Position numbers and translations under genes: made by a program. A stretch of 64,000 nucleotides of DNA from Candidatus Kerfeldbacteria bacterium. Its GTDB lineage: Bacteria > Patescibacteriota > Patescibacteriia > UBA9570 > XYC2-FULL-38-9. The stretch is taken from the NCBI GenBank assembly GCA_043813585.1, contig JBDRKW010000005.1, forward strand, positions 3,409 through 67,408, written 5' to 3'. The notes beneath the pieces are model-generated. The model made no database searches. It was not told the origin of the DNA and saw only the letters and a program-made list of their open reading frames with translations. Each line of letters starts with the position of its first letter. Position 1 is the first letter of the stretch. Shown here piece by piece: positions 1-64,000 of the stretch.

Positions 1-1586
1 TTATCAAAGTCCAGTCGCAAAAAGGCGTCGAACGCGACGAGATTGAACGCGCGCTCATTGAAAACGGCTGGGAAAAAAGCGACATTGACGAAGCAATGGC
101 GTCGTCCGGCCTCGCTTCTTCATCCGCATCAGAACCTGTTGCGGCTCCAAAAGAACCGATGCAACCCGCGGCGCAGCCTCTGGCAGAAATAAAGCCGGTA
201 CTGCCGGCAACGCCTCCGATAATGGAAGAACCGATCGATATTTTAGATACGACCAGCGGTCCGGCAGCCGATCTGCAGCTCCCAGGGACGCCCGCAAAAG
301 CTGCAACGCCTGCTTCTGAAGAAGCGCTTTCACAATCACTGTCAACAGCGACGGCAACGGCGACGGCAGCAATGCCAAAAACCCAGAAGCCGGAGTATGT
401 CTCGGGCCTGAGCAGGAAGAGCAAAGGACTTCTCGTTACCGTAGCGGTGGTCCTGTTGCTCAGTATTGGCGGAGGATCAGTATATGCGTATTACTACCTG
501 TACGCTTCGCCGGCGCGCATCATGAAAAATACAATGGAGAATGTCGCAAACCTCAGTTCCGCGAACTTCATTGTTGATGTATCTGTCATGGAGCTGGACG
601 GCGCTCCGCAGGATCCGGCAGCGAGATTCAATATTACAGGCGCGCTGGAAGGGTTAACCGGTTCAACGCCGCTTCAGGGGTTTGGCACGCTTGTCGTTGC
701 TGCCCCGGGAGCCGATAAATTATCCATCGAACTCCGGTTGGTCCAGCAGATGCTCTATGTCAAGGCGGCGGCCTCCGATAACGCAATCTCCGGACTGCCG
801 TTTCCGGACAGCTGGCTGCAAATTGACGCCAACTCTGCAAAACAGCTGTTCGGCGAATCGAACCCTGTGATTGAAGTTGTTGATGAAGACGGAACACAGC
901 AGCTGTCAGAAGAGGACCGCACCCTGTTGGTGCAGGCGTTCCGCAATGCGTCGATCATCACGATCACCGGAAAAGCGGGCGAAGAGGACATTATGGGCAC
1001 CAATACATCAATACTCACATTTGAGATCGACAAAGAGGGGCTGAAAGCGTTCGTCACCGAAATCTCACCGCTGCTCATGAAGTACGCGGAGTTCACGCAG
1101 GAACAGGTGACAGGCCTTCGTGCCGGCATTGATGAAATGGAGATGACCACCGGCAAGCTCTGGATTGATACGTCGAATTTCCAGCTCTATCAGGTGCAGA
1201 CAGTGAAGCCGATGAAAGATGCGAACGGCAACGTGAAGGAACAGACCGTCACGACTGTTACGCTCTGGAACCATAACGATCCGGTTGACGTACAGGTGCC
1301 TGAAGACGCCGTATCGCTTGAAGAGTATTTCAAACAACTCGGGATTTTCCTTTCGGAAGAGATTGGAAGCGCAATAGAGGAGACCCCGGAATTATTGCCG
1401 GGCCTGGAGGAAGAACCCAATAAGCCGGTTAAAGAAACAGACACGGACGGCGACGGCCTGAGCGATTCTGATGAACAGAAATACGGGTCTGACATCAACA
1501 ATCCGGATTCAGACGGCGACGGCTTCCTGGACGGGGAAGAAGTAGAAAACGGCTACAATCCAAACGGACCGGGCAAGCTCAAATAA
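1..1586 (+). CDS. Membrane-anchored hypothetical protein (5'-partial at window edge) with C-terminal thrombospondin-type-3-like Ca-binding repeats
   Basis: Reading frame is open from position 3 (IKVQSQKGVERDEIERALIENGW...), so the gene likely starts upstream of the window. Has one TM segment (LLVTVAVVLLLSIGGGSVYAYYYL). C-terminal DTDGDGLSDSDEQ...DSDGDGFLDGEE matches DxDxDG repeats. Confidence 0.5.
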   Translation, partial: IKVQSQKGVERDEIERALIENGWEKSDIDEAMASSGLASSSASEPVAAPKEPMQPAAQPLAEIKPVLPATPPIMEEPIDILDTTSGPAADLQLPGTPAKAATPASEEALSQSLSTATATATAAMPKTQKPEYVSGLSRKSKGLLVTVAVVLLLSIGGGSVYAYYYLYASPARIMKNTMENVANLSSANFIVDVSVMELDGAPQDPAARFNITGALEGLTGSTPLQGFGTLVVAAPGADKLSIELRLVQQMLYVKAAASDNAISGLPFPDSWLQIDANSAKQLFGESNPVIEVVDEDGTQQLSEEDRTLLVQAFRNASIITITGKAGEEDIMGTNTSILTFEIDKEGLKAFVTEISPLLMKYAEFTQEQVTGLRAGIDEMEMTTGKLWIDTSNFQLYQVQTVKPMKDANGNVKEQTVTTVTLWNHNDPVDVQVPEDAVSLEEYFKQLGIFLSEEIGSAIEETPELLPGLEEEPNKPVKETDTDGDGLSDSDEQKYGSDINNPDSDGDGFLDGEEVENGYNPNGPGKLK

Positions 1587-1590
1587 TTAA

Positions 1591-1617
1591 CAGCCCCTTC
1601 GCGGGGCTGTTTTTTTG
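1591..1617 (+). terminator. Rho-independent terminator (cagcccc-ttcg-cggggctg followed by T7)
   Basis: Perfect 7-bp GC stem with a tetraloop, then tttttttg, directly after the stop at 1584-1586. Confidence 0.6.
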
Positions 1618-1626
1618 TTGCTCTTC

Positions 1627-3579
1627 TTATTCTGCGTCGATGCGCATGAGGTGTTCGATCAGCGTTCCTTTGATTCGTTTCTTCTTATGCTTCAAGCGAA
1701 TGAGGAACGAATGCACCTCGCTCTGTACGCCGGCAGACAGCTGCGGCAATTCAATCTCTGCCTGAATGGTTACATACTCACCCGGTTGGACCTTCTGTTG
1801 GAGAAACGCGACCGCAATTCCGTTGACCATCAGTTTGGTCTTCTTGTTCCAGTTTTGGATGCCGTCATTCAGGAACGTAAACGTTGCCGTGACGGTCGAA
1901 CCGGAGTAGGCGACTATCGGCAGGGTGTGCTCCGCAAGCTCTCCGCGCAGCACATGCGTAAACCGCAGCTTCCGCGTAGCGTTCGTCTTCTTGACTTTAG
2001 CACCCTCGTCAAACACCTTGAAGAACAATTTCCGCTGCTTATATTTGTTCGGCGTTTTAATGACAAAATGGAACGATCCTTTTTCACCGGGCGCAACCGT
2101 TTCCTCAACCATCGCAATCTTGCCCAGGGAATCCGGCCAGCTGTTCTGCCGCAATGAGGTCGGGCGTTTTCCTGAACCGTTGTAGATCTTCAGTTTCGTT
2201 TCGCCCTGTACCCATGTTTCCGTGCCGGTATTCTTATAGCGAACGGTTATTTCATATCGGCTTCCGGCTACCAGGTTCAGCCTGTCCTGCTTAATTGTTC
2301 CGCCGAGCTTATACACATTCATATCAATAAAGGTGCCTTCCAGCGGGGGTGTAATGGCCGCTTCATATTGCTCCTGCGACAATGTGCGTATCGTACCAAG
2401 GTCATCCTGGAGCTCGCTGCCTGGACAATAGGTGGCATCCAGGTCGCGGTGGCCGACGATGCGTTTTGTCGTGGTGCCCTGAAGGGTTGTATATGATTTT
2501 GGCTGGATACCGAATGCTGCTGCCTTTGCACCAATCAGTTGACCGAGCGCTTGCTCCATTTCAGGGGTCACTTCATGCGTCGTATAGCATGCGCCGGGAG
2601 TGGATTCGAAGCATCCCATGATGGCAATGCCTACAGAGCCCTCATTGAAGTTAATATTGTTGCTGCTGTCGAAGGTATGGCCGCCGATAACGCCATCCCC
2701 GCCGGTTCGGCCCTCGTAAATGTTGCCCTGCGGGTCGATGATGTAGTTGTATCCAATATCGCCCCAGCCCAGAACCTTAGCATGCCAGTAGTAGATGGCG
2801 CGAACAGACGCAGAAGGGTCATCCCCGCCGTCCGTGCCGGCCGTATGGTGCACAATAAACGCTCGAGGGTCCAGGTACTCTGCAGGCCACTTCACGCTGC
2901 CTGTTGATGTTTCGCGATACGACTCGTCCGCGCCCCATTCTTCGCGCGAAATGATATGCAACCCGCCGTCTTTGCTGTCTGCGGTTGTGGCAGCCGCTGT
3001 TCCGCGAACCGATGGCTCCGGCGACGCGGTATTGATATAGATAATCTCCGCAGATTCCAGGACAGGGCTTGCGCCCGAAGGCAGGCGGTTCAGTTTCACG
3101 GAGAGGACGAACGATTCCGGATCCTCCACCATGACCGGCCGCGTAATATACAGGTCCGCCGGCAGCGAGTCCTTCAGGTCTTCACCAAGCGGAGGCAGTA
3201 CGCGCGATATCGTACCGTCGGCGCTTCTGATTTCAACTGCCAGTTCAATCGCTTCATTGCCCGGCATGAGGTCGCGGATATCCGGCCCTGTCAGTTTTAC
3301 GCCAATGGCGTTGAACGGGAAGTCCGGGGTATATGTTCCGGTTGTGAATGTCAGCGACTGTTCGCCTTCAGGTACTTCCAGCCGGGAAGCTTCTGCCATT
3401 GAAAAACGCCCGTCAGAAGCAGGCGTTGAAAAGTTGATTGGAATGGAACCTTCAGCAATACCGGGGGAAGCAGCGTACGCAGGAGGGGGAAGCACGGTGA
3501 ACAGCGCCGCGCACGCAACGAGAGCAACCGCAGATCGTGCGTTAAATAGGCTGTTTATATTGAAGATACCGACATTCAT
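1627..3579 (-). CDS. Secreted N-acetylmuramoyl-L-alanine amidase / PGRP (Amidase_2) domain protein with C-terminal beta-sandwich domains
   Basis: N-terminal signal peptide. GYNYIIDPQGNIYEGRTGG...HTFDSSNNINFNEGSVGIAIMGCFE and HRDLDATYCPG are typical Amidase_2/PGRP zinc-amidase motifs. Confidence 0.6.
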   Translation of the reverse strand: MNVGIFNINSLFNARSAVALVACAALFTVLPPPAYAASPGIAEGSIPINFSTPASDGRFSMAEASRLEVPEGEQSLTFTTGTYTPDFPFNAIGVKLTGPDIRDLMPGNEAIELAVEIRSADGTISRVLPPLGEDLKDSLPADLYITRPVMVEDPESFVLSVKLNRLPSGASPVLESAEIIYINTASPEPSVRGTAAATTADSKDGGLHIISREEWGADESYRETSTGSVKWPAEYLDPRAFIVHHTAGTDGGDDPSASVRAIYYWHAKVLGWGDIGYNYIIDPQGNIYEGRTGGDGVIGGHTFDSSNNINFNEGSVGIAIMGCFESTPGACYTTHEVTPEMEQALGQLIGAKAAAFGIQPKSYTTLQGTTTKRIVGHRDLDATYCPGSELQDDLGTIRTLSQEQYEAAITPPLEGTFIDMNVYKLGGTIKQDRLNLVAGSRYEITVRYKNTGTETWVQGETKLKIYNGSGKRPTSLRQNSWPDSLGKIAMVEETVAPGEKGSFHFVIKTPNKYKQRKLFFKVFDEGAKVKKTNATRKLRFTHVLRGELAEHTLPIVAYSGSTVTATFTFLNDGIQNWNKKTKLMVNGIAVAFLQQKVQPGEYVTIQAEIELPQLSAGVQSEVHSFLIRLKHKKKRIKGTLIEHLMRIDAE

Positions 3580-3697
3580 ATACCCTTGTATTTTTATTTT
3601 GTGTACCTAGTAGTATACCGCAAAAACGAGAGTTTGTCGACCCCAATAATAAAACATTGACTACAATTTGTGTTCACCCCTATTTTCGCTTCTCCTA

Positions 3698-4948
3698 TTA
3701 TTGAGAGAGTGCGCGTTCAGACCCCGTGGTGCGAGTGGAAACAACCAGCACCCCGAGCCAGGTCCAGAACAGGACAGCCAGGTCGTTCTTGAAGAACGGA
3801 ACGTCGACCAGGCCGTACACAAGAAAGCAGGCCATGACCCCAAGAAGCACAGCCGTATATCCGTCAGAGCGCTTGATCGCCCGGACTGACTTTGCGGCAA
3901 CCAGCACCAGGACAGAAACAATCCATGCCAGGCCCAGGACGCCAAGCTCCACCCAGAAGTTCAGGAAGAGGTTATGCGGGTAGAGCAGCAGCTCCACGTG
4001 CGACGGCAGCCGGTAGATATCATAGACCATGGGGAACGCCGCAAGTCCGGCGCCGAAGACCGGTTGCGCCTTGAGGAGGTTGATGGTTCCTTCCCACAGC
4101 GCGAGCCGCACGTCTCCGGACACATCCTGGAACAGCAAGATCTCGCGGACCGGCTCGAACAAGAAACCAACCGCCACGCCGGCCACTGCCAGCGCAATCG
4201 CCCACCAGCGCCACTTACTGAACAGCGCCATTACGACCGTGCCGGCTGCGACCGCGATGAACGCGCCTTCGACGCGCGCGGCAATGAGGGCAAAGAGCAA
4301 AAAGAGGATCAGGGACAGGACAAAAAGGACATTACTCTTGGTAAAAAACTTCACGTGGAAGAGCAAACCGATGAACAGCGTCAGTATAGGCGCAATGTAG
4401 AGGCCGACCGCGTTCGGATAGCCGTAAAAAGCGGTGGCGCGGCGGTCCGGCAGGTCATGCCACGGGTCCGGGATGCCCCAGCCGGTCGCATATTGCGCGC
4501 CCGCGGCAAGTGCGACCACGAATGCGGAGATTCCAAGCGCCCAAAAGCATAAACGGAGGTCTTCCTTTGACTTCACAGTATGGATAAAGACAAAAAAGTA
4601 TAAAATCGGTTCCAGGATATAGGCCTTAAAGATGCCGGCCCCCGCGCGCAGGTCCGGAGTGACAATCATGCCGAACACGCCGGCAATGACCAGCAGCGCA
4701 ACAGCCACATACCACCATTCAATCCTGCTCGGCGCCCTCAATGAAGACCGGTCCTGCACGAGAAATACCACAAACAGCGTCAGGATAAGCACTTCCAGCA
4801 TCGTCATCGGCAGCAAGCCGAATAATTCAAACCGCACCAGATAGGTCGGCAGCAGCAGCAGGACAAACGCCACGCCCCACAAGCGGTGTTTGGTGCTGAT
4901 GGCGACCAATACGGCCGCAGCGATTAATGATGCTGCAAATGCGATCAT
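3698..4948 (-). CDS. O-antigen ligase/polymerase family (Wzy_C) membrane protein
   Basis: Multi-TM protein. R..W...PVFGAGLAAF and PHNLFLNFWVELGVLGL match the Wzy_C periplasmic-loop motifs. Its last codons overlap the next gene by 4 nt. Confidence 0.5.
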   Translation of the reverse strand: MIAFAASLIAAAVLVAISTKHRLWGVAFVLLLLPTYLVRFELFGLLPMTMLEVLILTLFVVFLVQDRSSLRAPSRIEWWYVAVALLVIAGVFGMIVTPDLRAGAGIFKAYILEPILYFFVFIHTVKSKEDLRLCFWALGISAFVVALAAGAQYATGWGIPDPWHDLPDRRATAFYGYPNAVGLYIAPILTLFIGLLFHVKFFTKSNVLFVLSLILFLLFALIAARVEGAFIAVAAGTVVMALFSKWRWWAIALAVAGVAVGFLFEPVREILLFQDVSGDVRLALWEGTINLLKAQPVFGAGLAAFPMVYDIYRLPSHVELLLYPHNLFLNFWVELGVLGLAWIVSVLVLVAAKSVRAIKRSDGYTAVLLGVMACFLVYGLVDVPFFKNDLAVLFWTWLGVLVVSTRTTGSERALSQ

Positions 4949-6378
4949 GCGCGTTTTTTATGCAGGACCATATTTTGCAGGGCAATGAGCATGCCGATCA
5001 CAAACCAGATATGGACGATGTATAAAATCGAAAAGGTATTGTACTGCACAAGGATCCCTACAAACGCGGCAAAGAAGGCAACAAGGACTGTTTTAATATA
5101 CGGGTCAGCCTTAACTGTCAGCGCTTTCACGGAACGGATGATAACAACAAGAAATACTGCCACCATGGCCGCAAAACCGAGAGTGCCGTTTTCAGCCAGC
5201 AGTTCAAGGTATTCGTTGTTGACGATGCGCCAGCCCTGTTCCGGCACCACAAGCGGATGCCAGCTCTCGAACGGACCAAAGCTGCCGGAGCCGATGCCGA
5301 CCACCGGATGCTGTCGCCACGCCTCTTCCGCGACAGAAAACATGTCTACGCGCTCGGAAAACGAGGCGCCTTCAAACACGCCCGACACATGGCCCAGAAA
5401 TTGCGTCGAAATCACGTCAAACCCGATCACCTGGGTCACCAGAACAATGCCTGCAATGCCCGCCGCAGCAGCATAGAACAGGTTGCGCCAGGTAAACAGC
5501 TTCAACTGGAAGAAATAATACGCAAGAAGAACAAGCGCGCTCGCCGCAAACCCGATGTAGCCGCCGCGTGCGACAGTCAGCACCAGGTTCACAAGCCCGA
5601 GGCCGAACAATCCGATCACCATCCACGATTTCATCGAGCGGTCCCGCGCAAGAAAGAGCGAAAGCAGCACAGACAGCGGAACAAGCAGGTAGTTTGCAAA
5701 ATAGAGCGGCTCCAGCGCGGTGGACTGAACGCGCGGGAAGCCGAGTATCTCTTTCGTGTACAGCTCGCGCAGGCCGGTGATTTCCGGCGGCAGGCCGATG
5801 ATATCGCCGACAAACTGGTACAGCCCAAACAGCGTCACCAACAGCATGGAGAAGAAGAAAAACTGCAGCATCCGTTCCACGACCTCCTTCTTCTTCACGA
5901 CAAACGGAATCATGATGCCGATAAAAAAGGTGAAGATCGTAAACCCGGTGACCATAACGGAGCGCTCCAGGTTCGGGGCGTTCAGCAGGCCAAACAGCTG
6001 GATAATGACGAACAGCGCCAGCGGGAGCGCGATGGGGATGCGCGGAAGCGGGAATTTTTTCCTGCCAAGGTTGTATAGGACAACAGATATAATGACAAGC
6101 AGGGCCGTCACCTGCGACGGACGCACCGTCACGCCGGCAATGTCATACGAGCCCAGCCGTTCAAACGGAATAAAAAACACAAACAGGTACAGGCCGTGCC
6201 AGGGGTTCTCCAGGATAACCATGGCCAGCGCGACCGTCCCGAGCCCGGCAAAGATCCAGAACGGATCGACGCGCCAGCTCAAGAACCCGAGCAGCAGCAC
6301 GAGGCCGCCCAAAAGAAGAAGGGTGAAGACCGTCCGCGCCCGCAGGTATTCAAGTATTTTTTTTACTGCGGCATTCAT
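4945..6378 (-). CDS. O-antigen ligase/polymerase family (Wzy_C) membrane protein, paralog
   Basis: Multi-TM protein. RVDMFSVAEEAWRQHPVVGIGSGSFGPF and NEYLELLAENGTLGF are Wzy_C-like. It has ATGA-type overlaps with both neighbours. Confidence 0.5.
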   Translation of the reverse strand: MNAAVKKILEYLRARTVFTLLLLGGLVLLLGFLSWRVDPFWIFAGLGTVALAMVILENPWHGLYLFVFFIPFERLGSYDIAGVTVRPSQVTALLVIISVVLYNLGRKKFPLPRIPIALPLALFVIIQLFGLLNAPNLERSVMVTGFTIFTFFIGIMIPFVVKKKEVVERMLQFFFFSMLLVTLFGLYQFVGDIIGLPPEITGLRELYTKEILGFPRVQSTALEPLYFANYLLVPLSVLLSLFLARDRSMKSWMVIGLFGLGLVNLVLTVARGGYIGFAASALVLLAYYFFQLKLFTWRNLFYAAAAGIAGIVLVTQVIGFDVISTQFLGHVSGVFEGASFSERVDMFSVAEEAWRQHPVVGIGSGSFGPFESWHPLVVPEQGWRIVNNEYLELLAENGTLGFAAMVAVFLVVIIRSVKALTVKADPYIKTVLVAFFAAFVGILVQYNTFSILYIVHIWFVIGMLIALQNMVLHKKRA

Positions 6379-7448
6379 GAGCCCAGGACAGAGTCAAATA
6401 ACAAAAGCGTCTTGCGTGCCGTTTCGTGCCAGGAGAACTTCTTTGCCTGCTCAACCGACTTCCGCTGCATCTCGCTGCGGATTTCCGTGTTGTTAAAGAG
6501 AAGGTTCATGCGCTCGCGGATCGAGTCCACTTCGTACGGGTCAAACAGCACGCCGGCTTCGCCAACCACTTCCGGCAGCGACGAGTTCTGCGAAACGGCA
6601 ACAGGCGCGCCGCACTTCATCGCTTCCAGCGCGGGAAGGCCGAACCCCTCGTAGATCGACGGCATCACAAAGAACAGGCAGGCGTTGTACAGCGCGAGCA
6701 GCTGCTCGGACGAAACATAGTCCAGGCAGATCACGGTGTTCTGCAAATGGTATTTGCGGATTTTCTCGTACACGCTGTCGTAGTTCCATCCTTTCTTACC
6801 GACCAGGACGAGCTTCGCGTCGCTGCGGTCCGCATAGACGAACGCCTCCAGCAGGCGTCCGAAATTCTTGCGCGGCTCCAGCGTGCCGACGCTCAAGACA
6901 AACGGCGCTTCAACTTCCGCATCGCGTAACTGCTGTTCAATCCACTGTATGTCGCGGACGATATGGAAATCTTCAGAAGCGGCCGGGTAGATAACCTCTG
7001 TTTTGGCTTTATCGATACCCAGGTGAGTGACGATATCATCGCGCGTGTGTTCGGAGATGCACGCCAGCCTGGCCGCGCGCTTCATCGAGTTGGGAAGGAT
7101 ATTCGACCAATACCGCCGCGCCGGCCCGGAAAAATGGTCGGCATACAGCACGCCGAAAATATCATGCGCCGTCATCACAACCGGTTTGCGGAACCGGGGC
7201 GCGGAAAACGCCGGCACGAACAGTGCGTCCACGCGCTTCATGCGCGCGGCAAGCGGCAGGCCGACCTGGTCCCACAAAATCCGCTTTGGCGTATTCAGGT
7301 CTTTTTTAATGAAGTTGATCTCCTCAAACGTATAATCGCGCGACTGTTTCTTCATCTCGGACACGACATGGTCAACGTAAAAACCAAGACCGGTTTTCTG
7401 GCCGACAGCCGCAGCCATGTCAACACCAATGCGCGCATTAGGCATCAT
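6375..7448 (-). CDS. Glycosyltransferase family 4 (GT1 superfamily)
   Basis: EGFGLPALEAMKCGAPVAVS is the E-x7-E GT4 signature region. 357 aa. Confidence 0.7.
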   Translation of the reverse strand: MMPNARIGVDMAAAVGQKTGLGFYVDHVVSEMKKQSRDYTFEEINFIKKDLNTPKRILWDQVGLPLAARMKRVDALFVPAFSAPRFRKPVVMTAHDIFGVLYADHFSGPARRYWSNILPNSMKRAARLACISEHTRDDIVTHLGIDKAKTEVIYPAASEDFHIVRDIQWIEQQLRDAEVEAPFVLSVGTLEPRKNFGRLLEAFVYADRSDAKLVLVGKKGWNYDSVYEKIRKYHLQNTVICLDYVSSEQLLALYNACLFFVMPSIYEGFGLPALEAMKCGAPVAVSQNSSLPEVVGEAGVLFDPYEVDSIRERMNLLFNNTEIRSEMQRKSVEQAKKFSWHETARKTLLLFDSVLGS

Positions 7449-8934
7449 TTTTTTTGAGGCTGGTTAGGCTCCTCACATCTTTAATCGATAAGCCGCGGGA
7501 GAGAAACAGCAGTAAGACGTACACAAGGCCGCCGGCCGGTACGGCAATAGCAAGCGTATAGACCGCAGCCCACGTCGGATTGGCAAAAGAAAAGAGGATA
7601 TCCCGGCAGACCGGCGCCAGGTAGGCAAGCAGCAGGAACATGATTGCGGAAGAAAGCACCGCTTTCAGGAGCCGGTATAAGCTCAAGTGGACGCGCGATG
7701 TGTAGAGCACAATCCCGAGCGCTATCAGCAGGATTGCTATTTCAGAGTAGACCGTCACCCACGCCGCGCCGTAAATGGAATACCGCGGTATGAAAATGAA
7801 ATAGCCGACAAGAGATGTTACGGCCGCAAACGCATAACCAAAGATCATCGTGCGCTGCTTATCAAGCGCCACAACCAGGTAGGTGAAGAGCGTGCCCACA
7901 AAAATGGCGGCGGCCGCAACGATAAGGATGCGCAGGATCGGCACGGAATTGCCGAACTCGTTGCCGGCAATAACCTGGATAATATCCGGCGCAAGCACCA
8001 GCGTTCCCGCTATCATGGGAATAGCAATAAACGAAAGCGCATCAAACGACTTTTGCAGCATCCGCCTGAACCGTTCCGTGTCCGCGGTTTTCCATGCGTT
8101 GGTAATGACCGGCAGTACCAGTCCCGCAAACATCGCGGGGAACGTGATCATGACTTCCAATATCTTATACGGCGCACCGTACCAGCCAACCACCTGCTCG
8201 CTTTCAAAAAAGGTCAATATCACCGTGTCACCCTTGAAGTACATCAGCCCGAAGAAGATCGACAGCGCGATCGGCCATGCTTCCTTTATAATCTCTTTGG
8301 TCAGCGCCCAGTCCAGCGTGAACCGCAGCTTGATGTATTTGCGCGATGCCAAAAAGTTCACTAAAAAGTTCGTACCGCTCGAGACCACCCGCGTGGCCAT
8401 CACCCATATCAGGTCCAGCCCGGCCCAGATGACGTTGAGCGTGGCAAACAGTAATACCGCTTTGCCCGCGAGTTCCGCAAGCGCGATCCAGTCCGTGCGC
8501 AGGAACTTCTGGAAAATGCCGGACAGCAGCTGGTTCAGCGAAACAAAGAGGAAGAAAAAGGTCGTCAGCGCGATACTGGTGATAATTTCCGGCGTATACA
8601 GCCCGTTCCAGAAACTGATGATCCATGCGGCCAGCGGGGCAAGCGCCAGCACGCCAATACCGGAGATGACGCGCAGGGTGAAGATATTGCTGGCTGTTTT
8701 CGTGCTGTTGTCGTCGAGCACCGCCAGCTTCTTGATCATAATGATGTACAGCCCGAAATCCATCAGGATCCCGAAGACCTGCAGGAACGCGACAATGGTC
8801 GTGTATTTGCCGAACCCGGCATCGCCGAGGTAGCGGAGCACGAACCCGGCCGCAATCAAAGAAAGGACGGTGCCGATCAGCTTGCCGCCCACTTGTATTG
8901 CCGTGTTTTGTGCTATTTTTCGTGCAACAGACAT
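7438..8934 (-). CDS. Polysaccharide biosynthesis flippase (Wzx/MOP superfamily)
   Basis: MSVARKIAQNTAIQVGGKLIGTVLSLIAAGFVLRYLG... is a typical Wzx N-terminus with 12+ TM segments. Start re-set to the ATG at 8934 (the ORF track extends to 9066 across the promoter). Confidence 0.65.
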   Translation of the reverse strand: MSVARKIAQNTAIQVGGKLIGTVLSLIAAGFVLRYLGDAGFGKYTTIVAFLQVFGILMDFGLYIIMIKKLAVLDDNSTKTASNIFTLRVISGIGVLALAPLAAWIISFWNGLYTPEIITSIALTTFFFLFVSLNQLLSGIFQKFLRTDWIALAELAGKAVLLFATLNVIWAGLDLIWVMATRVVSSGTNFLVNFLASRKYIKLRFTLDWALTKEIIKEAWPIALSIFFGLMYFKGDTVILTFFESEQVVGWYGAPYKILEVMITFPAMFAGLVLPVITNAWKTADTERFRRMLQKSFDALSFIAIPMIAGTLVLAPDIIQVIAGNEFGNSVPILRILIVAAAAIFVGTLFTYLVVALDKQRTMIFGYAFAAVTSLVGYFIFIPRYSIYGAAWVTVYSEIAILLIALGIVLYTSRVHLSLYRLLKAVLSSAIMFLLLAYLAPVCRDILFSFANPTWAAVYTLAIAVPAGGLVYVLLLFLSRGLSIKDVRSLTSLKKNDA

Positions 8935-8950
8935 AGTAAAAATCGGCTGG

Positions 8951-8979
8951 ATAATACCATTTACGGCACGTCGAGTCAA
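8951..8979 (-). promoter_or_regulatory. Sigma70-type promoter of the Wzx-GT4-Wzy-Wzy operon (TTGACT-17-TATTAT, read on the minus strand)
   Basis: -35 complement at 8974-8979 and -10 complement at 8951-8956, with a 17-nt spacer. The TSS would leave only about a 10-nt leader. A divergent plus-strand TTGACA lies at 8990-8995. Confidence 0.5.
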
Positions 8980-9065
8980 CCGAAACACCTTGACATCAGG
9001 GCTGATTTTTATTACACAGAGTGCGCAATATCGGCAAACCTCAATATAGGAAAGGGAGGTGTACA

Positions 9066-9878
9066 TTGGAACCGAATATCAGGAACGAAGGACCGTTCGT
9101 CGCTCTTCATGCGCCCAGCGGCTTCATCGACGGGGACCCGAACGCGCTCGCCCAGGCGGCGATCGACCTGTGGTCGTACCGCGGGGAGAGCGAGCACATC
9201 CGCAACCCGGCGCCGCAGCTGCCCGTGCCGCCCGAGAGCGGCGGACCGGACACGATCCAGCAGTGGATCGACCGGTGCCGCACTCTGTACGCGGGTTGGA
9301 TCGAGAACTGGATCATGGGCAAGGGCAGCGCTGCGGAGTCCATCCGGATGCGGGTGAGTGAGCAGCACAACGCCCTGGTGTTGGAGCGCGGACCGTTCGG
9401 CCAGGCAGTGAACCAGCAGATGCTCGCGGACCAGGCGTACGTCGAGTGCGTGGTCTACGTCAAGGTGGTGATCTGGCCGTGGCGGGTGATGGTGCACTGG
9501 AACACCGGCACCGGGTTCCAGGAGCCGGCGGTCCTGCCTGTGGCGCAGAAGCTCGGCCCGCACTGGCGCAGGATCGAGAAGTGGTCGGACCCGGCCGTGC
9601 TCGCCACCAAGACGGTCTTCATCCGCTGCCAGGCCGACCAGTCCATGTCGCCGACGTGGGACAAGGAGACGGGGCGTGCCGTCTGGCGGGTGTGCCCTGG
9701 TCCCGACCAGATCGTCTGGGACATCGTCTGGGACGCGCGCGTCGGAGGCATTGCGCTTCTCAACAACGGCTGGCTCGCAGTCACGGTTCCCCAGTTCATA
9801 CTGGGCGAGCTGACCTACGTCATCCTGGTGGACGGGACGGTCGAGGTGGACGCTTCCCCGTTCATCCAGGTCATCTGA
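9066..9878 (+). CDS. Hypothetical protein, markedly GC/GC3-rich (candidate horizontally acquired gene A)
   Basis: GGAGG RBS at 9055-9059, then a TTG start at 9066 in frame with ORF 9021. The protein-like composition is in this frame only; other frames give R/P/L/H-rich junk typical of GC-rich DNA. No recognisable domain. Confidence 0.45.
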   Translation: MEPNIRNEGPFVALHAPSGFIDGDPNALAQAAIDLWSYRGESEHIRNPAPQLPVPPESGGPDTIQQWIDRCRTLYAGWIENWIMGKGSAAESIRMRVSEQHNALVLERGPFGQAVNQQMLADQAYVECVVYVKVVIWPWRVMVHWNTGTGFQEPAVLPVAQKLGPHWRRIEKWSDPAVLATKTVFIRCQADQSMSPTWDKETGRAVWRVCPGPDQIVWDIVWDARVGGIALLNNGWLAVTVPQFILGELTYVILVDGTVEVDASPFIQVI

Positions 9879-9949
9879 CCAGTTCAGTGTTGTCCGACCG
9901 GAGGGGTCGCGCAGCACTTCTTTTTTTGGCGCGACATTGTTTCTCATGA

Positions 9950-9978
9950 TTGACAAACCGGCCAAAATCAGCTACAAT
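9950..9978 (+). promoter_or_regulatory. Sigma70-type promoter TTGACA-17-TACAAT for the SpoIID-like gene
   Basis: TTGACA at 9950-9955 and TACAAT at 9973-9978. This shows the annotated ORF start at 9950 is not the real start. Confidence 0.6.
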
Positions 9979-10003
9979 ACATACAAATAGAAACAAAACA
10001 ACA

Positions 10004-11020
10004 ATGTATTCCCGACTGAAAAGCAATACGATTCTTGCAGGTCGTGCGCTCGGTACCATGGCACTCTTAACGGGTGTTTTTTTGGTGGCGTTCTTCATCG
10101 GGGATCCGTCGTACGCTAACGCGACGCAGTTGCCCGAACCGATCTATATCCAGCGTCCGAATAATCCGGTAATGAGCGTGCTCATTGGCGAGGCAAAGGC
10201 GAAAAATAAGTTCAGCGTGAACACGCAATACGTCATCGAAGATACGGAAGGGCGGCAATTCATAATCCTGAAAGCGCACCAGCACATGAGCATCAGCTAC
10301 GAGAACGGGATGTACATTGCAAAGCGCGGCAATAATATTATGAAATCCAACAAGCCGTTGCGCGTCACGCCCGACAGCCTCAAGAAGAAGGTTACCATAA
10401 CAAATTACGAAAACCGCCCGGCCTGGAATACGGAGCTGAACGACAACGTTTTTTTCGGCAGCATCGAGGTGGTCTATTCGGAAAATACCGGCCGCCTCCT
10501 GCTGGTGAACCATATCCCGCTCGAACGGTATGTGCGCGGCATTGCCGAGGTGAGCAACTCGCATCCGAAAGCGTATTTGAAGTCGCTGCTGGTGGCTGCG
10601 CGCACCTACGCTCTTTATAACATCCTCCACCCGACCAAGCACGCAGACGAACCGTATATCCTGGACGCAACAGATAACGACCAGATCTACCGCGGCGCGA
10701 ATTTTTCAAAGCGGTCGCCGAGGGTCCGCAAAGCGCAAAAAAAGACAAGGAAGAAAGTGATCATGTACGACGGCGAACCGATCATCGCGCCGTACTTCTC
10801 CTGTTCGGACGGCCGGACACGCGCATGGTCCGAGGTCTGGAACGGCAGCTACGCCTGGGCGCAGGCAGTTGATGACCCGTGCTGCACAACGATGACGCTA
10901 TGGGGCCACGGTGTCGGCTTAAGCGGCGAAGGCGCACGCTATTTTGCGGGCGAAGGATGGGGATACAAAAAAATCCTGAAGTATTACTATTCAGGAGTCG
11001 AGATCAAGAAAGGATATTAA
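10004..11020 (+). CDS. SpoIID/LytB domain protein (peptidoglycan amidase enhancer family)
   Basis: LERYVRGIAEVSNSHPKAYLKSLLVAARTYAL and YFSCSDGRTRAWSEVW match SpoIID motifs. Has an N-terminal TM segment. Start set to the ATG at 10004, downstream of the promoter. Confidence 0.6.
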   Translation: MYSRLKSNTILAGRALGTMALLTGVFLVAFFIGDPSYANATQLPEPIYIQRPNNPVMSVLIGEAKAKNKFSVNTQYVIEDTEGRQFIILKAHQHMSISYENGMYIAKRGNNIMKSNKPLRVTPDSLKKKVTITNYENRPAWNTELNDNVFFGSIEVVYSENTGRLLLVNHIPLERYVRGIAEVSNSHPKAYLKSLLVAARTYALYNILHPTKHADEPYILDATDNDQIYRGANFSKRSPRVRKAQKKTRKKVIMYDGEPIIAPYFSCSDGRTRAWSEVWNGSYAWAQAVDDPCCTTMTLWGHGVGLSGEGARYFAGEGWGYKKILKYYYSGVEIKKGY

Positions 11021-11034
11021 GCGCGCAATAACAC

Positions 11035-12096
11035 TCACGCGATAAACATCGCATCCCCAAAGCTGTAAAAGCGATATTTTTTATCAACCGCCTCCGCATA
11101 GGCGGCTTTTATGAAGTCGGTTCCGGCAAACGCAGCCACCAGCATAAGTAATGTGGACTTCGGAAGGTGGAAATTCGTGACCATTGCATCAATGCACTGG
11201 AATTCGTAGCCTGGCGTGATAAAAATGTCCGTCCACTTCTGGCCGGCGTGCAGTTGTCCGCGCTCCATGAACGATTCAAGCGTCCGCACCGTTGTTGTGC
11301 CAACCGCAATAATCCGACGCCCGGTGGACTTTGCCATATTCACCGCATGCGCCGTATCGTCCGGCACGATCGCATATTCAGAATGCATCTTGTGCTTTGA
11401 TACGTCGTCTTCGCGCACCGGCGCAAAGGTGCCGAGCCCGACATGCAGCGTAATCGGATGGCGCTCTACCACCATCTTCTCCAGCCGTCCAATTAGTTCG
11501 TTTGAAAAATGGAACCCGGCCGTGGGAGCTGCCGCAGAACCTTCGTGTTTGGCATAGATGGTCTGGTATTTGTCGCGCAGCTCCTGTTCTTCAAGCGGCG
11601 TTTCCTTTATATACGGAGGGATCGGCGTCCGGCCGATTTCATCCATGACATCGCGGAACTCTCTGCCATGCATATTTAACTCCACCTTCCAGGTTTCCGC
11701 AGATAACTGCTCGCCAATGCGCGCCTTCAGGCCGCTCTCGCCGAACACGACGCCGTCGCCTTCTCGAGTCCGGCGGCTGCCGACCATCGCTTCCCATACT
11801 TCGCGCGGCCCCTCATCATCGGCCGCATCATCAAAACGGCGAAGCAGCAGTAGCTCCGTCTTACCCCTGCTTTCCGCTTTCTGTCCGAGCAGGCGCGACG
11901 GCATGACCTTGGAGTCGTTGTATACGAGCACATCGCCCTCGCGCAAGAACTCCGGCAATTCAAAAAACCGACGATGGGCAATCGTCTGGTCATCACGGCT
12001 CAGAACCATCAAGCGCGAGGAATCGCGCGGGCCTTCAACCGGCTGCTGCGCAATCAATTCCTGCGGCAGCTCAAAATCAAAGTCCGAAGCCTTCAT
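11035..12096 (-). CDS. queA: S-adenosylmethionine:tRNA ribosyltransferase-isomerase
   Basis: MKASDFDFELPQELIAQQPVEGPRDSSRLMVL is a canonical QueA N-terminus. 353 aa. Confidence 0.8.
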   Translation of the reverse strand: MKASDFDFELPQELIAQQPVEGPRDSSRLMVLSRDDQTIAHRRFFELPEFLREGDVLVYNDSKVMPSRLLGQKAESRGKTELLLLRRFDDAADDEGPREVWEAMVGSRRTREGDGVVFGESGLKARIGEQLSAETWKVELNMHGREFRDVMDEIGRTPIPPYIKETPLEEQELRDKYQTIYAKHEGSAAAPTAGFHFSNELIGRLEKMVVERHPITLHVGLGTFAPVREDDVSKHKMHSEYAIVPDDTAHAVNMAKSTGRRIIAVGTTTVRTLESFMERGQLHAGQKWTDIFITPGYEFQCIDAMVTNFHLPKSTLLMLVAAFAGTDFIKAAYAEAVDKKYRFYSFGDAMFIA

Positions 12097-13007
12097 GCCG
12101 ATGGCGGTGCGGACGGGGGGAGTGTTGGTCGGTTCGGATCGCGAGGCGGAATCGGCTGCGGGCCGGAAGGGAACTGCTGCGGCTGCTGCTGCGGAAGCGG
12201 CTCAACGCGGCGCACCTGTGCCGGAGCCGGACGCTGATGCATCGGAGCCGGCTGCTGCTGTTGAGGCGGAACAACGCCCGCACCGACATTCATCTGCGCA
12301 TCAGCCTGGCTGTACCCCATCTGCGCCTGGTGCCGGTAGGCCTCCTGTTGGCGTACGCGCTCCAGCTCATTCTTCTTGAGTATGCGGTCGTGTACCTGCA
12401 AAATGACCTTTGCAACCTCTGATGGGTGCGGAACCTGTTCAAACACGAACCGCGCTTCTTCACCTGCCGTCTGGATATGCACCTGGCCGTAGTCCAAAAA
12501 CGTCTGCACCTTTCCCTTAATTTCGGACGTCACATCCTGCACGCGCGAGATGTTCAGTTCAGAAACAACGCGGTTAAACAGCCCGACCTGCTCGATCGAA
12601 ACGACGCGCTGGTCCGTCACTACCCAGATGTCCAGGTGGTAATCGACAAAGTCATGGAAAAATGCCAAAAACGAGAACAGATAATACAGGCTGAACAGTT
12701 CTACCGCCAGAACATATAATGCGCCGCCAGATTCAACCCGGATGGAGGTATAAAAATAAAGGATAGCCAAAATAACAGGCGGAAGAACCAGGGAAAGAAC
12801 GAGCTGCAAAATATCGCGCGCCAGAATTGTCCAGTGCCTCCGCAGCAGCAGCACGACATGCTCATTCGGCCGCTGGGTCGGGAAATGCAGCGGCTTGTGT
12901 TCTGCCGGATGGCGCTGCAGCTTCTGGCGCGACGTCCGGATCGGCCGTGCGGCGGTCGATTTCATTACGTGCGTCGGGTCGAATTGTGCCCTATCTTTTT
13001 TGCCCAT
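12093..13007 (-). CDS. Membrane protein with bacterial PH (bPH_2/YdbT-like) domain and Pro/Gln-rich C-terminus
   Basis: Two TM segments followed by a DUF304/bPH_2-like region (DIWVVTDQRVVSIEQVGLFNRVVSELNISRVQDV). Start set to the ATG at 13007, preceded by a GGGGGAGGA RBS. Confidence 0.5.
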   Translation of the reverse strand: MGKKDRAQFDPTHVMKSTAARPIRTSRQKLQRHPAEHKPLHFPTQRPNEHVVLLLRRHWTILARDILQLVLSLVLPPVILAILYFYTSIRVESGGALYVLAVELFSLYYLFSFLAFFHDFVDYHLDIWVVTDQRVVSIEQVGLFNRVVSELNISRVQDVTSEIKGKVQTFLDYGQVHIQTAGEEARFVFEQVPHPSEVAKVILQVHDRILKKNELERVRQQEAYRHQAQMGYSQADAQMNVGAGVVPPQQQQPAPMHQRPAPAQVRRVEPLPQQQPQQFPSGPQPIPPRDPNRPTLPPSAPPSA

Positions 13008-13008
13008 A

Positions 13009-13293
13009 TTATATTCCTCCCCCGGTTGACGGACCGCCGATCGATCCGAAATTAAAGTCGCCAAGAATGCCGAACAGGTCAAATGAATCAAACCACGGAA
13101 TGTCGGATAGCAGCATAATCGTAACCGTGATAACGGCAGCGGTAAACCCGATAAAGATGAACGCATTCAGCTTTCCGGTAAAATCAAAGAAGCCGAACTT
13201 GAATAAATGATAGAGGTTGAAAAACGTCCAAACCATGAACACAACAATGCCGAGCAGGTAGATGATGATCAGGACGTAATAGGGAACCTCCAT
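13009..13293 (-). CDS. Small hydrophobic membrane protein (94 aa)
   Basis: Two predicted TM helices. Its stop abuts the start of the downstream bPH gene, and it lies within the ruvB-queA minus-strand operon. Confidence 0.4.
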   Translation of the reverse strand: MEVPYYVLIIIYLLGIVVFMVWTFFNLYHLFKFGFFDFTGKLNAFIFIGFTAAVITVTIMLLSDIPWFDSFDLFGILGDFNFGSIGGPSTGGGI

Positions 13294-13301
13294 TTATGCT
13301 T

Positions 13302-14324
13302 TTACGTGACTAAGTTGCTTTGCTGCATCGGCGCTTTCATGCCGAGGTGGTTGTAAGCGCGTTCGGTAACCATGCGTCCACGCAGGGTGCGCTCCAGGAA
13401 CCCGATCTGCATCAGGAACGGTTCGTGGATCTCTTCAATCGTCTCCTGCTCCTCTGACGTTGCCGCTGCGATGGTTTGTACGCCGACCGGGCCGCCTTTG
13501 AACTTTTCTATGATCGCCGAAAGTATCTTGCGGTCTACATCATCCAGGCCGAGCTCGTCGACTTCCAGTAATGAAAGGGCGTCCTTGGTCATGTCGCAGG
13601 TGACTTCGCCGTTATTTTTCACCTGGGCGTAGTCGCGGACGCGCTTCAACAGCCGGTTGGCGATCCGGGGAGTGCGGCGCGCGCGCCTGGCGATCTCTGC
13701 GGCGCAGTCGCCATCAATCTCGATTGCCAGGATCTTTGCAGACCTCATGATTATTGTAGCAATTTCTGACTCTTCGTAAAAGTTCAGCTTGTAGTGCACG
13801 CCGAACCGTTCGCGCAGCGGAGCGGAAATCAGGCTCATGCGCGTGGTGGCCCCGATGATCGTGAATTTAGGGAGGTCCAGGCGCAGCGTGCGCGCTGCCG
13901 GCCCCTTTCCGGCAACCAGGTCAAGCGCAAAGTCCTCCATCGCGGGGTAGAGGATCTCTTCAATCACCTTATGCAAACGGTGTATTTCATCAATAAACAG
14001 CACATCGCCTTCTTCCAGGTTGGAGAGGATCGCCGCCAGGTCGCCCGCGCGTTCAATCGCCGGGCCGGAGGTCACCCGGATGTTTGCACCCATCTCCTTG
14101 GCTATAATATGGGCCAGCGTGGTCTTCCCGAGGCCGGGGCTGCCGTGCAGCAGCACATGCTCAATCGGTTCTTTTCGGTGCTTCGCCGCATTTATCAGGA
14201 TGTGCAGGTTATCTTTTAGCTTATTTTGGCCAATAAAATCATCGAATTTGGACGGCCGCAGCGTCAAATCCAGTGTTTTATCCTCCTCTTCCTGCCGAGG
14301 ATTCGTGACAAATTCGATACTCAT
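13302..14324 (-). CDS. ruvB: Holliday junction branch-migration ATPase RuvB
   Basis: [22 protein letters not shown] Walker A and overall RuvB architecture. 340 aa. Confidence 0.85.
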
Positions 14325-14411
14325 AATAGCGTTAGAACAGCACTAGTATACCTAAAATTAGCAAAATATGCAACTTTTTGAAGGGTATCCATTATATCCC
14401 ACCGGACGCTC

Positions 14412-14440
14412 TTGACAAATCGCCAATACTGTGATAAGCT
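14412..14440 (+). promoter_or_regulatory. Strong plus-strand promoter TTGACA-17-TGaTAAGCT (extended -10). Its -35 overlaps the -35 of a divergent minus-strand ruvB promoter
   Basis: TTGACA at 14412-14417, TG at 14432-33 and TAAGCT at 14435-40. On the minus strand, TTGTCA (14413-14418) and TATAAT sit upstream of ruvB. Confidence 0.5.
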
Positions 14441-14446
14441 CCTTGG

Positions 14447-14678
14447 TTACTGACTCCAATTGGGTCGGTAGCGATTGTTTTGTTGTCACTGATGGTTACT
14501 GATGCTCGGTAGTATTCAGCAGGCACGACAAGCATGGGAAGGTTACTTTTTGGAAAACTCAGGCTACGGCTCGAGTCCTCCAAAGTCACATTCTCTTGCC
14601 TGCTGTATATTGCGGAGCATTTTTCTTTGCCTCCGCGCAGGCGCATAAAAAAGACCTGACTTCCAGTCAGGCTTTTTT
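14447..14678 (+). ncRNA. Candidate small RNA of about 230 nt, defined only by its promoter and terminator
   Basis: Bounded by the 14412-14440 promoter and the 14645-14678 hairpin plus T6. The only ORFs are short and overlapping. No known RNA family was recognised by eye. Confidence 0.3.
14645..14678. terminator. Bidirectional intrinsic terminator (A6-cctgact-tcc-agtcagg-cT6)
   Basis: A 7-bp stem flanked by an A-run and a T-run. It embeds the TGA stop of the minus-strand VanW-like gene. Confidence 0.6.
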
Positions 14679-16691
14679 GTCGTCTTTTTTATCGCTGCTT
14701 TGCGGCTCTGGCTCAGGCTCTGGTTCAGGTTCCGGCTCATCCGGCGTTTCACCAACTAAGCACACCGCCTGCCACGGTTTGTAGACGGATGTGTAGGTTT
14801 CTTCAAATGTTTCACCGTTTGCATATTCAATACTGTACACAAAGCTTGCGGTCGTTCCGGCGTGAGCAGACTCCGTACACTTACGCTGGCCGGGCGCCAA
14901 GTCGGGTGAAGGAATCTCTTTTGTCGGAGGCGGAGAGACCCAGCCGGAAATAGTCGGCGGGCTGAACTCTGCCACGCGGCCGTCATCTGTTCCCCAGTAG
15001 TCAAAATATATATGTACGCCGTCAATGCGCGTCTGCAACAGGATATATCCGGGCGTGTCATTGATGAATCGGAAGTCAGGCCATGGATCATAGATTGTTG
15101 CGTCTGTTCCCGGCAGGCCGTTGCGGTCATCAGCATAGTACGACACGACATAAGAATGGTTCTGGCGGGAGGTAATCTCCAGTCCGCTGCCCAGTACGCC
15201 GCGGAACGTTGTTGTTCCGATCTGGCACAGGCCGCCGCCAACCTCCGGCTTGGTTTCGTTCCCCTTAATCACGAGCTCTGCCACGTATCCGTTCTCAATC
15301 GTAAATGGTTTCAATGCATCAAGTAGGGAGAACTCCTCGTCCGGGGCGATCAACAGGCCGTTTAACAGTTCGGCGCCCCGTGCGATATTCAACTGGCGGT
15401 TGTACGGGCTTCCTGACATATTGGAATGACCAGTGCCGAGAATAGTTTCTATGCCCAAATCGTTGATATTGTCAGGAGTGAATTTTGGTTCGTCGATTGT
15501 CACCACTACATTCACGGTCAGCCCGTCTTCTGCAATCTCTTCATCTTCAGCTGCAAACGTTTCGGAAAACAGGAACGCCTCAATTTGCAAACTGGTTGCA
15601 TCCAGATCGACAGAACGGCCTTCAGATGCCGGCTGCATCTCAACAATGTTTGTGAGGCCGCCGCCATCATCTGTTTCGATTTTCCATCGCGCTTCTTTCA
15701 CATCCACATTCACGGCATCAAGCACATCGGTGATCCCGGCCTCCAGCCGTTCCGGATCAACAGCAAGCGTTCCGGATTCATACGAAAGCCAGCCGCCGAC
15801 GCTGCCACGGTCATATTCCCAGTTTTGGTCTTCCCAGGAAAGGGTCACGGGAGCCTTGTCCAGGTACGATTCTATCATCACCACTTCAGCGCCAATGTCG
15901 TCAGCAGTCACAACTGGTGCATCCGGCATGAGCGCAATAGACAGCTCCTGCGCGCTAAAACGCCGCAGCTGGTTTTCCACGCCTTTTGCAATCGAGTCAT
16001 AATCAAACGCCTGGCCGGACTGTTCCGGCACGATATCAACGTCGCCAAATTCAGAAATCATGATGTCTGCGTTCACTGCAGGGAACTCGTATGCAGAAAA
16101 CACATCTTCTAGCAGCTCTTTTGTGTATTCCCGGTCAAAGGTGAACTGCAGGGCGATGCGCCGCCCGTCTTTCCATGCCCAGAACTGCTGTTTCATGTTC
16201 AGCCACCAGTCATCGCCGCGCCCGATCGCATACGCCGCATCCAGGCTGGCCTTTAAATCCACGGAATATATCTCGCGTTCATTCACGGCAGAAGAAAACG
16301 GGACAATCGTCGGCGTCAGCTGCAGCACGGGGGAAGCTGCGGCCTGCGTCGCTTCATCTTCCGCAGCCTCTGCGTCTTCCGCTTCTTCAGTTTCTACGAC
16401 TCCGTCCGGATACGTTACCGAAATGCCGTTTTCTGAAATGATGTCCACCTTTGCCTGCAGTTCATCCAGCGCTTCCATGTACGTTTTGCCGGAAAGGTCC
16501 TGCTCTTCCAGCGCCACGCCCGGATAAAACGCAACTTCATATCTGTTGAGGTACAGCGCGTATAGCGCAAAGCACACGCCGACCGCAAGTACCAGCGCGC
16601 CTCCGGCGGAAACCGACGCAATCGCAACAGCGCGCTTCTGTTTTTTGGTGAGCTTCTTCTTTTTATCCTCTTTTTTCTGTTCCTCACTCAT
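14667..16691 (-). CDS. VanW-like domain protein with N-terminal TM anchor and C-terminal (PE)n linker
   Basis: GGGLCQIGTTTFRG matches the VanW motif. Lys-rich N-terminus plus a TM segment. The C-terminus contains PEPEPEPEPEP. Confidence 0.55.
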   Translation of the reverse strand: MSEEQKKEDKKKKLTKKQKRAVAIASVSAGGALVLAVGVCFALYALYLNRYEVAFYPGVALEEQDLSGKTYMEALDELQAKVDIISENGISVTYPDGVVETEEAEDAEAAEDEATQAAASPVLQLTPTIVPFSSAVNEREIYSVDLKASLDAAYAIGRGDDWWLNMKQQFWAWKDGRRIALQFTFDREYTKELLEDVFSAYEFPAVNADIMISEFGDVDIVPEQSGQAFDYDSIAKGVENQLRRFSAQELSIALMPDAPVVTADDIGAEVVMIESYLDKAPVTLSWEDQNWEYDRGSVGGWLSYESGTLAVDPERLEAGITDVLDAVNVDVKEARWKIETDDGGGLTNIVEMQPASEGRSVDLDATSLQIEAFLFSETFAAEDEEIAEDGLTVNVVVTIDEPKFTPDNINDLGIETILGTGHSNMSGSPYNRQLNIARGAELLNGLLIAPDEEFSLLDALKPFTIENGYVAELVIKGNETKPEVGGGLCQIGTTTFRGVLGSGLEITSRQNHSYVVSYYADDRNGLPGTDATIYDPWPDFRFINDTPGYILLQTRIDGVHIYFDYWGTDDGRVAEFSPPTISGWVSPPPTKEIPSPDLAPGQRKCTESAHAGTTASFVYSIEYANGETFEETYTSVYKPWQAVCLVGETPDEPEPEPEPEPEPQSSDKKDDKKA

Positions 16692-16887
16692 GGTCTCCGT
16701 TCAATAGTTCGTTGATGATATCTGCGGCGCTGTTCATGGTGAGCGTCACTTCGTCGCCGACAGAATAAGACAATTTATTTATCTGTTCAGGTTCGGCAGG
16801 CCAGCGGAATGTCGCGCCGCCCGGGAGCTTCACCATCAATCCGTCCTCCTCAATCGCGATAATGCGGACTTTCTGTATCAATGCCAT
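16684..16887 (-). CDS. Small hypothetical protein (67 aa)
   Basis: The ORF overlaps the VanW-like start by 8 nt. A TTGACA-17-TACGTT promoter lies upstream on the minus strand. No recognisable domain. Confidence 0.35.
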   Translation of the reverse strand: MALIQKVRIIAIEEDGLMVKLPGGATFRWPAEPEQINKLSYSVGDEVTLTMNSAADIINELLNGDHE

Positions 16888-16957
16888 AGGTATTTACCAA
16901 AAATCAGCGTTTAGGACTGCTCAACGTATCAATTCGGGCGGGGGCTGTCAATATCGG

Positions 16958-17512
16958 TCAGTCCTCTACCTCGACAACTTCAATCTTGCCGTTATGTGAA
17001 CGTTGTGATTTCGGAAGTCGAATAGTCAAAATACCGTTCTCCAGCGCTGCCTTTACCTCGTCGTGCTGTATATCTACCGGAAGGATGATCGACCGGGAAA
17101 AACCGCCCCAGTAGCATTCGCGGATGAAGTAGTCGTCGTCGCGCGTCTCTTCCATCTTGTGCCTGCGCACGCCTTTGATGGTGATCATGTCGCCGTTCAT
17201 GTCGATCTCCAGGTCTTCTTTTTTCACGCCTGCAACCGTAGAGACGATGATGATTTCGTCGTCGGTCTGGAACACGTCTACCGCCAACTGTCCGTCGTAG
17301 CTGATGTTCTCCTGCATCCACTCCTCGTCAATATCCTGGTCATCGTACGTTTCGGTGATGTTGCGTTTGGAACCCTGCGCTGCGGATTGCTTCAGGGTGA
17401 CGAGGGAGCTGTCTGTGTCGCCGAACGCGGTGCGGAAAAAGTCCTCGTTGTACTCGACGTCGTCGAATGCGAGCTCTTTTATTTTCTTTGAAAATGTTTC
17501 CGGGTCTGGCAT
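16958..17512 (-). CDS. Hsp20/alpha-crystallin family small heat shock protein
   Basis: A conserved ACD region (DVFQTDDEIIIVSTVAGVKKEDLEIDMNGDMITIKG...ILTIRLPK). Start at 17512 is preceded by an AAGGAGG RBS and a TTGTAC-17-TATAAT promoter. Confidence 0.8.
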   Translation of the reverse strand: MPDPETFSKKIKELAFDDVEYNEDFFRTAFGDTDSSLVTLKQSAAQGSKRNITETYDDQDIDEEWMQENISYDGQLAVDVFQTDDEIIIVSTVAGVKKEDLEIDMNGDMITIKGVRRHKMEETRDDDYFIRECYWGGFSRSIILPVDIQHDEVKAALENGILTIRLPKSQRSHNGKIEVVEVED

Positions 17513-17645
17513 ATGTTTTCCTCCTTTATTCACACGTTATTATACAATTTTATGGAGTCGTGTACAAGATATCCACCGGTTGTTGCCACCTTTTCCACGG
17601 TTCTCGGTGGATAACTCGGTTTTTGGCTGATGTTGCGGCGGAATT

Positions 17646-17675
17646 CTTGACGTTTGGCGATTCCTTACATATAAT
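17646..17675 (+). promoter_or_regulatory. Sigma70-type promoter for tRNA-Glu (TTGACG-18-TATAAT)
   Basis: -35 at 17646-17651 and -10 at 17670-17675. The tRNA starts 13 nt downstream. Confidence 0.65.
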
Positions 17676-17687
17676 GTGCTCTGCTTT

Positions 17688-17759
17688 GCCCGCATCGTCT
17701 AATGGTTAGGACATCAGGTTTTCATCCTGGCAATCGGGGTTCGATTCCCCGTGCGGGTG
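17688..17759 (+). tRNA. tRNA-Glu (anticodon UUC); CCA not encoded
   Basis: Hand-folded cloverleaf: acceptor GCCCGCA/TGCGGGT, D-stem GTCT/GGAC, anticodon stem TCAGG/CCTGG with loop TTTTCAT, T-arm CGGGG-TTCGATT-CCCCG. Confidence 0.85.
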
Positions 17760-17800
17760 CTAAAGAAGAAACGTCTCCCATTTGGGAGGCGTTTTTCTTT
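17742..17800 (+). repeat. Direct repeat copy 1: tRNA-Glu 3' end (cgattccccgtgcgggtgc) plus terminator hairpin
   Basis: The 59 bp are identical to 22977-23035. Confidence 0.75.
17771..17800 (+). terminator. Intrinsic terminator after tRNA-Glu (acgtctccc-attt-gggaggcgt, then T5cttt)
   Basis: A 9-bp stem followed by a T-run. The same hairpin recurs at 23001-23035, and a variant at 24382-24412. Confidence 0.6.
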
Positions 17801-17891
17801 ATTATTCCTGCAACGGGGAAGCGAAGGGCAGCAGTGAGGCAAAACGCGTCAGCGTTGCAGCCGAACGCCGCTTGGGTGCCGGCGGCACGCA

Positions 17892-17926
17892 AGCGCTGCC
17901 CCGGACCCGATTCCCCGTGCGGGTGC
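17892..17926 (+). repeat. Direct repeat copy 2: agcgctgccccggacccgattccccgtgcgggtgc
   Basis: Shares a 23-nt core with tRNA-Glu 3'-end-derived copies 3 and 4, and a 35-nt block with copy 3. Confidence 0.75.
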
Positions 17927-18086
17927 CACCATAGAGCACTCCCAAGTTATCACCGGTAATCAGCGCCTATTATATTTTCGATAGGTCGGGATTTATTGCC
18001 TACGGGTTGCCCATATTGGGAGGACAAAAAAACGGCACTGCCCTGCTATACTATAGATAGAGGAGGCAAACAACTTAATCGAAAAA

Positions 18087-18287
18087 ATGACAAAACCATC
18101 AATTGTGAAAAAACATCAAGCGCAGCTCCTTCTCCGTGCCGTGCACGAGATCATGGAGAAATACGCCGGCCCAGCTGCATTCCACGACAAGATATTTTGG
18201 AAAATTCATGCTGCTTTATCCCGACATGAAATGACGATGAAAGAGGCTGAAGAATACGTTTCGGCACTGTCCTCTTCGGCAGAGTGA
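18087..18287 (+). CDS. Small hypothetical protein (66 aa)
   Basis: An ORF only. It is the first gene inside island module 2. A weak RBS is located too far upstream. Confidence 0.25.
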   Translation: MTKPSIVKKHQAQLLLRAVHEIMEKYAGPAAFHDKIFWKIHAALSRHEMTMKEAEEYVSALSSSAE

Positions 18288-18469
18288 CCGTGCAGAATTT
18301 TAGGGATTAGCGCATCGCGCCACTGTATGTTATTGCTAGAATCCTAGCCCAGTCAACAACGGATGAGAGCTCCCTGCCGCTGATCTCACTGAAGAAACCG
18401 AGCGCCTGTGCTTCACTATCAAGATTCCGATATTCTGGGTACAATTCTTTACTAATGAAGTCGAGCAAA

Positions 18470-19996
18470 TCAATCACGCGGGCGTTCCAGCACAAATATA
18501 ATGAAAAGAATGATAAACCCTATCCCTAAGGGATGACTTAAGTATGGAGTAGTAACGTGGACGAATAGAAGACACAGCAGTCCGGTCATGAAACTTAATG
18601 CAAGTACTTTGCGGCCGGTAGTCTGTGCACTGCGGACAACCCTTGCCCCGTGCCAGAACAGCACAACAAACAACACAAGGTAGGCGAGCAACCCAAGCAC
18701 GCCAAGTTCATACAGTAGATCCAAATACCCCCACTCAAATGCAAAAGTCGTGTATTGGTCCGTCCCCATCATGTCGATAGCGCGAGGATCGTCAGTGGTA
18801 TAGGTGAGCGTTGCGCCAAACCCGGAACCGGTATACAGATGCTCATTCACCACGTCCCACAACGGGGCGAGTATGTTCATGCGCGTACTGATAGCCGGTT
18901 CTTCTGCTGTATATGAGGCGCGTTCGCAGACAATCTCCGCAAAAAAGAACCCTTTCCATTGTTCGCCAAGCAGCGGCACGTTCGTAAGCAGGAACAGAAC
19001 AATAAGCGACGCAGCACCGGTTGCAACCGTTAGCACCGCAGCGTGACCAATGTCTTTCCATCGCCATAATTTCGTGCTGACGAATGCGATTGCCATTGCA
19101 ACCATGCTGACTACAAGCGCCAGCCAGAACGAACGCGACCAGCTTGTAATGATAATTGTCAACAGAAGCGCGGAAAACGCGCCGTACACAAACACCTGCT
19201 TTGTCCGTCTTTCTTGCCATGTGGCTACGCAAAATGCGAACGCCACAAAGAAAAACAGCAGGTGAAATATGTGCGACTGAAAGAAAATGCGGTAAAACTG
19301 CTCATGCGTCGGGGTGATTTCGCCCACGCCGGTAACGCGTATCCATCGGTACACTGTGCCATTGAACGCGGTGATGGAATGCGCAAACGTAAATAGCAAC
19401 AACAATGTTGTTACAGACAGCGCAATCATCGCACCGGCCGCCACCTGCAGCAGCCGTTTCAACTGATCTTTTGAAACAATACTTTGGGCAGCCGGTAGAA
19501 TTAATCCCAGAAAGAGGTAGCCGTTCATATCCAGAAAGACGGTGTATAGGTCGTTGCCATGCAGAACGCCGGAAACAGTTCCGAACGCAATGCAACATGT
19601 AAACAAAAGAATCGCTTCCCATACCGGCAGTTGAAAAAAACACACCTGGCGCATGCGAATTGCATGCATGCAGAACGCCAGCATAACCGCAGAGAAAATC
19701 GCGTGACGAACCGAAACCGCAGTGCCTGCAATGTCGATCGCAAACAGATAACCTTTGCTCCCGACCAGGAGCTCGGCAAACGCAATGTATACGCCATACT
19801 CCAGGCGCCATAAAGCAAGCGCAAACGTTGCCAGAGCAATAACCGCAAACGCAACCGTGCCGACAGCGGGATAGACAAAGACGGCAAAGGAAAGGAATTC
19901 AATGCATGCGACCGCAATAAGCGTGACGACCGTCACTTTGCCGAAAAAAAGCAGCCCCTCCCGGCCAGCCGGCTGTTGTGTTATCAGCTTGGGCAT
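18470..19996 (-). CDS. O-antigen ligase family (Wzy_C) membrane protein, third paralog
   Basis: RMNILAPLWDVVNEHLYTGSGFGAT and FAFEWGYLDLLYELGVLG match Wzy_C motifs. Start set to MPKLITQQ at 19996, where the ATG overlaps the upstream stop. Confidence 0.55.
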   Translation of the reverse strand: MPKLITQQPAGREGLLFFGKVTVVTLIAVACIEFLSFAVFVYPAVGTVAFAVIALATFALALWRLEYGVYIAFAELLVGSKGYLFAIDIAGTAVSVRHAIFSAVMLAFCMHAIRMRQVCFFQLPVWEAILLFTCCIAFGTVSGVLHGNDLYTVFLDMNGYLFLGLILPAAQSIVSKDQLKRLLQVAAGAMIALSVTTLLLLFTFAHSITAFNGTVYRWIRVTGVGEITPTHEQFYRIFFQSHIFHLLFFFVAFAFCVATWQERRTKQVFVYGAFSALLLTIIITSWSRSFWLALVVSMVAMAIAFVSTKLWRWKDIGHAAVLTVATGAASLIVLFLLTNVPLLGEQWKGFFFAEIVCERASYTAEEPAISTRMNILAPLWDVVNEHLYTGSGFGATLTYTTDDPRAIDMMGTDQYTTFAFEWGYLDLLYELGVLGLLAYLVLFVVLFWHGARVVRSAQTTGRKVLALSFMTGLLCLLFVHVTTPYLSHPLGIGFIILFIIFVLERPRD

Positions 19997-19997
19997 G

Positions 19998-20882
19998 TTA
20001 CCAGTGGGTAATGTCCTTATTACAGGTATCGTTTGGAATTTCGGTCCAGTCGATCGGGTCATCGCCGCAAATCTCGCGGCACATCTTCAGGTTCATTTTC
20101 CCACGGCGCAGGTCATGGCGCGTTTGCACAAATTCCGGATCCCACCAAATCTCGGCCAACGATTGTTCCGCAACATTCCCGAACGGGTGCCGCACAAAAA
20201 AATCATTCGTACACACGACATTGCCCGCATAATCCACCGCAATTTCATCAGAAACATAGTAGCAACACTTGAATTTATGCGCTTTGTTCACCGGCACCGT
20301 GCCGCCCCGTTCAAAAATCCCGACATTGTCGAGTAACTGCAGGGTGATATACTTCTTCGATTTATCGTCTTCCACCAGCTCCTGCACGACCTTGGGCCAG
20401 TACGCCATATGCTTAGTGATCACGAGCCCGTCCGTGCCTGCATCTATCAGGTCATGGAACAGTTCTTTCGTCAGCGCAACAGCGTTCGTGTGAATGATGA
20501 TAGAAGATTTCGGAAGTTTTTCCCGCACGTACGCCATGAGCGACGGCAGGCGTTTGTCTATCAATGGGTCGCCGTAAAAATGCGGGGAGATCCGCCCTTT
20601 ATATTCAAATGGGAATGCCACCAGGTCATCAATGATCTTTCGGAACATCTCTTCAGTCATGAAATGGTCGCCCCGGTCATAGCGCGCTACGGCACAGTAG
20701 GTGCATTTAAGGTTACAGCGCGAGTTGGTTTCAATATCGAGTGCGGTGAAAATGTCGCTCCGTCCGTAGGTGGCCAGTTTATTGAGCGAGTTGTAGTACC
20801 CGCGTAATGCCGGTTTAACAGCTTCAGGCGACAACCGACGCGCAGCACGATATACAGGATTAAGCAGATATGGTAAACGCAT
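19998..20882 (-). CDS. Radical SAM protein with SPASM/twitch-like C-terminal Cys cluster
   Basis: CNLKCTYC (CX3CX2C) near the N-terminus. C-terminal KFKCCYYVS...YAGNVVCTND...KMCREIC...C cluster. Confidence 0.7.
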   Translation of the reverse strand: MRLPYLLNPVYRAARRLSPEAVKPALRGYYNSLNKLATYGRSDIFTALDIETNSRCNLKCTYCAVARYDRGDHFMTEEMFRKIIDDLVAFPFEYKGRISPHFYGDPLIDKRLPSLMAYVREKLPKSSIIIHTNAVALTKELFHDLIDAGTDGLVITKHMAYWPKVVQELVEDDKSKKYITLQLLDNVGIFERGGTVPVNKAHKFKCCYYVSDEIAVDYAGNVVCTNDFFVRHPFGNVAEQSLAEIWWDPEFVQTRHDLRRGKMNLKMCREICGDDPIDWTEIPNDTCNKDITHW

Positions 20883-20923
20883 AAAGTTAACATATCACCC
20901 AAATGGCCTTTGTCCAAGTACTA

Positions 20924-22786
20924 TTAATTCTGTCTCGCTTCCGAATATGATTGATAAGCGGTTCGATACCAATCCCAATTATCTGGACGTTGCCACTGTA
21001 AATTTAGTTGCGAAATTTCCGCCCGGCTTAAATCAGGGCGCATAATATCAGTTATAGGCACCTCTGAAGCTTCAAGCCTTACGTTTTCATAGAAGCGCCG
21101 TTTAGCACTAATTCGGTATGAGAATGCCGCATCACTTCCTCCATTATTCGATTCAGTGACTTCAAATGATGTTATGCCACGCGTAACATAGACAGAATTT
21201 GAACCTATATCATCGTATAATGTGATCGTGACTTGTATTGGATTTTCTTGATCAATAGTTACTGTATCAAGAAAGAGTGGATCAATATTAATGTGTGCAT
21301 GACCATTTTCAAGTCGTGCTTCACCAAGGTCTTCAAACCATAGTTGTGTCGATTCAACAGCATATAATTTTGTTGGTCCTTGTGTTTGAGTATAGACAAC
21401 AGCTGGTTTTTCACCTGTAGCGCCAATATCACCATCAGCAAAAATCGCATATGCGCTTCCATTTGATGAATCCTCCCTACCGTATACACCATAAATTACA
21501 CCGGTTGTTGCTTGCGCAATTCCAGCCACTCCCGATGTGCCTGTGGCATTGGACTTCGCCTCACCATATACACCATATGTTGGACTACCTGATGTTGCAA
21601 GAGCGCTACCCCAGATACCAGAAGAGCCTTCTGCTGAAGAATATGTTTCACCCATGACACCATGACCTCTTCCAGAGAACTGGCCAGATCCATCAGGGTC
21701 GCCGATTGATCCACCCCAAACACCAGCGCCGAAAGTGTTTGCATCTTGAGTAGTTGCCCAATTAAAACCCATCACGCCGACTTGGCCATCAGTTGGATCA
21801 TCGTTAATGGCATCACCGCGCACACCCACAGGTTGTCCGAGTAGCGCCCCGGTAGCATTTGCAATGCCCCATATTCCGAATGGATTTGCTGAACCGCTGT
21901 TTGCAATACCCCTGATCGCAGTTTCATCACTGGGAGTAGAATTTTTTATTACGTATAATTTAGAATTTTTACATTGCCATTTTGGCGGAATGGATTCATC
22001 CTCACAATCAATGATTTCATCCTCATTAATAAGTACTGCACCACTATCTGTAATACGCATACGCTCATTATTTCCATCTGTATTGAAAATAATATTATCG
22101 GAGGACGTGGACTGTAATGTGAGGTCACCAGAGTTCGGTCCGTAAAGAATATCTTCAATCTTTAGATCACCAGCAACATGCAATAATTGGGCAGGACTAG
22201 TGGTGCCGATGCCTACCTTTCCATCTGACGCAAGCCGCATGCGCTCACTGTTTCCTGCGATAAGATACATATCGTCACCAGATGCACCGAGTGAAACATA
22301 GCCGGAATCAGTTGTGCTGTTGTCTATAAACGTAATACCAGCTAAAGCGTCTTCACTATGCAAACGAAGTCCGATATTCGTAGTACCACTATTTATGTGC
22401 AGCATCGATGCCGGGCTTGTTGTTCCGATTCCGACGTTTCCGGTGGAGGCAATACGTATTCGTTCCGCGTTTCCCGCTTTAAGCTGCATATCATTACCAA
22501 TTGCGCCGAGCACTACATAGCTATCTGACGTTGTTGAGTTGTCCTGAAAGGACATGTATGACATTGAATCCGTGCTTTGCAAGCGCATGCCAATATTGGT
22601 TCCACCACTGTCAATGTCCAGTTTTTTCGCGGGACTACTATTGCCAATTCCAACATTTCCAGAAACCGCGCTATACATATCAGATCCAGAAATCGTCCAG
22701 TCGCTGTCTGCCGCAACATTCGTTGCAGAAGCGATAAATAAAATCATAGCACAGAAAGTTGTTATGAAAGCGCGCGACATAGGCAT
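20924..22786 (-). CDS. Secreted tail-fibre-like repeat protein (repeated ERMRI...GNVGIGTTSPA modules)
   Basis: Signal peptide. At least 4 repeats of ...GNVGIGTTSPAxxLhV... interspersed with ERMRI/ERIRI, as seen in tail-fibre-domain proteins. Confidence 0.5.
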   Translation of the reverse strand: MPMSRAFITTFCAMILFIASATNVAADSDWTISGSDMYSAVSGNVGIGNSSPAKKLDIDSGGTNIGMRLQSTDSMSYMSFQDNSTTSDSYVVLGAIGNDMQLKAGNAERIRIASTGNVGIGTTSPASMLHINSGTTNIGLRLHSEDALAGITFIDNSTTDSGYVSLGASGDDMYLIAGNSERMRLASDGKVGIGTTSPAQLLHVAGDLKIEDILYGPNSGDLTLQSTSSDNIIFNTDGNNERMRITDSGAVLINEDEIIDCEDESIPPKWQCKNSKLYVIKNSTPSDETAIRGIANSGSANPFGIWGIANATGALLGQPVGVRGDAINDDPTDGQVGVMGFNWATTQDANTFGAGVWGGSIGDPDGSGQFSGRGHGVMGETYSSAEGSSGIWGSALATSGSPTYGVYGEAKSNATGTSGVAGIAQATTGVIYGVYGREDSSNGSAYAIFADGDIGATGEKPAVVYTQTQGPTKLYAVESTQLWFEDLGEARLENGHAHINIDPLFLDTVTIDQENPIQVTITLYDDIGSNSVYVTRGITSFEVTESNNGGSDAAFSYRISAKRRFYENVRLEASEVPITDIMRPDLSRAEISQLNLQWQRPDNWDWYRTAYQSYSEARQN

Positions 22787-22816
22787 ATAATTAATTGATT
22801 ATATGATCGTAATTCC

Positions 22817-22845
22817 ATTATAGGGGGGGGGACAGCGATAAGTAA
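22817..22845 (-). promoter_or_regulatory. Promoter of the tail-fibre-like gene: TTACTT-17-TATAAT with a C9 tract filling the spacer
   Basis: -10 complement at 22817-22822 and -35 complement at 22840-22845. The spacer (22823-22839) consists of G9 (22823-22831) plus acagcgat. Confidence 0.5.
22823..22831. repeat. Homopolymeric G9/C9 tract
   Basis: This is the longest G/C homopolymer seen in the window. It lies in the promoter spacer. Confidence 0.9.
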
Positions 22846-22958
22846 AGAATTTCAGGGCTGTAAGGAGGAGCCGCATTAATATTAATACTTAAACTGCTGG
22901 TTATTATGATTCGTACCCCATGCATTTTGGAAACGCACTGTTGTTGACACAACAGGAA

Positions 22959-23035
22959 AGCGCTGCCCCGGACCCGATTCCCCGTGCGGGTGCTAAAGAA
23001 GAAACGTCTCCCATTTGGGAGGCGTTTTTCTTTTT
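22959..23035 (+). repeat. Direct repeat copy 3: extended core plus identical terminator hairpin
   Basis: agcgctgccccggacccgattccccgtgcgggtgc followed by taaagaagaaacgtctcccatttgggaggcgtttttcttt. Confidence 0.75.
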
Positions 23036-23104
23036 CACATTTTATGCTGTAATATTATGAATCATCACTCGTATACAAAGCATATAATTAAAGAGCATAC
23101 CATC

Positions 23105-24361
23105 ATGAAAAATGTAATCATTGGCATTGCGATTGCGGCTGCGGTTGCGGGAATTGCCCTTGCCGCCTATTTTATTATTCCGGCTGTATCAGAGAACAAG
23201 CAAGTGCAGGCCGAGGCAGATGGCGTAACGGCATCCGACGAGAACAACGAAGCGACGGAAGAAGGAACGCAAGCAACGGAGGAACAGGAGGCGACGGCCA
23301 TAACAGACGTATCTCCCTACGCGGTTGTGAGCACGGAAAAAATAATGGATTTAAATGGCAGCAATAATGAATGGCTGCCCAGTCGCGTGAACGGTTGGCT
23401 GGAAAAAGGAGCGAGCTTTGAATTCGCTATTCCATTTGAAGGGTGTGAGGCATTCTGCGGGCCTGACGTTACGTATTCCTACGACATCGCAACAGGTGAA
23501 ACAGAAAAAACCTTAAACCCGCTAATGGAAGAAGGCTGGCGGCTCTCTCCGGATGAACGTCGTGCAATCCGAATTCGCAGAGTTGAAGACCATGATGACG
23601 AATCAGGCGACGGGGGAACGATTGAAATGATGGACATTCAATCAGGCAATACATATGTCATTGCTAAAGAGACATTCCTCACCGGAGCCGGCGGCACCTG
23701 GGTATCCGAAAAATATACCTATCCGCGCTGGTCGCCGGACAGCAAATGGATTGTGATGTACGACAAGAGCCAGTGGGATGAAAACGGGCCGATGGTCGTA
23801 CTGTTCCCTTCAGACGCGGCAGACCTCTCCGGTTTGGCTGAACTGGGGCAATCAATATTTATTGAGACCGAGCGTGCCCCGTACGAGCAGTACTTCATCT
23901 GGTCGCCGGACAGCACCTACTTCATTGTAAATGACAATACGGATGTATTCTCGGCAGCGGAAGGGAAGCGCATCTATGAATCCAACCGCGATGAACGTGT
24001 ATTCGCCTGGTCTCCAAAAAGCGACAAGGTACTCATCGCAACGGTCTCCGATGATGAGGACACGCGCGGCCTTTCTTCGCTCTCTATAATGAACCCGGAC
24101 GGAACCGACAGGGTATTGATATTCAAGGATGTGCTCGTTGATAGCCTCTATGATATTTTTGCCTCCTGGTCCGAAGATGGAACACAGGTATTGGTTTCAA
24201 TGAACGACCAACTCGTGATCTATGACCTGGAGAGCAAGATGAGCGGTTTGGTTGCGGCGCAGGAAGGCGGGTTCAGGAATATCGCCTGGAACAAAGACGG
24301 CAGGCAGGTACTGTTTGACCGGGATAACGCTGCATGGCTCCTGGAGTACACGCGGGAATAG
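23105..24361 (+). CDS. Membrane-anchored PD40/TolB-like beta-propeller repeat protein
   Basis: N-terminal TM segment. Recurrent WSPDSKWIV, WSPDSTYFIV, FAWSPKSDKVLI, ASWSEDGTQVLV and IAWNKDGRQVLF strands. Start set to the ATG at 23105. Confidence 0.5.
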   Translation: MKNVIIGIAIAAAVAGIALAAYFIIPAVSENKQVQAEADGVTASDENNEATEEGTQATEEQEATAITDVSPYAVVSTEKIMDLNGSNNEWLPSRVNGWLEKGASFEFAIPFEGCEAFCGPDVTYSYDIATGETEKTLNPLMEEGWRLSPDERRAIRIRRVEDHDDESGDGGTIEMMDIQSGNTYVIAKETFLTGAGGTWVSEKYTYPRWSPDSKWIVMYDKSQWDENGPMVVLFPSDAADLSGLAELGQSIFIETERAPYEQYFIWSPDSTYFIVNDNTDVFSAAEGKRIYESNRDERVFAWSPKSDKVLIATVSDDEDTRGLSSLSIMNPDGTDRVLIFKDVLVDSLYDIFASWSEDGTQVLVSMNDQLVIYDLESKMSGLVAAQEGGFRNIAWNKDGRQVLFDRDNAAWLLEYTRE

Positions 24362-24379
24362 AACATCAGCTGTGACAAT

Positions 24380-24449
24380 AAACGCCTCCCTTCCCGGGAG
24401 GTGTTTTCTTTACTATTCTTGCCTCAGACCCGATTCCCCGTGCGGGTGC
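24380..24449 (+). repeat. Direct repeat copy 4: related terminator hairpin (aaacgcctccc-ttcc-cgggagg) followed by core gacccgattccccgtgcgggtgc
   Basis: The 23-nt core is identical to copies 2 and 3. The module order is inverted (hairpin before core). Confidence 0.7.
24382..24412 (+). terminator. Intrinsic terminator (cgcctccc-ttcc-cgggaggtg, then ttttcttt)
   Basis: A hairpin plus T-run immediately after the PD40 gene. It is homologous to the tRNA-Glu terminator. Confidence 0.55.
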
Positions 24450-24771
24450 ACTAACAAGTATTGACAAATCCGGAATAAATTCGTAGGGTGCAAAGTCCGT
24501 CAAGAAGGCGGAGAGAAGCCTGTATATATGGACTATAGGCTCTTCTTCGTCTCATCCAGAAGAGGCCACTCCCAGAGCGGAACAAATGCAGCCCTGCCGA
24601 ATTCGCGGTAAACACATCTCCCCAGGAGGTGTGGGCTGTGGGATTGCACCCGGATGAAAGCGCCTCAGGCGCTGGGCGTCGCATCGTGCTGTCGGACCTG
24701 CAGCACAATGATGGCTCTCCTCAGGAGAGTTCAGACGAATCCAAAAGAGGGTCACAAGGGAGGATGACACA

Positions 24772-25566
24772 ATGTCGTCCAAGAACGAGAACGGATGGAT
24801 GGATGACCTGAAGGAGCTGCTCGTGGAATCGGATCGGGCGCTCCGGTACTTCCTCGTGCTGTTCAATGCAGCGTGCAGCCGGTCGGACCTGCGCAGGATG
24901 TGCGGGGACGACAAGGTGGTTCGCCCGAACTGCCGCCTGTTCAAGCCCGACCAGATCGAGCTCGAGAAGATCTGGATGCGCTCGTACACCGAGCAGGGCG
25001 TGAATCCCCCGACCGGCGGCAAGCGCCATCCGGATGCGGTGGTCCGCCTGATGCTCGACGAGGTCGAACCTCCGCATGGGCTCTCGGGCTACTATGCGCT
25101 CGCGATCATGCGCGCGCTGGAAGCCCGGCCGGAGCCGAACACTGAGCACGACATCTTCCACGTCACACCCGAGCGGTTGGGGGAACTCAACTGCGGTGGG
25201 CACTTTCTCTGCGCGACTCTCGAGGGCCTGGACGCGGACTTCCAGATGAAGTGCACGCTGATCAGCCGTGAAGACCGGCGGTTCCTCGTGGAGATCGAGA
25301 TCTACCAGTGGGACCTCACCCAGCAGGTCGCGACAGCACTGCGGGTCTCGGGCTGGACGCTCGATGACGCGCGTGTGTGCGGCCGCGGCAAGAAGTTCAC
25401 GTTCTGGTGGGAGGTCACTGCGCCGCAGCTGCTCGAGCACATCGAGGAGATCGACGGTGCCCTCCACGTCACGTCCGACGTGTACTACACGTCGCTGTTC
25501 ATGCTGATGCGGGCGAACGGCATTCCGGTCACCGGCGTCACCCCGAGCGAGGACTGGGTCATCTAG
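24772..25566 (+). CDS. Hypothetical protein, GC/GC3-rich (candidate acquired gene B)
   Basis: AAGGGAGG RBS 7 nt upstream of the ATG. Protein-like only in this frame. No recognisable domain. Confidence 0.45.
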   Translation: MSSKNENGWMDDLKELLVESDRALRYFLVLFNAACSRSDLRRMCGDDKVVRPNCRLFKPDQIELEKIWMRSYTEQGVNPPTGGKRHPDAVVRLMLDEVEPPHGLSGYYALAIMRALEARPEPNTEHDIFHVTPERLGELNCGGHFLCATLEGLDADFQMKCTLISREDRRFLVEIEIYQWDLTQQVATALRVSGWTLDDARVCGRGKKFTFWWEVTAPQLLEHIEEIDGALHVTSDVYYTSLFMLMRANGIPVTGVTPSEDWVI

Positions 25567-25639
25567 AAGCGTTCAACCACGCTCACCTTTCATAGCCGAT
25601 TCATTTCGGCGGCAGGTATGAAAGGCCGCAACACATCAA

Positions 25640-25668
25640 GAACCATGGGAACACCTGCCGTTCCCTTC
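25640..25668 (+). terminator. Intrinsic terminator (gggaac-acctgcc-gttccc, then cttcT9)
   Basis: A 6-bp stem plus a long T-run after gene B. Confidence 0.55.
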
Positions 25669-25673
25669 TTTTT

Positions 25674-26030
25674 TTATATCTCAATTTCCTTCCAGACGAG
25701 ATCCCTGGACTTGAAATACTTTTTTGTAAATTCTGCGGCCCGTTCAGCAGAAAACGGTTTGCAGGTATACGCATCCACGGTAAACAACGGAGGCGTTGTA
25801 TTGTTATAGGTATAGAAGTGCGCACCGGACGTGATCCAGTGGATCCATGCCCCGTGCCCGACATCTTCCGCCTGATACACAAACGGTTCCTGCAACGCAC
25901 GCATGTTCAGCTCTTCAGACAGCGCAGACAGGTACGCGGCAATCTGATCCGGCGTGATCGGTTTATCGGTCGTGCCTTCAATCACCACGCGCTGCCGAAT
26001 GATATCTGGTGCCAATTTTTTCCATTCCAT
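25674..26030 (-). CDS. S-adenosylmethionine decarboxylase-like (SpeH-fold) small protein; the canonical ESH processing site is not conserved
   Basis: GAWIHWITSGAHFYTY...FTVDAYTCKPF aligns to [20 protein letters not shown]...AIDLFTCG of class 1 AdoMetDC. 118 aa. Confidence 0.35.
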   Translation of the reverse strand: MEWKKLAPDIIRQRVVIEGTTDKPITPDQIAAYLSALSEELNMRALQEPFVYQAEDVGHGAWIHWITSGAHFYTYNNTTPPLFTVDAYTCKPFSAERAAEFTKKYFKSRDLVWKEIEI

Positions 26031-26080
26031 ATATTCGCATTACTTGTTAACGCAGAAGCATAGAAGAGGAAACAGGGGGA

Positions 26081-26998
26081 ATGCAATTTTTTTCACGAAT
26101 ATCACACATTAGTAAACAGAATGTTTACTTTTTAGGCATATTGTACTATGCTGGTGCCATGTTTTTAAGCGACGGAAAAACAATCGAGAACATCATCATC
26201 TGGCAGCTCAAATCCGGCCCGCAGAGCACGGTTGGTTTGATTGCGGCTGTGCAGAAAGAGCGCCGCGGAACCACGAAGCAGGGCGTGTACCGCGTTCTTC
26301 GCGAACTCAAGAAGCAGGAGGCGGTGGTCATCCATAAAAAAGAGGTCTCACTCAACATCCGCTGGCTGAACAAGTTGTATGACTTCACGTCGCTCGCCCA
26401 GCACTTTTATTATGAGAAAAGTATCGGCACCGGGCATTTCGCAAACCTGCAGGAAGGTGAGAAGATCAAATACACCTTCAACAACCTGTCCCTCACTGAC
26501 GCGTTCTGGAACCATGCACTGTACATTCTCCATCAGATTGTGCCGGACGCGGAGCCGTGGTACGCATACGACCCGCACGTATGGTTCTATATCGCCCGGC
26601 TTGAGGACGAAACAGCGCTCATGAAACGCATGTCCGCCCGCAGGCAGTACCTGATCACCTCCGGCCATAACGACCCGATGGACAAGGTTGTCTCGCAATA
26701 CATCGACGGCACAACCGGCCAATACCACATGTTGAAAAAGCCGCTCTTTGACGACGAGTCGTATTACTTCAATATACTTGGCGACTTCCTGATTGAGGTC
26801 TGGTTTGACAGGGAAGTGGCAAAGGCGATTACCGCGTGGTATGCATCAACGAAAAAAATGACAGATACCGCAGTTGAAGATCTACGGAAAATAATTCAGT
26901 CTGAAGGAAAAACTAAATTGGTCATTTCCTGTAACAAGAAGAAAGCCGATCGGTTGAAAAAGAGGATCTCGAGATATTTCTATATCCCGGCGGCATGA
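26081..26998 (+). CDS. Hypothetical protein (possible N-terminal winged-helix region)
   Basis: An ORF only. GTTKQGVYRVLRELKKQEAVV resembles a wHTH recognition helix. The start is uncertain (an alternative ATG lies at 26159). Confidence 0.35.
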   Translation: MQFFSRISHISKQNVYFLGILYYAGAMFLSDGKTIENIIIWQLKSGPQSTVGLIAAVQKERRGTTKQGVYRVLRELKKQEAVVIHKKEVSLNIRWLNKLYDFTSLAQHFYYEKSIGTGHFANLQEGEKIKYTFNNLSLTDAFWNHALYILHQIVPDAEPWYAYDPHVWFYIARLEDETALMKRMSARRQYLITSGHNDPMDKVVSQYIDGTTGQYHMLKKPLFDDESYYFNILGDFLIEVWFDREVAKAITAWYASTKKMTDTAVEDLRKIIQSEGKTKLVISCNKKKADRLKKRISRYFYIPAA

Positions 26999-27003
26999 AA
27001 CTA

Positions 27004-27032
27004 TTGCGCTGCGGGAGAAATGCCGATAGTAT
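27004..27032 (+). promoter_or_regulatory. Promoter TTGCGC-17-TAGTAT ending 6 nt before the tsaD ATG (leaderless)
   Basis: -35 at 27004-27009 and -10 at 27027-27032. ATG at 27039. Confidence 0.5.
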
Positions 27033-27038
27033 GGACGC

Positions 27039-28070
27039 ATGAAGATCCTGGGCATCGAGACATCCTGCGACGACACCGGAGCCGCAATCGTGGAAGCGCG
27101 CGGCGACGGCAGCTTTGACATACTCGCAAACGTCATAAAGCAGCAGGACCATACGGAAACCGGCGGGGTGGTGCCGGAGATTGCCGCGCGCCATCACGCA
27201 ACATCGGTTCTGCCGGCGATTGATGAGGCACTGAAGGAAGCCGGCATGAAAATTGGGGGCATCGATGCGCTTGCGGTCACACGCGGACCCGGGTTGATCG
27301 CCTGCCTGCTTGTCGGAGTAGAAACAGCCAAGACTATTGCCATGGCCAAGGGCATGCCGATCATAGGCGTGAACCATATGGAAGCGCATATCGCTTCCAC
27401 TTTTGTTGAACATCCGCACATGGAGTTTCCGGCAGTAGCGCTGCTGGCAAGCGGCGGACACACCATGCTCGTAGGCATCAACGAACCGGGCGATTATTAT
27501 ATGATAGGAACAACGCGCGACGACGCGGCCGGGGAAGCGTTTGATAAAGTTGCAAAGATGCTTGGGTTGTCATACCCCGGCGGACCGGAGTTGGAAAAAC
27601 TGGCAAAAAAAGGCGACCCATATGCGCACGACTTCCCAAAACCGATGATCAACTCCGACGACATTGATTTTTCTTTCGCCGGTCTGAAAACAGCAATCAA
27701 ATATTATATCCGCGACAATAGTCCACTTTCGGATGAAGGCCGCGCTGATATCGCCGCATCCTTCCAGGAGAGCATTGCGCAGGTACTGGTAAGCAAGACG
27801 CTCCAGGCAGCAGATCGGCACGAAGCGAAAACAGTAGTACTGGGCGGCGGTGTATCGGCAAACAAGATGCTTGTAGATCGGCTGCATTCCGTATTCCAAG
27901 AAGTGCGGCCGGAAACAGAAATCATGGTGCCTTCGCCCGGCTTGTTCACGGACAACGGCGCCATGATCGCGATTGCCGCGGCACCGCGCGCACTAACGGG
28001 CGACTATGACGACTGGAGAAAAATCACAGTAAACCCCAAACTGCGAATAGCAGAAAGTGAGAGTAAATAA
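27039..28070 (+). CDS. tsaD: tRNA N6-adenosine threonylcarbamoyltransferase TsaD
   Basis: MKILGIETSCDDTGAAIVE... and HMEAHI metal-binding motifs. 343 aa. Confidence 0.85.
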   Translation: MKILGIETSCDDTGAAIVEARGDGSFDILANVIKQQDHTETGGVVPEIAARHHATSVLPAIDEALKEAGMKIGGIDALAVTRGPGLIACLLVGVETAKTIAMAKGMPIIGVNHMEAHIASTFVEHPHMEFPAVALLASGGHTMLVGINEPGDYYMIGTTRDDAAGEAFDKVAKMLGLSYPGGPELEKLAKKGDPYAHDFPKPMINSDDIDFSFAGLKTAIKYYIRDNSPLSDEGRADIAASFQESIAQVLVSKTLQAADRHEAKTVVLGGGVSANKMLVDRLHSVFQEVRPETEIMVPSPGLFTDNGAMIAIAAAPRALTGDYDDWRKITVNPKLRIAESESK

Positions 28071-28100
28071 AAAAACGACGCCCAGATGGGCGCCGCTTTT
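28070..28100. terminator. Bidirectional terminator between tsaD and the DsbA-like gene (A7-cgccc-agat-gggcg-ccgcTTTT)
   Basis: A short GC stem. It has a stronger T-run on the minus strand. Confidence 0.4.
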
Positions 28101-28113
28101 ATAATCCTATTTT

Positions 28114-28875
28114 TTATTCCAGGAATGGTTCAATCTTCTGGGACATGCTGTCGAGTGAAAGCGCACCAGAGATTGTGGTGAGTACATTTCCGTCTCCGTC
28201 AACAATAACTGAGAAAGGAGTACCGTTTCCACCAAGTGACTGTGCTTCAGACGCATCAGTGCTGACCTGGCCATCAAAGTCACCCCCGTTAAGGCATTCC
28301 TCGAATTGGCCTGCATCTAAACCGGTATCACCTGCCAGAGTTACAAGCGAACCATCAGCAACCTTTTCTGTTGAGCTGTCGAACATGGCATCCAGGAATT
28401 CCCAAAACAGTCCTTGATCTCCGGCACATTCAGCAGCGTTTGCTTTGCTTGCGGCTTCTGGATGAAGACTTGTAAGCGGGAAGTGTTTATATGACAGTTT
28501 GACCCTGCCATCATACTTTTCCAGGACATCCTTTGCTGTGTCGTGGTACTGCTTGCAATATGGGCAGTCGATATCCGAATATTCGATGATAGTGACATCG
28601 CCTTCACCCCGGTTATTGCGCAGACCTTCTAGATCTACAGAACCGTCAGCTGTTGGAGCAGCGGCCCCTGTATCAGCTGCAGCAACGGTGTCAGTGTTTG
28701 TGTTTACTTTCTTATCGTTATCGTCTTTTTCGCCGTCATCTAAGACGATAACCAGCATTACGATAAAGCCGGCAATCGAGATGACCGCAGCAGACGTTAC
28801 AACACCGGCCCAAAACGCAAATTGCGGGGGCATAGTGTCGAAGAACGACTTCTTTGAAGAGGATGATCCCTCCAT
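28114..28875 (-). CDS. DsbA-like thiol:disulfide oxidoreductase with N-terminal TM anchor
   Basis: CPYC active-site motif in a thioredoxin-fold context (DIDCPYCKQYHDTAKDVLEKY). Confidence 0.65.
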   Translation of the reverse strand: MEGSSSSKKSFFDTMPPQFAFWAGVVTSAAVISIAGFIVMLVIVLDDGEKDDNDKKVNTNTDTVAAADTGAAAPTADGSVDLEGLRNNRGEGDVTIIEYSDIDCPYCKQYHDTAKDVLEKYDGRVKLSYKHFPLTSLHPEAASKANAAECAGDQGLFWEFLDAMFDSSTEKVADGSLVTLAGDTGLDAGQFEECLNGGDFDGQVSTDASEAQSLGGNGTPFSVIVDGDGNVLTTISGALSLDSMSQKIEPFLE

Positions 28876-28938
28876 ATAGTTATTACTTAACTAATAAGCC
28901 TTACTTAAAATACTGGATTTTCATGTGCGCGTCAAACG

Positions 28939-28966
28939 TTGACTTTGCGGCATAATGGGCTATAGT
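28939..28966 (+). promoter_or_regulatory. Promoter TTGACT-16-TATAGT driving the T-box leader
   Basis: -35 at 28939-28944 and -10 at 28961-28966. Confidence 0.5.
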
Positions 28967-28972
28967 ATCCTT

Positions 28973-29165
28973 ACATTATATATAGAGGTGTCTGACTGTC
29001 GGGCTGTGTCGCCGGCAGGAGCTTCCCGGGAAAGCGTTAAAAAGTCCAACCGGGACGGATAGCCGACGTCAACGGCCAACGAAGCGCCCAGCGCATGCAG
29101 ACAAACAGCGCAGGGAATTCAGGTGGTACCGCCCACAACAGGGCCCTGAAATAGAGGGCTTTTTA
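28973..29165 (+). promoter_or_regulatory. T-box riboswitch leader (likely Val-specific) upstream of the HD-valS operon
   Basis: aattcAGGUGGUACCGCC at 29116-29133 matches the T-box consensus AAnnAGGGUGGNACCGCG (UGGU pairs with the ACCA of tRNA-Val, discriminator A). Candidate specifier GUC-A at 29068-29071. Terminator hairpin gccct-gaaatag-agggc plus T5 (29145-29164) lies 9 nt before the ATG. Confidence 0.5.
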
Positions 29166-29173
29166 TTATCTCT

Positions 29174-30154
29174 ATGGACTATACCGACAAAATCTACGGA
29201 CCAATAAAAATCGATGAACCGGTCATCGAAGAGTTGATCGCAAGCAAGCCGATACAGCGCTTGAAAAACATCAACCAGTACGGCGCGTCTTTCTATCGGT
29301 TTCCGCATTTGTCAACGACGCGATTCGAGCACAGCGTTGGCGTGTATCATGTTTTGCGCCATCTTGGCGCGCCGTTACTCGAACAGGTCTTCGGTCTGCT
29401 GCACGACGCTCCGCACACGGCATTTTCCCATGTGGCCGATTTCGTATTTGAAGACGCGTCGCAGGCGTTCCATGAAAAATTTCTTGAACGAACCATATTC
29501 GAATCCGAAATTCCAAAGATCCTAAAGAAGCACGGTCTTTCAGTTTGGAAGCTGCTTGATAAGCAATCTTTCAAGCTTGCCGAACGGTCAGCGCCGGACC
29601 TGTGCGCCGACCGCATCGACTATTTTTTCCGCGATTGCGTAACAGACAAACAACTCGACCTTCCGGACGCGCGCAAGATGCTTGCCGATCTTTTTGTATA
29701 TGAAGGCGATATCGTTTTCCGATCACAAGAGCTGGCAAAGAAGTTTGCGACGACATACAGAGGCGCGAACGAGAAGCTGTGGGCCAATCCATTACAGTCG
29801 GCTGCGTATTACCTCCTGGCGCATGCCATGAAAACAGCGCTCGAAGAAGGCGTTATTACGTTTAGTGATATTTTCCTCACCGACGAAGAGGTCTACACAA
29901 AGATGAAGCAGTCCAACAACGAAGAAATCCTGCGCTACATCGAAGAGATGGAACGCGTCGTCATAAAAGAAGATGCAGATGACTACGACTACCACATCAA
30001 ACCGAAAATCAGGATCGTTGACCCGTATGTCTTAACCCGCGAAGCCGGCCGCGACATAAAAAAACGCCTCGGAGAGCTCGACCCGACATTCAGAGAACGG
30101 AACGAATCATTCTACGAGCGGCTCTCAAAAGGATATTATGTAAAAATACTATAA
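29174..30154 (+). CDS. HD-domain phosphohydrolase
   Basis: H...HD metal-binding motifs (HSVGVYHV...LLHDAPHTAFSH...DRIDY). Its stop lies 4 nt before valS. Confidence 0.65.
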   Translation: MDYTDKIYGPIKIDEPVIEELIASKPIQRLKNINQYGASFYRFPHLSTTRFEHSVGVYHVLRHLGAPLLEQVFGLLHDAPHTAFSHVADFVFEDASQAFHEKFLERTIFESEIPKILKKHGLSVWKLLDKQSFKLAERSAPDLCADRIDYFFRDCVTDKQLDLPDARKMLADLFVYEGDIVFRSQELAKKFATTYRGANEKLWANPLQSAAYYLLAHAMKTALEEGVITFSDIFLTDEEVYTKMKQSNNEEILRYIEEMERVVIKEDADDYDYHIKPKIRIVDPYVLTREAGRDIKKRLGELDPTFRERNESFYERLSKGYYVKIL

Positions 30155-30158
30155 CCGT

Positions 30159-32738
30159 ATGGAAAAAGCCTACGACCCCAAACAATACGAAGACGACATC
30201 TATAAAAAGTGGGAAGACTCCGGCTATTTTAATCCGGACAACCTGCCGGGCGACCGCACGGAGCCGTTTTCCGTGATGATGCCGCCGCCGAACGTGACCG
30301 GCGTTCTGCACCTCGGCCACGCGTTTGAGCATTCATTGATGGACACAAAGGTCCGTTTTGAGCGCATGCGCGGAAAGAAAGCCCTGCTTCTGCCGGGAAC
30401 AGACCATGCGGCGATCGCAACGCAAGCCCGCGTCGAAGACAAGCTGAAAAAAGAAGGCGTGGAGAACCCGCGCCAGGAATACGGCCGTGAGAAGCTATTG
30501 GAGATCATCCGCGAGTTTGCTGAAGAATCCAAAGCGACAATGCTGGGCCAGATCCGGAGAATCGGGACGAGCTGTGATTGGTCGCGCCTCGCATATACGT
30601 TTGACGAAGATCGCTCCCGCGCAGTAAACGCGATGTTCAAGAAGATGTATGATGACGGGCTGATTTATCGCGGGTACCGCGTGGTGAACTGGTCGGTTGC
30701 GGGGCAGTCAACCTGTTCGGAAGATGAGCTGGAATACAAAGAACAACCGACGACAATCTACACGTTTAAGTATTCAAAGGATTTTCCGATCGCGATTGCA
30801 TCCACACGGCCGGAAACAAAGCTGGGCGACACGGCAGTTGCGGTCCATCCGGAAGACAAGCGCTATAAAAAGTTCATCGGTGAGGAATTCACTGTTGACG
30901 TGGGTGCTGCTACGCCTCTTACAATTAAAATAATCGCTGACGAATCAGTCGACCCGGAATACGGTACGGGCGCGCTCGGCGTGACGCCGGCGCACAGCGC
31001 GATCGACTTTGAGATGTATGAGCGCAATAAAGAGATTGGTTTGAATCAGGTGATCGGCACGGACGGCAGGATGACCGACAACGCCGGGAAGGCCTATAAA
31101 GGGCTGACAACAGAAGAAGCGCGTGCGAAGTTCGTACAGTGGCTGCGCGATCAGAAATTATTAGTCAACGAAGAAGAGGCAATGCATAGCGTCGGCGCAT
31201 CAGACCGGTACAAGGATGTGGTTGAGGCGCTGCCCATGGACCAGTGGTTCGTGGACGTGAACAAGGAAATTCCCGGCCGCGGCAAGTCGCTGAAAGAGCT
31301 CATGAAGGACGCAGTGACGACCGGCCACAACGGTGACAAGTCGAAGAAGGTGGAGATCGCACCTGAACAGTTTCTCAAGACCTACCTGCACTGGATCGAG
31401 AACCTGAAGGACTGGTGCATCAGCCGCCAGATCTGGTGGGGCCACCGGATTCCGGTATGGACGAAAGGAGAAGATGTGCATGTGGGAGCGGAAGCGCCGG
31501 AGGGCGGCGGCTGGACGCAGGACGAAGACACGCTGGACACCTGGTTCTCCTCCGGCATGTGGGCATTTTCCACGCTCGGTTGGCCGGAAGAAACGATCGA
31601 CCTCCAAACATTTTTTCCGACGTCCTGGATGCAGATGGGATATGAAATTTTGTTCCTTTGGCTTGCGCGCATGATTCTTATGTCGACGTACGGCCTTGAT
31701 GACATCCCGTTTACGCAGGCGCACATCCACGGCATCCTTCGCGACAAGAGAGGAAAGAAGTTTTCAAAAACGGCAGGAAACGGGGTTGACCCGATTGAGA
31801 TGGCGAACAAGTACGGCACGGATGCGCTGCGCTTCAGCCTGCTTAAAGGCATTGCGCCGGGCAACGATTCGCGTTTTTATGAAGAGAAGGTGGAGGACGG
31901 GCGCAACTTTGTGAATAAGCTCTGGAATATGGCGCGGTTTATCTCCATGCAGGAGATCGATGAAGCCGGCAAGCCGTCGATTGCGGACCGGTGGATCCTG
32001 TCTCGGCTGAATGCTGTTATAAGAGAGGTGGAACAGATGTATGAAAACGACCAGTTCGGCCAGGCTGCAGACACGTTGTACAATTTCACCTGGCATGAAT
32101 TTGCCGATTGGTATATTGAGATCACCAAGGTGCAGCCGAACCCTGCAGTCACACGCGACGTGCTGGAACAGATTATAAAGCTCGCGCACCCGCTTATCCC
32201 GTTCGTGACTGAAGCGATCTGGAAGGAGCTTGGTAAAGAATCGATGCTCATTATTGAACAGTGGCCGGAAGCGGACGAGTCATTAATTGATAACGCAGCA
32301 GAAAAGCAACTCGAAGACGTAAAAGAATTGATTTCTTCCATACGTCACATCAGAAAAGAGTACAACATCAAACCAAAACAGGAGCTCGAAGCATTAAAGA
32401 GCGATATTGATGATGAAGATGCAGCACTTGTCCAACAACTCGCATCAGTTTCATTTGTCGCAGAAAAGAAGTTCACAAATAGTGCCACCGCAGTAGCAGG
32501 TGACAAGCAAATTATCATCCCGCTTGACGGAGTGATTGATGTTGAAGCAGAAAAGAAGCGCATAGAAAGAGAGATTAAAGCAAAAGAAGGATACCTGGCC
32601 GGACTAGAGAAGAAGCTGGGCAACAAGAAGTTCCTGGAGAGCGCTCCAGAAGAGGTTATCGAACAAAACAAGCAATCAAAGGCCGAAGCAGAGGCCGAAT
32701 TGAGCAATTTACAGCAAGCACTTGCAAATTTGTCGTAA
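30159..32738 (+). CDS. valS: Valine--tRNA ligase
   Basis: PPPNVTGVLHLGHA (HIGH), KFSKT (KMSKS) and a C-terminal coiled-coil. 859 aa. Confidence 0.9.
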   Translation: MEKAYDPKQYEDDIYKKWEDSGYFNPDNLPGDRTEPFSVMMPPPNVTGVLHLGHAFEHSLMDTKVRFERMRGKKALLLPGTDHAAIATQARVEDKLKKEGVENPRQEYGREKLLEIIREFAEESKATMLGQIRRIGTSCDWSRLAYTFDEDRSRAVNAMFKKMYDDGLIYRGYRVVNWSVAGQSTCSEDELEYKEQPTTIYTFKYSKDFPIAIASTRPETKLGDTAVAVHPEDKRYKKFIGEEFTVDVGAATPLTIKIIADESVDPEYGTGALGVTPAHSAIDFEMYERNKEIGLNQVIGTDGRMTDNAGKAYKGLTTEEARAKFVQWLRDQKLLVNEEEAMHSVGASDRYKDVVEALPMDQWFVDVNKEIPGRGKSLKELMKDAVTTGHNGDKSKKVEIAPEQFLKTYLHWIENLKDWCISRQIWWGHRIPVWTKGEDVHVGAEAPEGGGWTQDEDTLDTWFSSGMWAFSTLGWPEETIDLQTFFPTSWMQMGYEILFLWLARMILMSTYGLDDIPFTQAHIHGILRDKRGKKFSKTAGNGVDPIEMANKYGTDALRFSLLKGIAPGNDSRFYEEKVEDGRNFVNKLWNMARFISMQEIDEAGKPSIADRWILSRLNAVIREVEQMYENDQFGQAADTLYNFTWHEFADWYIEITKVQPNPAVTRDVLEQIIKLAHPLIPFVTEAIWKELGKESMLIIEQWPEADESLIDNAAEKQLEDVKELISSIRHIRKEYNIKPKQELEALKSDIDDEDAALVQQLASVSFVAEKKFTNSATAVAGDKQIIIPLDGVIDVEAEKKRIEREIKAKEGYLAGLEKKLGNKKFLESAPEEVIEQNKQSKAEAEAELSNLQQALANLS

Positions 32739-32858
32739 ATATTGTCTGACATGTGGATAGATCTGCTTTAATAAATATTAAATATGTACTATAATAGGGT
32801 CGTACTGACTCCGCACACAGACGGAGCAGTTTTTCTAGTTATCAAATAGGGTGTTAAA

Positions 32859-34835
32859 ATGACACAGGGAGTACAAACAAAACGCGCCGCATGGATAATT
32901 GTTTTTCTGGCGGTGTTTTTTATTCCATTAACAGCAAGCGCAGCAACTATCGTCCACGACGACATAGGCGACTTCACAGGCACATTCTCAGACACCCAGT
33001 GGGACGCAGGAAACACCTGGATCGAGCTGGACGGCACAGGAATGGGCAACGGCACAGGAACCTATTCATCGCAAAATGTTGACGCAGGATCAGCATCGTC
33101 CTGGAATTCATTATCCTGGACCCCGGAACAGCCGTTCTTCAAAGAACTGCCCAACAGCGGGAGTTCAGAATCCGGCTATCCAAACGGAAACGCCAACATG
33201 AGCAGCAATGAATTACTCATGCACATGAATGCAACCTCTTATATCGATGTAGAAGACACGTCCGGCAACACCAACGATGGAACATTTGTCGATTCCTACA
33301 CGAAATTGCTGATGCACATGGACAACACCCTCCTGCCCGATAACTCCCTAAGCGGGCATACTGTAAATATATTTTCAGATGTTGCGAGAAGCAGTGCGCA
33401 ATCAAAATATGGCGGATTCAGTGCCTTATTCAATGCCTCGGGAGATTATTTAAGCATGCCGGCAAGCAGTGATTGGGATTTTTCAGGCGGAGATTTTACG
33501 ATTGATTTCTGGTTTTACCTGAACCTGGCAGGTATTCAGCAAACACTCATCAATAGTTGGGTGAATTACCTTGATCCTGACAATTGGCATATCTATATCA
33601 CTACCGCTAATAGGTTAGCTTTCTTTTCGCACGGGTATACTGGTGATGCTGGGGTTGTCGGAACTCATGACGTAACTCCAGATGCATGGCATCATGTGGC
33701 GTATGTCTATGACGGGACTAATGTGAAAACGTATCTTGATGGGGTACTTGACGCTTCCGACGGGACTGCTCCGGGCAGTAATTCAGACCAGGCAATAGTC
33801 ATAGGTATAAATGATGCCAACAAATCAACTCAACCCCTATATGGCTATCTCGATGAGGTGAGGCTTTCAAAAGGCATAGCCAGGTGGACTTCCGACTTCA
33901 CGCCGCCGGTGCTCGCTGCCGGAAATGTGAGCTGGCCGGCAGGCACGCTGAATAACGCCTTGAGCTTTGATGGAACGAACAACTGGGTCACCGTTCCCGG
34001 CGACAGCAGCCTGGATATTACCAGCAACCTCACTGTTGAAGGATGGATATACCCCACCGACCTGACGCAGGACGGGATGATCGCGTCAAAGGAATGGTGC
34101 GATGCGTCAAGCAACTACGCCTATTCACTTGGTTATAATGCAAACGGGAAACTGCAGTTTATTTCAGACGACAGCGGAGACTGTGCTTCTGTGGATGAAT
34201 ACACGTCGGATAACATCGTTCTGACTGAAGACGAATGGAACCATGTTGCCGCTGTGCATACGAATTCATCGGTTACTCTTTATGTAAACGGGACTGCGGT
34301 TGCCGGTTCATTCACTGAGGGCGCTGCAGGAGCCATCCAGACAAATGATGAACCGCTTCGGTTAGGCGTGAACAAAGCCGCTTCAGGCTATGACAGCTTT
34401 TTTGTTGGGTCAATGGATGAAGTGGACGTGTTCAGCCGCGCACTGACCGCAGGCGAAATTGAGGACCATTACCGGCGCGGGGCAAACCGTTTGCAGATCC
34501 AGGTGCGGTCCTGCAATGACGCAGCATGCGACACAGAGACATTTAGGGGACCGGACGGAACAGCAGGAACCTACTACACAGAGTTGAGTAATACGACAAC
34601 TACAACACCGTCGTTAACCCTCACGAACGTCCCGGATAACCAATATTTTGAATACCAGGTCACCTTTGATACTGATGACGCAGTGCTCGGCCCGGAATTA
34701 AACGATATCACTATGGATTTTGGAGAAGGAGGCGGCGGAGACGCTATTCCTGAATTTTCATTACTAACATTATTTATCGCGTTCGGCTTGGGACTGGGTA
34801 CATTCGGTTATATCCGTCTTAAACAGGCGAAATGA
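32859..34835 (+). CDS. Secreted protein with two LamG/ConA-like lectin domains and a C-terminal PEF/PEP-CTERM-like sorting signal
   Basis: Signal peptide. LDEVRLSKGIARW and MDEVDVFSRALTAGEIEDHY are LamG signatures. C-terminus IPEFSLLTLFIAFGLGLGTFGYIRLKQAK. Confidence 0.6.
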   Translation: MTQGVQTKRAAWIIVFLAVFFIPLTASAATIVHDDIGDFTGTFSDTQWDAGNTWIELDGTGMGNGTGTYSSQNVDAGSASSWNSLSWTPEQPFFKELPNSGSSESGYPNGNANMSSNELLMHMNATSYIDVEDTSGNTNDGTFVDSYTKLLMHMDNTLLPDNSLSGHTVNIFSDVARSSAQSKYGGFSALFNASGDYLSMPASSDWDFSGGDFTIDFWFYLNLAGIQQTLINSWVNYLDPDNWHIYITTANRLAFFSHGYTGDAGVVGTHDVTPDAWHHVAYVYDGTNVKTYLDGVLDASDGTAPGSNSDQAIVIGINDANKSTQPLYGYLDEVRLSKGIARWTSDFTPPVLAAGNVSWPAGTLNNALSFDGTNNWVTVPGDSSLDITSNLTVEGWIYPTDLTQDGMIASKEWCDASSNYAYSLGYNANGKLQFISDDSGDCASVDEYTSDNIVLTEDEWNHVAAVHTNSSVTLYVNGTAVAGSFTEGAAGAIQTNDEPLRLGVNKAASGYDSFFVGSMDEVDVFSRALTAGEIEDHYRRGANRLQIQVRSCNDAACDTETFRGPDGTAGTYYTELSNTTTTTPSLTLTNVPDNQYFEYQVTFDTDDAVLGPELNDITMDFGEGGGGDAIPEFSLLTLFIAFGLGLGTFGYIRLKQAK

Positions 34836-36331
34836 CGAAGAGGAGACTTCTTCAATATGGAGTAATAGCTATTCTGGCGGTTTTCCCAACCGCTGTTTTT
34901 GCCGTTAATTTGTATGTTGATGATGATGGCTGCGCAGACAGCAGTAACTGCCAGACCGCCGGCAGCCCATGCTGCACGATCAATTACGCCATCGGCCAAG
35001 GCTCGAGCGGCGACAGTATGAACATTGCCGCAGGTACGTATTATGAAGATGTGAACCTGATTAAGGAAATTGACCTGCTCGGGGCAGGACGGACACAAAC
35101 TATTATTGATTGCTCAGGAGCTTCGCCTGTTGACCATTGTATCGACGCCAATGCCCTAAGTGACGCGGTAACGATTCAGGATTTACAGGTTACAGGTGCC
35201 GGAACCGGCAAAGCGGGAATCTGGGTTAGCCCTTCCGCAGCTGCGTGCCCGGTTGTTACGCGCATCTGGGCAAACCGAAATTATGTAAATGGCATTGATT
35301 CACGTAATTGTGCGAATTATACGCTTGATGACGTTTGGGCAACGCAGAATGGCACCAGCACGAACAGCGGTATTCAAGTAATAATGCATTCATCCGGCAC
35401 GTTGCAGAATTCAGAACTGGCCGGCGGCCCGATGGCCCTGGTAAGTACGTCAACCGGCGACGGCATTGCCAATATTTATCAGTCGCATATTTCAAACGGA
35501 GACGGCCAGTACCCCCCGTCATTACTGGCGTTCAATAATATTTTTGCATGGGGCGGCCCTCCCGCCTACATATTCGGTTCACCGCTGTACTATAACAACA
35601 TGTTCACCACCAACCAATTGAACCTGTATAATGTGGTGGCTCCGGTTTTCTACAATAATATGTTTTATGGAGCTGAAGGCTATGCGCTCAGAAGACTGCT
35701 GGGCGCGAATTGCGGCACCTTTGATTACAACAGCTGGTACAACAATGGGGGTGATATATATCTCGACCAGTGTTCAAAAGGAGTAAACACAAACAGTGAC
35801 GACCCGAATTTTGTGAAGAACTACACCGGTACAGTCGCTTCGCTGACAGAAAGCGGCAGCAATGCACACGACTTCGTGACAGACATCAACGTGAGCGGCA
35901 GTCCGTGGACAGCGCACCAGTTCATGATGGGCGGATATTACTTTGTCCCTGACGATGATACGCGGCATATATGGTATATCATCGATAACGATGAAAATAC
36001 ATTAAGCGTTGCGCGCGCGGAAACGGGATACGCGCCGTCTGACTATGGAGTAGGGGCTTCTGATACGTTCTATATCACGCAATACCTGCGCGACGATGCC
36101 TGGACCGGAGTTGATACGGCCTATGATTTAAGCGGAACGGTTGATATTGATATTTTCGCCAACGCTCGGCCGCTCGGCCTTGGGTACGACATCGGACCAA
36201 TGGAAGACGGGCCGCAAGATGAGGGAGGCAGTCCGGTACCGGAATATTCTTTGCTGACTTTGGTTATCGCGTTTGGCCTGGGATTAGGGGCATTTGGATA
36301 CCTGAGGAAAACTACAATAGACCGATTTTAG
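34832..36331 (+). CDS. Secreted right-handed beta-helix-like protein with PEF/PEP-CTERM-like sorting signal
   Basis: Signal peptide. N-terminal cap ...CQTAGSPCCTINYAIGQGSSGDSMNIAAGTYYEDV. C-terminus VPEYSLLTLVIAFGLGLGAFGYLRK. Overlaps the upstream gene by 4 nt. Confidence 0.55.
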   Translation: MTKRRLLQYGVIAILAVFPTAVFAVNLYVDDDGCADSSNCQTAGSPCCTINYAIGQGSSGDSMNIAAGTYYEDVNLIKEIDLLGAGRTQTIIDCSGASPVDHCIDANALSDAVTIQDLQVTGAGTGKAGIWVSPSAAACPVVTRIWANRNYVNGIDSRNCANYTLDDVWATQNGTSTNSGIQVIMHSSGTLQNSELAGGPMALVSTSTGDGIANIYQSHISNGDGQYPPSLLAFNNIFAWGGPPAYIFGSPLYYNNMFTTNQLNLYNVVAPVFYNNMFYGAEGYALRRLLGANCGTFDYNSWYNNGGDIYLDQCSKGVNTNSDDPNFVKNYTGTVASLTESGSNAHDFVTDINVSGSPWTAHQFMMGGYYFVPDDDTRHIWYIIDNDENTLSVARAETGYAPSDYGVGASDTFYITQYLRDDAWTGVDTAYDLSGTVDIDIFANARPLGLGYDIGPMEDGPQDEGGSPVPEYSLLTLVIAFGLGLGAFGYLRKTTIDRF

Positions 36332-36408
36332 AATTTGTGCTATAATACTAATGCGTTTATTGGGAGTTTCAACGTCTCCTAATTGTTTATTTTGATACTA
36401 TCAATAAA

Positions 36409-37791
36409 ATGGAAACAATACTAAAACAAAAAAGATTCGGGCTGGCGACACTAGTTGTTCTCTGCGTACTCGTACTTTTACCGAAATCTGCTTCTGCAAC
36501 TGAACTTTGGGTCGATTCTTGTATGGGAGACGACGATGGTGGTGCTAATGACTGCCAGACTGAAGCATTACCTTGTGCAACGTTAGGTCAGGCAGTATCA
36601 GAGATTACAGCAAATAACGGCGACCAGGTATGGGCAACAAGCGGCTGCATGAACGCGGCTTGTGGAATAATGCAATGCGGAGCAGCAGTTGACTTTACTG
36701 AAATGGTTTCGCTGGGTGCTGCACAAACAGGAAATGGCCCAGGCAATCAGACGCGTTTTGATTCCTGGGAATCGGCCGGTGGAAAAATTCGCGAAATGCC
36801 TGTTATTGATTGTGAAAATACGCGTGATGCAGGCTTCTGGATCGGTAATAACCCTGGTGACCCTGCAAATTATATCGGAGTTGGTACTTTTGAAATAAAG
36901 AATTGCCTTAATAGCGGTGTCATAGGGCTTCCAAATTCGAATTATGGTGACATAGAGAAAGTATATTCACACGACAACGCTGCAGACGGCATACGGATAG
37001 ACGGATCAACCGCTTGGTATTTTTATGTAAACACACTCACGGATAACGGTGGCTATGGTATTCATTACAACTCCGCAATCAACTCCAAAGCAGACGCGAA
37101 TTTGATTTCCGGAAATGACATAGGAATTTACATGTCAGTAAATTCCACTGGTCACGACATTACGAATAATTGGATTGAAGGCAGTACATCATACGGCATT
37201 CAAGTTGTGGGAAATAGCAACAATATAGTTAACAACACCACCTACGAAAACGGAACTGGAGAAATTCGGGTTGGCAATGATGTAGATGCACCTGTAAGTA
37301 ACACAACAATATTGAATAACATTCTTAACGTTCAATCCAATTATGGAATAATGGTTGAATGTAACGCGAATACAAATTTGAGCTCAAATTTTAATGATAT
37401 TTACAGAGATGGCGGCGGCATGACCGGGTGGTGGGGCCCGAGTGGCGGATGTACCGGCATTAACAGCCCTAATCTTGGTAGCTGGCAGGCAAACAGCGGT
37501 GGCGATGCAAATTCAATTGAGACAGACCCTGATTTCACGAATCCTGGTGTTGGTCCGGCAATTAATGCGACATCGCCTGCAGTAAATACAGGTACTGATG
37601 CGAGCGCATGGACGACGACGGATATCCACGCCCAATCGCGTCCTATTGGAGCCGGCTGGGAAATGGGCGCAGATGAGCGCTACGGCCCTGCAGAAGGCCC
37701 TGGTATTCCCGAATTCTCTCTTGTAACTTTAGTTATTGCATTTGGACTAGGACTCGGAACCTTCGGATACGTCCGCATCAAAAAATCATAA
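36409..37791 (+). CDS. Secreted parallel beta-helix repeat protein with PEF/PEP-CTERM-like sorting signal
   Basis: Repeated NxxG.GI...S beta-helix rungs (GNDIGIYMS, GSTSYGIQVVGNSNNIVNNTT, NYGIMVECNAN). C-terminus IPEFSLVTLVIAFGLGLGTFGYVRIKKS. Confidence 0.55.
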   Translation: METILKQKRFGLATLVVLCVLVLLPKSASATELWVDSCMGDDDGGANDCQTEALPCATLGQAVSEITANNGDQVWATSGCMNAACGIMQCGAAVDFTEMVSLGAAQTGNGPGNQTRFDSWESAGGKIREMPVIDCENTRDAGFWIGNNPGDPANYIGVGTFEIKNCLNSGVIGLPNSNYGDIEKVYSHDNAADGIRIDGSTAWYFYVNTLTDNGGYGIHYNSAINSKADANLISGNDIGIYMSVNSTGHDITNNWIEGSTSYGIQVVGNSNNIVNNTTYENGTGEIRVGNDVDAPVSNTTILNNILNVQSNYGIMVECNANTNLSSNFNDIYRDGGGMTGWWGPSGGCTGINSPNLGSWQANSGGDANSIETDPDFTNPGVGPAINATSPAVNTGTDASAWTTTDIHAQSRPIGAGWEMGADERYGPAEGPGIPEFSLVTLVIAFGLGLGTFGYVRIKKS

Positions 37792-37798
37792 ATATATA

Positions 37799-37888
37799 AA
37801 ACGAGCCCTGTAAACAGATTACTCGTACGAGCGATTGGCCCGCCAGGGTTGCCAGCGAGTGAGTAATCTGTTGGAAGGGGCTCGTTTT
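37799..37888. terminator. Long imperfect inverted repeat (about 30-bp arms) acting as a bidirectional terminator between the PEF-CTERM gene and pilB
   Basis: aaacgagcccctgtaaacagattactcg ... cgagtgagtaatctgttggaaggggctcgtttt. Confidence 0.5.
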
Positions 37889-37892
37889 GTAT

Positions 37893-39677
37893 TTACGCTT
37901 TGGCGACGCGGAAGACCTCGTCGAGCAGGGTGATTCCTTCTATTGCTTTTAACACGCCGTCCTGGCCCATAGTGACCATGCCGGCATCGTGCAGCAGCGT
38001 CTTCATGTCATATTCGGACGCTTTCCCGGAGAGCACCTGTTTCTCGATCTCCGGTATCATGGTGAAAATTTCATAAATGCCGACCCGGCCCTTGAACCCG
38101 GTGTCTTTGCAGGTCTGGCAGCCTTCGCCTTTGTACCACATGACCTTGTCCACGTCCGGCCTCTCTTCCCCGGACGCTTCCGGTATGGCGGCAACCCATT
38201 CTTTCGCGCGCTGGATCTGTTCGGCAGAAGGCGTATATTCCTTTTTACAGTCCGCGCAGATGCGGCGCACCAGGCGTTGGCCGATGACCGCATTCAATGC
38301 AGGTGCCAAGAGCGCCGGATTCACGCCCATGCCCAGGAAACGCGGGATAGCGCCGGTGGCGTCGTTCGTATGGATGGTAGAGAGCATGAGGTGGCCGGTG
38401 AGAGCCGCCTGGATAGCCGTATCGGCGGTTTCCAGGTCGCGGATTTCACCAACCATGACAATGTCCGGGTCCTGGCGCAGGATCGCGCGCAGCCCCAGCG
38501 CGAAGGTGTATTTTTTTGAATGGTCGATCTGGCTCTGGACAATGCCCTTCAGCTTATACTCAACCGGATTTTCCAGCGTGATGATTTTATTCTCCGGCTT
38601 ATTCAGCTTGTTCAAAATGGCGTAGAGCGTCGTCGTCTTTCCGGAACCGGTCGGACCGGTGGTAATGATCATGCCGTTCGGCTTTTCTATCTCAATCTTG
38701 AGGCGTTCAAACGCCAGCGGGCGCATGCCGAGGTCTTCAAACGACAGCCCCACGGATGACGATTTCAGCAGGCGGAACACGATGCTTTCTCCGTACGCGG
38801 ACGGAAGCGTGGAAACGCGAATATCCAGCTTATCGTCTTCCCCGAGCTCAATCGAGATGCGGCCGTCCTGCGGGACTGCTGTAATGTTCAGCTTCAGCCC
38901 GGCGATTCCCTTGATGCGGCTGACCAGCTTCGGCAGTTTTTCCGGCTCCATGTGCGCAACCACAGTCAGTACGCCGTCGACGCGAAAGCGCAGCACCGCG
39001 CTCTCCTCTTCCGCTTCAATATGGATATCAGAAGAACCGGCGGTCATCGCCATGGCAATGATCATGGCAAACGCTTCGGTCATGTTTACCTCGTCAATCC
39101 GCTTGTCAAAAATATCAAAAGACGTCAGTTCTTTTGCATACGCATCCAGCTGCTTTTTGGTGATATGTACGCCGCTCTCGATCTTGCGGATTTTTGCGAC
39201 TGTCTTGTACAGCTTGATCGCCTGGTCAAAGCTGTGCTGCGATATCAGGTAAAGCTTCACCTTCGAACCCTCATGCTCCTTTTGCAGCTGCGCAATAATC
39301 TCATTGATTTTCGGGTTGTCCGGATCAACCGTTGCAATGCGGATCTGGTCTTCCAAACGGAAAAATGCAACCGCTTTATTGTCGGTCGCGTCCTTTTCCG
39401 GAATCAATGATATCACCTCCGGGCCGATGGGGAACGCTTCCAGGTCAAAATACGGGATGCCGAACAGCTCCGCTTTGGCGCGCGTTTCGTCTTCCAGCGT
39501 CTGCAGGCGGATCTGCTCCATCTTCTCGCCCACATTTTCCTGCGCTTTTTCAGAACGCGTCTCTACAGGAGCCTCGCTTTCTTCGTCGTCGTCGACTGGC
39601 TGCTGTGCGCCGGCTCCTGCCGCACTGCCGGGCGTTTTCGGGATCAAATCCTCTATTGATGAAAAACCGTTGCTCAT
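37893..39677 (-). CDS. pilB: Type IV pilus assembly / type II secretion ATPase (PilB/GspE family)
   Basis: GPTGSGKTTTLYAIL Walker A, VGEIRDLETA, a C-terminal CxxC...CxxC zinc motif (CADCKK...CQTCKDTGFKGRVGIYE) and an N-terminal GSPII-like domain. TATACT -10 lies 7 nt upstream of the ATG. Confidence 0.8.
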   Translation of the reverse strand: MSNGFSSIEDLIPKTPGSAAGAGAQQPVDDDEESEAPVETRSEKAQENVGEKMEQIRLQTLEDETRAKAELFGIPYFDLEAFPIGPEVISLIPEKDATDNKAVAFFRLEDQIRIATVDPDNPKINEIIAQLQKEHEGSKVKLYLISQHSFDQAIKLYKTVAKIRKIESGVHITKKQLDAYAKELTSFDIFDKRIDEVNMTEAFAMIIAMAMTAGSSDIHIEAEEESAVLRFRVDGVLTVVAHMEPEKLPKLVSRIKGIAGLKLNITAVPQDGRISIELGEDDKLDIRVSTLPSAYGESIVFRLLKSSSVGLSFEDLGMRPLAFERLKIEIEKPNGMIITTGPTGSGKTTTLYAILNKLNKPENKIITLENPVEYKLKGIVQSQIDHSKKYTFALGLRAILRQDPDIVMVGEIRDLETADTAIQAALTGHLMLSTIHTNDATGAIPRFLGMGVNPALLAPALNAVIGQRLVRRICADCKKEYTPSAEQIQRAKEWVAAIPEASGEERPDVDKVMWYKGEGCQTCKDTGFKGRVGIYEIFTMIPEIEKQVLSGKASEYDMKTLLHDAGMVTMGQDGVLKAIEGITLLDEVFRVAKA

Positions 39678-39692
39678 GCAAAAAAGTATACC

Positions 39693-39719
39693 AAAAAACG
39701 GGCGAATATTCTAGCCCGT
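39693..39719 (-). terminator. Intrinsic terminator of the DHH gene (acgggc-gaatattcta-gcccgt, with T6 on the minus strand)
   Basis: A hairpin followed by a T-run when read on the minus strand. Confidence 0.5.
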
Positions 39720-39729
39720 TTCTGCGCCC

Positions 39730-40887
39730 TTATTTTGCTGATGTGGATCGGAGCTTTTGTAGGATGATGTCTGCCACCTGTTCAACCGTATGGTCGTGGT
39801 TATAGGTAAAGTGGATGAAATGTTCAGTGCCTTCCGGATTGAATTCGGAAAACAGGTCGATCGCGTTCGTGTACGGCGCAGTGCTCACAATCGCCTTCAC
39901 TTCGTTCGGGTTGACATTGTATACGATAAAGACGTTGCGCGCCTCCCGCGAGTTGATGATCAGCTCGTCAATTACGTCTGACAGGTCGTCTTCTGTGGCG
40001 CCGACCGATTCAAAGTCCTTGCGCGTAAGCCGCGACCAGACGATCTTGTGTTCCGTATCCACTTCCAGCGTCGTGAGCACCCGTCCCCAGAGCTTCAGCG
40101 TTGAAATCTTCTTGGACTGGTAGAGGTGCTTGACGATATCCTCGCGCCGCGCCCCCTGGGAGATCAGGTGCGATGCAATGGAAAGGGAGCGGGGAGTAAC
40201 CGAACCGGACTGGAAGCTCTTCGTCTTGCTGATCATGCCGGTCAGCAGGTTGGTGGCAATATATTCATCGAGAATGTTATCGCCCCAGTCCTTCACCAGC
40301 TCAAACAGGATCTCCGAACACGAAGTCGCCGTTACGTTGATCAGGTTCACCTGGCCGAAATGGTCGTTGGCCGGGCTCTGGTCGATATTGATCAGCGGCG
40401 TGTGGTAAAAGAAGTCGGCGTTCATCTCGTAGATGCGGCCGAGCGCATCCAGGTCCTGGGCGTCGATCACGATAATCAGGTCAAACGCGTAATCTCCGCT
40501 TGTGGTGGAAACGTCGTTCTGCGTGAAGAACCCGTCCTTGGGCGAGACATAGACGTTCAGCTTGTCGTCTTCAATCGTATACGAAAGGTCCTCAACGCTT
40601 TTGTTTGAGATATCAAGAGAGATAATAAACTTGCGCAGCGCGGTCAGGTCGTCAAAAATCTCGTTGCTCTTGGGCAGGAACGCATGCGTGGCCGGCAGCT
40701 GGAATCCGGACGAAACCACCCGGCCTTTTTTGCCAAGCTTTTCAATAACAGACAATACGGCAAGGCCTGATGCGATCGCATCAGTGGTCGGTTTTTCGGG
40801 AAGGCAAACAAGCACAGATGCGCTCTGCTTGATCATCTCCAGAATCTGGTCTTCTTTGGCTGATTTCATAGGATTAAACGATATCAT
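39730..40887 (-). CDS. DHH/DHHA1 family phosphoesterase (NrnA-like oligoribonuclease/pAp phosphatase)
   Basis: DHH-motif region (LVCLPEKPTTDAIASGLAL...IVIDAQD) and DHHA1 (GGGH-like). Start set to the ATG at 40887. The ORF-track N-terminal extension runs antisense through GC-rich gene C. Confidence 0.6.
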   Translation of the reverse strand: MISFNPMKSAKEDQILEMIKQSASVLVCLPEKPTTDAIASGLAVLSVIEKLGKKGRVVSSGFQLPATHAFLPKSNEIFDDLTALRKFIISLDISNKSVEDLSYTIEDDKLNVYVSPKDGFFTQNDVSTTSGDYAFDLIIVIDAQDLDALGRIYEMNADFFYHTPLINIDQSPANDHFGQVNLINVTATSCSEILFELVKDWGDNILDEYIATNLLTGMISKTKSFQSGSVTPRSLSIASHLISQGARREDIVKHLYQSKKISTLKLWGRVLTTLEVDTEHKIVWSRLTRKDFESVGATEDDLSDVIDELIINSREARNVFIVYNVNPNEVKAIVSTAPYTNAIDLFSEFNPEGTEHFIHFTYNHDHTVEQVADIILQKLRSTSAK

Positions 40888-40909
40888 GCGTGAACGCGCA
40901 TGACTGTTC

Positions 40910-40938
40910 ATACTACGTTGCGTGCAGACCATTGTCAA
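40910..40938 (-). promoter_or_regulatory. Promoter TTGACA-17-TAGTAT for the DHH gene
   Basis: -35 complement at 40933-40938 and -10 complement at 40910-40915. Confidence 0.5.
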
Positions 40939-41028
40939 GGAGTAAAGGTGCAGAAAAAGAGGATAGGCATCAATGCCGGGAATGTGGCGAATATTAGCGC
41001 CTATGAGGCATTTTAAGCTGCGGTTCTT

Positions 41029-41057
41029 CCTTGACAGGCGCAGCAAAGAACTGTTTA
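41029..41057 (+). promoter_or_regulatory. Promoter TTGACA-17-TTTAAT upstream of GC-rich gene C
   Basis: Located inside the ORF-track ORF 40973, which argues for the later start at 41114. Confidence 0.4.
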
Positions 41058-41113
41058 ATGTGTGCATCATTTTGATCTTCGCACAAAGCGCAAGAAGGAG
41101 GACGAAGAAGCTC

Positions 41114-41662
41114 ATGTTACCAGCAGTTACAGCAGATGTTGATGCTCCCTCAGTGCTGTTGGCCGTAGCCATGGTTAAGCATGCAGAACGGACGTTCGGC
41201 GGAGCCGTGGACCGGTTCATGCCGCACGACAGCGTCGTATTGGTGCGCGGGCAGGCCGTCAGCTTGTCCGGGCAGATCCCGCACCTGGAGAATTGTCCGG
41301 CGGCGCAGCTCCGGCAGCATGACGTGGTTCGCCGCGCCTGCCGCCTGCTCCAGGCGACCCAGCTCTGCGTCAAGATGACGCGTCAGACCGGGCGCGAGGT
41401 TCCGCGCGAGTTCTTCGACCTGAAGAGCGCCTTGCTCTCGTTCCTGCTCATGGCGTACCATCGGCGCAGGACGGACGGCCTGTTCATCTACCTCGGGATG
41501 GACGACGACATCACCAACTGCATGGCGGTTGGCGTCTACTGTCCGAGTGCGATCAAGACCCACCAGTGGTACCACTGGCCGTGTTCCGCAGTGACCCCGC
41601 AGGTCATCGTGACCATCGCCAGCCAGTACGGAAGCTGGCCGATCAAGGTCAACATGAACTAG
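41114..41662 (+). CDS. Hypothetical protein, GC/GC3-rich (candidate acquired gene C); the first 20 or so codons are host-like
   Basis: AAGGAGGA RBS 11 nt upstream of the ATG. Cys-containing (7 Cys). No recognisable domain. Confidence 0.4.
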   Translation: MLPAVTADVDAPSVLLAVAMVKHAERTFGGAVDRFMPHDSVVLVRGQAVSLSGQIPHLENCPAAQLRQHDVVRRACRLLQATQLCVKMTRQTGREVPREFFDLKSALLSFLLMAYHRRRTDGLFIYLGMDDDITNCMAVGVYCPSAIKTHQWYHWPCSAVTPQVIVTIASQYGSWPIKVNMN

Positions 41663-41726
41663 GCGTCAGGAGTCAGGCGCCAAAAAAAGGAGATGGGTTG
41701 TCGATTACCGGCATCCCTTCTTTTTT

Positions 41727-42878
41727 TTACGCAACCCAGAGGCTCATGGAATACGCGACGACTCCTATCATTTGCAGCATAATGAATGACCATTGGATGA
41801 ACCGGAACGCAAATTCCCGGTTCTTGAGCCAGCGCGCCAATGCGATGAACAGCGGAAACAGCAGCAGCATGTAGCGGGGGAAGGATGACAGGTCGCCGGA
41901 GAGCGCCGTCACCAGGCCCAGCAGGAGTGTGAATATAAAAAGCGACCGTTTAGTATATTTGTACACAAGAGGAAGCCCGGCAAGAAATCCGATAAAGAAT
42001 ACCCGGTCAATAATGCTGGTGTTAAGAGCATGAAACGACGGTTCCAGATGGATGAAGTTGCGCGTGATCCAGTCAACCGGATGAAGCAGATTTTCAATGC
42101 TGTAATTCGTGTAGAAAAAGCCCTGCGCCATAAAGCCGGAAAAGGCCGAGCCGGTTGAAAAGTGCATGATGCAAAGATATGCGGCAACGCCGCCGGCAAA
42201 CGCGGTAATGATCATGGCAGAACGCATCAATTTTCCGCGCTTCCACCGCACGAGCGAGCGGTACAAGAGCGGGACAGCTGTAAAGACGCCCTGGGGCCTG
42301 GTGAGCGGCAGGAGGAACATCGCAAGATAGGACTTCCACGCATCCTTATGACCCAAAAAATAAAAGGACGCGAGCACCAACAGGATGAAAAGGGATTCCG
42401 TATATACCAAATGGAGGTAGAACGCGGTCGGGAACGCCATGAACAGCAGCCCGGCAAGCATCGCAACCCGGTCGCCATAGGCGCGCCGGGCAAGCAGGAA
42501 CAGCATAGCCACGGCCGCAAAGGAGAAGACGGTTGAAAGAAGCAGGCCTGTAATAAGCGTATGGTTGAATGTGAGTACATTCAGCAGGCGGATCAGCAGC
42601 GGGTACAGCGGATAGAATGCATTGCTGATGTGGCCGGCCGAATACCATTCTTGCGCCAGGTAGATATAGTGCTGCGCATCCCAGGTGGAGAACGCAGTTG
42701 CCAGCGTTGGGGTTGATTCTTCCGGCCAGTGGAAGTTTGCATTGAATTCCACCTCGCGAATCCCGTACGTAGAAAATGTGATCACGACCAACAAAAAAAT
42801 AATTGCCTTGTAGCTTGCGCAGGCAATGAGCAATCGCGCCAGCGGCCGGTCATGCAGAATAGGCATTAGGAATTTCAT
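41727..42878 (-). CDS. GT-C fold membrane glycosyltransferase, PIG-V/mannosyltransferase-like
   Basis: Multi-TM protein. WDAQHYIYLAQEWY resembles the WDxxHYxxIAxxGY motif of Mannosyl_trans2 proteins. Confidence 0.4.
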   Translation of the reverse strand: MKFLMPILHDRPLARLLIACASYKAIIFLLVVITFSTYGIREVEFNANFHWPEESTPTLATAFSTWDAQHYIYLAQEWYSAGHISNAFYPLYPLLIRLLNVLTFNHTLITGLLLSTVFSFAAVAMLFLLARRAYGDRVAMLAGLLFMAFPTAFYLHLVYTESLFILLVLASFYFLGHKDAWKSYLAMFLLPLTRPQGVFTAVPLLYRSLVRWKRGKLMRSAMIITAFAGGVAAYLCIMHFSTGSAFSGFMAQGFFYTNYSIENLLHPVDWITRNFIHLEPSFHALNTSIIDRVFFIGFLAGLPLVYKYTKRSLFIFTLLLGLVTALSGDLSSFPRYMLLLFPLFIALARWLKNREFAFRFIQWSFIMLQMIGVVAYSMSLWVA

Positions 42879-42914
42879 GCTATTGATTATACTTGAAGGA
42901 CGCTATTAATAAAA

Positions 42915-42943
42915 TTGACATTTATACCTATTTAAGGTATACT
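42915..42943 (+). promoter_or_regulatory. Promoter TTGACA-17-TATACT ending 8 nt before the yidC ATG (leaderless)
   Basis: -35 at 42915-42920 and -10 at 42938-42943. ATG at 42952. Confidence 0.6.
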
Positions 42944-42951
42944 ATGAATAT

Positions 42952-43689
42952 ATGTTTGAGTTTTTGTACTACGATCTCCTCTACGAGCCGCTGTATAACG
43001 CTCTGATTTTTTTGTACACCATTTCGCCCGGCAAAGACATGGGCATGGCGGTTATTTTCCTTACCCTCGCCATCCGGCTGATGTTGCTGCCGTTCTCTAT
43101 CCGGGGCGCGCGCTCTGAATACCGCTTGGATAGAATCCGTCCGCAGATCGAAAAGCTCACGAAAAAATACAAACATAATATCCAGAAGCAGCGCGACGCG
43201 ATTAAAGAGCTGCTAAGCAAGAATAAGATCGGCGTCTTTTCAAATTTCTTCTCACTCCTGTTCCAGTTGTTCTTCCTCATCGTGTTGTATTCGATTTTTT
43301 CTTCCGGCCTGCAGCCGATCGGGCACAATATCCTCTATGTGTTCAACCTTGATCCGGGCGTAATTGATCCAAGCTTTTTCAACTGGTTTAACCTTATTGT
43401 ACCGAACCAAACAGCTTCACTAATCTGTGCTGCTGTGGTATTCTTGCAACAGGCATTGAAGCGCGCAAAGGGCATTGGCAGCGCGTCTGCAATTGATAAA
43501 GCGCTTCTGTTCGGACTGCCGATCGGTACCTATCTGGCAACGATCGTTCTGCCGTCCGGCAAAGCGGTGTTCCTGACCACGTCGGTGCTGTTCTCGCTAT
43601 GGATCAAGCTGATCAAATGGATCGTGATGAAATACATGGTTAAAGATGAAGAATTAAAAGAGAACGTTCAAAACCTATGGACAAATTAA
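42952..43689 (+). CDS. yidC: Membrane protein insertase YidC (short form)
   Basis: Five-TM Oxa1/YidC core (GMAVIFLTLAIRLMLLPFSI...). 245 aa. Confidence 0.65.
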   Translation: MFEFLYYDLLYEPLYNALIFLYTISPGKDMGMAVIFLTLAIRLMLLPFSIRGARSEYRLDRIRPQIEKLTKKYKHNIQKQRDAIKELLSKNKIGVFSNFFSLLFQLFFLIVLYSIFSSGLQPIGHNILYVFNLDPGVIDPSFFNWFNLIVPNQTASLICAAVVFLQQALKRAKGIGSASAIDKALLFGLPIGTYLATIVLPSGKAVFLTTSVLFSLWIKLIKWIVMKYMVKDEELKENVQNLWTN

Positions 43690-44225
43690 TCATATCGATC
43701 GCAATTGAGGACATACTGTTCGGCATGTTTGTATCTGTGCCGCCGGGATATGTTGCCTGCATCTACAGCCACGGCAAAGGCGTGCTGCTGAAAGTATTGC
43801 GCCCGGGCCTTCACCTTAAGATGCCGTTCTGGCACAAGGCCAAGCTGTTCAACACGCAGGTGCAGGAATACCAGATTCGGCAGGGTTTTGATATTGAAGA
43901 AAGCGAACTCGGCGACGCTGAGATTGTCGTGCCGACGACTGACGGAAAGAATGTCGGGCTTGAAATGACCGTGCTGTTCCACATCGATCCGGACAACGCG
44001 ACCCAGCTGTGGCAGAGCATCGGCGACAATTATATTGAAAAGGTCATCCGGCCGACGATTCGTTCGCGCGTGCGCACGGTCGGCTCCGAATATACCGCAA
44101 ACGACTTTTTTACGAACAAGCGCGCGGAGATCGAACGGCGCGTCCACCACGAACTGGTCACCTCGCTGTCTGCAAAAGGCATCGTCATCGTTGATGTCCT
44201 GCTCGGAAGCATTACCCCAAAGTAA
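43677..44225 (+). CDS. SPFH/band-7 domain protein (short; ends at the usual I-x-P-P boundary)
   Basis: N-terminal TM segment plus an SPFH core (IVVPTTDGKNVGLEMTVLFHIDPDNATQLWQSIGDNYIEKVIRPTIRSRVR). Confidence 0.6.
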   Translation: MDKLIISIAIEDILFGMFVSVPPGYVACIYSHGKGVLLKVLRPGLHLKMPFWHKAKLFNTQVQEYQIRQGFDIEESELGDAEIVVPTTDGKNVGLEMTVLFHIDPDNATQLWQSIGDNYIEKVIRPTIRSRVRTVGSEYTANDFFTNKRAEIERRVHHELVTSLSAKGIVIVDVLLGSITPK

Positions 44226-44249
44226 TTTGTTCTTCGCAGAACATTTCTT

Positions 44250-46010
44250 ATGAGATATTTTGTCATACTCATTTTTAGCCTACTGATCCCGTCTGCGGTT
44301 TTTGCAGGTACGGCGGATAATTTTATTTATCCATTAGGCGTGTGGCAGGTGTCGACGCACCACGGCGATGAGTATGGCTCATACTACCATATGGGCATTG
44401 ATGCAGGGTTCGAACTGGGCTCGGGCGCGCCGGTCTATGCGGTGGCTGACGGCGTTGTGCGCGAGGCGGAAGTGCGGACGCAGTTCGGGTTGGTCGTGTT
44501 GGTGGAGCATACGCTGCCTGGCGGGAAGCGGATTGTTTCATTGTACGGGCACCTTGACCCGTCCGATATTCCTGCGCCGCCGGGAACGCAGGTAACGGCA
44601 GGACAGCGGCTCGGATCGCTCGGCGACAGCACAGTCAACGGCGGATGGTCGCCGCACATCCATTTTGGCATCCATAAATCAGAGTATACGGGCGTGTGGG
44701 TCTATTACGGACATGTTTCCGACCCGGCAACAGCCGATGATTGGTATGACCCGGAGACATATATCCCAAACCACCTGAACGCCGACAGCTGGAACCCGGA
44801 CGTTTCATTTGACCTGGACGACGGGGAAATTTTAGACGACAGCCTGAATATCAAGGCGTATGTGACAGACATCGGCAGCGGCGTGGACTATGTCCAGCTG
44901 AAGATCAGCGATGACGGCCAGCAAACCTGGAAGACGCTTGTGGAAGACAGCGGCACGCACGACTATCCGTATTACCTGTATACCTCGCTTTCGGCCGTAG
45001 AAGACGGTGACGTGTACGTGCGCGTCAACGCAAAGGACGAATTCGGCAATGTAGAGATGAAAACCGTGAAGATGGTCAAGAAAGAAGACGCGTACACCAC
45101 GCGGCATTTCGCTTCCATAAAGGGGAAACCGAGCAGCGGCCTGGTGAAGACGTGGTTCCAGGCCGGAAATAAGGACAAGAAGTTTTATCCATACAAGAAA
45201 AAATGGAAGAATAGCGGCGATGTTGCAGTGGGCGATGTCACCGGCAACGGCGTGAATAATATTATTACGGTAAAGAATGGAAAGAATCCTATTGTGAACG
45301 TGTTTTCGCGCAACGGCGAGCTGCAGAATTCGTTTAAGGCGTTCCCGTACGGCAAGCAGAAAGGCGCGCGGGTTGCGACCGGCGATATTGACGGCGACGG
45401 CGTGCAGGAGATTATTGTCGGGTCGGGCCGCGGCATGAAGGCGCGGGTGAAGGTCTTTGACCGGTTCGGAGTACTAATGCTGACCTTTGACGCATTCAAC
45501 GGCACGCATACCGGCGGGCTGGATGTTGCGGCAGGCGATGTAGACGGCGACGGTTTGGATGAGATTGTTGCAGGTGTTGCCGGCAGCGGCAAATCGAAGT
45601 TTGGCGTATTCGATGAGACCGGAGCGCAGCTGGAGGTGACGCGGGCATTCGGCAAGAAATATACCGGCGGCATAAATGTTGCAGTAGGGAATATTGATAA
45701 GGATGAAGGAGCCGAGATCATTGTCGGCACAAACGGCGGCAAGACAGGAACCGTGCGCGTGTTCGAATGGGAAGGTGAGTTAAAGAAGTACGATTACGAA
45801 CCGTTTGGTGACGATTTCACAGGACCGGTAGACGTTACCTGCGCCGATTGGGAGGGTGACGGCAAGGACGAAATCCTCATGAGCCAGGCCGGGGACGGCG
45901 AAGCGTGGGTGAAGACATACCGCTACGGTCCGTCGCGAACCGTATTGGCTACAGAGCGCGTGTACAAGGAAGGGTTTGAAGGCGGTGCCAGGATTGACGG
46001 CTGGCGGTAA
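44250..46010 (+). CDS. Secreted M23 peptidase fused to FG-GAP/VCBS-type beta-propeller repeats
   Basis: HMGIDAG...LYGHL...SPHIHFG is the M23 signature. Later TGDIDGDGVQEIIVG, AAGDVDGDGLDEIVAG, AVGNIDKDEGAEIIVG and CADWEGDGKDEILM are FG-GAP repeats. Confidence 0.7.
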   Translation: MRYFVILIFSLLIPSAVFAGTADNFIYPLGVWQVSTHHGDEYGSYYHMGIDAGFELGSGAPVYAVADGVVREAEVRTQFGLVVLVEHTLPGGKRIVSLYGHLDPSDIPAPPGTQVTAGQRLGSLGDSTVNGGWSPHIHFGIHKSEYTGVWVYYGHVSDPATADDWYDPETYIPNHLNADSWNPDVSFDLDDGEILDDSLNIKAYVTDIGSGVDYVQLKISDDGQQTWKTLVEDSGTHDYPYYLYTSLSAVEDGDVYVRVNAKDEFGNVEMKTVKMVKKEDAYTTRHFASIKGKPSSGLVKTWFQAGNKDKKFYPYKKKWKNSGDVAVGDVTGNGVNNIITVKNGKNPIVNVFSRNGELQNSFKAFPYGKQKGARVATGDIDGDGVQEIIVGSGRGMKARVKVFDRFGVLMLTFDAFNGTHTGGLDVAAGDVDGDGLDEIVAGVAGSGKSKFGVFDETGAQLEVTRAFGKKYTGGINVAVGNIDKDEGAEIIVGTNGGKTGTVRVFEWEGELKKYDYEPFGDDFTGPVDVTCADWEGDGKDEILMSQAGDGEAWVKTYRYGPSRTVLATERVYKEGFEGGARIDGWR

Positions 46011-46050
46011 ATTGCCTATACTTTTTTTCGTGTCCGAAACAGGGCACTAC

Positions 46051-46124
46051 GACAGGGTAGCTCAGCTGGTTAGAGCACGGGACTCATAAGCCCGGGGTCG
46101 AGAGTTCGAATCTCTCCCCTGTCA
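46051..46124 (+). tRNA. tRNA with CAU anticodon (elongator Met or lysidine-modified Ile2); CCA not encoded
   Basis: Cloverleaf: acceptor GACAGGG/CCCTGTC (G1-C72, so not the initiator), D-stem GCTC/GAGC, anticodon loop CTCATAA, T-arm GAGAG-TTCGAAT-CTCTC. Confidence 0.8.
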
Positions 46125-46249
46125 CATTACTAAAAAAAAGAACCTGCGGCCGCACCCTTCACATTGGCGTGAGGGGCGGGAGTTGCCACGCAAAGAGCGC
46201 AGCCGCAGGATCGGGAGGCCTCGTCCGCCAGTCGGGGACGGGCCAATTC

Positions 46250-46642
46250 TCAGTTCAGGCAGTACCTCTCGTACGCCTTGTTGTCTTCCTCGTGGTCGTA
46301 GAGGCCCTCGTCGTAGTACTGTGCCTCGTACCCGCACCGCAGCTCGCAGATGTCGTTCCAGTAGAGCTGGCAGTAGTCGTCCCACACCAGCTCCGGGTTG
46401 CCCATGGCGTCGGTGCCAGAGCACTCGAACACCTCGTACACGGCGGGGTCGTAATCGTCCCGGTCGTAGGTGGCCGGAACCCCGTCGTCGTCGATGTCGA
46501 CCTGGTCGCACACCAGACCGTTGGCCTGCCCGATCTCGCACGGGAAGTACCAACTGTCCTGGTCGCAGGGGTTCAGTGTTGCCGGGCCGCAGCCGAGCGA
46601 AGCCTGCATCAGCAGAAGCGCGAAAGCAATAAGCTGCCGCAT
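46250..46642 (-). CDS. Small secreted Cys-rich, Asp/Tyr-rich protein, GC/GC3-rich (candidate acquired gene D)
   Basis: Signal peptide MRQLIAFALLLMQASLG. 10 Cys in 130 aa, with many D/E/Y. Sits in a GC-rich block about 15 nt from the tRNA 3' end. Confidence 0.45.
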   Translation of the reverse strand: MRQLIAFALLLMQASLGCGPATLNPCDQDSWYFPCEIGQANGLVCDQVDIDDDGVPATYDRDDYDPAVYEVFECSGTDAMGNPELVWDDYCQLYWNDICELRCGYEAQYYDEGLYDHEEDNKAYERYCLN

Positions 46643-46734
46643 GGTTTATCCTCCTGGTTGCAAAGACCTGGGCGTGCATTGCCGCATGCACCGCACCCGC
46701 TTTTTGACTGTGACGCGGCTGGGTAACGTATGAT

Positions 46735-46768
46735 AAAAAAGCCGCGCTGTCAAGGCGCGGCTTTTTTT
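46735..46768. terminator. Bidirectional terminator (A6-gccgcgc-tgtcaag-gcgcggc-T7)
   Basis: A perfect 7-bp GC stem flanked by an A-run and a T-run. Confidence 0.6.
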
Positions 46769-46775
46769 CATCTCG

Positions 46776-47951
46776 TTATTTTTTCCCTCCAAGCGGTTCC
46801 TCCTCAATAAGTTCATAGTCCTGGTACCAGCCCTTCATGTCAGATTTCTCGCCCCTTGGAAGGCGGCGGAAGCGTTTTCTCGTGCTTTCCCTAAAACTCT
46901 CTTCAGTTACAAATGAATCCAGATCGTCATCACCTTTATATTCATATTCAATCCTATAGCTGCGTTCGCCGTTAAAGGTGCGTTCAGATTTGGTCACGCG
47001 GCCTGCCGCATCGTGCATATACCTGTACTGGTCATCAATGGTATGATCGCCGGTTGTATCTATTTCCCTCTTATACGTTACCCGGCCACCGCTGTCATAC
47101 TCCCATTGTTTCTGAACCCTTTTCCTCTCTTTTTTTGTTTGACTCTCAAGTGTTCCGTCAGGGCCTCGCGTCTGCAGGACTTCAACGTACGCGGTGTCAT
47201 GTTTGACCGGCCGGCCGTATTCACTATTTTTATCTTCCTTGATAATGCCGGTTACTTCCCTGTCCGGGTTTTCTTTCATTGATTCCCGGCCTTTGAATAA
47301 CGTGGTTTCAGCAGTCACGGTTGATTTGTCCGGATCCTCCGGATCGTAGGTGTACTTTGCCCGCGTTTCGAGCCGTTTACCTTCCATTTGGCCCAAATAG
47401 CTGAATTTGTCCTCTGCGACGCGCGACGTGAATTCTGTCGCCGGACGGTTTTTTTCATCATAGGAGATCTCCTTCACTGCCGTTTCCTGAAGCGATCCGT
47501 TTGAATATTTTTTTTCTATGGTCGCTTTTGGGAGCTGGCCCGGCTCAACCTGCTCGTACTGGTATTCCGTGTCTGTAAACATCCCTTCTCCTCCGACGGT
47601 GACTTCGCGCAACACAACGCCGTTCGGCGCCTCGCGCCGGTACTCCCTAACTTTGCCTGAGCCCGTTTCGAATGTTGTCCTGCTGACCCCTACCAACTTG
47701 CCGTCGACAACAGTCTGAACACGCTGTTCGCTGCTGATGGAGTCCATTTTCTGGTGCGTAATAATTTCTTGCGCAACGACCTTGCCACTTTTATCCGTAA
47801 CATCATTTGTTTCGTGTTTTTTTCCGCTAAGGAAATCAAACATCCGCGGCTGTTCAGGCGTGCCCGGTTTGACCTGGCCCTCCCGTTCATGCTTCGTGGG
47901 CGCCAGCGCGCTTGGAGGAAAGCTTTTCATTCTCGGCTCTCTTGTTGCCAT
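46776..47951 (-). CDS. Hydrophilic repeat protein with YD/Rhs-like repeats; no signal peptide
   Basis: GRVTYKREIDTTGDHTIDDQYRYMHDAAGRVTKSERTFNGERSYRIEYEY resembles YD-repeat units (xYxYDxxGR). Confidence 0.35.
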   Translation of the reverse strand: MATREPRMKSFPPSALAPTKHEREGQVKPGTPEQPRMFDFLSGKKHETNDVTDKSGKVVAQEIITHQKMDSISSEQRVQTVVDGKLVGVSRTTFETGSGKVREYRREAPNGVVLREVTVGGEGMFTDTEYQYEQVEPGQLPKATIEKKYSNGSLQETAVKEISYDEKNRPATEFTSRVAEDKFSYLGQMEGKRLETRAKYTYDPEDPDKSTVTAETTLFKGRESMKENPDREVTGIIKEDKNSEYGRPVKHDTAYVEVLQTRGPDGTLESQTKKERKRVQKQWEYDSGGRVTYKREIDTTGDHTIDDQYRYMHDAAGRVTKSERTFNGERSYRIEYEYKGDDDLDSFVTEESFRESTRKRFRRLPRGEKSDMKGWYQDYELIEEEPLGGKK

Positions 47952-47978
47952 ATAGTTGAATATTAAGATTAGGTGAAA

Positions 47979-48164
47979 TTAACCCTCCCTATTGATATAT
48001 CGGCAGATGCATTCTGACTGCGGGAGCAGGCACTCTGGGCATTGGGGAACCATGAGCATCCCGCAATTCGGACAGGCCGTCTCTTTTGCCGTCCCTTGAT
48101 AGCGGCAACTTAAACAGATAGTTGAAGTCGTTTCTTGTTTATTTGTTGCCGGCGTTGTTCGCAT
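47979..48164 (-). CDS. Small zinc-ribbon protein (61 aa; CxxC...CxxC...CxxC...CxC)
   Basis: Start reset to MRTTP, downstream of a TTGACT-17-TACAGT promoter (complement 48184-48212). Confidence 0.4.
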   Translation of the reverse strand: MRTTPATNKQETTSTICLSCRYQGTAKETACPNCGMLMVPQCPECLLPQSECICRYINREG

Positions 48165-48245
48165 TGATGCATTGTACTTATTTACTGTACCAAAAAAGCA
48201 GGTAAAAGTCAAGAATTACCCGTAAAAAATGAGGCCTAGCTTATG

Positions 48246-51200
48246 CTATCCGCGTGCGCGGTCGCCGACTTTTTTACACCGACTCAGGATAATTTCAGCC
48301 CACGACAGGAATACCGGAAGGATGATCAGCGTTCCCGCGGTCGCGCAGATAAGCCCGGCAATCAGGGCAGTGCCAAGCCCGCGCCAGAATGGATCCATAA
48401 TGGTGAGCGGCAGGATGCCGAATACGGTTGTAATGGAGGTGGAGAGAATTGGTTTGAAGCGCGCGCGTCCTGTTTCCACCAGGTCCTGCGCCATGGTCTT
48501 CAACCCTTTACCCTTGATGCGGTTGTAATAGTCCATGAACACAATCGCGTCATTCACCACAATGCCAACCAGTGCGATAATCCCGAGCCCTGAAACCATA
48601 TTAATCGAACTGCCGATGTAATACAGCGCCGGGAAGACGCCGATCATCGCAAGCGGCACCGCAAGCATGATCAGGCCCGGCTGCAGGAAGGAGTTGAACT
48701 GGTACACGAGGATCAAGTACACAGCTATCACGGCAATGATGAAGACAATTACGAGATTATCAAAGCTTTCGTTAATGGATGCGGTGAAGCCGCCGTATGC
48801 AATATCGTCAGCAGACAGGTTGAACTGTTCCAGGTGCCCGTCATTCAGGTACTCTTTAATATCACTTTCAACAACCGCAGCATCCGTGTTCTCGTCGACC
48901 TTCACCCGTACGGCAACCATGCGCAGCTGGTTTAAGCGTGAGATGGAACGCAGCGTCTGCTCGGTGCGGACATCCGCGATATCCTGCACTGTAACAAGCT
49001 CCGGCGGAAAGCCGCCGGCAACGCCGACAACCAGTCCGTTAATGTCGTCAACGGATGTTTTCGAATCTTCCGAATACTCGACAATAATGTCATCAGAGAC
49101 GCCGTCGTCGCGCACCACAATCGATCCGACCGTCTGCTTGCTGAAGACGCTGTTGATCACCGCGCTTGCCACAAACGGATCAACGCCTTTTTCTTCGAGC
49201 GCCTCGCTGTCGAGATCCACCGTTATGCCTTCAACCGCGTCATCCTCAGAACTTACCGCGACTTCCGTAACCCCCTCCTTTGAAAGCGCCCATTCCTTCA
49301 GGTCGGCGGCCGCTTCATCAAGGCCTTCGAAATGCTGGCCGCGCATCTCAATAACTACATCGTATTCTTCTTCCGGAGGCCCAATTCCAAGTGGGCTGGT
49401 TTTAACGGCCACGCCTTCCTTGTCCAGGAGTTTTTGCTCGTTGGCCACCAGCCGGTCCATCTCTTCGACGATTGTGAAGACATCATCGCCTTCCGCGCGT
49501 TCATTTGGATCTTCAAGGATAACCAGGAACTGCCCTTCAAACTGGTAATAGCTTTTAAAATACGGGGTTTTGACCGTCTGCGCCATGACCTTGCTGACAA
49601 TATCGGATTGCTTTTCAAAGCTCAATGTTGCAGGGAACTTAAAGTTCACGGAAACAATATTGCCGTCGTCTGTCGGCAGCAGCAGGATTTCACTGCGGAC
49701 TGCGTATGCGCCGATGCTCACGCCCAGCAGTACGACAGCGGCCACCACAACAGTGATTTTCTTCCAGAGGTTGCTGTAGACGGATGCCATCATCCGGGCA
49801 TAGTGCTCTTCAAGCAAGTCGATGCTGCGTTGTCCGTAGTGCACGATTGCCGGCAGCACGGTCACCATTTGCCATATGGGGAGCTTCTTGCTCAGGCGCT
49901 GTTCCTTTGTCTGTTCCTTCAGGAGCAACCGCGCCATCACCGGCATGACCGTAATCGCCAGTAGGTACGACACGACCAGCATGATGATAATGGTAATCGG
50001 AACATACTTGAGGAACTCGCCGATCAATCCGCCGATCATCGCAAACGGGATGAACGCAACAATCGTCGTCAGCGTTGCAGTCGTAATCGCCGGCCCGTAA
50101 TTCTTCACCGTTTCAATGACTGCTTCGCGCTTTTTCTTGCCTGCATCAAGCGCATGGTTCACGCCTTCCCCGATGACAATGGCGTTATCGACGAGAATAC
50201 CAAGCACCAACAACAACCCGAACAGCGTCATGATGTTGATGGTGAAGCCGATGAAGTAGAGGACGCCCAGCGTCGCAAGGAACGCGAGCGGGATAATGGT
50301 CGCGACTGCAATGCCGGTGCGCAGGTTGATGAAGAACATTAGAACCACAAGAATCAGAATCAAACCCAGCCATCCGTTATAGAGCAGGTCGCTGATCTGC
50401 TGCTGCGTATATTCGGAATTGTCATAAACGAGCGAAAGCGCCATGCCTTCGGGAAGCGATCCGTCTTCTTCAATCTGCTCAACCTCGCTCTTCAGATCAT
50501 TGGCAATGGTGATAATATCTCCATCGTCCTTTTTCATCACTTCCAGGTACACCGCCTCTTTGGATACCGGGTTTCCGTCACTGTCAATAAAGCCGGCGTA
50601 GCTCAACTGTTCCTGTTCTTTCGGCTCCCGGACGATCTCTGCAATTTCGCTCAAGGCGACGCCGTTGATTTCGATCTCTTTAATATCGTCAAGCGAGCGC
50701 GCCGACGGTTCAATGCTGATCGCAAGCGTCTCGCCCGAGTCATTGGTGATGGAACCTCCGGGCAGCGACGCGATCGCAGACCGGATCGCATCCGTAACCT
50801 GCTGGGACTGGAGGTTGTTGTCATTCATTTTTTCCGCGTCCAGCCGGACAAACACCACAAATTCGTTCTTCGGTGCGATGTCAATCCTTTTTACGTCATC
50901 TGATGCGTTCAGCAGCCGTTCGCGGAGCTGTTCCGCTTCCGCGAGGATCTTCGCCTTGTCAGCGCCGCCGTTTGAAAGGGCATACACCACGGATGGCCCG
51001 GCGACGTCGTAGATTTTCGCTGTCGTTTCCACATCAGCCGGCAACCCTGCCTGCGCGATCATATCTTCAATATTGGATACAATCTCCTTCTGGTTGTTGA
51101 AATCATCCAGCTCGATGAAGAGGGAGGCAAAGTTGTTGGAAGCGCTCGACCGGATGAGCTTGACGCCCTCAACATCAGTGATCAGCTGTTCGACCGGCGC

Positions 51201-51413
51201 CAAGATCTCCTGCTCAACATCTTCTGCGGACGCGCCGGGATAGATCGACTGGACAAAGACATAATTGGATTGAATCGGCGGGAAATCCTGCCGCTGGTTG
51301 TTTAAAACGCCCCAGATGCCGGCAATCGAAATGGCAATAATAAGGAGAACTGTCGTCTTGTATCTGGTGATGAAGAATGACGACCATTTTGCGAAAAATC
51401 CTTTCAGTTCCAT
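48246..51413 (-). CDS. RND superfamily efflux transporter (AcrB-like, 12 TM)
   Basis: 1055 aa. Two large periplasmic loops. A conserved TM4-like region is also present. Confidence 0.8.
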   Translation of the reverse strand: MELKGFFAKWSSFFITRYKTTVLLIIAISIAGIWGVLNNQRQDFPPIQSNYVFVQSIYPGASAEDVEQEILAPVEQLITDVEGVKLIRSSASNNFASLFIELDDFNNQKEIVSNIEDMIAQAGLPADVETTAKIYDVAGPSVVYALSNGGADKAKILAEAEQLRERLLNASDDVKRIDIAPKNEFVVFVRLDAEKMNDNNLQSQQVTDAIRSAIASLPGGSITNDSGETLAISIEPSARSLDDIKEIEINGVALSEIAEIVREPKEQEQLSYAGFIDSDGNPVSKEAVYLEVMKKDDGDIITIANDLKSEVEQIEEDGSLPEGMALSLVYDNSEYTQQQISDLLYNGWLGLILILVVLMFFINLRTGIAVATIIPLAFLATLGVLYFIGFTINIMTLFGLLLVLGILVDNAIVIGEGVNHALDAGKKKREAVIETVKNYGPAITTATLTTIVAFIPFAMIGGLIGEFLKYVPITIIIMLVVSYLLAITVMPVMARLLLKEQTKEQRLSKKLPIWQMVTVLPAIVHYGQRSIDLLEEHYARMMASVYSNLWKKITVVVAAVVLLGVSIGAYAVRSEILLLPTDDGNIVSVNFKFPATLSFEKQSDIVSKVMAQTVKTPYFKSYYQFEGQFLVILEDPNERAEGDDVFTIVEEMDRLVANEQKLLDKEGVAVKTSPLGIGPPEEEYDVVIEMRGQHFEGLDEAAADLKEWALSKEGVTEVAVSSEDDAVEGITVDLDSEALEEKGVDPFVASAVINSVFSKQTVGSIVVRDDGVSDDIIVEYSEDSKTSVDDINGLVVGVAGGFPPELVTVQDIADVRTEQTLRSISRLNQLRMVAVRVKVDENTDAAVVESDIKEYLNDGHLEQFNLSADDIAYGGFTASINESFDNLVIVFIIAVIAVYLILVYQFNSFLQPGLIMLAVPLAMIGVFPALYYIGSSINMVSGLGIIALVGIVVNDAIVFMDYYNRIKGKGLKTMAQDLVETGRARFKPILSTSITTVFGILPLTIMDPFWRGLGTALIAGLICATAGTLIILPVFLSWAEIILSRCKKVGDRARG

Positions 51414-51451
51414 AGAGTGAATATTATATGTAAAACTGAACTAGTATAGTC

Positions 51452-51486
51452 ATGCCCGACGAAAAAAGCAAGGCGCGCGACCCTGC
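51452..51486. terminator. Bidirectional terminator (A6-gcaggg-tcgcgcg-ccttgc-T6)
   Basis: An imperfect stem with a T-run on both strands. Separates the 163-aa gene from the RND gene. Confidence 0.45.
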
Positions 51487-51506
51487 TTTTTTGCAATAGA
51501 AACCGG

Positions 51507-51998
51507 TTATATTGTTTTCTTCTTGGCAATCATTTTTATGATGATGCTGACGATCAATGCCGACAGGTAGAACAGCGCGCCGTAGAAACACGGGGTCGAG
51601 AACGGGTTATCGACAACTACGCCCGAGCAGCCGGCAGTCGGCGCCATGTCGTTCTGCCAGAACTTGTAGAAGCCCCAGCCAAAGTTGCCCCAGGCAAACA
51701 GCGTGCCGGCAAGCAGCAGCCAGAACAGCCGCTTATGCTGCAGCATTTTCTGGTCGAGTTTTTTCCGGAGAATGATTATCGACCAGACAAGGGCGATTAA
51801 AAATGCGATCGCTCCATAGAAACATGGAGTCGCCAGCGGATTCGGAACGATGCAATCGGTGAATTTGAAGAATGACCCTTCATATTGATAGTGGCGCGCG
51901 AAGTCGCCGTAGACGGTGTACCAGGCAAAAATGGTCCCGCCAAGCAGGACAAGCGTTTGCAATGGGTACAATACTTTGAGAGCTTTGGACATATGCAT
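51507..51998 (-). CDS. Membrane protein with internal duplication, each half carrying a conserved Cys pair (..PNPLATPCFYGA.. / ..DNPFSTPCFYGA..)
   Basis: Four TM segments in two homologous halves. No family was recognised. Confidence 0.45.
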   Translation of the reverse strand: MHMSKALKVLYPLQTLVLLGGTIFAWYTVYGDFARHYQYEGSFFKFTDCIVPNPLATPCFYGAIAFLIALVWSIIILRKKLDQKMLQHKRLFWLLLAGTLFAWGNFGWGFYKFWQNDMAPTAGCSGVVVDNPFSTPCFYGALFYLSALIVSIIIKMIAKKKTI

Positions 51999-52019
51999 TA
52001 TTTATTTATTAATGTTTCC

Positions 52020-52913
52020 TTACTGAGCCGTGAAGTCCACGGTGTCAGCATCTTTCCATCCGTCAACAACGTAGTAGGTGTCTTCTGTTTCGGCAGCCGT
52101 CGTTTGTTCTCCGGATTCAATATTGATGATAATCACAACGCCGGCCTCGCCTTCCGGTTCGCCGATCGCCGCTCCGTAGGCGATTTTTGTCCCGTCAGGG
52201 GAAAAGACCGCATCGCCGACCTGGTTGTATTTCTCGTCAACCGGGAATTCCTGTTCCGATTCGTCTTCCAGATTGCGTACGATAACCGAGCGTGAAACGG
52301 TATCCCCAAGATTCACTTTGATATACGCCATCATTGAGCCGTCAGAAGAGATGTCGGCAATAAATCCTTCAACCACTGTTTTTGTGAGTTTGTCTGTGGC
52401 GAAGTTGAGCCGGTACATCGACTCCGGCCCCCAATAGAGGATATACCCGCCTAAGCCGGTCCTGCTCAACCCAATATATACATCCTCGTTTGTCAGCGAC
52501 AGGATAGACACATCCGTTTCACCGTCGGTTTCAAATGTTGCCCGCTCCGTGCCGTCAACCGTAATGGTGAATTCCGTAAACTCTTCATTGCTGGTAAGCC
52601 GGACAAGCGGTTTTTCCGCCGGCACTGTTTCAGAATCCGGCTTTTCTGCATCACCATCAGATTTTTCCTGGCTGCCGTCTTCGTCGCTGTTCTTCGGCGC
52701 TGCATTTACATTTGCGTTTGTGTTCGTTTTTTCGCCAGACCTATTTGTAGCGCCTCTATTCAATGCGGGTTCAGCAGAAACAGTAGGTTCCGGTTCCTGG
52801 AATTCCAGCACCGGCGGGTCCATGGTCTGAAATTCCCAGTACACGACAATACCAGCCAATGCCAATACTGCCACAAGGAACACAATGCTTAAGATAGGCA
52901 CATTTTTTTTCAT
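52020..52913 (-). CDS. Membrane-anchored secreted hypothetical protein (beta-propeller-like C-terminal region)
   Basis: N-terminal TM segment, an Asn/Ser-rich linker and a FSPDGTKIAY PD40-like strand. Confidence 0.4.
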   Translation of the reverse strand: MKKNVPILSIVFLVAVLALAGIVVYWEFQTMDPPVLEFQEPEPTVSAEPALNRGATNRSGEKTNTNANVNAAPKNSDEDGSQEKSDGDAEKPDSETVPAEKPLVRLTSNEEFTEFTITVDGTERATFETDGETDVSILSLTNEDVYIGLSRTGLGGYILYWGPESMYRLNFATDKLTKTVVEGFIADISSDGSMMAYIKVNLGDTVSRSVIVRNLEDESEQEFPVDEKYNQVGDAVFSPDGTKIAYGAAIGEPEGEAGVVIIINIESGEQTTAAETEDTYYVVDGWKDADTVDFTAQ

Positions 52914-53004
52914 ATATTTTTGTTTATGAATGCGATACCGTCATATAGTGTACACGGAACACTTTCGTTGGTAAAGACAGCGCGTTCCATGGTATTATAG
53001 GGGC

Positions 53005-54735
53005 ATGAAACGCCTGATACTCACCGGGTGTGCCCTCCTGCTTCTCATGCTTCTGCCCGCAGGAGCGCATGCAAAAGGAGAGCCCATAAAACAAGCATTC
53101 GGGGCCAATATCCACCTGCGCCAGCGCATTGACGAAAGCGACTGGGACGTTGTGTTGCGTAAAGCGGAAAACGCCGGCGTGCAGTGGGGACGCGAAGAGT
53201 TTTCCTGGGATGTTATTGAGCCCGCGGACAATTCATTTTCCTGGGCCGCCTATGACAGCGTTGTTGACGCCTACGAAGCCCGGGGAATCCGGATGGTGGG
53301 CCTGCTTTCTTACAGTTCATCTTGGGCATCCGACTTGCCGGGGTCCTCGGACTCGGAGTTTTATCCGCCGGACATTAAAGCGTGGAAGGATTATGTCGGC
53401 CGGGCGGCCAAGCGTTATGCGGGACGGGTAGACCACTGGGAAATCTGGAACGAGCCGAACCACGCCGGGTTCTGGAAAGGGTCACTCAGTGAATATGCGA
53501 CGTTATTGGAAGCGGCGTCTGTCGCTATTAAAGAAGAGAATCCAAACGCGAAGATCGTACTCGGCGGACTGTCGGGCGCGGACAGCGACTTTATAGACAA
53601 ACTCTACGACGAGCTGGATAATCCGGATATTATTGATATCGTCGCCATCCATCCCTACCGTGAAAAAAGCGGCAACTTCAACTACGCGCCGGAAGAATCG
53701 CTGACTGGACTGAATTTGCTGATGACGGATTTATATAATGTGAAGGCTGCAGTGGAGCGCAACGACAGCAACTCGACGCCGATCTGGCTGACCGAACTCG
53801 GATGGACGACCTACAAAAACGGCGTAACGGACAAGCGCCAGGCCGCGTTCCTCATGCGCGCGTATGCCATCGCCCTTTCCGTGCCAACTGTTAAGAAGGT
53901 GTTCTGGTATGCGTTGAACGATACCTCATCCGACACGTCGTACGCTGAAGCGCATTTTGGCCTGCTCGACCATGCGAATGCAAGGAAAACGTCATGGCAT
54001 GCCTACAAGTTCATGAGGAGCTACCTGACCAGGGCGCGGTCGAACGGACAGCGCCTGCCGAAGCAGCAGAAGGTTGATGATTTTTCATCCAACAAGGGCT
54101 GGGAGTTTTCCGGAACCGTCTGCACGGACGGGTCGGTCACCGTGCCCTCTGACGGCCGGATGAAGGTTTCGTACGCGTATACGGGGCCTGGCAACTGCTA
54201 CGCGCCGGTTGCGCTGCGGAAGCAGCTGCCGGAACAGTCGAAAGTGCTGCAATTCAAGGCTCGCGGTTCGAGCGACCACACGACGCTTCGCGTGCGCGTT
54301 ACGGACCGGTGGGGTGAAACGTTCCAGTATACGCTTGGCCAGCTTCCTGACCGGTGGCTGCACTACACCATTCAGCTGAACAGTTACAACGACCGGTGGG
54401 GCGGCGATAACGACGGCGCGCTGGATCGGCCGCTGACGTTCAATTCGTTTGTCCTGGATAATAAGGACGGCGCCAAGGAGAGCGGCACCGTTTATTTTGA
54501 CAATCTGTATTCTTCACGCGTTCCCGACACCTACCTGTACAAGTTCCGAAAGAACAGGAGGTCGCGGTATGCGTACTGGACAACCACCAAACCGAAGGCT
54601 CTGGAGCTGAACCTCGCAGGGGACACCGCGATACGCGTCAAACGGCTGCTGAAGTCCAGCATACGGAAGAACAATTCCAACGGATTGTTCCGGGTGCGCG
54701 CAACAAAGATCCTGAAAATAATCCAGGCGCTGTAG
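53005..54735 (+). CDS. Secreted glycoside hydrolase, clan GH-A (GH5/GH39-like) with C-terminal beta-sandwich domains
   Basis: Signal peptide. HWEIWNEPN (acid/base NEP) and IWLTELGWTT (nucleophile). An extended -10 TGgTATTAT ends 6 nt before the ATG. Confidence 0.65.
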   Translation: MKRLILTGCALLLLMLLPAGAHAKGEPIKQAFGANIHLRQRIDESDWDVVLRKAENAGVQWGREEFSWDVIEPADNSFSWAAYDSVVDAYEARGIRMVGLLSYSSSWASDLPGSSDSEFYPPDIKAWKDYVGRAAKRYAGRVDHWEIWNEPNHAGFWKGSLSEYATLLEAASVAIKEENPNAKIVLGGLSGADSDFIDKLYDELDNPDIIDIVAIHPYREKSGNFNYAPEESLTGLNLLMTDLYNVKAAVERNDSNSTPIWLTELGWTTYKNGVTDKRQAAFLMRAYAIALSVPTVKKVFWYALNDTSSDTSYAEAHFGLLDHANARKTSWHAYKFMRSYLTRARSNGQRLPKQQKVDDFSSNKGWEFSGTVCTDGSVTVPSDGRMKVSYAYTGPGNCYAPVALRKQLPEQSKVLQFKARGSSDHTTLRVRVTDRWGETFQYTLGQLPDRWLHYTIQLNSYNDRWGGDNDGALDRPLTFNSFVLDNKDGAKESGTVYFDNLYSSRVPDTYLYKFRKNRRSRYAYWTTTKPKALELNLAGDTAIRVKRLLKSSIRKNNSNGLFRVRATKILKIIQAL

Positions 54736-54770
54736 CGGCGGCTGTTTGCCGGGGGCAGGTTGCAGTCAAA

Positions 54771-54792
54771 CAGGGCAATGCCCTGTTTTTTT
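54771..54792 (+). terminator. Intrinsic terminator (cagggc-aat-gccctg-T7)
   Basis: A perfect hairpin followed by T7. It overlaps the -35 TTGACA (54791-54796) of the PurM-like gene promoter (TACCAT at 54814-54819). Confidence 0.6.
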
Positions 54793-54875
54793 GACACTGC
54801 GCCTTGTTTTCCGTACCATGGTACGGCTCTGTGAAAAAACAACATCTTTCGGGAAACCGGAAAGGAGTCAGGTAG

Positions 54876-55934
54876 ATGACCCAGTCGAAAGCGTATTCGG
54901 ATGCCGGCGTGGACATCGACGCGGGCGAGAGGTTCGCCGACATGATCAAGGCGCTGGTGGCCAAGGCCTGGGGGAGCGGCGACGAGATCGGCGGGTTCGC
55001 CGGCGGCGGACCGATCCCCCTCAAGGTCAGGAAGGTCGCGGGGTCGGTGGACGGCACCGGCACCAAGGCCATCCTCGCCGCGCTCGCCAACAACCACGAC
55101 GGCATCGGCATCGACGCGGTGGCGATGGGTGCGGTGGACATGTACGTGGCCGGCTACAGCCCCGCGTTCGCCCTGGACGTGCTGAACGTGGCCGCGCTGG
55201 TCCCGAACCGGCACATCCAGGTGATCGAGAGCGTCATCCGCGGCTGCCAGATGTGCGGCTGCCGGCTGATCGGAGGCGAGACGGCCGAACTGCCCGACAT
55301 GTTCCCGGCCAACTGGATGTTCAACCTCGACGTCACGGTCATCGGTTTCGACAACCCGGACGCGGGCGAGGCGCTGCCGGTGGAGCCGGGCCAGCTGGTG
55401 CTCGGCTGGAACTCGAACGGCGTGGCGAGCAACGGCTTCTCGCTCGTGCGCAAGATCTTCGGTTTCAAGGGGCCGGACTGGAGACCGGTCAGGGAAATGC
55501 TCGCGTGCGAGTACGACCAGCTGGACGGAGAGCCGATCTCCAGGCACCTCCTGCGGCCGACCCCTATCTGGATCCCCAACGTGGAGACGCAGAAGCTCCG
55601 CGGCGTCGAGTTCAGCCGGCACGCCCACATCACCGGCGGCGGCCTGCCCGGCAATATCCCGCGCATCCTCCCGCCCCACTGCAGGGTGATGCTCGACCGC
55701 AGCGCATGGACGCGGCCGCCCATCTTCCGGCTCATCCAGGACCGGGGAGGCCTGGCGGACGAAGAGATGGACCCGGTGTTCAACCAGGGCATCATGATGG
55801 TCAGCCTGGTCCCCAGGGACGGAGTGCAGTGCAACGACCCCAACGCCCGGGTGATCGGCATGGTCCAGCACCGGGAGGGCAACGAGCCGCAGGTCAAGCT
55901 GGTCAACCGCTTCCCTGACGATTGCGGCGACTGA
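54876..55934 (+). CDS. PurM-like protein (AIR synthase family), GC/GC3-rich (candidate acquired gene E)
   Basis: AYSDAGVDIDAGERFADMIK and GGFAGG... match PurM N-terminal motifs. AAAGGAG RBS. Confidence 0.7.
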   Translation: MTQSKAYSDAGVDIDAGERFADMIKALVAKAWGSGDEIGGFAGGGPIPLKVRKVAGSVDGTGTKAILAALANNHDGIGIDAVAMGAVDMYVAGYSPAFALDVLNVAALVPNRHIQVIESVIRGCQMCGCRLIGGETAELPDMFPANWMFNLDVTVIGFDNPDAGEALPVEPGQLVLGWNSNGVASNGFSLVRKIFGFKGPDWRPVREMLACEYDQLDGEPISRHLLRPTPIWIPNVETQKLRGVEFSRHAHITGGGLPGNIPRILPPHCRVMLDRSAWTRPPIFRLIQDRGGLADEEMDPVFNQGIMMVSLVPRDGVQCNDPNARVIGMVQHREGNEPQVKLVNRFPDDCGD

Positions 55935-56023
55935 CACGCAGAACAACAACACCGCCAAGGGGCGGCAGACACAAACCGACCTGCAGCACACGGCTCAGGC
56001 GGTTCTTTTTTTACGGAAAACCC

Positions 56024-56052
56024 TTGTAAAACGGGGATAGAGCCCGTACAAT
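56024..56052 (+). promoter_or_regulatory. Promoter TTGTAA-17-TACAAT ending 8 nt before the ATG at 56061 (leaderless)
   Basis: -35 at 56024-56029 and -10 at 56047-56052. Confidence 0.5.
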
Positions 56053-56060
56053 GCAACAGT

Positions 56061-58043
56061 ATGAGTGAAGTGCATAAACAGCTTTCCGCCTTCCGACGGT
56101 TTCCCTATGCCATGGGCGTGATTATGCTCGCCGGTCTGGCGTATTGCGTGCTGGCGTTCGGCATAACGTTTTTGGGCGATGACTGGCGGTATCTGTATGA
56201 ACTATCCAGCGCGGCCCGCCTGCTGCAGTTTGTAACAGACCCATTTGTGACGTCGTTTGCCTGGCGGCCGCTTACCGACCTGGTCTGGGTAATTGATTAT
56301 TCGGTTTGGGGAAGCTGGGCGCCCGGCTACCACCTGACAAACCTCCTGATTTTTTTTGCCACGACCTACCTGTTGTTCGCGATCATCAACCAGATCGCGA
56401 CAAAGCGCATCGCCGTGTACGCGGCCATGCTTTTTTTCATTATGCCGACGCACTGGGAGAATATCATCTGGCTCGCCGGCCGCACCGACACGCTCGCGAT
56501 CCTGTTTGCGCTCGCATCGATCCTGCTGTTCATTTTTTACCGGCAACATAAATCCTGGTGGCTGATTGCGCTGTCGCTTTTAGCATTTGCACTGTCCTTG
56601 CTCGCGAAAGAATCAGCCGTGCTCACGCCGGCGGGTATTCTTCTGGTTGATATCCTGTTTCTTGGACAGAAAAAAGAAAAGGGAAATCAGCAAAACGTCA
56701 GCACCATGCTGAAGCGTGCAGCCAAACAGTACTGGAGTTACATCGCGTTTGGATTCCTTGTCCTGGGATTATTGTTCGCGCGTTCGCTCATCATCGGGGA
56801 CGTCATTGCGAAGGATTCTTCGTTCATAAACTCCATTGCGCTGCTGCCGACGTTCGAAACGATCCGCCTTGTCATCAGCCTGTCCACGCTGCAGCTCAAC
56901 TTTTCAATATTGAATGACGTTTCCGAGTGGTTCCGTTCGTTGTGGGGCGGTGCGCATAACTGGATCGTCTTTGCCTACCTCGGTATCATCCTCCTCCTGC
57001 AGATCCGCTCATGGAAGCAGCGGCAGTTCTGGCGCCTTATCCTGCTCGGCGTCGCAGTTATGGTGCTGTATATTGCGCCGGTCCATTTCTTGCTCGAAAA
57101 CATCACCACCGAACTCAAACACATCCGTTTTTTTTACGCGTACTCCATCGGTGACGCTATTTTCCTCGGTGCGCTGCTCGGGTATGAGACCGTGCGCCAG
57201 GAAGGAGCGAAATACCTGGTACGGATCGGACTGTTTGCCATCACGGCGTTTTTCATCTTTGGTTCTGTGATCAATTTTATCCCCTGGAAGAATGCCAGCG
57301 ACCAGAGCCATGTGGTCATCAACCAGCTGGGCGTGCAATACCCCAACCTTGTTGTCGCCCAAGAGCCGCAGACAGTGTACGTTATCAGCACGCCGGGCGA
57401 GATGCAGGGCGCCTACATGTTCCACGACTACCTGAGCCTGCACCAGGCCATGGCGATGAACTACGGCAACCCAAACCTCGAGGTCTTTGCCGTGGGCGCG
57501 CATGCGTTCGAACCCGCGCCGTTCTGCGGCGACAGTGAACGCACGGTAACGGTCCTTAAATGGCACAAGAAGAAATACACCGACGAGCAGTATCTTGCAG
57601 ACCAGTGGGGGGAGGATCCGGGCGATACGGCGCGCTCGTTTACCGGATACAATGAAATCATGAAGTCGGGCTGGTTTGTGCAGGATGCGGAGATTATCAG
57701 CGACGAAGGCCGGCTGCGACTGACGAACCTTGGCGAAACGCCTCGCCTGTACTACAATCTGCCGGACGGATCGTTTGCCCGCGACTGGCGCAATGCCGTC
57801 ATTTCCATGCAGGACGAGAACGGCGATCCGGTCGAGCGGTCGGCGTTTATCTGGCGGCCGGCAAAAGCGGAATCGTTCAGCCAGTTCAGCCGCATCGAAC
57901 TGCCGGAAGACACGGACGCGCAGCTGCGCCTGTGCGCCTACCCAAACTGGATTATCGGGGGAAAGCTGAACGCAATCGCGTTCCAGTTCCCCTCACATTA
58001 TGGCCATGACATCATCATCAACACCATCAGCTTCACACGATAA
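56061..58043 (+). CDS. Large GT-C-type membrane glycosyltransferase-like protein (ArnT/PMT-like)
   Basis: About 12 N-terminal TM segments with an early D-x-Y loop (FVTDPFVTSFAWRPLTDLVWVIDYSVWG) and a C-terminal soluble domain. Confidence 0.4.
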   Translation: MSEVHKQLSAFRRFPYAMGVIMLAGLAYCVLAFGITFLGDDWRYLYELSSAARLLQFVTDPFVTSFAWRPLTDLVWVIDYSVWGSWAPGYHLTNLLIFFATTYLLFAIINQIATKRIAVYAAMLFFIMPTHWENIIWLAGRTDTLAILFALASILLFIFYRQHKSWWLIALSLLAFALSLLAKESAVLTPAGILLVDILFLGQKKEKGNQQNVSTMLKRAAKQYWSYIAFGFLVLGLLFARSLIIGDVIAKDSSFINSIALLPTFETIRLVISLSTLQLNFSILNDVSEWFRSLWGGAHNWIVFAYLGIILLLQIRSWKQRQFWRLILLGVAVMVLYIAPVHFLLENITTELKHIRFFYAYSIGDAIFLGALLGYETVRQEGAKYLVRIGLFAITAFFIFGSVINFIPWKNASDQSHVVINQLGVQYPNLVVAQEPQTVYVISTPGEMQGAYMFHDYLSLHQAMAMNYGNPNLEVFAVGAHAFEPAPFCGDSERTVTVLKWHKKKYTDEQYLADQWGEDPGDTARSFTGYNEIMKSGWFVQDAEIISDEGRLRLTNLGETPRLYYNLPDGSFARDWRNAVISMQDENGDPVERSAFIWRPAKAESFSQFSRIELPEDTDAQLRLCAYPNWIIGGKLNAIAFQFPSHYGHDIIINTISFTR

Positions 58044-58053
58044 AAAGCCGGCA

Positions 58054-59085
58054 ATGCTCCTGTCGCTATCCGTCGCCAAGGCGGTCGGCATTGTTTTGAT
58101 TATTGTCGCGCACACCGACCAGGTGTTCGGGTTTTCCGACAGCTTTGATACGTCCTTGTTTTCGTATCATCTACTGGAGCGGCTGCTTCATGTCATCGGC
58201 CACTACGGCGTGTCGCTGTTTCTGGTGGCATCCGGCTTTGGGCTGACCTATTCCCTCTGCAGGAAAGGCGCAACAGTCACCCTGGGCTGGTACCTGAAGC
58301 GGTTTATGCGCATCTACCTCCTGTTCTGGGTGAGCTACGCGTTCTTTATTGCGCTTTTTTCCATAACGAAAGGCTCACTCGGCATCTCGGGAAGGGAATT
58401 CGTGTTTACGCTGCTCGGCATTCAGGCATTTTTCGGATACTGGGGCGGCCATGTCAACGGCGTGTACTGGTTCAACACGCTGATCCTGTCGCTGTATGCC
58501 GTGTTCCCCCTGCTGTTCTGGTTTTTGCGCACCCCGCGGTGGTGGAAGATGGCGCTGCTGCTGGCGATCAGCATTGGCGCGGGCATTATCATCATTGATC
58601 ATGACTTGCAGGCATTCCGGTACCTGTTCATTGACCGCCTGTTTGAGTTCGGGTCGGGGATCGCGCTTGCAGTCCTCTACCATGCGCGCGGGAAACTGTT
58701 AAATACAGCAGCTTCCGGATGGCTCTTTCTCGCCGCCGCCGCCGCGGTCTTTGCCGCGTACCTCTGCTTCCTGAACGACGCCGCAACCGTGGCGCTGGTT
58801 GTCCTCTCCGGACCGTTGCTGTTTATCGCGCTCTTCCAGCTGGTCAGGCTGGTCAGTGAGGCGTCGCTTACCGCACGCGCCGTCATATTGCTTGAACGCT
58901 ACGCGCATGCGCTGTTTCTCTTCCACCTGCCGCTGTTGTCGCTCCTCTGGAAAAACGTGCCGGGGCCAAAAGTGGAATTTTTACTGGTGTACGCAACGGC
59001 AATTGCCGTTGTTTCCATTGCCGGACACCATCTTTCCGGCTGGATTATTGAAAAAGCGTTCCGCTCCGTAAAAAGGCCGAGTTGA
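58054..59085 (+). CDS. Acyltransferase family 3 (OafA-like O-acyltransferase) membrane protein
   Basis: LSVAKAVGIVLIIVAHT is an AT3 N-terminal motif. About 10 TM segments. Confidence 0.55.
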   Translation: MLLSLSVAKAVGIVLIIVAHTDQVFGFSDSFDTSLFSYHLLERLLHVIGHYGVSLFLVASGFGLTYSLCRKGATVTLGWYLKRFMRIYLLFWVSYAFFIALFSITKGSLGISGREFVFTLLGIQAFFGYWGGHVNGVYWFNTLILSLYAVFPLLFWFLRTPRWWKMALLLAISIGAGIIIIDHDLQAFRYLFIDRLFEFGSGIALAVLYHARGKLLNTAASGWLFLAAAAAVFAAYLCFLNDAATVALVVLSGPLLFIALFQLVRLVSEASLTARAVILLERYAHALFLFHLPLLSLLWKNVPGPKVEFLLVYATAIAVVSIAGHHLSGWIIEKAFRSVKRPS

Positions 59086-59145
59086 AAGAAAACCGCGAGC
59101 CATTGCGTACTAGTATGATAGGGTGTACGCTCTCGCCAACCCATT

Positions 59146-59721
59146 ATGGAATTTGAACATCTGAAGGAAAAAACCGACGAAGAGCTTGTCGCGCTTGCCA
59201 TCGACTTCCAGGCCGCGTTTTCGACGTTGATCGACCGGTATTCGGACAAGCTGACGTGGTACATCCGGCAGATCACCAATGTCAGCCGCGAGGAAGCGGA
59301 AGATATCCTCCAGGAGACGTTCATCAAGGCCTATACCAACATCAACAGCTTCGACCCGTCGCTGAAATTTTCCAGCTGGATCTACCGTATCGCCCATAAC
59401 GAAGTCATCAGCAACTACCGCAAGCGAAAGGCGCGGCCGCAGGACGATGCCAACGACATTGACGACAAACTCGTCGATTCGCTCGTTGCCGAGGTGGACC
59501 TGGACAAAGAGGTTGACCGCGAATTCTTGCGCAAGCATCTTTTGGACATTCTTGGCGGCATCGACATGAAATACCGCGAGGTCCTGGTGCTCCGCTATTT
59601 CCAGGACCGCAGCTACAAGGAGATATCGGACATCATCAAAAAGCCGGAAGGAACCGTGGCCACGCTCATCAACCGGGCAAAGAAGGAATGCCGCAAGCAG
59701 ATCGAGAAAAAAAGGAAATGA
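59146..59721 (+). CDS. ECF-type RNA polymerase sigma factor (sigma-70 regions 2 and 4)
   Basis: Region 2 (ILQETFIKAYTNINSFDPSLKFSSWIYRIAHNEVISNYRKRK) and region 4 (REVLVLRYFQDRSYKEISDIIKKPEGTVATLINRAKK). Confidence 0.75.
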   Translation: MEFEHLKEKTDEELVALAIDFQAAFSTLIDRYSDKLTWYIRQITNVSREEAEDILQETFIKAYTNINSFDPSLKFSSWIYRIAHNEVISNYRKRKARPQDDANDIDDKLVDSLVAEVDLDKEVDREFLRKHLLDILGGIDMKYREVLVLRYFQDRSYKEISDIIKKPEGTVATLINRAKKECRKQIEKKRK

Positions 59722-59731
59722 TTTCAATACT

Positions 59732-60532
59732 ATGAACAAGACAACCATCAGCCAGGAGGTCCTGAAGCAGATTCAGGAGAAAAAGATAGAGCCAAAGCCG
59801 AAATGGCAGTTTTTGGCCAGGAATTATATGGTGTGGGGAGCGGGCAGCGTCTGCGTTGTGGTTGGCGGGTTGTCGCTGTCGGTGATGGCGCATATGGCGC
59901 GCGTGAGCGACTGGGAGCTCTATGCCAACGCGGACGGGAGCGCACTGACGTTTGCCATTGAAAACATGCCGTACCTCTGGATCGTGGTGATGGTGCTGTT
60001 TATCCTGCTTGCCAACTATAACCTCAAGCATACAAAGAGCGGATATAAGTACCGGCTCGCGTCGGCTGTTGTTGTGGTTATCGGCGCAAGCGTGTTTGTC
60101 GGCGGGATTTTCCATGTCATGAATATCGGACGCGCGCTCGATTCGCTATTCGAAGAGCGGGTGCCGTATTACGCGCAGTTTATGGCGCCGCGGCATGCCG
60201 TTTGGATGAATCCGGAACAGGGGCTGTTGACCGGAAAAATTACGGACGATGCATCAGATGATTCATTCATCATGGTTGATATATACGGCGGCGAGTGGGA
60301 AGTGCTTTTTGAAAAGCCCGAACTGCGGGGCATGGAAATAATCAAAGCAGGGCTGCCGGTGCGCATCATAGGCGAGGCGATTGATGATTATCTTTTTAAG
60401 GCATACATCATCAAAGTGCTTCCGCCGGAACAGCCGTTCGGCCCAAAGGAGAAGTTCTACTACCGGTTCAAGAAAATAAAGAAGGGTGAACCGGTGAGTG
60501 AAAGTTTTTTCGGCAGGCCGCGTACTATCTAG
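59732..60532 (+). CDS. Membrane protein downstream of the ECF sigma gene (possible anti-sigma factor)
   Basis: Four TM segments then a soluble domain. The assignment rests on position only (10 nt after the sigma gene). Confidence 0.3.
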   Translation: MNKTTISQEVLKQIQEKKIEPKPKWQFLARNYMVWGAGSVCVVVGGLSLSVMAHMARVSDWELYANADGSALTFAIENMPYLWIVVMVLFILLANYNLKHTKSGYKYRLASAVVVVIGASVFVGGIFHVMNIGRALDSLFEERVPYYAQFMAPRHAVWMNPEQGLLTGKITDDASDDSFIMVDIYGGEWEVLFEKPELRGMEIIKAGLPVRIIGEAIDDYLFKAYIIKVLPPEQPFGPKEKFYYRFKKIKKGEPVSESFFGRPRTI

Positions 60533-60572
60533 TAGAGGGGCCTCACTCTACTAACAAGTAAGCAACATTTAC

Positions 60573-61184
60573 ATGGAACATACTTCAAAAAAGAAGAATG
60601 CACTCCCGATTGCCATCATGGCATCAGCTATCCTGATTACTGGTGGTATCGCTACAGCATCTTTCGCCGCAAGTGGCGAAGACGGAAGCGGCAACAGCAA
60701 ATTCAAGGAGTCCTTCCGGGCAATAAAAGATGCGCTCGATACCAATGACTATGACACGTGGTCGTCACTCGTGAATGGGCAAATCGATGAGCGGTCAACC
60801 GAGGCGAAAGAGAAGGTTACCGAGGATACCTTCAATACGCTTCAGGAAATAAAACAGCTCAAAGAGGACGGCAAGTTCGAAGAGGCCAAGGAGCTCATGC
60901 AAGAGCTCGGTCCGATGCCCGGAATGCCTGGAAAAGGGCACATGGGGAAGATGCAGGGCATGAAGGGGGAACACCGCGCAGAGATGATGCAGGTGTTCGA
61001 AGACGGGGATTATGAAGCATGGGCTGCGCTTATGCAGGAACGCATGAACAACCGGATGGGCGAGGAAGACATCAGCGAAGATACCTTCAATAAGCTCAAA
61101 GAGGCGCATGACCTGCGCCAGTCCGGCGACTATGACGCGGCGCGCGATATCATGGAAGAGCTCGGCTTCGGCCCTAAGTTCTAA
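60573..61184 (+). CDS. Secreted/anchored protein with internal repeats (GDYDxW ... EDTFNxLxE ... MxELG)
   Basis: N-terminal hydrophobic segment. Two repeat units rich in E/K/M. Followed by terminator agccggc-aagcaac-agccggct plus T6 (61229-61258). Confidence 0.35.
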   Translation: MEHTSKKKNALPIAIMASAILITGGIATASFAASGEDGSGNSKFKESFRAIKDALDTNDYDTWSSLVNGQIDERSTEAKEKVTEDTFNTLQEIKQLKEDGKFEEAKELMQELGPMPGMPGKGHMGKMQGMKGEHRAEMMQVFEDGDYEAWAALMQERMNNRMGEEDISEDTFNKLKEAHDLRQSGDYDAARDIMEELGFGPKF

Positions 61185-61288
61185 CGACAATCCAACAAAG
61201 CGACAACAGGCGATGCAAAAAAGAGCCGGCAAGCAACAGCCGGCTTTTTTGTTTGAGTAAAAAAAGAAGGGCGTTCGGCGGAAACCAC

Positions 61289-62209
61289 CTAGCCCTCGGG
61301 AATCTGGCCTTCGCCAGAGCCCCACACCCCCAGACCGGTTGGGGAGTCCATCCGGAAAATATACAGCTGTTCCAGCGCGTGCGCGAGCGCGAATACCGAC
61401 CTGAAGGTGCGGTCGATGATCTCGCTCACCGTCTCAACCGGCTGTTCAAGCAGCGGCGTGCGCTCGATATGCGCCATCGCGAGCGCCGCATTGATGGTGA
61501 ACCGGTGTCCCGGCAAGAGCAGCAGGTCGATGGTCGACTCGGTCGCGTTTTCCACTTCGTACGCGCTGTGGATGAGGTCTGACTGGAGGATCTGAATGCA
61601 GGATTCCGCAGCCGCCTCGCTGTAGAATTCGCCGGTGAACCCCGCATCTCGGTATGCGCGCCAGTGCCTTCGGGGGTCGAAGTAGCTCATGACGTCCGCC
61701 AGGCAGCACGTCCGGGGGCTTGCCGCCTGATGCGTCTCCAGCACTGTCAGCCACATCCCCAGCGCCGACCATAGGCGGGTGAGCAACGCCACCGACTCCA
61801 GGAAGTCATTGGCAGACATGAGGTTGGCTTGCGACGCAATGACCGCGATCCGCGTATGGTGCGTAGGCTCATAGAGCGACAGCTTGGACTGCTTCATCAC
61901 ATGGAGGATCTTCATAACCTGGATGTGGCCGGTGAGGAAGGTGACCAGGCTGGATTTCTCGAGGTGATTCCAGATGCAGGTACTCTCTTCGGTGGCCACG
62001 CAGAGCTCGGTCGCGATGAAGTCCCGCAGCCATCGAATCGCTGTCACGTCCGCATCCAGGTCCGGCACGTCCGCATAGGTAGTCAGGAACTCGTCGTAGT
62101 CGGCCGCATGACGAAGAGTGTCGATGATGACATTAATTGCATCAGGACAGAGAATGTTTTTCTGTGGCTTCAAAGTGCGCCCTCCCTGTTGTTGTTCGTG
62201 GAACGTCAA
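61289..62209 (-). CDS. Hypothetical protein, moderately GC/GC3-rich (candidate acquired gene G)
   Basis: An ORF with protein-like composition. No recognisable domain. Confidence 0.35.
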   Translation of the reverse strand: MTFHEQQQGGRTLKPQKNILCPDAINVIIDTLRHAADYDEFLTTYADVPDLDADVTAIRWLRDFIATELCVATEESTCIWNHLEKSSLVTFLTGHIQVMKILHVMKQSKLSLYEPTHHTRIAVIASQANLMSANDFLESVALLTRLWSALGMWLTVLETHQAASPRTCCLADVMSYFDPRRHWRAYRDAGFTGEFYSEAAAESCIQILQSDLIHSAYEVENATESTIDLLLLPGHRFTINAALAMAHIERTPLLEQPVETVSEIIDRTFRSVFALAHALEQLYIFRMDSPTGLGVWGSGEGQIPEG

Positions 62210-62287
62210 CTACCATATAGAATTGAGCGCTGCCTGTCAAAAAAGGACATGCGCTTTGCATGCCCTTCTTTTCAACTATTGGTAGTT

Positions 62288-63100
62288 TTACCGGACGCCC
62301 GTAAGGCTTAGCTCCGAAACGCTGCCGCTGCGGGACTGCCAGCCGGCGCCTTCCAAGCCGACGTAATGGATCATTACCGGTTTCGGATCCAGTGTTATAA
62401 GATCGAAATCGTACGAAGTGTACTGTCCTTGTTTGACCTTCACGCCGTTGGTGTCTACCGAGCTGTCTGTAGGATCCGGGTAGTAGAACCCGCGCCAGAA
62501 CATCTGGCCTGCGGCTGACGGGTCTTCACCCAGAAGGTTATGGACCACACCGTCCGCATCCGTGTACGCAACCGCAACCGCCACGGGTGCTTCGCGCCCG
62601 TTCCAGCCGGTGCCGGTGAGCGTCTGGTCATGCGCAGCCACATCAACATGCAGATTCAGTTCGGAAAAACCGGACACGTCCTGTTCCACATCAACCATGA
62701 TCCCGCTTCGGGAATTTGCCTTGACCGCGGCAAAGGTCACTCCTTCGTCATTATAGGTCACTTCGCCTCCGGAATCTGCCGCCTTATACCACACATGTTC
62801 GTACCATCCGCTCGGCTGGCTTGCAAATGAAGCTACTGCCACAAGTTCGATCGTTTGGCCGGAAGTGCCGTTGGCAGCTGTTGTATCATCGACCGTACCA
62901 TCGCCGTCATTATCAACACCGGCTGGGCTGGCAGTGTCAGCTGCTGCATTTGTGTTTGTATTCGTGTCAGTGCCTGTGTCTGCAGGTGTTCGCAGAGCAA
63001 ACCACCAGAGCACGAAGCCGAGTAATAACAGCACAAGAATGACCAGGAGAATCCATAGCCACGATTTTGAGCCGCTTGTTGATTCTTGTTCGTTGTCCAT
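62288..63100 (-). CDS. Membrane-anchored hypothetical protein
   Basis: N-terminal TM segment, a Thr/Asn/Asp-rich linker and a beta-rich C-terminal domain. Confidence 0.4.
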   Translation of the reverse strand: MDNEQESTSGSKSWLWILLVILVLLLLGFVLWWFALRTPADTGTDTNTNTNAAADTASPAGVDNDGDGTVDDTTAANGTSGQTIELVAVASFASQPSGWYEHVWYKAADSGGEVTYNDEGVTFAAVKANSRSGIMVDVEQDVSGFSELNLHVDVAAHDQTLTGTGWNGREAPVAVAVAYTDADGVVHNLLGEDPSAAGQMFWRGFYYPDPTDSSVDTNGVKVKQGQYTSYDFDLITLDPKPVMIHYVGLEGAGWQSRSGSVSELSLTGVR

Positions 63101-63199
63101 AATGAATTGTTAATGATGAACTTCCTTATTATAAGGAAAACCGCGAATTGACACAAAAAAAATATCCCCGCCAGAGCGCAGAGCTCCGGAAGGGTCCTC

Positions 63200-63724
63200 C
63201 TATGCGGCGTTCACCCACGTCACCAGCGAACCCTTGGCCTTGGGGATGCGGATCAGGAACCTCCAGTACTCGCTGAAGTTGTGCTCCGCCGTGAACAGGG
63301 TGAGCCTGCGTTCGTCGTCGACGAAGGTGAGGCAAGGGATCACCAGACCGCCGCTCTTGGTGAGCCAGGGCTCGCACATGATCGCGACCGGGTGCCGCAG
63401 CTGCTCCTCCGGGAACCGGTGCGCGAACGCCATCGCGTCGCCGAAGGACGGCCGCTCGAACTGGTTGGCTGCAAACGCGGTCAGCAGATCGTTGGTGAAC
63501 ATCCACCGACCCGGAGTCACGAGCGCCAGGCGGTACCGCTTGTAGCGCTGCAGAGGATCGCCAATTCCCATCAGAGGGAAGCGACTCTCATTGATGTCCG
63601 GGTCGACGCGGTGGAAGCCGCAGGCGTTCACCGCACGTTCCCACTTGCGCAACGGGTTCCAGTCGGTGCTCATCCGTTCCCCGACGTACAGCGGCCACAA
63701 TGTGCTGTTACCTCTCGCTTGCAT
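63200..63724 (-). CDS. Hypothetical protein, GC/GC3-rich (candidate acquired gene F2)
   Basis: Protein-like in this frame only. Overlaps the upstream 72-aa ORF by 17 nt. Confidence 0.4.
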   Translation of the reverse strand: MQARGNSTLWPLYVGERMSTDWNPLRKWERAVNACGFHRVDPDINESRFPLMGIGDPLQRYKRYRLALVTPGRWMFTNDLLTAFAANQFERPSFGDAMAFAHRFPEEQLRHPVAIMCEPWLTKSGGLVIPCLTFVDDERRLTLFTAEHNFSEYWRFLIRIPKAKGSLVTWVNAA

Positions 63725-63926
63725 GTTCGACCTCCGTCAGCCGAGCTTCGCTCATCTCCTTGCTGCCAAGAACTCTGAGCAGGTCGGCGATATCGAGGAT
63801 TTGCTCGTCCGTCAGCCCGTTGTCGCGCAGTTCCTTGAGGAACGCACGAGCCATCGCCATCTTCCGCACCTGCCAGTTCTTCGGGTTGTCCTCCGTGCCG
63901 GTACTGGTGAACTTGGTATCAAGCAT
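63708..63926 (-). CDS. Small hypothetical protein (72 aa), GC-rich, first gene of a two-gene unit (F1)
   Basis: GGGGG RBS-like stretch immediately upstream. TAGTAT at the window edge. Confidence 0.3.
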   Translation of the reverse strand: MLDTKFTSTGTEDNPKNWQVRKMAMARAFLKELRDNGLTDEQILDIADLLRVLGSKEMSEARLTEVEHASER

Positions 63927-64000
63927 TCCATGCCCCCTTCAAAGGCAAAGCGCAGAATATGCGCGGTGTTTATGAGGTGTTTCCACATACTACCATCAAT

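What the first reader, a model, noticed from the sequence alone, without database searches (positions are those of the whole stretch)
17688..24449. Four direct copies of the tRNA-Glu 3' end delimit tandem island modules, but no integrase is present
The last 19 nt of tRNA-Glu (cgattccccgtgcgggtgc) recur at 17908-17926, 22975-22993 and 24431-24449.
- Copies 2-4 share a longer, non-tRNA variant (gacccgattccccgtgcgggtgc).
- Copies 1 and 3 carry an identical 40-nt terminator hairpin, and copy 4 a homologous hairpin in the inverted order.

This is the classic footprint of serial site-specific integrations into a tRNA gene (attL, internal att sites, attR). Three modules result:
- about 0.17 kb (empty);
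- about 5.1 kb (small ORF, Wzy_C-like membrane protein, rSAM/SPASM enzyme, tail-fibre-like protein);
- about 1.45 kb (PD40-repeat protein).

No tyrosine or serine recombinase is present. The elements are therefore either decayed or trans-mobilised.
Basis: seen in the sequence. Interest (0 to 1): 0.7.

Follow-up and report, generated by a model that had tools for sequence, protein, structure and literature searches.

The report
tRNA-Glu insertion hotspot with tRNA-derived RNA
Downstream of a tRNA-Glu gene in an uncultured Kerfeldbacteria (Patescibacteria) genome, about 8 kb of lineage-specific genes is bracketed by repeats of the tRNA's tail, but the first "empty module" is really a conserved, folded, tRNA-derived RNA-like element from which the other repeats derive.

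Summary
The last 19 nt of tRNA-Glu(UUC) occur four times, exactly and in direct orientation (17742, 17908, 22975, 24431), against about 0.02 matches expected by chance.

- **Supported:** relatives have TsaD 269-421 nt from tRNA-Glu, whereas the window has 9.3 kb there. The locus is therefore an insertion hotspot. No recombinase domain is detectable in any large ORF of the 64-kb window.
- **Wrong:** the "0.17-kb empty module" is not an island. Together with copy 2 it forms a ~125-nt element, here called X (17804-17926). X is conserved directly behind tRNA-Glu in two other Kerfeldbacteria lineages that lack these modules. Its fold is supported by five compensatory base-pair changes, and it has no Rfam match. 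X looks like the acceptor/T-arm half of tRNA-Glu with a ~92-nt insert in the T-loop.
- **Origin of copies 3 and 4:** they carry X-specific flanks (35-41 nt and 23 nt), so they derive from X, not from the tRNA.
a further foreign gene (an ORFan with GC3 0.88) lies outside the last repeat.

Best reading: att-type recombination at the 3' end of a tRNA-like RNA gene, leaving CIME-like islands that lack an integrase. Repeat-driven homologous recombination and misassembly remain open rivals.

The parts
17647..17675 (+). Promoter-like site upstream of tRNA-Glu (TTGACG, 17-nt spacer, TATAAT)
   Evidence: Consensus scan, 11 of 12 positions match. Partly conserved in L011.
17688..17760 (+). tRNA-Glu(UUC). 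Its last 19 nt (17742-17760) are repeat copy 1.
   Evidence: ARAGORN; Rfam tRNA model, 60.6 bits; exact-match search.
17761..17800 (+). Terminator hairpin T1 with its T-tract. Stem-loop at 17767-17796.
   Evidence: Terminator scan, 13 pairs. A hairpin sits at the same place in L011 and L017, with different stem sequences that still pair.
17804..17926 (+). Element X, a conserved ~125-nt structured, tRNA-Glu-derived RNA-like element. Its last 19 nt (17908-17926) are repeat copy 2. It has an acceptor-like stem (CCUGCA/UGCGGG), a T-stem-derived stem (CGGGGAA/UUCCCCG), a long-range stem (GGGCAGC/GCUGCCC), a conserved hairpin (GCUUGGGUGCC-GGC-GGCACGCAAGC) and a variable hairpin near 17841-17862.
   Evidence: 89% identical to L011 over 258 nt and 79% to L017 over 249 nt, although the adjacent HSP20 proteins are only 74% and 64% identical. 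MFE -67.5 kcal/mol, z = -3.2. Covariance model R1 scores 148.9, 136.4 and 110 bits. Five pairs changed on both sides; 99% of cells paired against 37-51% in slid controls. No Rfam hit at E <= 10.
17927..22952 (.). Module B (~5.0 kb). Contents: 66-aa ORF 18087-18287 (+); Wzy_C-like membrane protein 18470-20062 (-); radical SAM/SPASM enzyme 19998-20882 (-); tail-fibre-like 620-aa protein 20924-22786 (-).
   Evidence: Pfam, PHROGs, NCBIfam. Absent from every related locus. GC3 is 0.56, 0.61 and 0.33 for the three large genes. rSAM orthologues sit beside the infA-rpsM operon in relatives. The best full-length relative of the 620-aa protein is 35% identical.
22953..22993 (+). Duplicate of the last 41 nt of X: 35 nt identical, 41 nt at 95%. 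Its last 19 nt (22975-22993) are repeat copy 3.
   Evidence: Repeat family D2; sequence; blastn 97% over 36 nt to the 3' end of X in L011.
22994..23033 (+). Second, 100% identical copy of terminator T1. With copy 3 it forms a 59-nt exact repeat of 17742-17800.
   Evidence: Repeat family D3; terminator scan.
23034..24376 (+). Module C (~1.3 kb between its flanking hairpins). One gene, 23105-24361, encodes a membrane-anchored PD40/beta-propeller protein of 418 aa.
   Evidence: Pfam PD40. Host-like codon usage, GC3 0.57. No relative in the fetched loci or in IMG/VR.
24377..24449 (+). T1' hairpin (24380-24406, 72% identical to T1), then ACTATTCTTGC (9 of 11 match the 5' start of X), CTCA and GACC, then repeat copy 4 (24431-24449). 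This is a degenerate, internally shortened T1-X unit.
   Evidence: Repeat families D1 and D2; terminator scan; flank comparison. There is a weak further similarity between the 3' end of the PD40 gene and the 5' part of X (p about 0.04, uncorrected).
24450..25670 (+). Module D, outside the last repeat. It holds a 320-nt leader and an ORFan gene, 24772-25566 (264 aa), of foreign composition. It ends at the bidirectional terminator 25647-25665.
   Evidence: GC 0.64, GC3 0.88, coding score 0.32 per codon, RBS AAGGGAGG upstream. The only match among 1.84 billion representative proteins is itself. No Pfam, PHROGs or NCBIfam hit.
25674..27038 (.). Right-hand genes conserved in some relatives: AdoMet_dc-like 118-aa gene 25674-26030 (-) and 305-aa gene 26081-26998 (+). 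TsaD follows at 27039-28070.
   Evidence: In L004 both genes lie directly next to tRNA-Glu, at 62% and 44% amino-acid identity. Pfam.

Best explanation
The region 3' of tRNA-Glu in this Kerfeldbacteria genome is a gene-flux hotspot organised around a tRNA-derived RNA gene.

**Element X.** Directly behind tRNA-Glu and its terminator lies X, about 125 nt long. It looks like the acceptor/T-arm half of tRNA-Glu, with a structured insert of about 92 nt exactly where the T-loop is split. X therefore ends in the same 19 nt as the tRNA. No room for a promoter exists between terminator T1 and X. X is therefore probably made by read-through from the tRNA promoter and trimmed like a tRNA. This step is inferred.

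**Modules B and C.** Module B (5.0 kb) is closed by a 35-41-nt copy of the 3' end of X, and module C (1.3 kb) by a 23-nt copy. This is the pattern left when a circular element carrying a mimic of the target's 3' end recombines with the 3' end of a tRNA-like gene and restores it. This step is also inferred.

**No recombinase in cis.** The modules are therefore fixed, or mobilisable only in trans, and in that respect CIME-like. The 35-59-nt direct repeats are also long enough for RecA-dependent loss of the modules.

**Later exchange.** The 59-nt identity between core + T1 at copies 1 and 3 points to a later homologous exchange between the tRNA copy and the X copy. Module D (the ORFan) and the 620-aa gene are compositionally foreign. 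The rSAM, Wzy-like and PD40 genes are host-like.
For: **Shown by tool results**
- Four exact direct repeats, far beyond chance.
- X is conserved in L011 and L017/L018, in the same position, without modules B-D.
- The X fold has five compensatory pairs, and 99% of cells pair against 37-51% in slid controls. Its G-U pairs work only on the + strand. Fold z-scores are -3.2 and -3.0.
- X has no Rfam match.
- Empty or different intervals in relatives with the same flanking genes: L067 421 nt, L015 269 nt, L004, L013, L017 and L002.
- Copies 2 and 3 share 35 nt, including 16 X-specific nt. Copies 2-4 share the X-specific GACC.
- The identity block begins in the T-loop, as at the Dehalococcoides ssrA islands (PMC3146451).
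- No recombinase domain in any large ORF of the window.
- Mixed composition of the modules.

**Inferred**
- Transcription and processing of X.
- Site-specific recombination as the mechanism.
Against: - No recombinase, circular form or attP-bearing element was found anywhere. IMG/VR lacks even the 19-nt core, and JGI metagenomes lack the variant.
- Copy 3 is followed by a perfect copy of the tRNA's terminator. A simple integration into X does not predict this and needs an extra exchange step.
- Nothing resembling a terminator follows copy 4, although X has its own terminator in L011 and L017.
- Module D has no closing repeat.
- The rSAM and Wzy-like genes are lineage-typical, which fits an internal rearrangement as well as it fits import.
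- X rests on only three independent sequences. Its outer helix could be an inherited tRNA stem rather than a selected feature.
- X is absent from several equally close relatives (L013, L015, L019, L067).
- No strain-level relative was available, so the order of events is not resolved.
Confidence: 0.5

Rival explanations
1. No site-specific recombination took place. The repeated blocks (core, the 3' end of X, T1) arose by unequal homologous recombination, segmental duplication and gene conversion among the tRNA-Glu, X and terminator sequences. The genes in between arrived by other routes, for example internal translocation or DNA uptake followed by recombination with conserved flanks.
For: - The 59-nt and 35-41-nt identities are longer than a typical recombinase core and long enough for RecA.
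- The copy 3 junction (3' end of X + core + T1) is exactly the product expected from an exchange between copy 2 and copy 1.
- T1' plus the short X-like unit at copy 4 looks like an old duplicate of T1-X.
- The rSAM and Wzy-like genes have orthologues or homologues elsewhere in related genomes.
- None of the differently filled intervals in relatives (L013, L017, L002) carries an integrase either.
Against: - Duplication alone does not bring in 5 kb of unrelated DNA between the copies.
- All three non-tRNA copies share the same left boundary (GACC|CGATT) in the T-loop, which is the classic signature of an att site.
- The ORFan with GC3 0.88 and the 620-aa gene with GC3 0.33 must have come from outside.
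Confidence: 0.28
2. The array is partly an assembly artefact. The 59-nt exact repeat (core + T1) lets a short-read assembler join alternative paths. The 5,233-bp segment containing module B could then belong to another strain variant, or to a circular molecule that shares the repeat, rather than lying in tandem.
For: - The window comes from a metagenome-assembled genome. P0001, P0121 and P0159 are each found on a single 94,281-bp NCBI contig.
- The repeat is 59 nt long and exact.
- Contigs of related populations often break in or just after this tRNA: L012, L068, L069 and L073.
Against: - The order tRNA-T1-X is confirmed independently in L011 and in L017/L018, from different assemblies.
- A misjoin would not create the 35-nt X-specific repeat at the far end of module B, nor copy 4.
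- Copy 2 continues directly into module B without any repeat-length ambiguity beyond 35 nt.
Confidence: 0.08
3. One reading: three serial integrations into tRNA-Glu itself. Copy 1 would be attL, copies 2 and 3 internal att sites, copy 4 attR, and the 0.17-kb module an emptied island.
For: Direct repeats of the tRNA's 3' end, disrupted synteny and no integrase in cis.
Against: - The 0.17-kb unit is conserved and structured in lineages that lack the islands.
- Copy 1 is followed by the tRNA's own terminator, not by an element arm.
- Copies 3 and 4 carry X-type left flanks, not tRNA-type ones.
- A foreign gene lies beyond the supposed attR.
Confidence: 0.07

Closest known systems
Tandem genomic islands at tRNA/tmRNA genes, e.g. 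the Dehalococcoides ssrA genomic islands (McMurdie et al. 2011, PMC3146451)
   Same: Both have several islands in series downstream of a small RNA gene. Each island is bounded by a ~20-nt direct repeat of that gene's 3' end. [quoted passage not shown] A conserved non-gene motif sits just upstream of each repeat. Local synteny is disrupted, and some islands lack integration genes.
   Different: In Dehalococcoides, most islands carry a serine-recombinase integration module next to attL; none is present here. Here the repeats derive from a second, tRNA-derived element (X) rather than from the tRNA itself. The modules are very small (1.3-5 kb) and partly carry lineage-typical genes.
Cis-mobilisable elements (CIMEs) and site-specific accretion, e.g. 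the ICESt1/ICESt3 family of Streptococcus thermophilus (reviewed in PMC5704250)
   Same: Both are segments flanked by att-type direct repeats, without integration or transfer genes, arranged in tandem at the 3' end of a target gene.
   Different: CIMEs are defined as decayed ICEs or IMEs and are mobilised by a cognate element that integrates alongside them. Here there are no remnants of mobility genes, and no cognate ICE, IME or phage is known. No Patescibacteria example was found in the literature searches.
tRNA-like non-coding RNAs: the tmRNA tRNA-like domain, bacterial Y-RNA-like YrlA, mascRNA (own knowledge; these families are in Rfam)
   Same: X has an acceptor-like helix stacked on a T-stem-derived helix, about 13 bp in all, like the top half of a tRNA. 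It is attached to a different structured body and is encoded next to a tRNA.
   Different: X has no intact T-loop or D-arm and no encoded CCA. It lacks the G3-U70 identity element and any tag ORF. It matches no Rfam family even at E <= 10, and ARAGORN calls it neither a tRNA nor a tmRNA.
Integron cassette arrays (attI/attC; own knowledge)
   Same: Both have small promoter-poor gene modules in series, separated by structured repeats that have conserved ends and a variable middle.
   Different: No IntI integrase was found. The repeats are not imperfect palindromes of the R''-L''/L'-R' type. Only X is full length, the other copies being 3' fragments. Module genes lie on both strands.

Membership tests
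Integrase-mediated tRNA-targeted genomic island / prophage | Direct repeats of the 3' part of a tRNA gene flank the inserted DNA | tested here: met
   Four exact 19-nt copies in direct orientation. However, the flanks of copies 2-4 match X rather than the tRNA.
Integrase-mediated tRNA-targeted genomic island / prophage | A tyrosine or serine recombinase gene lies inside the island, usually next to one att site | tested here: not met
   No recombinase family in Pfam, PHROGs or NCBIfam for any island ORF or any other large ORF of the window. The only unexplained proteins are a 66-aa ORF and an ORFan of 264 aa. The AF2 model of the ORFan was unusable, with pLDDT 38.6.
Integrase-mediated tRNA-targeted genomic island / prophage | The insert is absent from the orthologous site in related genomes | tested here: met
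   TsaD lies 421 nt (L067) or 269 nt (L015) from tRNA-Glu. L004 has the 118-aa and 305-aa genes adjacent to the tRNA. L013, L017 and L002 hold other genes. These are genus- or family-level relatives only; no strain-level comparison was possible.
Integrase-mediated tRNA-targeted genomic island / prophage | Composition differs from the host genome | tested here: inconclusive
   The 620-aa gene (GC3 0.33) and the ORFan (GC3 0.88) deviate from host genes (0.56-0.70). The Wzy-like, rSAM and PD40 genes do not.
Integrase-mediated tRNA-targeted genomic island / prophage | Excision to a circular form, and an attP on a free element | not testable with these tools
   No reads were available. There were no attP candidates in IMG/VR or JGI metagenomes.
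CIME (cis-mobilisable element) | [quoted passage not shown] | tested here: met
   Modules B and C are each bounded by repeats and contain no mobility genes. Definition taken from PMC5704250.
CIME (cis-mobilisable element) | Derived by decay of an ICE or IME, and mobilisable by a cognate element's integrase | not testable with these tools
   No remnants of mobility genes were seen, and no cognate element was found in any collection searched. The rest of the genome was not available.
tRNA gene (membership of X / copy 2) | Cloverleaf with D, anticodon and T arms, recognised by tRNA models | tested here: not met
   ARAGORN finds only the tRNA at 17688-17760. The Rfam tRNA model does not hit 17804-17926 even at E <= 10. 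X keeps only acceptor-like and T-stem-like pairings.
Any curated RNA family (Rfam 15) | Score at or near a family's gathering threshold | tested here: not met
   No match over X at E <= 10. Only the two tRNAs reach gathering score in the whole window.
Integron | IntI integrase with attI, and attC sites closing each cassette | tested here: not met
   No Phage_integrase/IntI hit in the window. Copies 3 and 4 are one-sided 3' fragments, not palindromic attC sites.

The most novel reading that the evidence does not exclude
X would be a previously undescribed class of tRNA-derived small RNA in Kerfeldbacteria. It consists of a tRNA-Glu top half with a structured domain in the T-loop. Its 3' end would act as a dedicated landing site where gene cassettes lacking an integrase, mostly cell-surface genes, are captured and exchanged by a recombinase supplied in trans. 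In that reading the locus is a cassette platform built on a tRNA-like RNA gene rather than on the essential tRNA itself.
Probability: 0.12. Interest if true: 0.75.

Novelty: new variant of a known kind. Interest (0 to 1): 0.45.

Why it matters
Little is documented about mobile elements and gene flux in Patescibacteria (CPR). The literature searches here found no paper dealing with tRNA-linked islands in this group.

This locus shows a tRNA-Glu-linked slot whose content differs in every lineage examined. In this genome it carries cell-surface genes: a Wzy-like protein, an rSAM enzyme, a tail-fibre-like protein with a possible phase-variable promoter, and a PD40 propeller. Such genes plausibly matter for attachment to a host or for phage evasion in an episymbiont.

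The unexpected part is X. It is a conserved, folded derivative of tRNA-Glu that no RNA family covers. It also accounts for the origin of the "att" repeats.
- If X is expressed, it adds a new tRNA-like small RNA.
- If X is the recombination target, it shows how a genome can offer a tRNA look-alike as an integration site.

The case also carries a practical caution. A short "empty module" between tRNA-end repeats should be checked for conservation before it is called a scar.

Tried and rejected
1. **Exact look-ups of the window's HSP20.** Three attempts, covering two start codons and P0001, all returned "not on record". The rest of the source contig could therefore not be fetched.
2. **Scan for the X-type variant CCCGATTCCCCGTGCGGGTGC in JGI metagenomes.** No hits.
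3. **Scan for the 5' block of X, ACGGGGAAGCGAAGGGCAGC, in JGI metagenomes.** One hit (L014), which lies inside an FtsK-like coding region with no tRNA nearby. It is a chance match.
4. **IMG/VR scans.** The 23-nt variant, a degenerate X 3' pattern and the bare 19-nt core each gave no hits. The hairpin pattern GGGTGCCRGCGGCACGC gave 44 hits, none with X-like flanks, so these are chance matches in GC-rich DNA.
5. **Viral relatives of the 620-aa and PD40 proteins.** None found.
6. **The ORFan as a hidden recombinase.** It has no family hit and no homologue among 1.84 billion representatives. The single-sequence AlphaFold model had pLDDT 38.6, so no fold search was run.
7. **The 391-aa and 189-aa ORFs beside tRNA-Met as possible integrases.** They have no family hit. 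The sequences look like a repeat-rich hydrophilic protein and a spurious GC-rich ORF.
8. **A second full X upstream of copy 3.** The covariance-model hit at 22812-22996 scores 20.9 bits. Its 5' half has many broken pairs, and the score comes from the 41-nt 3' duplicate.
9. **Shared element arms after copies 2, 3 and 4.** No significant similarity. The only signal, between the 3' end of the PD40 gene and the 5' part of X, has p about 0.04 before correction for 21 comparisons.
10. **Strain-level variation in the P0008 population.** Every contig that passes the tRNA shows the same downstream sequence.
11. **Known classes considered for X and rejected.** SRP RNA, tmRNA, Y RNA, 6S RNA, small ribozymes and a split or intron-containing tRNA. 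There is no Rfam or ARAGORN support, and the architecture does not fit.


Full report
**1. The observation**

ARAGORN and the Rfam tRNA model place tRNA-Glu(UUC) at 17688-17760 on the + strand. Its last 19 nt, CGATTCCCCGTGCGGGTGC, occur four times in the 64-kb window. All four are exact and on the + strand, at 17742, 17908, 22975 and 24431. Allowing three mismatches adds no further hit. Shuffled sequence gave a mean of 0.02 matches, and no shuffle reached four.

- Copies 2-4 are preceded by GACC where the tRNA has GGTT.
- Copies 1 and 3 share 59 identical nt, made of the core plus the 40-nt terminator T1 (family D3).
- Copies 2 and 3 share 35 identical nt that extend upstream of the core, or 41 nt at 95% (family D2).
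- Upstream of copy 4 lies a hairpin, T1', that is 72% identical to T1 together with its 3' tail (family D1).

**2. Organism and setting**

The flanks are housekeeping genes.
- Upstream: a polysaccharide cluster, SpoIID, QueA, RuvB, VanW and HSP20.
- Downstream: TsaD, DsbA, an HD protein and ValS.

The HSP20, rSAM and 620-aa proteins are each identical to proteins of one NCBI MAG named Candidatus Kerfeldbacteria, on a 94,281-bp contig. The nearest relatives in all collections have HSP20 proteins only 60-74% identical. No strain-level comparison is therefore possible.

**3. The interval is an insertion hotspot**

Relatives keep the order VanW-HSP20-tRNA-Glu. What follows the tRNA differs in every lineage.

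| Locus | What follows tRNA-Glu |
|---|---|
| L067 | TsaD after 421 nt, then DsbA, HD and ValS as in the window |
| L015 | TsaD after 269 nt |
| L004 | Homologues of the window's 118-aa and 305-aa genes, directly adjacent |
| L013 | 9.7 kb of unrelated genes (sulfatase, two-component system, GH3, MFS) before TsaD |
| L017 | Yet other genes |
| L002 | Yet other genes |
| Window | 9.3 kb before TsaD |

None of these intervals encodes a recombinase. So 17761-25670 is lineage-specific DNA.

**4. The "empty 0.17-kb module" is a conserved structured element**

L011 comes from a Logan assembly, and its HSP20 is 74% identical to the window's. It has the same arrangement: tRNA-Glu, a terminator, about 125 nt, then a second copy of the core preceded by GCGCTGCCCAGGACC. 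L017 and L018 (HSP20 64% identical) have it too.

- Across the segment from the tRNA to the end of X, the window is 89% identical to L011 over 258 nt and 79% identical to L017 over 249 nt.
- Within that segment, the terminator stems and one internal hairpin have diverged. The rest is almost as conserved as the tRNA.
- The sequence folds with MFE -67.5 kcal/mol (z = -3.2). The L011 version gives z = -3.0.
- A covariance model built from the three sequences finds only these loci, at 110-149 bits.
- Counted on the model alignment, 99% of cells pair, against 37-51% when the partners are slid by 1-3 columns. Five pairs changed on both sides and stayed paired: three in GGGCAGC/GCUGCCC -> GGGUUGG/CCAACCC and two in GCUUG/CAAGC -> GGUAG/CUACC. 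Six pair types use G-U, which works only on the + strand.
- Rfam has no match at E <= 10.

I call this element X (17804-17926). Read against the tRNA, X keeps an acceptor-like 5' strand (UCCUGCA against GCCCGCA) and the 5' strand of the T-stem (CGGGG). A ~92-nt body then sits exactly where the T-loop is split, followed by CGAUU-CCCCG-UGCGGGU-GC. X is therefore the top half of tRNA-Glu carrying a structured insert.

Three caveats apply. Only three independent sequences exist. The outer helix may be inherited from the tRNA rather than selected. X is absent from L013, L015, L019, L067, L002 and L003.

No room for a promoter exists between T1 and X. Co-transcription with the tRNA and tRNA-like processing are therefore my inference, not a result.

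**5. What copies 3 and 4 are**

Copy 3 is the last 41 nt of X followed by a perfect T1. Copy 4 sits in a unit made of T1', ACTATTCTTGC (9 of 11 match the start of X), CTCA, GACC and the core. This is a shortened and diverged T1-X unit.

Both copies therefore descend from X rather than from the tRNA. In att terms the series runs as follows.

| Copy | Left flank, core, right flank | Junction type |
|---|---|---|
| 1 | tRNA, core, T1 | attB-like |
| 2 | 3' end of X, core, left end of module B | attP-like, or attL if X is the target |
| 3 | X-like arm, core, T1 | attR-like |
| 4 | diverged X-like arm, core, module D | - |

This fits integration of module B into the 3' end of X with a 35-nt identity block. 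It fits only if the terminator behind X was, or became, a copy of T1.

It does not fit three serial integrations into the tRNA. The shared left boundary (GACC|CGATT) in the T-loop parallels the Dehalococcoides ssrA islands. There a 20-bp repeat, an adjacent conserved motif and a mid-T-loop insertion point define tandem islands, and some of those islands lack integration genes (PMC3146451).

**6. Cargo**

| Module | Coordinates | Content and origin |
|---|---|---|
| B | 17927-22952 | Mosaic. The rSAM gene has 60-65% orthologues in other Kerfeldbacteria, beside the infA-rpsM-rpoA operon. A Wzy_C homologue lies in that same neighbourhood. Both have host-like GC3. The 620-aa tail-fibre-like protein has GC3 0.33, and its best full-length relative is 35% identical. 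|
| C | 23034-24376 | A membrane-anchored PD40 propeller with host-like composition. |
| D | 24450-25670 | Lies beyond copy 4. Carries a 264-aa ORFan with a strong coding signal, GC3 0.88, and no relative among 1.84 billion representative proteins. It is clearly foreign and is not closed by a repeat. |

**7. Recombinase**

No integrase, resolvase or transposase family matches any island ORF or any other large ORF of the window. The ORFan's structure could not be modelled, with pLDDT 38.6. No attP-bearing element was found in IMG/VR or in JGI metagenomes.

**8. Verdict**

The repeats are real and the site is a hotspot.

The most likely history is att-type recombination at the 3' end of a tRNA-like RNA gene (X). 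It left small CIME-like modules without an integrase, and was followed by homologous exchange between the tRNA copy and the X copy. Confidence is 0.5.

The remaining alternatives are these.
- Purely homologous, repeat-driven rearrangement: 0.28.
- Misassembly at the 59-nt repeat: 0.08.

The known kind is a set of tandem tRNA/tmRNA-linked islands or CIMEs (PMC5704250; PMC3146451). The new twist is X, a candidate uncatalogued tRNA-derived RNA that supplies the repeats.

Noticed in passing
window 22823-22831 (promoter-like site 22846-22817, - strand): A run of 9 G (poly-C on the - strand) lies in the 18-nt spacer directly upstream of the TATAAT of the best promoter-like site for the 620-aa tail-fibre-like gene. 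This is the layout of slipped-strand phase-variable promoters of surface proteins.
   Followed up: no
window 24772-25566 (+): A 264-aa ORFan with a strong coding signal, a good RBS and GC3 of 0.88, against 0.56-0.70 in host genes. Its only match among 1.84 billion representative proteins is itself, and it has no family hit. The AF2 model was unusable, with pLDDT 38.6. It is preceded by a 320-nt hairpin-rich leader (24450-24771).
   Followed up: partly
window 19998-20882 (-); L064 10001-11002; L066 1307-2227: Orthologues of the island's radical SAM/SPASM gene (60-65% identical) in other Kerfeldbacteria sit next to the infA-rpsM-rpsK-rpsD-rpoA operon, with a polysaccharide/Wzy_C cluster a few kb away. 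The gene therefore seems to have moved to the tRNA-Glu slot in this genome. More distant homologues (48-50%) occur in Spirosoma and Klebsiella.
   Followed up: partly
L068 1-111, L069 and L073 contig ends, L012 1-206: Several independent assemblies of related populations break inside or within 36 nt after tRNA-Glu. One breaks exactly in the T-loop (...GGTTCGATTCC). All contigs that read through show one and the same downstream sequence. This could be an assembly effect or hidden variation at this site.
   Followed up: partly
L004 4197-4269: In Candidatus Microgenomatus auricola, tRNA-Glu lies between the same neighbours (118-aa gene and HSP20) but on the opposite strand relative to HSP20, compared with the window and all other relatives.
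   Followed up: no
L011 about 1650-1660 (- strand reading): About 65 nt downstream of X and its terminator, L011 has GCGCTGCCCCG. This is an 11-nt match to the X-specific arm that precedes copies 2 and 3 in the window, but no core follows it. It could be chance or the trace of another event.
   Followed up: no
L011 1-870: The DNA about 0.9 kb beyond X in L011 is visibly very GC-rich and carries a partial 271-aa gene. This is reminiscent of the high-GC foreign gene at the window's locus, but tblastn detects no similarity.
   Followed up: partly
window 3698-4948 and 4945-6378 (-): Two further Wzy_C (O-antigen ligase/polymerase-like) paralogues lie in the upstream polysaccharide cluster, so the island's Wzy-like gene is a third copy within 20 kb.
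   Followed up: no
window 46122-47951 (-), next to tRNA-Met 46051-46125: The ORFs directly after tRNA-Met have no family hits. The 391-aa product is a charged, repeat-rich protein, and the 189-aa ORF looks spurious (Arg/Gly/Pro-rich). No repeat of the 3' end of tRNA-Met exists in the window.
   Followed up: partly
tool behaviour: P0001 is listed as a 100% identical NCBI protein on a 94,281-bp contig, yet look-ups of its encoding contig returned "not on record". The 30 kb of the source contig outside the window could therefore not be inspected for a recombinase.
   Followed up: yes

What the first reader, a model, noticed from the sequence alone, without database searches (positions are those of the whole stretch)
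19998..22786. Radical SAM/SPASM enzyme translationally coupled to a Wzy_C-like membrane protein and next to a tail-fibre-like secreted protein
rSAM/SPASM enzymes usually mature peptides or proteins (for example anSME and RiPP maturases).
- Here the rSAM gene's stop overlaps the start of an O-antigen-ligase-family membrane protein.
- The pair sits beside a 620-aa secreted repeat protein.
- No obvious short Cys-rich precursor peptide is nearby.

This combination is not a textbook cluster. It could represent a protein/glycan modification module delivered by the island.
Basis: inference. Interest (0 to 1): 0.55.

Follow-up and report, generated by a model that had tools for sequence, protein, structure and literature searches.

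The report
BtrN-like radical SAM/Wzy_C glycan islet
A small mobile islet inserted at a tRNA gene of a Candidate Phyla Radiation bacterium carries a sugar-oxidising type of radical SAM enzyme next to a surface-glycan polymerase/ligase, and close relatives of that enzyme also sit beside tail-fibre genes in temperate phages, which suggests an undescribed way of altering cell-surface sugars.

Summary
The three genes are real, and they lie on a 5.2-kb islet bracketed by a perfect 59-nt direct repeat that contains the 3' end of tRNA-Glu.

The "rSAM/SPASM" protein is a full-length homologue of BtrN, the Twitch-domain radical SAM dehydrogenase that oxidises an aminocyclitol alcohol.
- Profile match to BtrN in the PDB: E 3e-52. 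Foldseek best hit: 4m7t.
- It has one auxiliary cluster, not two. This favours a sugar-like substrate over a peptide.

The stop and start do not overlap at the supported Wzy_C start: TAA, 1 nt, then ATG at 19996.

The rSAM/Wzy_C adjacency recurs in Serratia rubidaea, an Acinetobacter seifertii prophage end and a deltaproteobacterial glycan cluster. It is absent from the closest Kerfeldbacteria orthologues. More distant relatives sit in polysaccharide clusters or are fused to GT2 or GT1 domains.

In six fetched prophage or viral loci (Klebsiella, E. coli, three IMG/VR contigs, one metagenome contig) the same subfamily is a lone opposite-strand gene beside the tail-fibre gene. In four of these it lies between the lysis cassette and the fibre gene.

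Best reading: an accessory, mobile module that modifies a surface glycan. The chemistry and the substrate are inferred. I found no description in the papers I could search.

The parts
17688..17760 (+). tRNA-Glu (UUC). Its last 19 nt (17742-17760) form the core of the repeats.
   Evidence: ARAGORN. Rfam tRNA, 60.6 bits.
17742..17800 (+). Left copy of the perfect 59-nt direct repeat: the tRNA 3' end plus 40 nt that include a terminator hairpin. It looks like an att site.
   Evidence: the repeat finder family D2, 100% identity. Terminator-like hairpin at 17767-17796.
17886..17926 (+). Internal 41-nt repeat that ends in a second exact copy of the 19-nt tRNA core (17908-17926). It is 95% identical to 22953-22993.
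   Evidence: the repeat finder family D1. Core pattern search. Sequence read.
17927..18469 (.). Spacer at the tRNA-proximal end of the islet. It holds only short ORFs (66 aa on +, 62 aa on -) with no family matches and no convincing precursor peptide.
   Evidence: the ORF listing with min 20 aa. No PHROG matches.
18470..19996 (-). Wzy_C-family (O-antigen ligase/polymerase family) polytopic membrane protein, 508 aa. It is the third Wzy_C paralogue in the window.
   Evidence: Pfam PF04932, E 6e-12. Identical to the NCBI protein P0044, 508 aa. The closest homologues (41-42% identity) lie in GT2-Wzy_C-GT2-GT2 operons.
19998..20882 (-). BtrN-family Twitch-domain radical SAM enzyme, 294 aa.
- SAM cluster ligands: C56, C60, C63.
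- Auxiliary cluster ligands: C207, C224, C268, plus a displaced fourth Cys (C272, giving CX3C).
- R192 corresponds to BtrN R152.
- A conserved 42-aa N-terminal extension is absent from BtrN.
   Evidence: Pfam. Profile against the PDB: BtrN, E 3.3e-52. Single sequence: 1e-26. AF2 pLDDT 89.5. Foldseek best hit 4m7t, E 4.6e-20, TMt 0.81. Residue census over 160 family members.
20924..22786 (-). 620-aa secreted repeat protein with phage-tail-fibre-type N-terminal repeats and a C-terminal beta domain. It is the first gene of the putative operon.
   Evidence: PHROG tail-fibre families. Thousands of partial homologues, many carrying Peptidase_S74. BFVD hits to cyanophage tail-fibre-like proteins, although the model is poor (pLDDT 58.9).
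22817..22846 (-). Sigma-70-like promoter match (10 of 12) upstream of the fibre-like gene. It could serve as the operon promoter.
   Evidence: Consensus scan only. Not evidence of function.
22953..23033 (+). Right boundary of the islet: a copy of the 41-nt repeat fused to the right copy of the 59-nt repeat (22975-23033). The third copy of the tRNA core is at 22975-22993.
   Evidence: the repeat finder families D1 and D2. Sequence read. Core search.
24431..24449 (+). Fourth exact copy of the tRNA-Glu 3' core. A degenerate copy of the terminator module precedes it. It closes a second small segment that holds only the PD40 beta-propeller gene (23015-24361, + strand).
   Evidence: Core search. Sequence read. 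Pfam PD40.

Best explanation
**What it is**

The 294-aa protein is a member of the BtrN family of Twitch-domain radical SAM enzymes.
- *Shown:* it has full-length sequence and fold homology to BtrN. It keeps the SAM-cluster cysteines, the auxiliary-cluster cysteines and the BtrN Arg152 equivalent.
- *Inferred:* like BtrN, it uses the 5'-deoxyadenosyl radical to abstract a hydrogen from a carbinol carbon of a sugar or cyclitol ring. The electron passes to the auxiliary cluster, and the secondary alcohol becomes a ketone.

**How it most likely works**

*Inferred:* the substrate is a cytoplasmic precursor of a surface glycan, either a nucleotide sugar or a polyprenyl-linked repeat unit. The Wzy_C protein encoded 1 nt downstream then polymerises or ligates the altered unit on the outer face of the membrane. 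Together the two genes would give the cell a variant surface glycan.

**Setting**
- *Shown:* the genes lie on a 5.2-kb islet bounded by direct repeats and integrated at tRNA-Glu.
- *Shown:* the same enzyme subfamily recurs next to Wzy_C genes in unrelated bacteria, and as a lone gene beside the tail-fibre gene of temperate phages.
- *Inferred:* the module therefore works as a mobile surface-glycan (receptor) variation device, comparable in logic to phage serotype-conversion genes.
- The adjacent fibre-like secreted protein is probably co-transcribed. It has no demonstrated functional tie to the pair.
For: **BtrN homology**
- Profile E 3.3e-52 over BtrN residues 3-246. Single-sequence E 1e-26.
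- Foldseek best hit 4m7t, E 4.6e-20, TMt 0.81. The next hit is 12 orders of magnitude weaker.
- C207, C224, C268, R192, H101, N133 and D227 are conserved, with few exceptions, across 160 family members and in BtrN.

**Link to glycans**
- Relatives at 30-40% identity sit among GT1/GT4, GT2, flippase and epimerase genes (named from their sequences by me).
- Family members are fused to GT2 (P0185) and GT1 (P0241) domains.
- A GT2 or GT1 gene lies next door in Spirosoma and in Acidobacteria.

**Wzy_C adjacency outside the window**
- L012/L092: rSAM followed by Wzy_C, downstream of GT2 and Wzz.
- L009: S. rubidaea. L014: end of an A. seifertii prophage.
- In every close-subfamily locus outside the window where Wzy_C was detected, it is the immediate neighbour. 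The window itself has two further copies 13-16 kb away. A rough conditional chance estimate is about 2e-4.

**Mobility**
- The tRNA-Glu core occurs four times, and the 59-nt repeat is perfect.
- GC drops to 0.44-0.49 inside the islet, against about 0.53 around it.

**Phage position**
- In the Klebsiella prophage, E. coli KMi006, L083 and L094 the gene lies between the lysis genes and the tail fibre. In L082 and L084 it lies directly beside the tail-fibre gene.
- Three different fibre families are involved.
Against: - No substrate, product or phenotype is known for any member of this subfamily.
- The closest Kerfeldbacteria orthologues (61-65% identity) have no Wzy_C neighbour. Three of them sit by a ribosomal-protein cluster.
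- The closest relatives of this Wzy_C pair with GT2 genes, not with an rSAM.
- This window alone has three Wzy_C genes, so adjacency here has roughly a 10% chance expectation.
- The Wzy_C partners are not one clade.
- Both gammaproteobacterial partners are disrupted, one by a frameshift and one by an IS element, while the rSAM stays intact.
- Many enterobacterial and phage copies are lone genes with no glycan gene nearby.
- About 50% identity between CPR and enterobacterial copies suggests a conserved, perhaps universal, substrate rather than a strain-specific sugar.
- The fourth auxiliary-cluster Cys is displaced in the window protein (CX3C) and is Ser in some orthologues.
- The islet carries no integrase.
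Confidence: 0.5

Rival explanations
1. The rSAM is a protein or peptide maturase. It would oxidise or cross-link residues of the adjacent fibre-like secreted protein, of phage tail fibres, or of an unannotated peptide, much as anSME oxidises Ser or Cys to formylglycine.
For: - The Pfam SPASM match is above its cut-off.
- Weak NCBIfam matches to maturase families exist.
- The gene lies directly downstream of, and in the same direction as, the 620-aa fibre-like gene.
- The subfamily lies beside tail-fibre genes of three different families in phages.
- anSME and BtrN are described as sharing a dehydrogenation mechanism (title of reference 20 in PMC9012708).
Against: - All NCBIfam maturase scores are far below their cut-offs (67 bits or less against 250-650) and cover only the radical SAM core.
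- anSME ranks 33rd in the fold search, whereas BtrN ranks first.
- There is one auxiliary cluster, and no RRE or precursor peptide.
- In the phages the gene is on the strand opposite to the fibre gene.
- Most family members have no fibre neighbour.
- Full-length homologues of the 620-aa protein have no rSAM nearby.
Confidence: 0.1
2. The rSAM is a stand-alone phage-borne defence, superinfection-exclusion or nucleotide-modifying enzyme, viperin-like in logic. Its neighbours, Wzy_C included, would be incidental cargo of variable regions.
For: - It sits in a moron position, as a lone opposite-strand gene, in at least three phage types.
- It occurs as an orphan insertion at different chromosomal sites in Serratia, Pantoea and Rouxiella.
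- It is rare within a species: 1 of 5426 complete E. coli genomes.
- There are weak PADLOC pVip matches (1.7e-5 for the window protein, 7e-10 for P0030).
- Identity of about 50% across phyla fits a universal substrate.
Against: - The pVip matches cover only the generic radical SAM core (residues ~51-144).
- Viperins rank far below BtrN in the fold search.
- The GT2 and GT1 fusions and the polysaccharide-cluster contexts of the wider family point to glycans.
- Wzy_C or GT genes are the immediate neighbours in several unrelated lineages.
Confidence: 0.15
3. The adjacency has no functional meaning. The rSAM would be a conserved Kerfeldbacteria enzyme with an unrelated housekeeping role that happens to lie next to one of the many Wzy_C genes of this genome, and the repeats at the tRNA would reflect local rearrangement.
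For: - Orthologues at 61-65% identity occur in other Kerfeldbacteria at non-glycan sites, after an AlaRS-like gene and before the infA-rpsM...rpsI block.
- The window has three Wzy_C genes.
- The nearest Wzy_C relatives pair with GT2 instead.
- The islet has no integrase.
Against: - The adjacency recurs in Proteobacteria, where only the neighbouring Wzy_C was found in 20-kb loci.
- The 1-nt spacing and shared strand suggest co-expression.
- In those other Kerfeldbacteria, the same ribosomal block is followed by a flippase and glycosyltransferases.
- Four exact copies of the tRNA core are not explained by chance.
Confidence: 0.2

Closest known systems
BtrN (2-deoxy-scyllo-inosamine dehydrogenase, butirosin pathway, Bacillus circulans; PDB 4M7S/4M7T)
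   Same: - Same overall architecture: a partial TIM-barrel radical SAM core followed by a Twitch domain.
- About 33% sequence identity over 230 residues.
- The CX3CX2C motif, auxiliary-cluster Cys169/187/232 and Arg152 are all conserved, as are the motifs GRISxHFYGEPL, HTNG/YTNG and NRGG.
   Different: - The window has no 2-deoxy-scyllo-inosose synthase. A genuine BtrN-type context is seen in Sodalis pHS1.
- A conserved 42-residue N-terminal extension is absent from BtrN.
- The fourth auxiliary Cys is shifted (CX3C).
- The neighbours are a Wzy_C gene and a fibre-like gene on a mobile islet.
SPASM-domain peptide/protein maturases (anSME, PqqE, SuiB, CteB, sactisynthases)
   Same: They belong to the same radical SAM superfamily and share a Pfam SPASM-type C-terminal Fe-S motif. 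anSME performs the same formal reaction, alcohol or thiol to carbonyl.
   Different: - Those enzymes carry two auxiliary clusters, a seven-Cys motif, usually an RRE or peptide-binding element, and a nearby substrate gene.
- Here there are only four C-terminal Cys, no precursor, and far weaker sequence and fold scores than to BtrN.
Phage serotype-conversion modules: P22/epsilon34 gtrABC, epsilon15 and D3 phage-encoded O-antigen polymerases, Sf6 Oac (recalled from my own knowledge of the literature; epsilon34 paper PMC2629481 listed but not read)
   Same: - These are accessory genes that alter the surface glycan, carried by temperate phages or islets near the tail-spike gene and the attachment site.
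- Some include a phage-encoded Wzy-type polymerase.
- The layout here (fibre-like gene, modifying enzyme, Wzy_C, att at a tRNA) has the same order.
   Different: - The known modules use glucosyltransferases, acetyltransferases or polymerase inhibitors. None uses a radical SAM enzyme.
- No Gtr or Oac homologue is present.
- The host is a CPR bacterium.
- No phage structural, lysis or integrase genes accompany the islet.
Patescibacterial GT2-Wzy_C-GT2-GT2-DUF4012 polysaccharide operons
   Same: The window's Wzy_C is 41-42% identical to the Wzy_C of these operons, and the upstream gene is likewise tightly coupled to it.
   Different: In the window the slot upstream of Wzy_C is held by the BtrN-like rSAM instead of a GT2. 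No glycosyltransferase follows, and the gene sits on a tRNA-bounded islet.

Membership tests
Radical SAM superfamily | CX3CX2C motif that binds the SAM-cleaving [4Fe-4S] cluster, plus a match to the core domain | tested here: met
   C56-X3-C60-X2-C63 is invariant in alignment A1. PF04055 scores 40.3 bits against a cut-off of 29.5.
BtrN / Twitch-domain radical SAM dehydrogenases | Full-length sequence and fold homology to BtrN | tested here: met
   Profile E 3.3e-52. phmmer 1e-26. Foldseek best hit 4m7t, TMt 0.81.
BtrN / Twitch-domain radical SAM dehydrogenases | A single auxiliary [4Fe-4S] cluster with four Cys ligands (BtrN C169, C187, C232, C235) | tested here: inconclusive
   C207, C224 and C268 align with the first three ligands. 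The fourth is shifted by one residue in the window protein (CREIC) and is Ser in three relatives. It is Cys in 155 of the 160 family members. Metal content cannot be tested here.
BtrN / Twitch-domain radical SAM dehydrogenases | Active-site Arg (BtrN R152, recalled from the structure paper, which was not held) | tested here: met
   R192, in the NRGG/ERGG motif, aligns with BtrN R152 and is Arg in 156 of 160 members.
BtrN / Twitch-domain radical SAM dehydrogenases | 2-deoxystreptamine pathway context (DOI synthase, aminotransferase) | tested here: not met
   The window has no homologue of the Sodalis DOI synthase, and the neighbours are Wzy_C and a fibre-like protein. It is therefore filed as a BtrN-family member but not as a BtrN orthologue.
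SPASM-domain maturases (anSME, RiPP maturases) | Seven-Cys SPASM motif binding two auxiliary clusters | tested here: not met
   Only C207, C224, C268 and C272 lie in the aligned Twitch region, and only the first three are conserved across the family. The two other C-terminal cysteines (C206, C287) are not conserved. The Pfam SPASM model also matches Twitch domains.
SPASM-domain maturases (anSME, RiPP maturases) | A cognate precursor peptide, sulfatase or RRE nearby, and an equivalog-level family score | tested here: not met
   No Cys-rich or leader-like ORF on the operon strand. The best NCBIfam score is 66.6 bits against a cut-off of 380.
Wzy_C (O-antigen ligase / polymerase / O-oligosaccharyltransferase) family | Pfam PF04932 match above its gathering score in a polytopic membrane protein | tested here: met
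   46 bits against a cut-off of 31.7, over residues 296-462. The sequence is hydrophobic throughout. Whether it acts as a ligase, polymerase or protein O-glycosylase cannot be tested with these tools.
tRNA-integrated genomic island | Direct repeats that contain the 3' end of the target tRNA and flank the inserted DNA | tested here: met
   Perfect 59-nt repeat at 17742-17800 and 22975-23033. Four exact copies of the 19-nt core against 0.02 expected.
tRNA-integrated genomic island | An integrase or recombinase carried by the element | tested here: not met
   No integrase domain in any ORF from 17760 to 27000, by Pfam or PHROGs. The element would be non-autonomous or a remnant.
Phage tail fibre | Homology to tail-fibre modules, together with other virion genes nearby | tested here: inconclusive
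   PHROG tail-fibre families match at 1e-10 to 8e-19, and BFVD hits go to cyanophage fibre-like proteins. Against membership: the N-terminus looks like a signal peptide, there is no Peptidase_S74 domain, and there are no other phage genes nearby.
Prokaryotic viperin (pVip) defence | A full-length match to the pVip models | tested here: not met
   The PADLOC pVip match is 22.5 bits and covers only residues 54-143. Viperin structures rank 27th or lower in the fold search.

The most novel reading that the evidence does not exclude
The N-terminally extended BtrN-like subfamily may be a new class of lysogenic-conversion or surface-variation enzyme. It would be a radical SAM dehydrogenase, carried by temperate phages (next to the tail-fibre gene) and by small islets (often with a Wzy_C partner). 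It would oxidise a sugar in a surface-glycan precursor and so change the phage receptor or antigen. It would operate in organisms ranging from CPR bacteria to Enterobacterales and Acinetobacter.
Probability: 0.3. Interest if true: 0.8.

Novelty: new variant of a known kind. Interest (0 to 1): 0.6.

Why it matters
Radical SAM dehydrogenases of the BtrN type are known from antibiotic pathways (BtrN in butirosin; SpeY, by my recollection, in spectinomycin).

If this subfamily modifies cell-surface glycans, two things would follow:
- Radical chemistry would join the known toolkits for serotype conversion and receptor masking.
- The roughly 900 uncharacterised BtrN-like sequence clusters (at 50% identity) would gain a functional lead.

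The prophage copies in Klebsiella and E. coli make the idea testable in tractable hosts. This matters for phage host range, phage therapy and O-antigen or capsule typing.

The CPR copy suggests that the same device is used by ultra-small episymbiotic bacteria, whose surface glycans are almost unstudied.

Tried and rejected
**Searches that found nothing**
1. A jackhmmer search with the window's Wzy_C, fibre and PD40 proteins against the first 75 loci found nothing. Wzy_C proteins are too divergent for this. Reseeding with the Serratia and Acinetobacter copies recovered L012, L036, L092 and L119.
2. Fibre and Wzy_C relatives in IMG/VR: none.
3. The element's repeat arm plus core in IMG/VR: none. 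No free or phage form of the islet was found.
4. INPHARED phage genomes hold only three weak relatives of the rSAM.
5. PADLOC gave only core-level pVip matches, so a defence role was not adopted.
6. Literature searches (BtrN + polysaccharide; radical SAM + Wzy / O-antigen ligase; radical SAM + prophage + moron) found no description. The BtrN structure paper is not held.

**Ideas rejected**
- Precursor peptide: the only Cys-rich ORF (17996-18229, TTG start) is on the opposite strand and overlaps another ORF.
- An epimerase reading was judged less likely, because no Cys other than the cluster ligands is conserved to act as a hydrogen donor. This is inference only.

**Limited or untestable**
- The AF2 model of the 620-aa protein was poor (pLDDT 58.9), so its fold matches carry little weight.
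- The canonical Kerfeldbacteria site of the rSAM orthologue is not inside the window. A second copy elsewhere in this genome cannot be excluded.
- My own greedy ORF caller masked the L012 Wzy_C behind a longer antisense ORF. I corrected this with stop-to-stop ORFs.


Full report
**Source and gene layout**

The window comes from a Candidatus Kerfeldbacteria (CPR/Patescibacteria) MAG. The three proteins are 98-100% identical to NCBI entries from a single 94-kb contig.

On the minus strand, in order of transcription, lie:
- a 620-aa gene (22786-20924);
- a 41-nt gap;
- a 294-aa gene (20882-19998);
- a Wzy_C gene that ends at 18470.

Pfam confirms Radical_SAM plus SPASM in the 294-aa protein and Wzy_C in the membrane protein, all above the curated cut-offs. 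The 620-aa protein has no Pfam family. It matches PHROG tail-fibre families in its N-terminal repeats and its C-terminal domain.

**The junction between rSAM and Wzy_C**

The rSAM stop is TAA at 20000-19998. An ATG follows at 19996, after a single base.
- This ATG is the NCBI start (508 aa).
- It fits where homologues begin.

The genes are therefore tightly packed and plausibly coupled, but they do not overlap.

**What the rSAM is**

No NCBIfam equivalog comes near its cut-off. A search of 5.8 billion proteins gave 43 relatives, and I aligned 32 of them.

The profile of that alignment matches one solved protein far better than any other: BtrN, with E 3.3e-52 across almost its whole length. The next match is at 1.6e-6. 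The window protein on its own gives 1e-26. An AlphaFold model (pLDDT 89.5) finds BtrN first, with E 4.6e-20 and TM 0.81-0.83 on the target. Sactisynthases, EpeE, DesII, SpeY, viperins and anSME fall far behind.

[quoted passage not shown] It has a single, Cys4-ligated auxiliary cluster (PMC10337720; PMC9012708).

Residue mapping from the HMMER alignment:

| Role | BtrN | Window protein |
|---|---|---|
| SAM cluster | C16 / C20 / C23 | C56 / C60 / C63 |
| Auxiliary cluster | C169 / C187 / C232 | C207 / C224 / C268 |
| Active-site Arg | R152 | R192 |

- These positions, plus H101, N133 and D227, are conserved with few exceptions in 160 family members drawn from all fetched loci.
- The fourth auxiliary Cys is Cys in 155 of the 160. 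In the window protein it is shifted by one residue (CREIC). In three Kerfeldbacteria relatives it is Ser.
- So the "SPASM" domain is a Twitch domain, and the nearest chemistry is oxidation of a ring alcohol rather than peptide maturation.
- The window holds no DOI synthase. A true aminoglycoside-type context (DOI synthase, GT, BtrN-like gene, PIG-L deacetylase) exists on a Sodalis plasmid. The window gene is therefore a family member but not a BtrN orthologue.
- The close subfamily also has a strongly conserved 42-residue N-terminal extension that BtrN lacks.

**Family size and general context**

An exhaustive HMMER search of 1.84 billion cluster representatives found 898 with E ≤ 1e-30.
- Some are fusions of the BtrN-like domain with GT2, GT1, DUF6625 or a methyltransferase domain.
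- Scans of genome, viral and metagenome collections gave 68, 4 and 79 loci.
- Members at 30-40% identity come from Cloacimonadota, Brocadia, Nitrospirota, Myxococcota and DPANN archaea. They sit in operons whose recurrent neighbours read, from their sequences, as GT1/GT4, GT2, flippase, B12-type rSAM and epimerase genes.

This ties the wider family to polysaccharide synthesis.

**Is the rSAM/Wzy_C pair found elsewhere?**

*Not in the nearest relatives*
- Three Kerfeldbacteria orthologues (61-65% identity) lie after an AlaRS-like gene and/or before the infA...rpsI block. In two of them a flippase and glycosyltransferases follow that block. Other orthologues are isolated.
- The nearest relatives of the Wzy_C (41-42% identity) sit in GT2-Wzy_C-GT2-GT2-DUF4012 operons. 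There a GT2 gene holds the slot that the rSAM holds in the window.

*Yes in the close rSAM subfamily (46-53% identity, N-terminal extension present)*
- A deltaproteobacterial MAG and a matching metagenome contig carry GT2, Wzz, rSAM and then Wzy_C, 79 nt or less downstream (L012, L092).
- Serratia rubidaea has Wzy_C immediately upstream of the rSAM, in a two-gene islet beside dsbB (L009).
- Acinetobacter seifertii has the pair at the end of a prophage, between a GH108 endolysin and an integrase (L014).
- The two gammaproteobacterial Wzy genes are orthologous in both halves. Both are damaged, one by a frameshift and one by an IS element.

*How much weight this carries*
- Outside the window, in every close-subfamily locus with a detectable Wzy_C, that gene is the immediate neighbour.
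- A rough conditional probability for this is about 2e-4.
- The window's own contribution is weak. It has two further Wzy_C genes in a native polysaccharide cluster at 3698-9066.
- Other close members have GT2 (Spirosoma), GT1 (Acidobacteria) or HldE-like neighbours.

**The phage connection**

The subfamily gene is a lone gene on the strand opposite to its neighbours, beside the tail-fibre or tail-spike gene, in:
- a Klebsiella michiganensis prophage;
- an E. coli KMi006 prophage (the only one among 5426 complete E. coli genomes);
- three IMG/VR contigs;
- one metagenome contig.

In four of these loci it lies between the lysis cassette and the fibre gene. The fibre genes belong to three different PHROG families: 1640, 17635 and 4201.

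This is the classic position of morons and conversion genes. In P22-type phages, as I recall from the literature, the O-antigen conversion genes lie between the tail-spike gene and att.

The window repeats that order: fibre-like gene, rSAM, Wzy_C, then the tRNA.

**The islet**

The last 19 nt of tRNA-Glu (17742-17760) recur exactly at 17908, 22975 and 24431, all in direct orientation, against 0.02 matches expected.
- A perfect 59-nt repeat (tRNA end plus a terminator hairpin) at 17742-17800 and 22975-23033 brackets the spacer, Wzy_C, the rSAM and the fibre-like gene.
- A 41-nt repeat (95% identical) links 17886-17926 with 22953-22993.
- The PD40 propeller gene lies between copies three and four.
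- GC falls to 0.44-0.49 inside the islet, against about 0.53 around it.
- No integrase is present, and no free form was found in IMG/VR.

I read this as one or more non-autonomous or decayed integrative elements stacked at tRNA-Glu.

**The fibre-like protein**

Thousands of proteins share its GNVGIGTTSP-type repeats, and many end in the Peptidase_S74 chaperone domain of phage fibres. BFVD matches go to cyanophage fibre-like proteins, but my model is poor.

Its N-terminus looks like a Sec signal peptide (read from the sequence; not tested with a predictor). Its two full-length homologues lie among Sec, FG-GAP and T4SS-like genes, with no rSAM or Wzy_C nearby. It is most simply a cell-surface fibre of the CPR cell. 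It is possibly co-transcribed with the pair (promoter-like site at 22846-22817), with no shown functional tie.

**Mechanism and confidence**

| Claim | Confidence |
|---|---|
| BtrN-family Twitch enzyme (shown) | about 0.95 |
| Acts on a carbohydrate-like substrate rather than a peptide (inferred) | about 0.7 |
| Dehydrogenation of a sugar alcohol in a cytoplasmic glycan precursor, with the altered unit handled by the Wzy_C protein (inferred) | about 0.5 |

An epimerase variant is less likely, because no extra conserved Cys is available to act as hydrogen donor.

The rivals are protein maturation of the fibre, a stand-alone defence or nucleotide-modifying role, and fortuitous adjacency. Each is listed with its evidence.

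No paper in the searchable library describes a BtrN-like enzyme in glycan or phage contexts, or an rSAM/Wzy_C pair. One machine-learning study lists an unspecified "Radical SAM/SPASM" gene cluster among its predictors of phage-host interaction (PMC12579225). I could not link that gene to this family.

**Verdict**

The maturase framing is wrong, while the idea of an island-borne glycan module is reasonable and now has comparative support.

It is a new variant of known kinds: a BtrN-type enzyme placed in a serotype-conversion-like mobile context. It has a testable and fairly surprising implication for phage-host surface biology.

Noticed in passing
window 22994-24449: A second mini-segment lies between the third and fourth copies of the tRNA-Glu 3' core. 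It holds only a 448-aa PD40/beta-propeller protein with an N-terminal membrane anchor. A degenerate copy of the terminator module sits just before the fourth core. This suggests stacked insertions at the same tRNA.
   Followed up: partly
window 24721-25566: Two long ORFs overlap on opposite strands (264 aa on +, 248 aa on -) in a locally GC-rich stretch (0.59). Neither has a Pfam or PHROG match. Which of them, if either, is a gene is unclear.
   Followed up: partly
window 1627-9066: A native polysaccharide cluster lies on the minus strand: a Polysacc_synt flippase, a GT4 glycosyltransferase, two tandem Wzy_C paralogues (4945-6378 and 3698-4948) and an Amidase_2-domain protein. The islet's Wzy_C is therefore an extra, third copy.
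   Followed up: partly
Alignment A1, column of window residue 271 (P0009, P0011, P0013, P0015, P0017): Several Kerfeldbacteria orthologues read CRES where BtrN and almost all relatives have CxxC. They lack the fourth auxiliary-cluster cysteine. The window protein, P0002, P0004 and P0005 have CX3C instead. This could mean a three-Cys cluster with an open iron site, as in MoaA.
   Followed up: partly
P0018, P0024, P0031: JGI names three relatives '8-amino-3,8-dideoxy-alpha-D-manno-octulosonate transaminase'. These are radical SAM proteins with no aminotransferase domain, so the name looks like an annotation-transfer error.
   Followed up: no
L086 (Sodalis praecaptivus plasmid pHS1, 388367-403083): A cluster resembling a 2-deoxystreptamine aminoglycoside pathway sits on a megaplasmid of an insect-symbiont relative. 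It contains a 2-deoxy-scyllo-inosose synthase, a glycosyltransferase, a BtrN-like rSAM, a PIG-L deacetylase and ABC transporters.
   Followed up: no
L009 8536-9808 and L014 11247-13521: The Wzy genes next to the rSAM in Serratia rubidaea and Acinetobacter seifertii are both disrupted, one by a frameshift and one by an IS element with a DDE transposase. The rSAM genes themselves remain intact.
   Followed up: yes
window 25674-26030 (-): A small (118 aa) protein resembling S-adenosylmethionine decarboxylase (PF02675, 29 bits) lies just beyond the repeat array, between unannotated ORFs.
   Followed up: no
window 55001-56000: A sharp GC peak (0.677, against about 0.53) coincides with several long overlapping ORFs on both strands (54531-56056).
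   Followed up: no
H6-H14, Brachyspira hyodysenteriae ~32-36 kb plasmids: Distant relatives (23-26% identity), annotated as radical SAM/SPASM or SPASM domain proteins, are found on nine listed ~32-36 kb plasmids of this species.
   Followed up: no

What the first reader, a model, noticed from the sequence alone, without database searches (positions are those of the whole stretch)
22817..22845. G9/C9 homopolymer exactly fills the promoter spacer of the tail-fibre-like surface protein gene; candidate phase-variation switch
On the coding (minus) strand the sequence reads TTACTT-atcgctgt-CCCCCCCCC-TATAAT, so spacer length (currently the optimal 17 nt) is set by the C-tract. Slipped-strand gain or loss of one C would change the spacer to 16 or 18 nt and modulate transcription. 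This is the mechanism known from Bordetella fim and Neisseria/Haemophilus surface genes.

It is the only long G/C homopolymer noticed in 64 kb. It controls a large secreted repeat protein carried on an island module.
Basis: partly seen in the sequence, partly recalled or inferred. Interest (0 to 1): 0.7.

Follow-up and report, generated by a model that had tools for sequence, protein, structure and literature searches.

The report
Poly-C promoter switch, CPR fibre gene
A run of nine C's sits inside the promoter of a phage-tail-fibre-like surface protein gene in an uncultivated ultrasmall (CPR) bacterium. A related bacterium has its own run of G's in the same promoter position, and that run differs in length between strains, so this is probably a slippage-driven expression switch of the kind known from pathogens.

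Summary
G9 (C9 on the coding strand) at 22823-22831 is the only G/C run of 7 or more in 64 kb. It lies between a -35-like hexamer and a perfect TATAAT, 31 nt upstream of the start of a 620-aa secreted tail-fibre-like protein.

One detail needs correcting. The better -35 is TTTACT, which gives an 18-nt spacer at C9.

The window comes from a Candidatus Kerfeldbacteria (CPR) genome. The module carrying the fibre gene is a 5.2-kb islet flanked by perfect 59-nt repeats of the tRNA-Glu 3' end.

The closest full-length homologue lies in a different Kerfeldbacteria lineage (42% GC). It has an independent G tract inside its own promoter spacer, TTGACC-N18/19-TACACT. That tract is G9 in one assembly and G8 in three others. 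It is the only indel in 11 kb between strains that differ by 68 SNPs.

No read-level or expression data exist for the window locus, so switching there is inferred, not shown.

Verdict: a well-supported candidate promoter-spacer phase-variation switch. It is a new member of a known kind, in a lineage where I found no such report.

The parts
22823..22831 (-). C9 homopolymer (G9 on the + strand); proposed slippage-prone tract
   Evidence: It is the only G/C run of 7 or more in 64 kb. Expectation from the window's own run-length decay is 0.015.
22841..22846 (-). -35-like hexamer TTTACT (4 of 6).
   Evidence: TTTACT-18-TATAAT, 10 of 12 matches, the best minus-strand hit in the region.
22817..22822 (-). 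Distal -10 box TATAAT (P1), directly abutting the C tract and 30 nt before the ATG
22798..22803 (-). Proximal second TATAAT (P2), 11 nt before the ATG and with no -35 match. If this is the -10 in use, the C tract occupies the -35 zone.
   Evidence: In six of the 17 genes whose best promoter-like match scores 9 of 12 or more, the -10 lies 5-9 nt before the ATG.
20924..22786 (-). Gene for a 620-aa secreted tail-fibre-like protein. It has a signal peptide (MPMSRAFITTFCAMILFIASATNVAA/DSD), GxVGIGTxSP repeats, glycine-rich GVxG repeats and a conserved C-terminal domain.
   Evidence: - Sequence and identity: (100% identical to NCBI MFH1426014.1, Candidatus Kerfeldbacteria MAG).
- Fibre relatives: (Bdellovibrio fibre Bd2133, 8OND, E 6.4e-7).
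- PHROGs: (tail fiber 8e-19; C-terminal tail protein 1.6e-10).
19998..20882 (-). Radical SAM/SPASM protein, 41 nt downstream of the fibre gene on the same strand; possibly co-transcribed
   Evidence: PF04055, PF13186; below every NCBIfam family cut-off, so the subtype is unknown; no terminator predicted between the two genes.
18470..20062 (-). Wzy_C / O-antigen-ligase-like membrane protein, the last gene of the module
   Evidence: PF04932, 6e-12
17688..17760 (+). tRNA-Glu(ttc), the integration site of the islet
17742..17800 (+). Left 59-nt direct repeat (attL-like): the last 19 nt of tRNA-Glu plus its terminator hairpin
   Evidence: (D1, 100% identity)
22975..23033 (+). Right 59-nt direct repeat (attR-like). 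The 'terminator' at 23000-23029 is the duplicated tRNA-Glu terminator. The tract lies 144 nt inside this boundary.
17886..17926 (+). Internal 41-nt copy (95% identical to 22953-22993) holding the same 19-nt tRNA core; an attP-like junction or the remnant of a tandem or nested insertion
   Evidence: (D2)

Best explanation
The C9 tract is the variable part of the spacer of a sigma-70-type promoter: TTTACT, then tatcgctgt plus C(n), then TATAAT. This promoter drives a secreted, phage-tail-fibre-like surface protein, and probably the radical SAM/SPASM and Wzy_C genes behind it. The module sits on a 5.2-kb islet integrated at tRNA-Glu in a Candidatus Kerfeldbacteria (CPR) genome.

**Proposed mechanism.** Slipped-strand mispairing during replication adds or removes a C. 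That changes the -35/-10 spacing: C8 gives 17 nt (predicted strongest), C9 gives 18 nt (the assembled, intermediate state), and C10 gives 19 nt (weak). Fibre expression would then vary stochastically and reversibly within the population.

**Shown.**
- The tract, its uniqueness and its position in a strong promoter-like motif.
- The nature of the protein and the islet.
- An analogous, non-homologous G tract in the promoter spacer of the nearest full-length homologue in a second Kerfeldbacteria lineage.
- A length difference (8 versus 9) in that tract between otherwise near-identical strains.

**Inferred.**
- That this promoter is the one used.
- That tract length changes transcription.
- That the window tract itself varies, and that switching is reversible and adaptive.
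For: 1. **Outlier tract.** It is the only G/C run of 7 or more in 64 kb. G/C runs decay about 5-6 fold per added base and stop at 6, so 0.015 runs of 9 or more are expected.
2. **Promoter motif.** TTTACT-18-TATAAT scores 10 of 12 and is the top minus-strand hit. The genome clearly uses such promoters, for example TTGACA-17-TATACT before 42952 and TCGACA-17-TATACT before 3579.
3. **Gene product.** It has a signal peptide and matches phage tail-fibre families and Bdellovibrio surface fibres. This is the class of gene usually placed under phase variation (review PMC3899988).
4. **Independent replicate.**
   - The closest full-length homologue is P0005, 33% identical over 94% of the query. Its host's SecD is 78% identical to a Kerfeldbacteria SecD.
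   - That locus has TTGACC, taaat-G(n)-tgttt, TACACT, 8 nt, ATG filling most of a 49-nt intergenic gap.
   - The run is poly-G on the coding strand rather than poly-C and the flanks are not alignable, so it arose independently.
   - My estimate of the chance of a run of 8 or more landing within about 100 nt upstream there is roughly 1e-3. It combines 0.06-0.14 expected runs in 11.8 kb with the fraction of the locus that counts as upstream.
5. **Length polymorphism.**
   - The tract is G9 in L001 and G8 in L017, L018 and L019.
   - Over 10,969 aligned bp there are 68 SNPs, and the tract is the only internal indel.
   - Seven A/T runs of 7-8 nt are unchanged.
   - Only 3 SNPs lie in the 4.9 kb around it.
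6. **Not an artefact there.** The homologue's tract appears at the same site in assemblies from three pipelines (ENA, Logan, JGI).
Against: - There is no read-level or multi-strain data for the window locus. Its proteins are not on record in the assembly index, so variation at this tract is unobserved.
- Under a composition-only Markov null, a G/C run of 9 or more somewhere in 64 kb has P = 0.235.
- The -35 is only a 4 of 6 match.
- A second TATAAT closer to the ATG could be the real -10. In six of the 17 genes with a best promoter-like match of 9 of 12 or more, the -10 lies 5-9 nt from the ATG.
- Promoter usage in CPR bacteria is uncharacterised experimentally.
- The homologue's polymorphism is a single event. 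L017 and L019 are identical and may derive from the same reads.
- Both assembled alleles give 18-19-nt spacers, not 17.
- Homologues outside Kerfeldbacteria show no such tract. Homopolymers are indel hotspots whether or not selection maintains them.
Confidence: 0.55

Rival explanations
1. Same slippage switch, different geometry. The proximal TATAAT (22803-22798) is the working -10 and gives a near-leaderless mRNA. The C tract then lies in the -35 zone. It would act by shifting upstream A/T-rich or activator-binding DNA relative to the core promoter, as in Bordetella fim, rather than by setting -35/-10 spacing.
For: - In six of the 17 genes whose best promoter-like match scores 9 of 12 or more, the -10 lies 5-9 nt before the ATG.
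- The homologue's promoter is of this leaderless type, TACACT-8-ATG.
- The proximal box is 11 nt from the ATG, and the 24-nt leader from the distal box has no Shine-Dalgarno sequence.
Against: - The proximal box has no -35 match and no TG extension.
- 11 nt is outside the 5-9-nt range seen for the leaderless-type genes.
- In the homologue the tract lies squarely between -35 and -10.
- No activator site is identifiable.
Confidence: 0.15
2. The tract is a static or neutral feature. It may be a GC-rich spacer element that tunes promoter strength or binds a factor, or simply a tolerated homopolymer in non-coding DNA on a horizontally acquired islet. Occasional indels occur, but there is no selected, reversible switching.
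For: - Under a first-order Markov null, P = 0.235 for such a run somewhere in 64 kb.
- The islet is foreign DNA with lower GC and may not share the host's avoidance of G/C runs.
- Only one length-change event is documented, and that is in another species.
- The fibre gene of the homologue shows no excess of SNPs.
Against: - Two non-homologous tracts lie in the same functional position, the promoter spacer, of the same gene family in two lineages. In each locus it is the only long G/C run.
- The tract changed length on a timescale at which the surrounding 4.9 kb gained only 3 substitutions.
- G/C runs of 8-9 nt are in the range used by documented slippage switches (established knowledge on Neisseria and Campylobacter; PMC8355987 and PMC5084427, listed).
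Confidence: 0.22
3. Sequencing or assembly artefact, for example a poly-G from two-colour Illumina chemistry or a consensus error at a homopolymer.
For: The window is a metagenome-assembled genome and only one assembly of it is available.
Against: - The run is short, internal and flanked by unique, well-formed sequence: a promoter on one side and the islet end on the other.
- Dark-cycle poly-G artefacts are long and sit at read or contig ends (established knowledge).
- The homologue's analogous tract is reproduced at the same site in four assemblies from three pipelines.
Confidence: 0.03
4. The tract belongs to a plus-strand transcript. A promoter-like site, ATGAAA-16-TATAAT (22764-22791, + strand), would start an RNA of about 235 nt that reads through the G9 and ends at the hairpin at 23000-23029. 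This would be a small RNA or an interference transcript.
For: - The + strand site scores 10 of 12.
- There is a strong hairpin followed by a T run at 23000-23036.
- The fold z-score for 22800-23040 is -1.93.
Against: - The hairpin is simply the duplicated tRNA-Glu terminator in the attR repeat.
- No Rfam family reaches threshold.
- The only small ORF is a 13-codon Cys-rich reading frame without a ribosome-binding site.
- The fold z-score is marginal.
- The homologue has no equivalent.
Confidence: 0.03

Closest known systems
Neisseria meningitidis porA (and opc) poly-G/poly-C promoter-spacer phase variation
   Same: A G/C homopolymer lies between the -35 and -10 hexamers of a surface-protein gene. 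A gain or loss of one base changes the spacing and the transcript level (PMC3899988, citing van der Ende et al. 1995). The window's tract of 9 nt is at the short end of the range used by such switches.
   Different: - The organism is an uncultivated CPR bacterium from an environmental metagenome, not a host-adapted pathogen.
- The controlled gene is a tail-fibre-like fibre, not a porin.
- No expression data exist.
- The assembled alleles give 18-19-nt spacers.
Bordetella pertussis fim2/fim3 poly-C and Mycoplasma hyorhinis vlp poly-A promoter tracts
   Same: A homopolymer in the promoter region of surface-structure genes governs stochastic on/off transcription (PMC3899988; PMC1891110, listed).
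   Different: In fim the tract separates an activator (BvgA) site from the -10. No activator site is recognisable here. This geometry would apply only if the proximal TATAAT is the real -10.
Bdellovibrio bacteriovorus MAT (mosaic adhesive trimer) fibres, non-S74 subgroup (Bd2133, Bd1334)
   Same: - Both are secreted proteins related to phage tail fibres.
- Sequence-profile match to Bd2133, 8OND, E 6.4e-7.
- The top Foldseek hits are Bd2133, Bd1334 and Bd3182.
- No Peptidase_S74 domain.
- In Bdellovibrio these fibres sit on the predator surface and bind prey glycans (PMC10769870).
   Different: - The window protein is much shorter (620 aa, against 1,031 residues for Bd2133).
- Its C-terminal domain is different and matches phage 'tail protein' PHROGs.
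- The trimeric state and any ligand are untested.
- In what I read of that paper (abstract and term searches) I saw no mention of SSR control of the MAT genes.
tRNA-integrated genomic islands
   Same: A tRNA gene at one border, perfect 59-nt direct repeats containing the tRNA 3' end, lower GC than the surroundings, and surface-structure cargo.
   Different: Only 5.2 kb, with no integrase or excisionase found. A third, internal att-like copy is present.

Membership tests
SSR promoter-spacer phase-variation switch (porA/opc type) | A mononucleotide G/C tract long enough for frequent slippage (about 8 or more) | tested here: met
   C9 at 22823-22831.
SSR promoter-spacer phase-variation switch (porA/opc type) | The tract lies between the -35 and -10 elements of the promoter of the regulated gene | tested here: inconclusive
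   Motif level only. TTTACT-18-TATAAT scores 10 of 12 with the tract filling half of the spacer. A second TATAAT exists and no transcription start is known.
SSR promoter-spacer phase-variation switch (porA/opc type) | Tract length is polymorphic within or between populations | tested here: inconclusive
   Not testable at the window locus, which has a single assembly. Met at the homologous locus in a second Kerfeldbacteria lineage: G9 versus G8, the only indel in 10,969 bp.
SSR promoter-spacer phase-variation switch (porA/opc type) | Transcript or protein level depends on tract length, and switching is reversible at high frequency | not testable with these tools
   Needs reads, transcriptomes or reporter assays.
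SSR promoter-spacer phase-variation switch (porA/opc type) | The regulated product is a surface-exposed or interaction determinant | tested here: met
   Signal peptide. Tail-fibre and MAT-fibre homology.
MAT / phage-tail-fibre-like cell-surface fibres | Sequence or structure relationship to tail-fibre beta-helix repeats | tested here: met
   - 8OND, E 6.4e-7.
- phrog_18345, 8e-19, and phrog_9942, 1e-15.
- Many homologues carry PF13884 or PF26696.
MAT / phage-tail-fibre-like cell-surface fibres | Trimeric fibre with a ligand-binding C-terminal tip | not tested
   The monomer AlphaFold model is poor (pLDDT 54.6). Only the C-terminal domain, about residues 460-600, is confident. No multimer prediction was run.
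MAT / phage-tail-fibre-like cell-surface fibres | C-terminal Peptidase_S74 chaperone (S74 subgroup) | tested here: not met
   No Pfam hit in the 620-aa protein. It would belong with the non-S74 type.
tRNA-integrated genomic island | Flanking direct repeats that include the tRNA 3' end | tested here: met
   59 nt at 100% identity, 17742-17800 and 22975-23033. tRNA-Glu at 17688-17760.
tRNA-integrated genomic island | An integrase or recombinase encoded in or next to the island | tested here: not met
   No recombinase domain in any ORF of 17801-23033 or in the neighbouring ORFs.
tRNA-integrated genomic island | Composition deviating from the host genome | tested here: met
   GC is 44-51% across 18-23 kb against 53% for the window.

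The most novel reading that the evidence does not exclude
CPR (Kerfeldbacteria) episymbionts use slippage-prone homopolymers as contingency promoters for tail-fibre-like attachment fibres. The device has evolved at least twice in the same gene family: poly-C in one lineage, poly-G in another, with non-homologous flanks. In one case it travels with the fibre gene on a small tRNA-integrated islet. This would be, as far as I could find, the first case of SSR phase variation in the Candidate Phyla Radiation. It would point to stochastic bet-hedging in host or partner recognition by these ultrasmall cells.
Probability: 0.4. Interest if true: 0.7.

Novelty: new member of a known kind. Interest (0 to 1): 0.55.

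Why it matters
Homopolymer phase variation is textbook biology for mucosal pathogens. My literature searches found no paper linking it to CPR/Patescibacteria. These bacteria are thought to live attached to other cells, but how they choose or change partners is largely unknown.

A fibre related to phage receptor-binding proteins and to Bdellovibrio prey-recognition fibres, under a stochastic promoter switch and carried on a mobile islet, would be a concrete candidate host-interaction determinant. The claim can be tested directly with existing metagenomic reads by counting tract lengths, with no need for cultivation. A genome-wide tract survey across CPR MAGs could then flag further contingency genes.

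Tried and rejected
- **E. coli origin.** A megablast of 22600-23100 against all complete E. coli genomes found no match. The window is a CPR genome.
- **Other assemblies of this locus.** Exact-protein look-ups for the fibre protein, its NCBI version, the radical SAM protein and the neighbouring beta-propeller protein were all 'not on record'. No second assembly of the window locus could be obtained.
- **Locus searches.**
  - The 18-sequence alignment A1 was too diverse for locus searches.
  - With the 4-sequence alignment A2, the metagenome scan gave 1 locus and the genome scan 11. All are distant (Bacteroidota, WOR-3, Anaerolineales, high-GC) and lack a comparable upstream tract.
  - The viral collection holds no relatives.
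- **G8 in L002.** A G8 sits directly before the ATG of the gene preceding homologue P0002. I judged this uninformative, because such runs are expected in a 72.5% GC genome and it may be a G-rich ribosome-binding site.
- **P0121 locus (L020).** No tract.
- **RNA element.** A riboswitch or small RNA around the tract was rejected. Nothing in Rfam reaches threshold, and the strong hairpin is the duplicated tRNA terminator.
- **Tract inside a coding frame (frameshift switch).** Rejected, because an in-frame stop lies at 22801-22799.
- **Diversifying selection on the homologue's fibre gene.** Not seen: 2 SNPs in 1.8 kb.
- **Structure prediction.** The full protein gave a low-confidence model, so fold matches are only indicative.
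- **Radical SAM subtype.** It could not be assigned; all NCBIfam hits fall far below cut-off.

Full report
**1. The observation**

On the + strand, window 22823-22831 is GGGGGGGGG. On the minus strand the context reads ...aaattcTTTACTtatcgctgtCCCCCCCCCTATAATggaattacgatcaTATAATcaattaattatATGcctATG....

It is the only G or C run of 7 or more in the 64-kb window. G/C runs number 882, 180, 30 and 3 for lengths 3-6, none for 7-8, and one for 9. Extrapolating the window's own decay gives 0.015 runs of 9 or more.

A first-order Markov model is far more permissive. It gives P = 0.235 for at least one such run, but it also predicts 4.8 runs of 7 or more where one is seen. So the genome avoids G/C runs, and this one is an outlier against that background rather than against base composition.

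The consensus scanner's best minus-strand promoter-like site in 20500-23600 is TTTACT (22846-22841), 18 nt, TATAAT (22822-22817), 10 of 12 matches. So 'currently optimal 17 nt' is not the best reading: at C9 the better hexamer is 18 nt from the -10, and C8 would give 17.

A second TATAAT (22803-22798) lies 11 nt before the ATG at 22786. An in-frame TAA at 22801-22799 rules out the tract being coding.

**2. What organism and what gene**

The downstream ORF (20924-22786, minus strand, 620 aa) is 100% identical to an NCBI protein from a Candidatus Kerfeldbacteria MAG. The window otherwise carries ordinary chromosomal genes: ruvB, queA, valS, tsaD and a type IV pilus ATPase.

The evidence on the protein:
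- It starts with a typical Sec signal peptide.
- It has no Pfam or NCBIfam hit.
- Its N-terminal repeats match PHROGs tail-fibre families (8e-19, 1e-15), and its C-terminal domain matches PHROGs tail proteins (1.6e-10).
- A profile of the family matches the Bdellovibrio fibre Bd2133 (8OND, E 6.4e-7).
- The top Foldseek hits of an admittedly poor model (pLDDT 54.6; only the C-terminal domain is confident) are Bdellovibrio MAT fibres and phage tailspikes.

In Bdellovibrio such fibres sit on the predator surface and bind prey glycans (PMC10769870). 'Tail-fibre-like secreted surface protein' is therefore a fair description.

Two genes follow on the same strand: a radical SAM/SPASM protein of unassignable subtype (19998-20882) and a Wzy_C-type membrane protein (18470-20062). 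No terminator is predicted between the fibre gene and the radical SAM gene.

**3. The island**

A repeat search gave an unexpected result. The 59 nt at 17742-17800 recur perfectly at 22975-23033. They comprise the last 19 nt of tRNA-Glu(ttc), which spans 17688-17760, plus its terminator hairpin.

A 41-nt sequence containing the same 19-nt core occurs at 17886-17926 and 22953-22993 (95% identity). Aligning the three copies shows the left/core/right mosaic expected of att sites.

The segment between the repeats is about 5.2 kb, with GC of 44-51% against 53% overall. It carries exactly the Wzy_C, radical SAM and fibre genes plus the tract-bearing promoter. No integrase was found.

The strong 'terminator' at 23000-23029, which at first suggested a plus-strand small RNA, is just the duplicated tRNA terminator.

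**4. Does this genome use such promoters?**

Yes. Several genes have clear TTGACA-like, 16-17 nt, TATA(A/C)T arrangements, for example TTGACA-17-TATACT before 42952 and TCGACA-17-TATACT before 3579.

In six of the 17 genes whose best promoter-like match scores 9 of 12 or more, the -10 lies 5-9 nt before the ATG, which implies leaderless mRNAs. This leaves open whether the distal TATAAT (30 nt before the ATG, no Shine-Dalgarno sequence in the leader) or the proximal one is used. In either case the tract lies in the core promoter.

**5. Comparative test**

The closest full-length homologue is P0005, 33% identical over 94% of the query. It lies on a 42% GC contig whose SecD is 78% identical to a Kerfeldbacteria SecD. 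It is therefore a different Kerfeldbacteria lineage.

The gene context there is different: secD-secF, a 92-aa membrane protein, the fibre homologue, and FG-GAP and CarboxypepD_reg proteins. There is no tRNA and no radical SAM gene.

The 49-nt gap after secF reads cactcacagtgTTGACCtaaatG(n)tgtttTACACTaatgtagtATG. This is a -35 (5 of 6), a spacer containing the G tract, a -10 (4 of 6), and the ATG 8 nt later, which is the leaderless geometry. The scanner calls it TTGACC-18-TACACT in the G8 allele.

The tract is poly-G on the coding strand, whereas the window has poly-C. The flanks are not alignable, so the two tracts are not inherited copies of one sequence. It is the only G/C run of 6 or more in those loci. 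My estimate for a chance run of 8 or more falling within about 100 nt upstream of the operon is about 1e-3. It combines 0.06-0.14 expected runs in 11.8 kb with the fraction of the locus that counts as upstream.

**6. Length polymorphism**

Four assemblies of that locus were retrieved: ENA ERZ27258552, Logan SRR23702474, and JGI 3300045379 and 3300045396.
- The tract is G9 in the first and G8 in the other three, with identical flanks.
- Over 10,969 aligned bp, L001 and L018 differ by 68 SNPs. The only internal indel is the tract, and seven A/T runs of 7-8 nt are unchanged.
- In the 4.9 kb from secF to the CarboxypepD_reg gene there are only 3 SNPs. The tract therefore changed on a very short evolutionary timescale.

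Caveats: this is a single event, and L017 and L019 are identical and may not be independent. Any homopolymer is also an indel hotspot.

**7. Other relatives**

More distant homologues (Bacteroidota, WOR-3, Anaerolineales, high-GC contigs; L002-L016, L020) show no comparable upstream tract. The association is so far specific to the two Kerfeldbacteria loci.

**8. Mechanism and rivals**

The best-supported reading is a porA-type switch. Slippage in the tract changes promoter spacing and hence fibre transcription (mechanism as reviewed in PMC3899988). Both assembled alleles give 18-19-nt spacers, which suggests that the majority state is low or intermediate expression.

| Explanation | Confidence | Status |
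|---|---|---|
| porA-type switch at the distal promoter | 0.55 | best supported |
| Bordetella fim-like geometry, if the proximal -10 is used | 0.15 | not excluded |
| Static or neutral tract | 0.22 | not excluded |
| Assembly artefact | 0.03 | unlikely (see the rival entries) |
| Plus-strand RNA | 0.03 | unlikely (see the rival entries) |

**9. Novelty**

The mechanism is already known, so this is a new member of a known kind. What is new is the setting:
- a CPR bacterium;
- a fibre family related to phage receptor-binding proteins and Bdellovibrio prey-recognition fibres;
- apparent independent recurrence in two lineages;
- carriage on a small tRNA-integrated islet.

Full-text searches found no paper linking CPR/Patescibacteria with SSR-mediated phase variation. 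The nearest is a hypervariable intragenic repeat in a Gracilibacterium (PMC6851277). The library is incomplete, so prior reports cannot be excluded.

The claim can be tested directly by counting tract lengths in existing reads.

Noticed in passing
window 17742-17800 and 22975-23033; also 17886-17926 and 22953-22993: Perfect 59-nt direct repeats made of the tRNA-Glu 3' end plus its terminator flank a 5.2-kb, lower-GC, integrase-less islet that carries the Wzy_C, radical SAM/SPASM and fibre genes. A third, internal 41-nt att-like copy suggests a tandem or nested insertion remnant.
   Followed up: partly
window, upstream of 41727..42878(-), 42952..43689(+), 37893..39677(-), 53005..54735(+), 56061..58043(+), 48246..51413(-), 27039..28070(+): Many genes have a TATAAT/TATACT-type -10 box only 5-9 nt before the ATG, which implies widespread leaderless mRNAs in this Kerfeldbacteria genome. 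The 42878/42952 pair has overlapping divergent promoters, including a perfect TTGACA-17-TATACT.
   Followed up: partly
window 19998-20882(-) and 18470-20062(-): A short (294-aa) radical SAM/SPASM protein of no recognisable subtype and an O-antigen-ligase-like (Wzy_C) protein sit directly behind the fibre gene. They might modify or glycosylate the fibre. The pairing is not conserved at the homologue's locus. Two further Wzy_C paralogues lie at 3698-4948 and 4945-6378, in a glycosyltransferase/flippase cluster.
   Followed up: no
window 22864-22871 and 22907-22948 (+ strand): Inside the right end of the islet there is a perfect Shine-Dalgarno-like AAGGAGGA with no start codon behind it. There is also a 13-codon Cys-rich reading frame (MIRTPCILETHCC) without a ribosome-binding site. 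Both are probably relics, but they lie near a radical SAM/SPASM gene.
   Followed up: no
L002 4150-4157: In a 72.5% GC contig, a G8 run sits 1 nt before the ATG of the gene that overlaps and precedes the 946-aa homologue P0002. It could be a G-rich ribosome-binding site or another tract. No second assembly covers it.
   Followed up: no
window 54500-56000: A segment of unusually high GC (0.68 at 55-56 kb) has long overlapping ORFs on both strands (54531-55991 on the minus strand; 54746-55918 and 54876-55934 on the plus strand). It was not examined.
   Followed up: no
L001/L018, gene DUF8128 (L001 9122-10678): Between the two strains of the second Kerfeldbacteria lineage, SNPs are very unevenly spread: 37 of 68 fall in the DUF8128 gene (24 per kb, mostly synonymous) and almost none between secF and the CarboxypepD_reg gene. 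This suggests recombination blocks.
   Followed up: no
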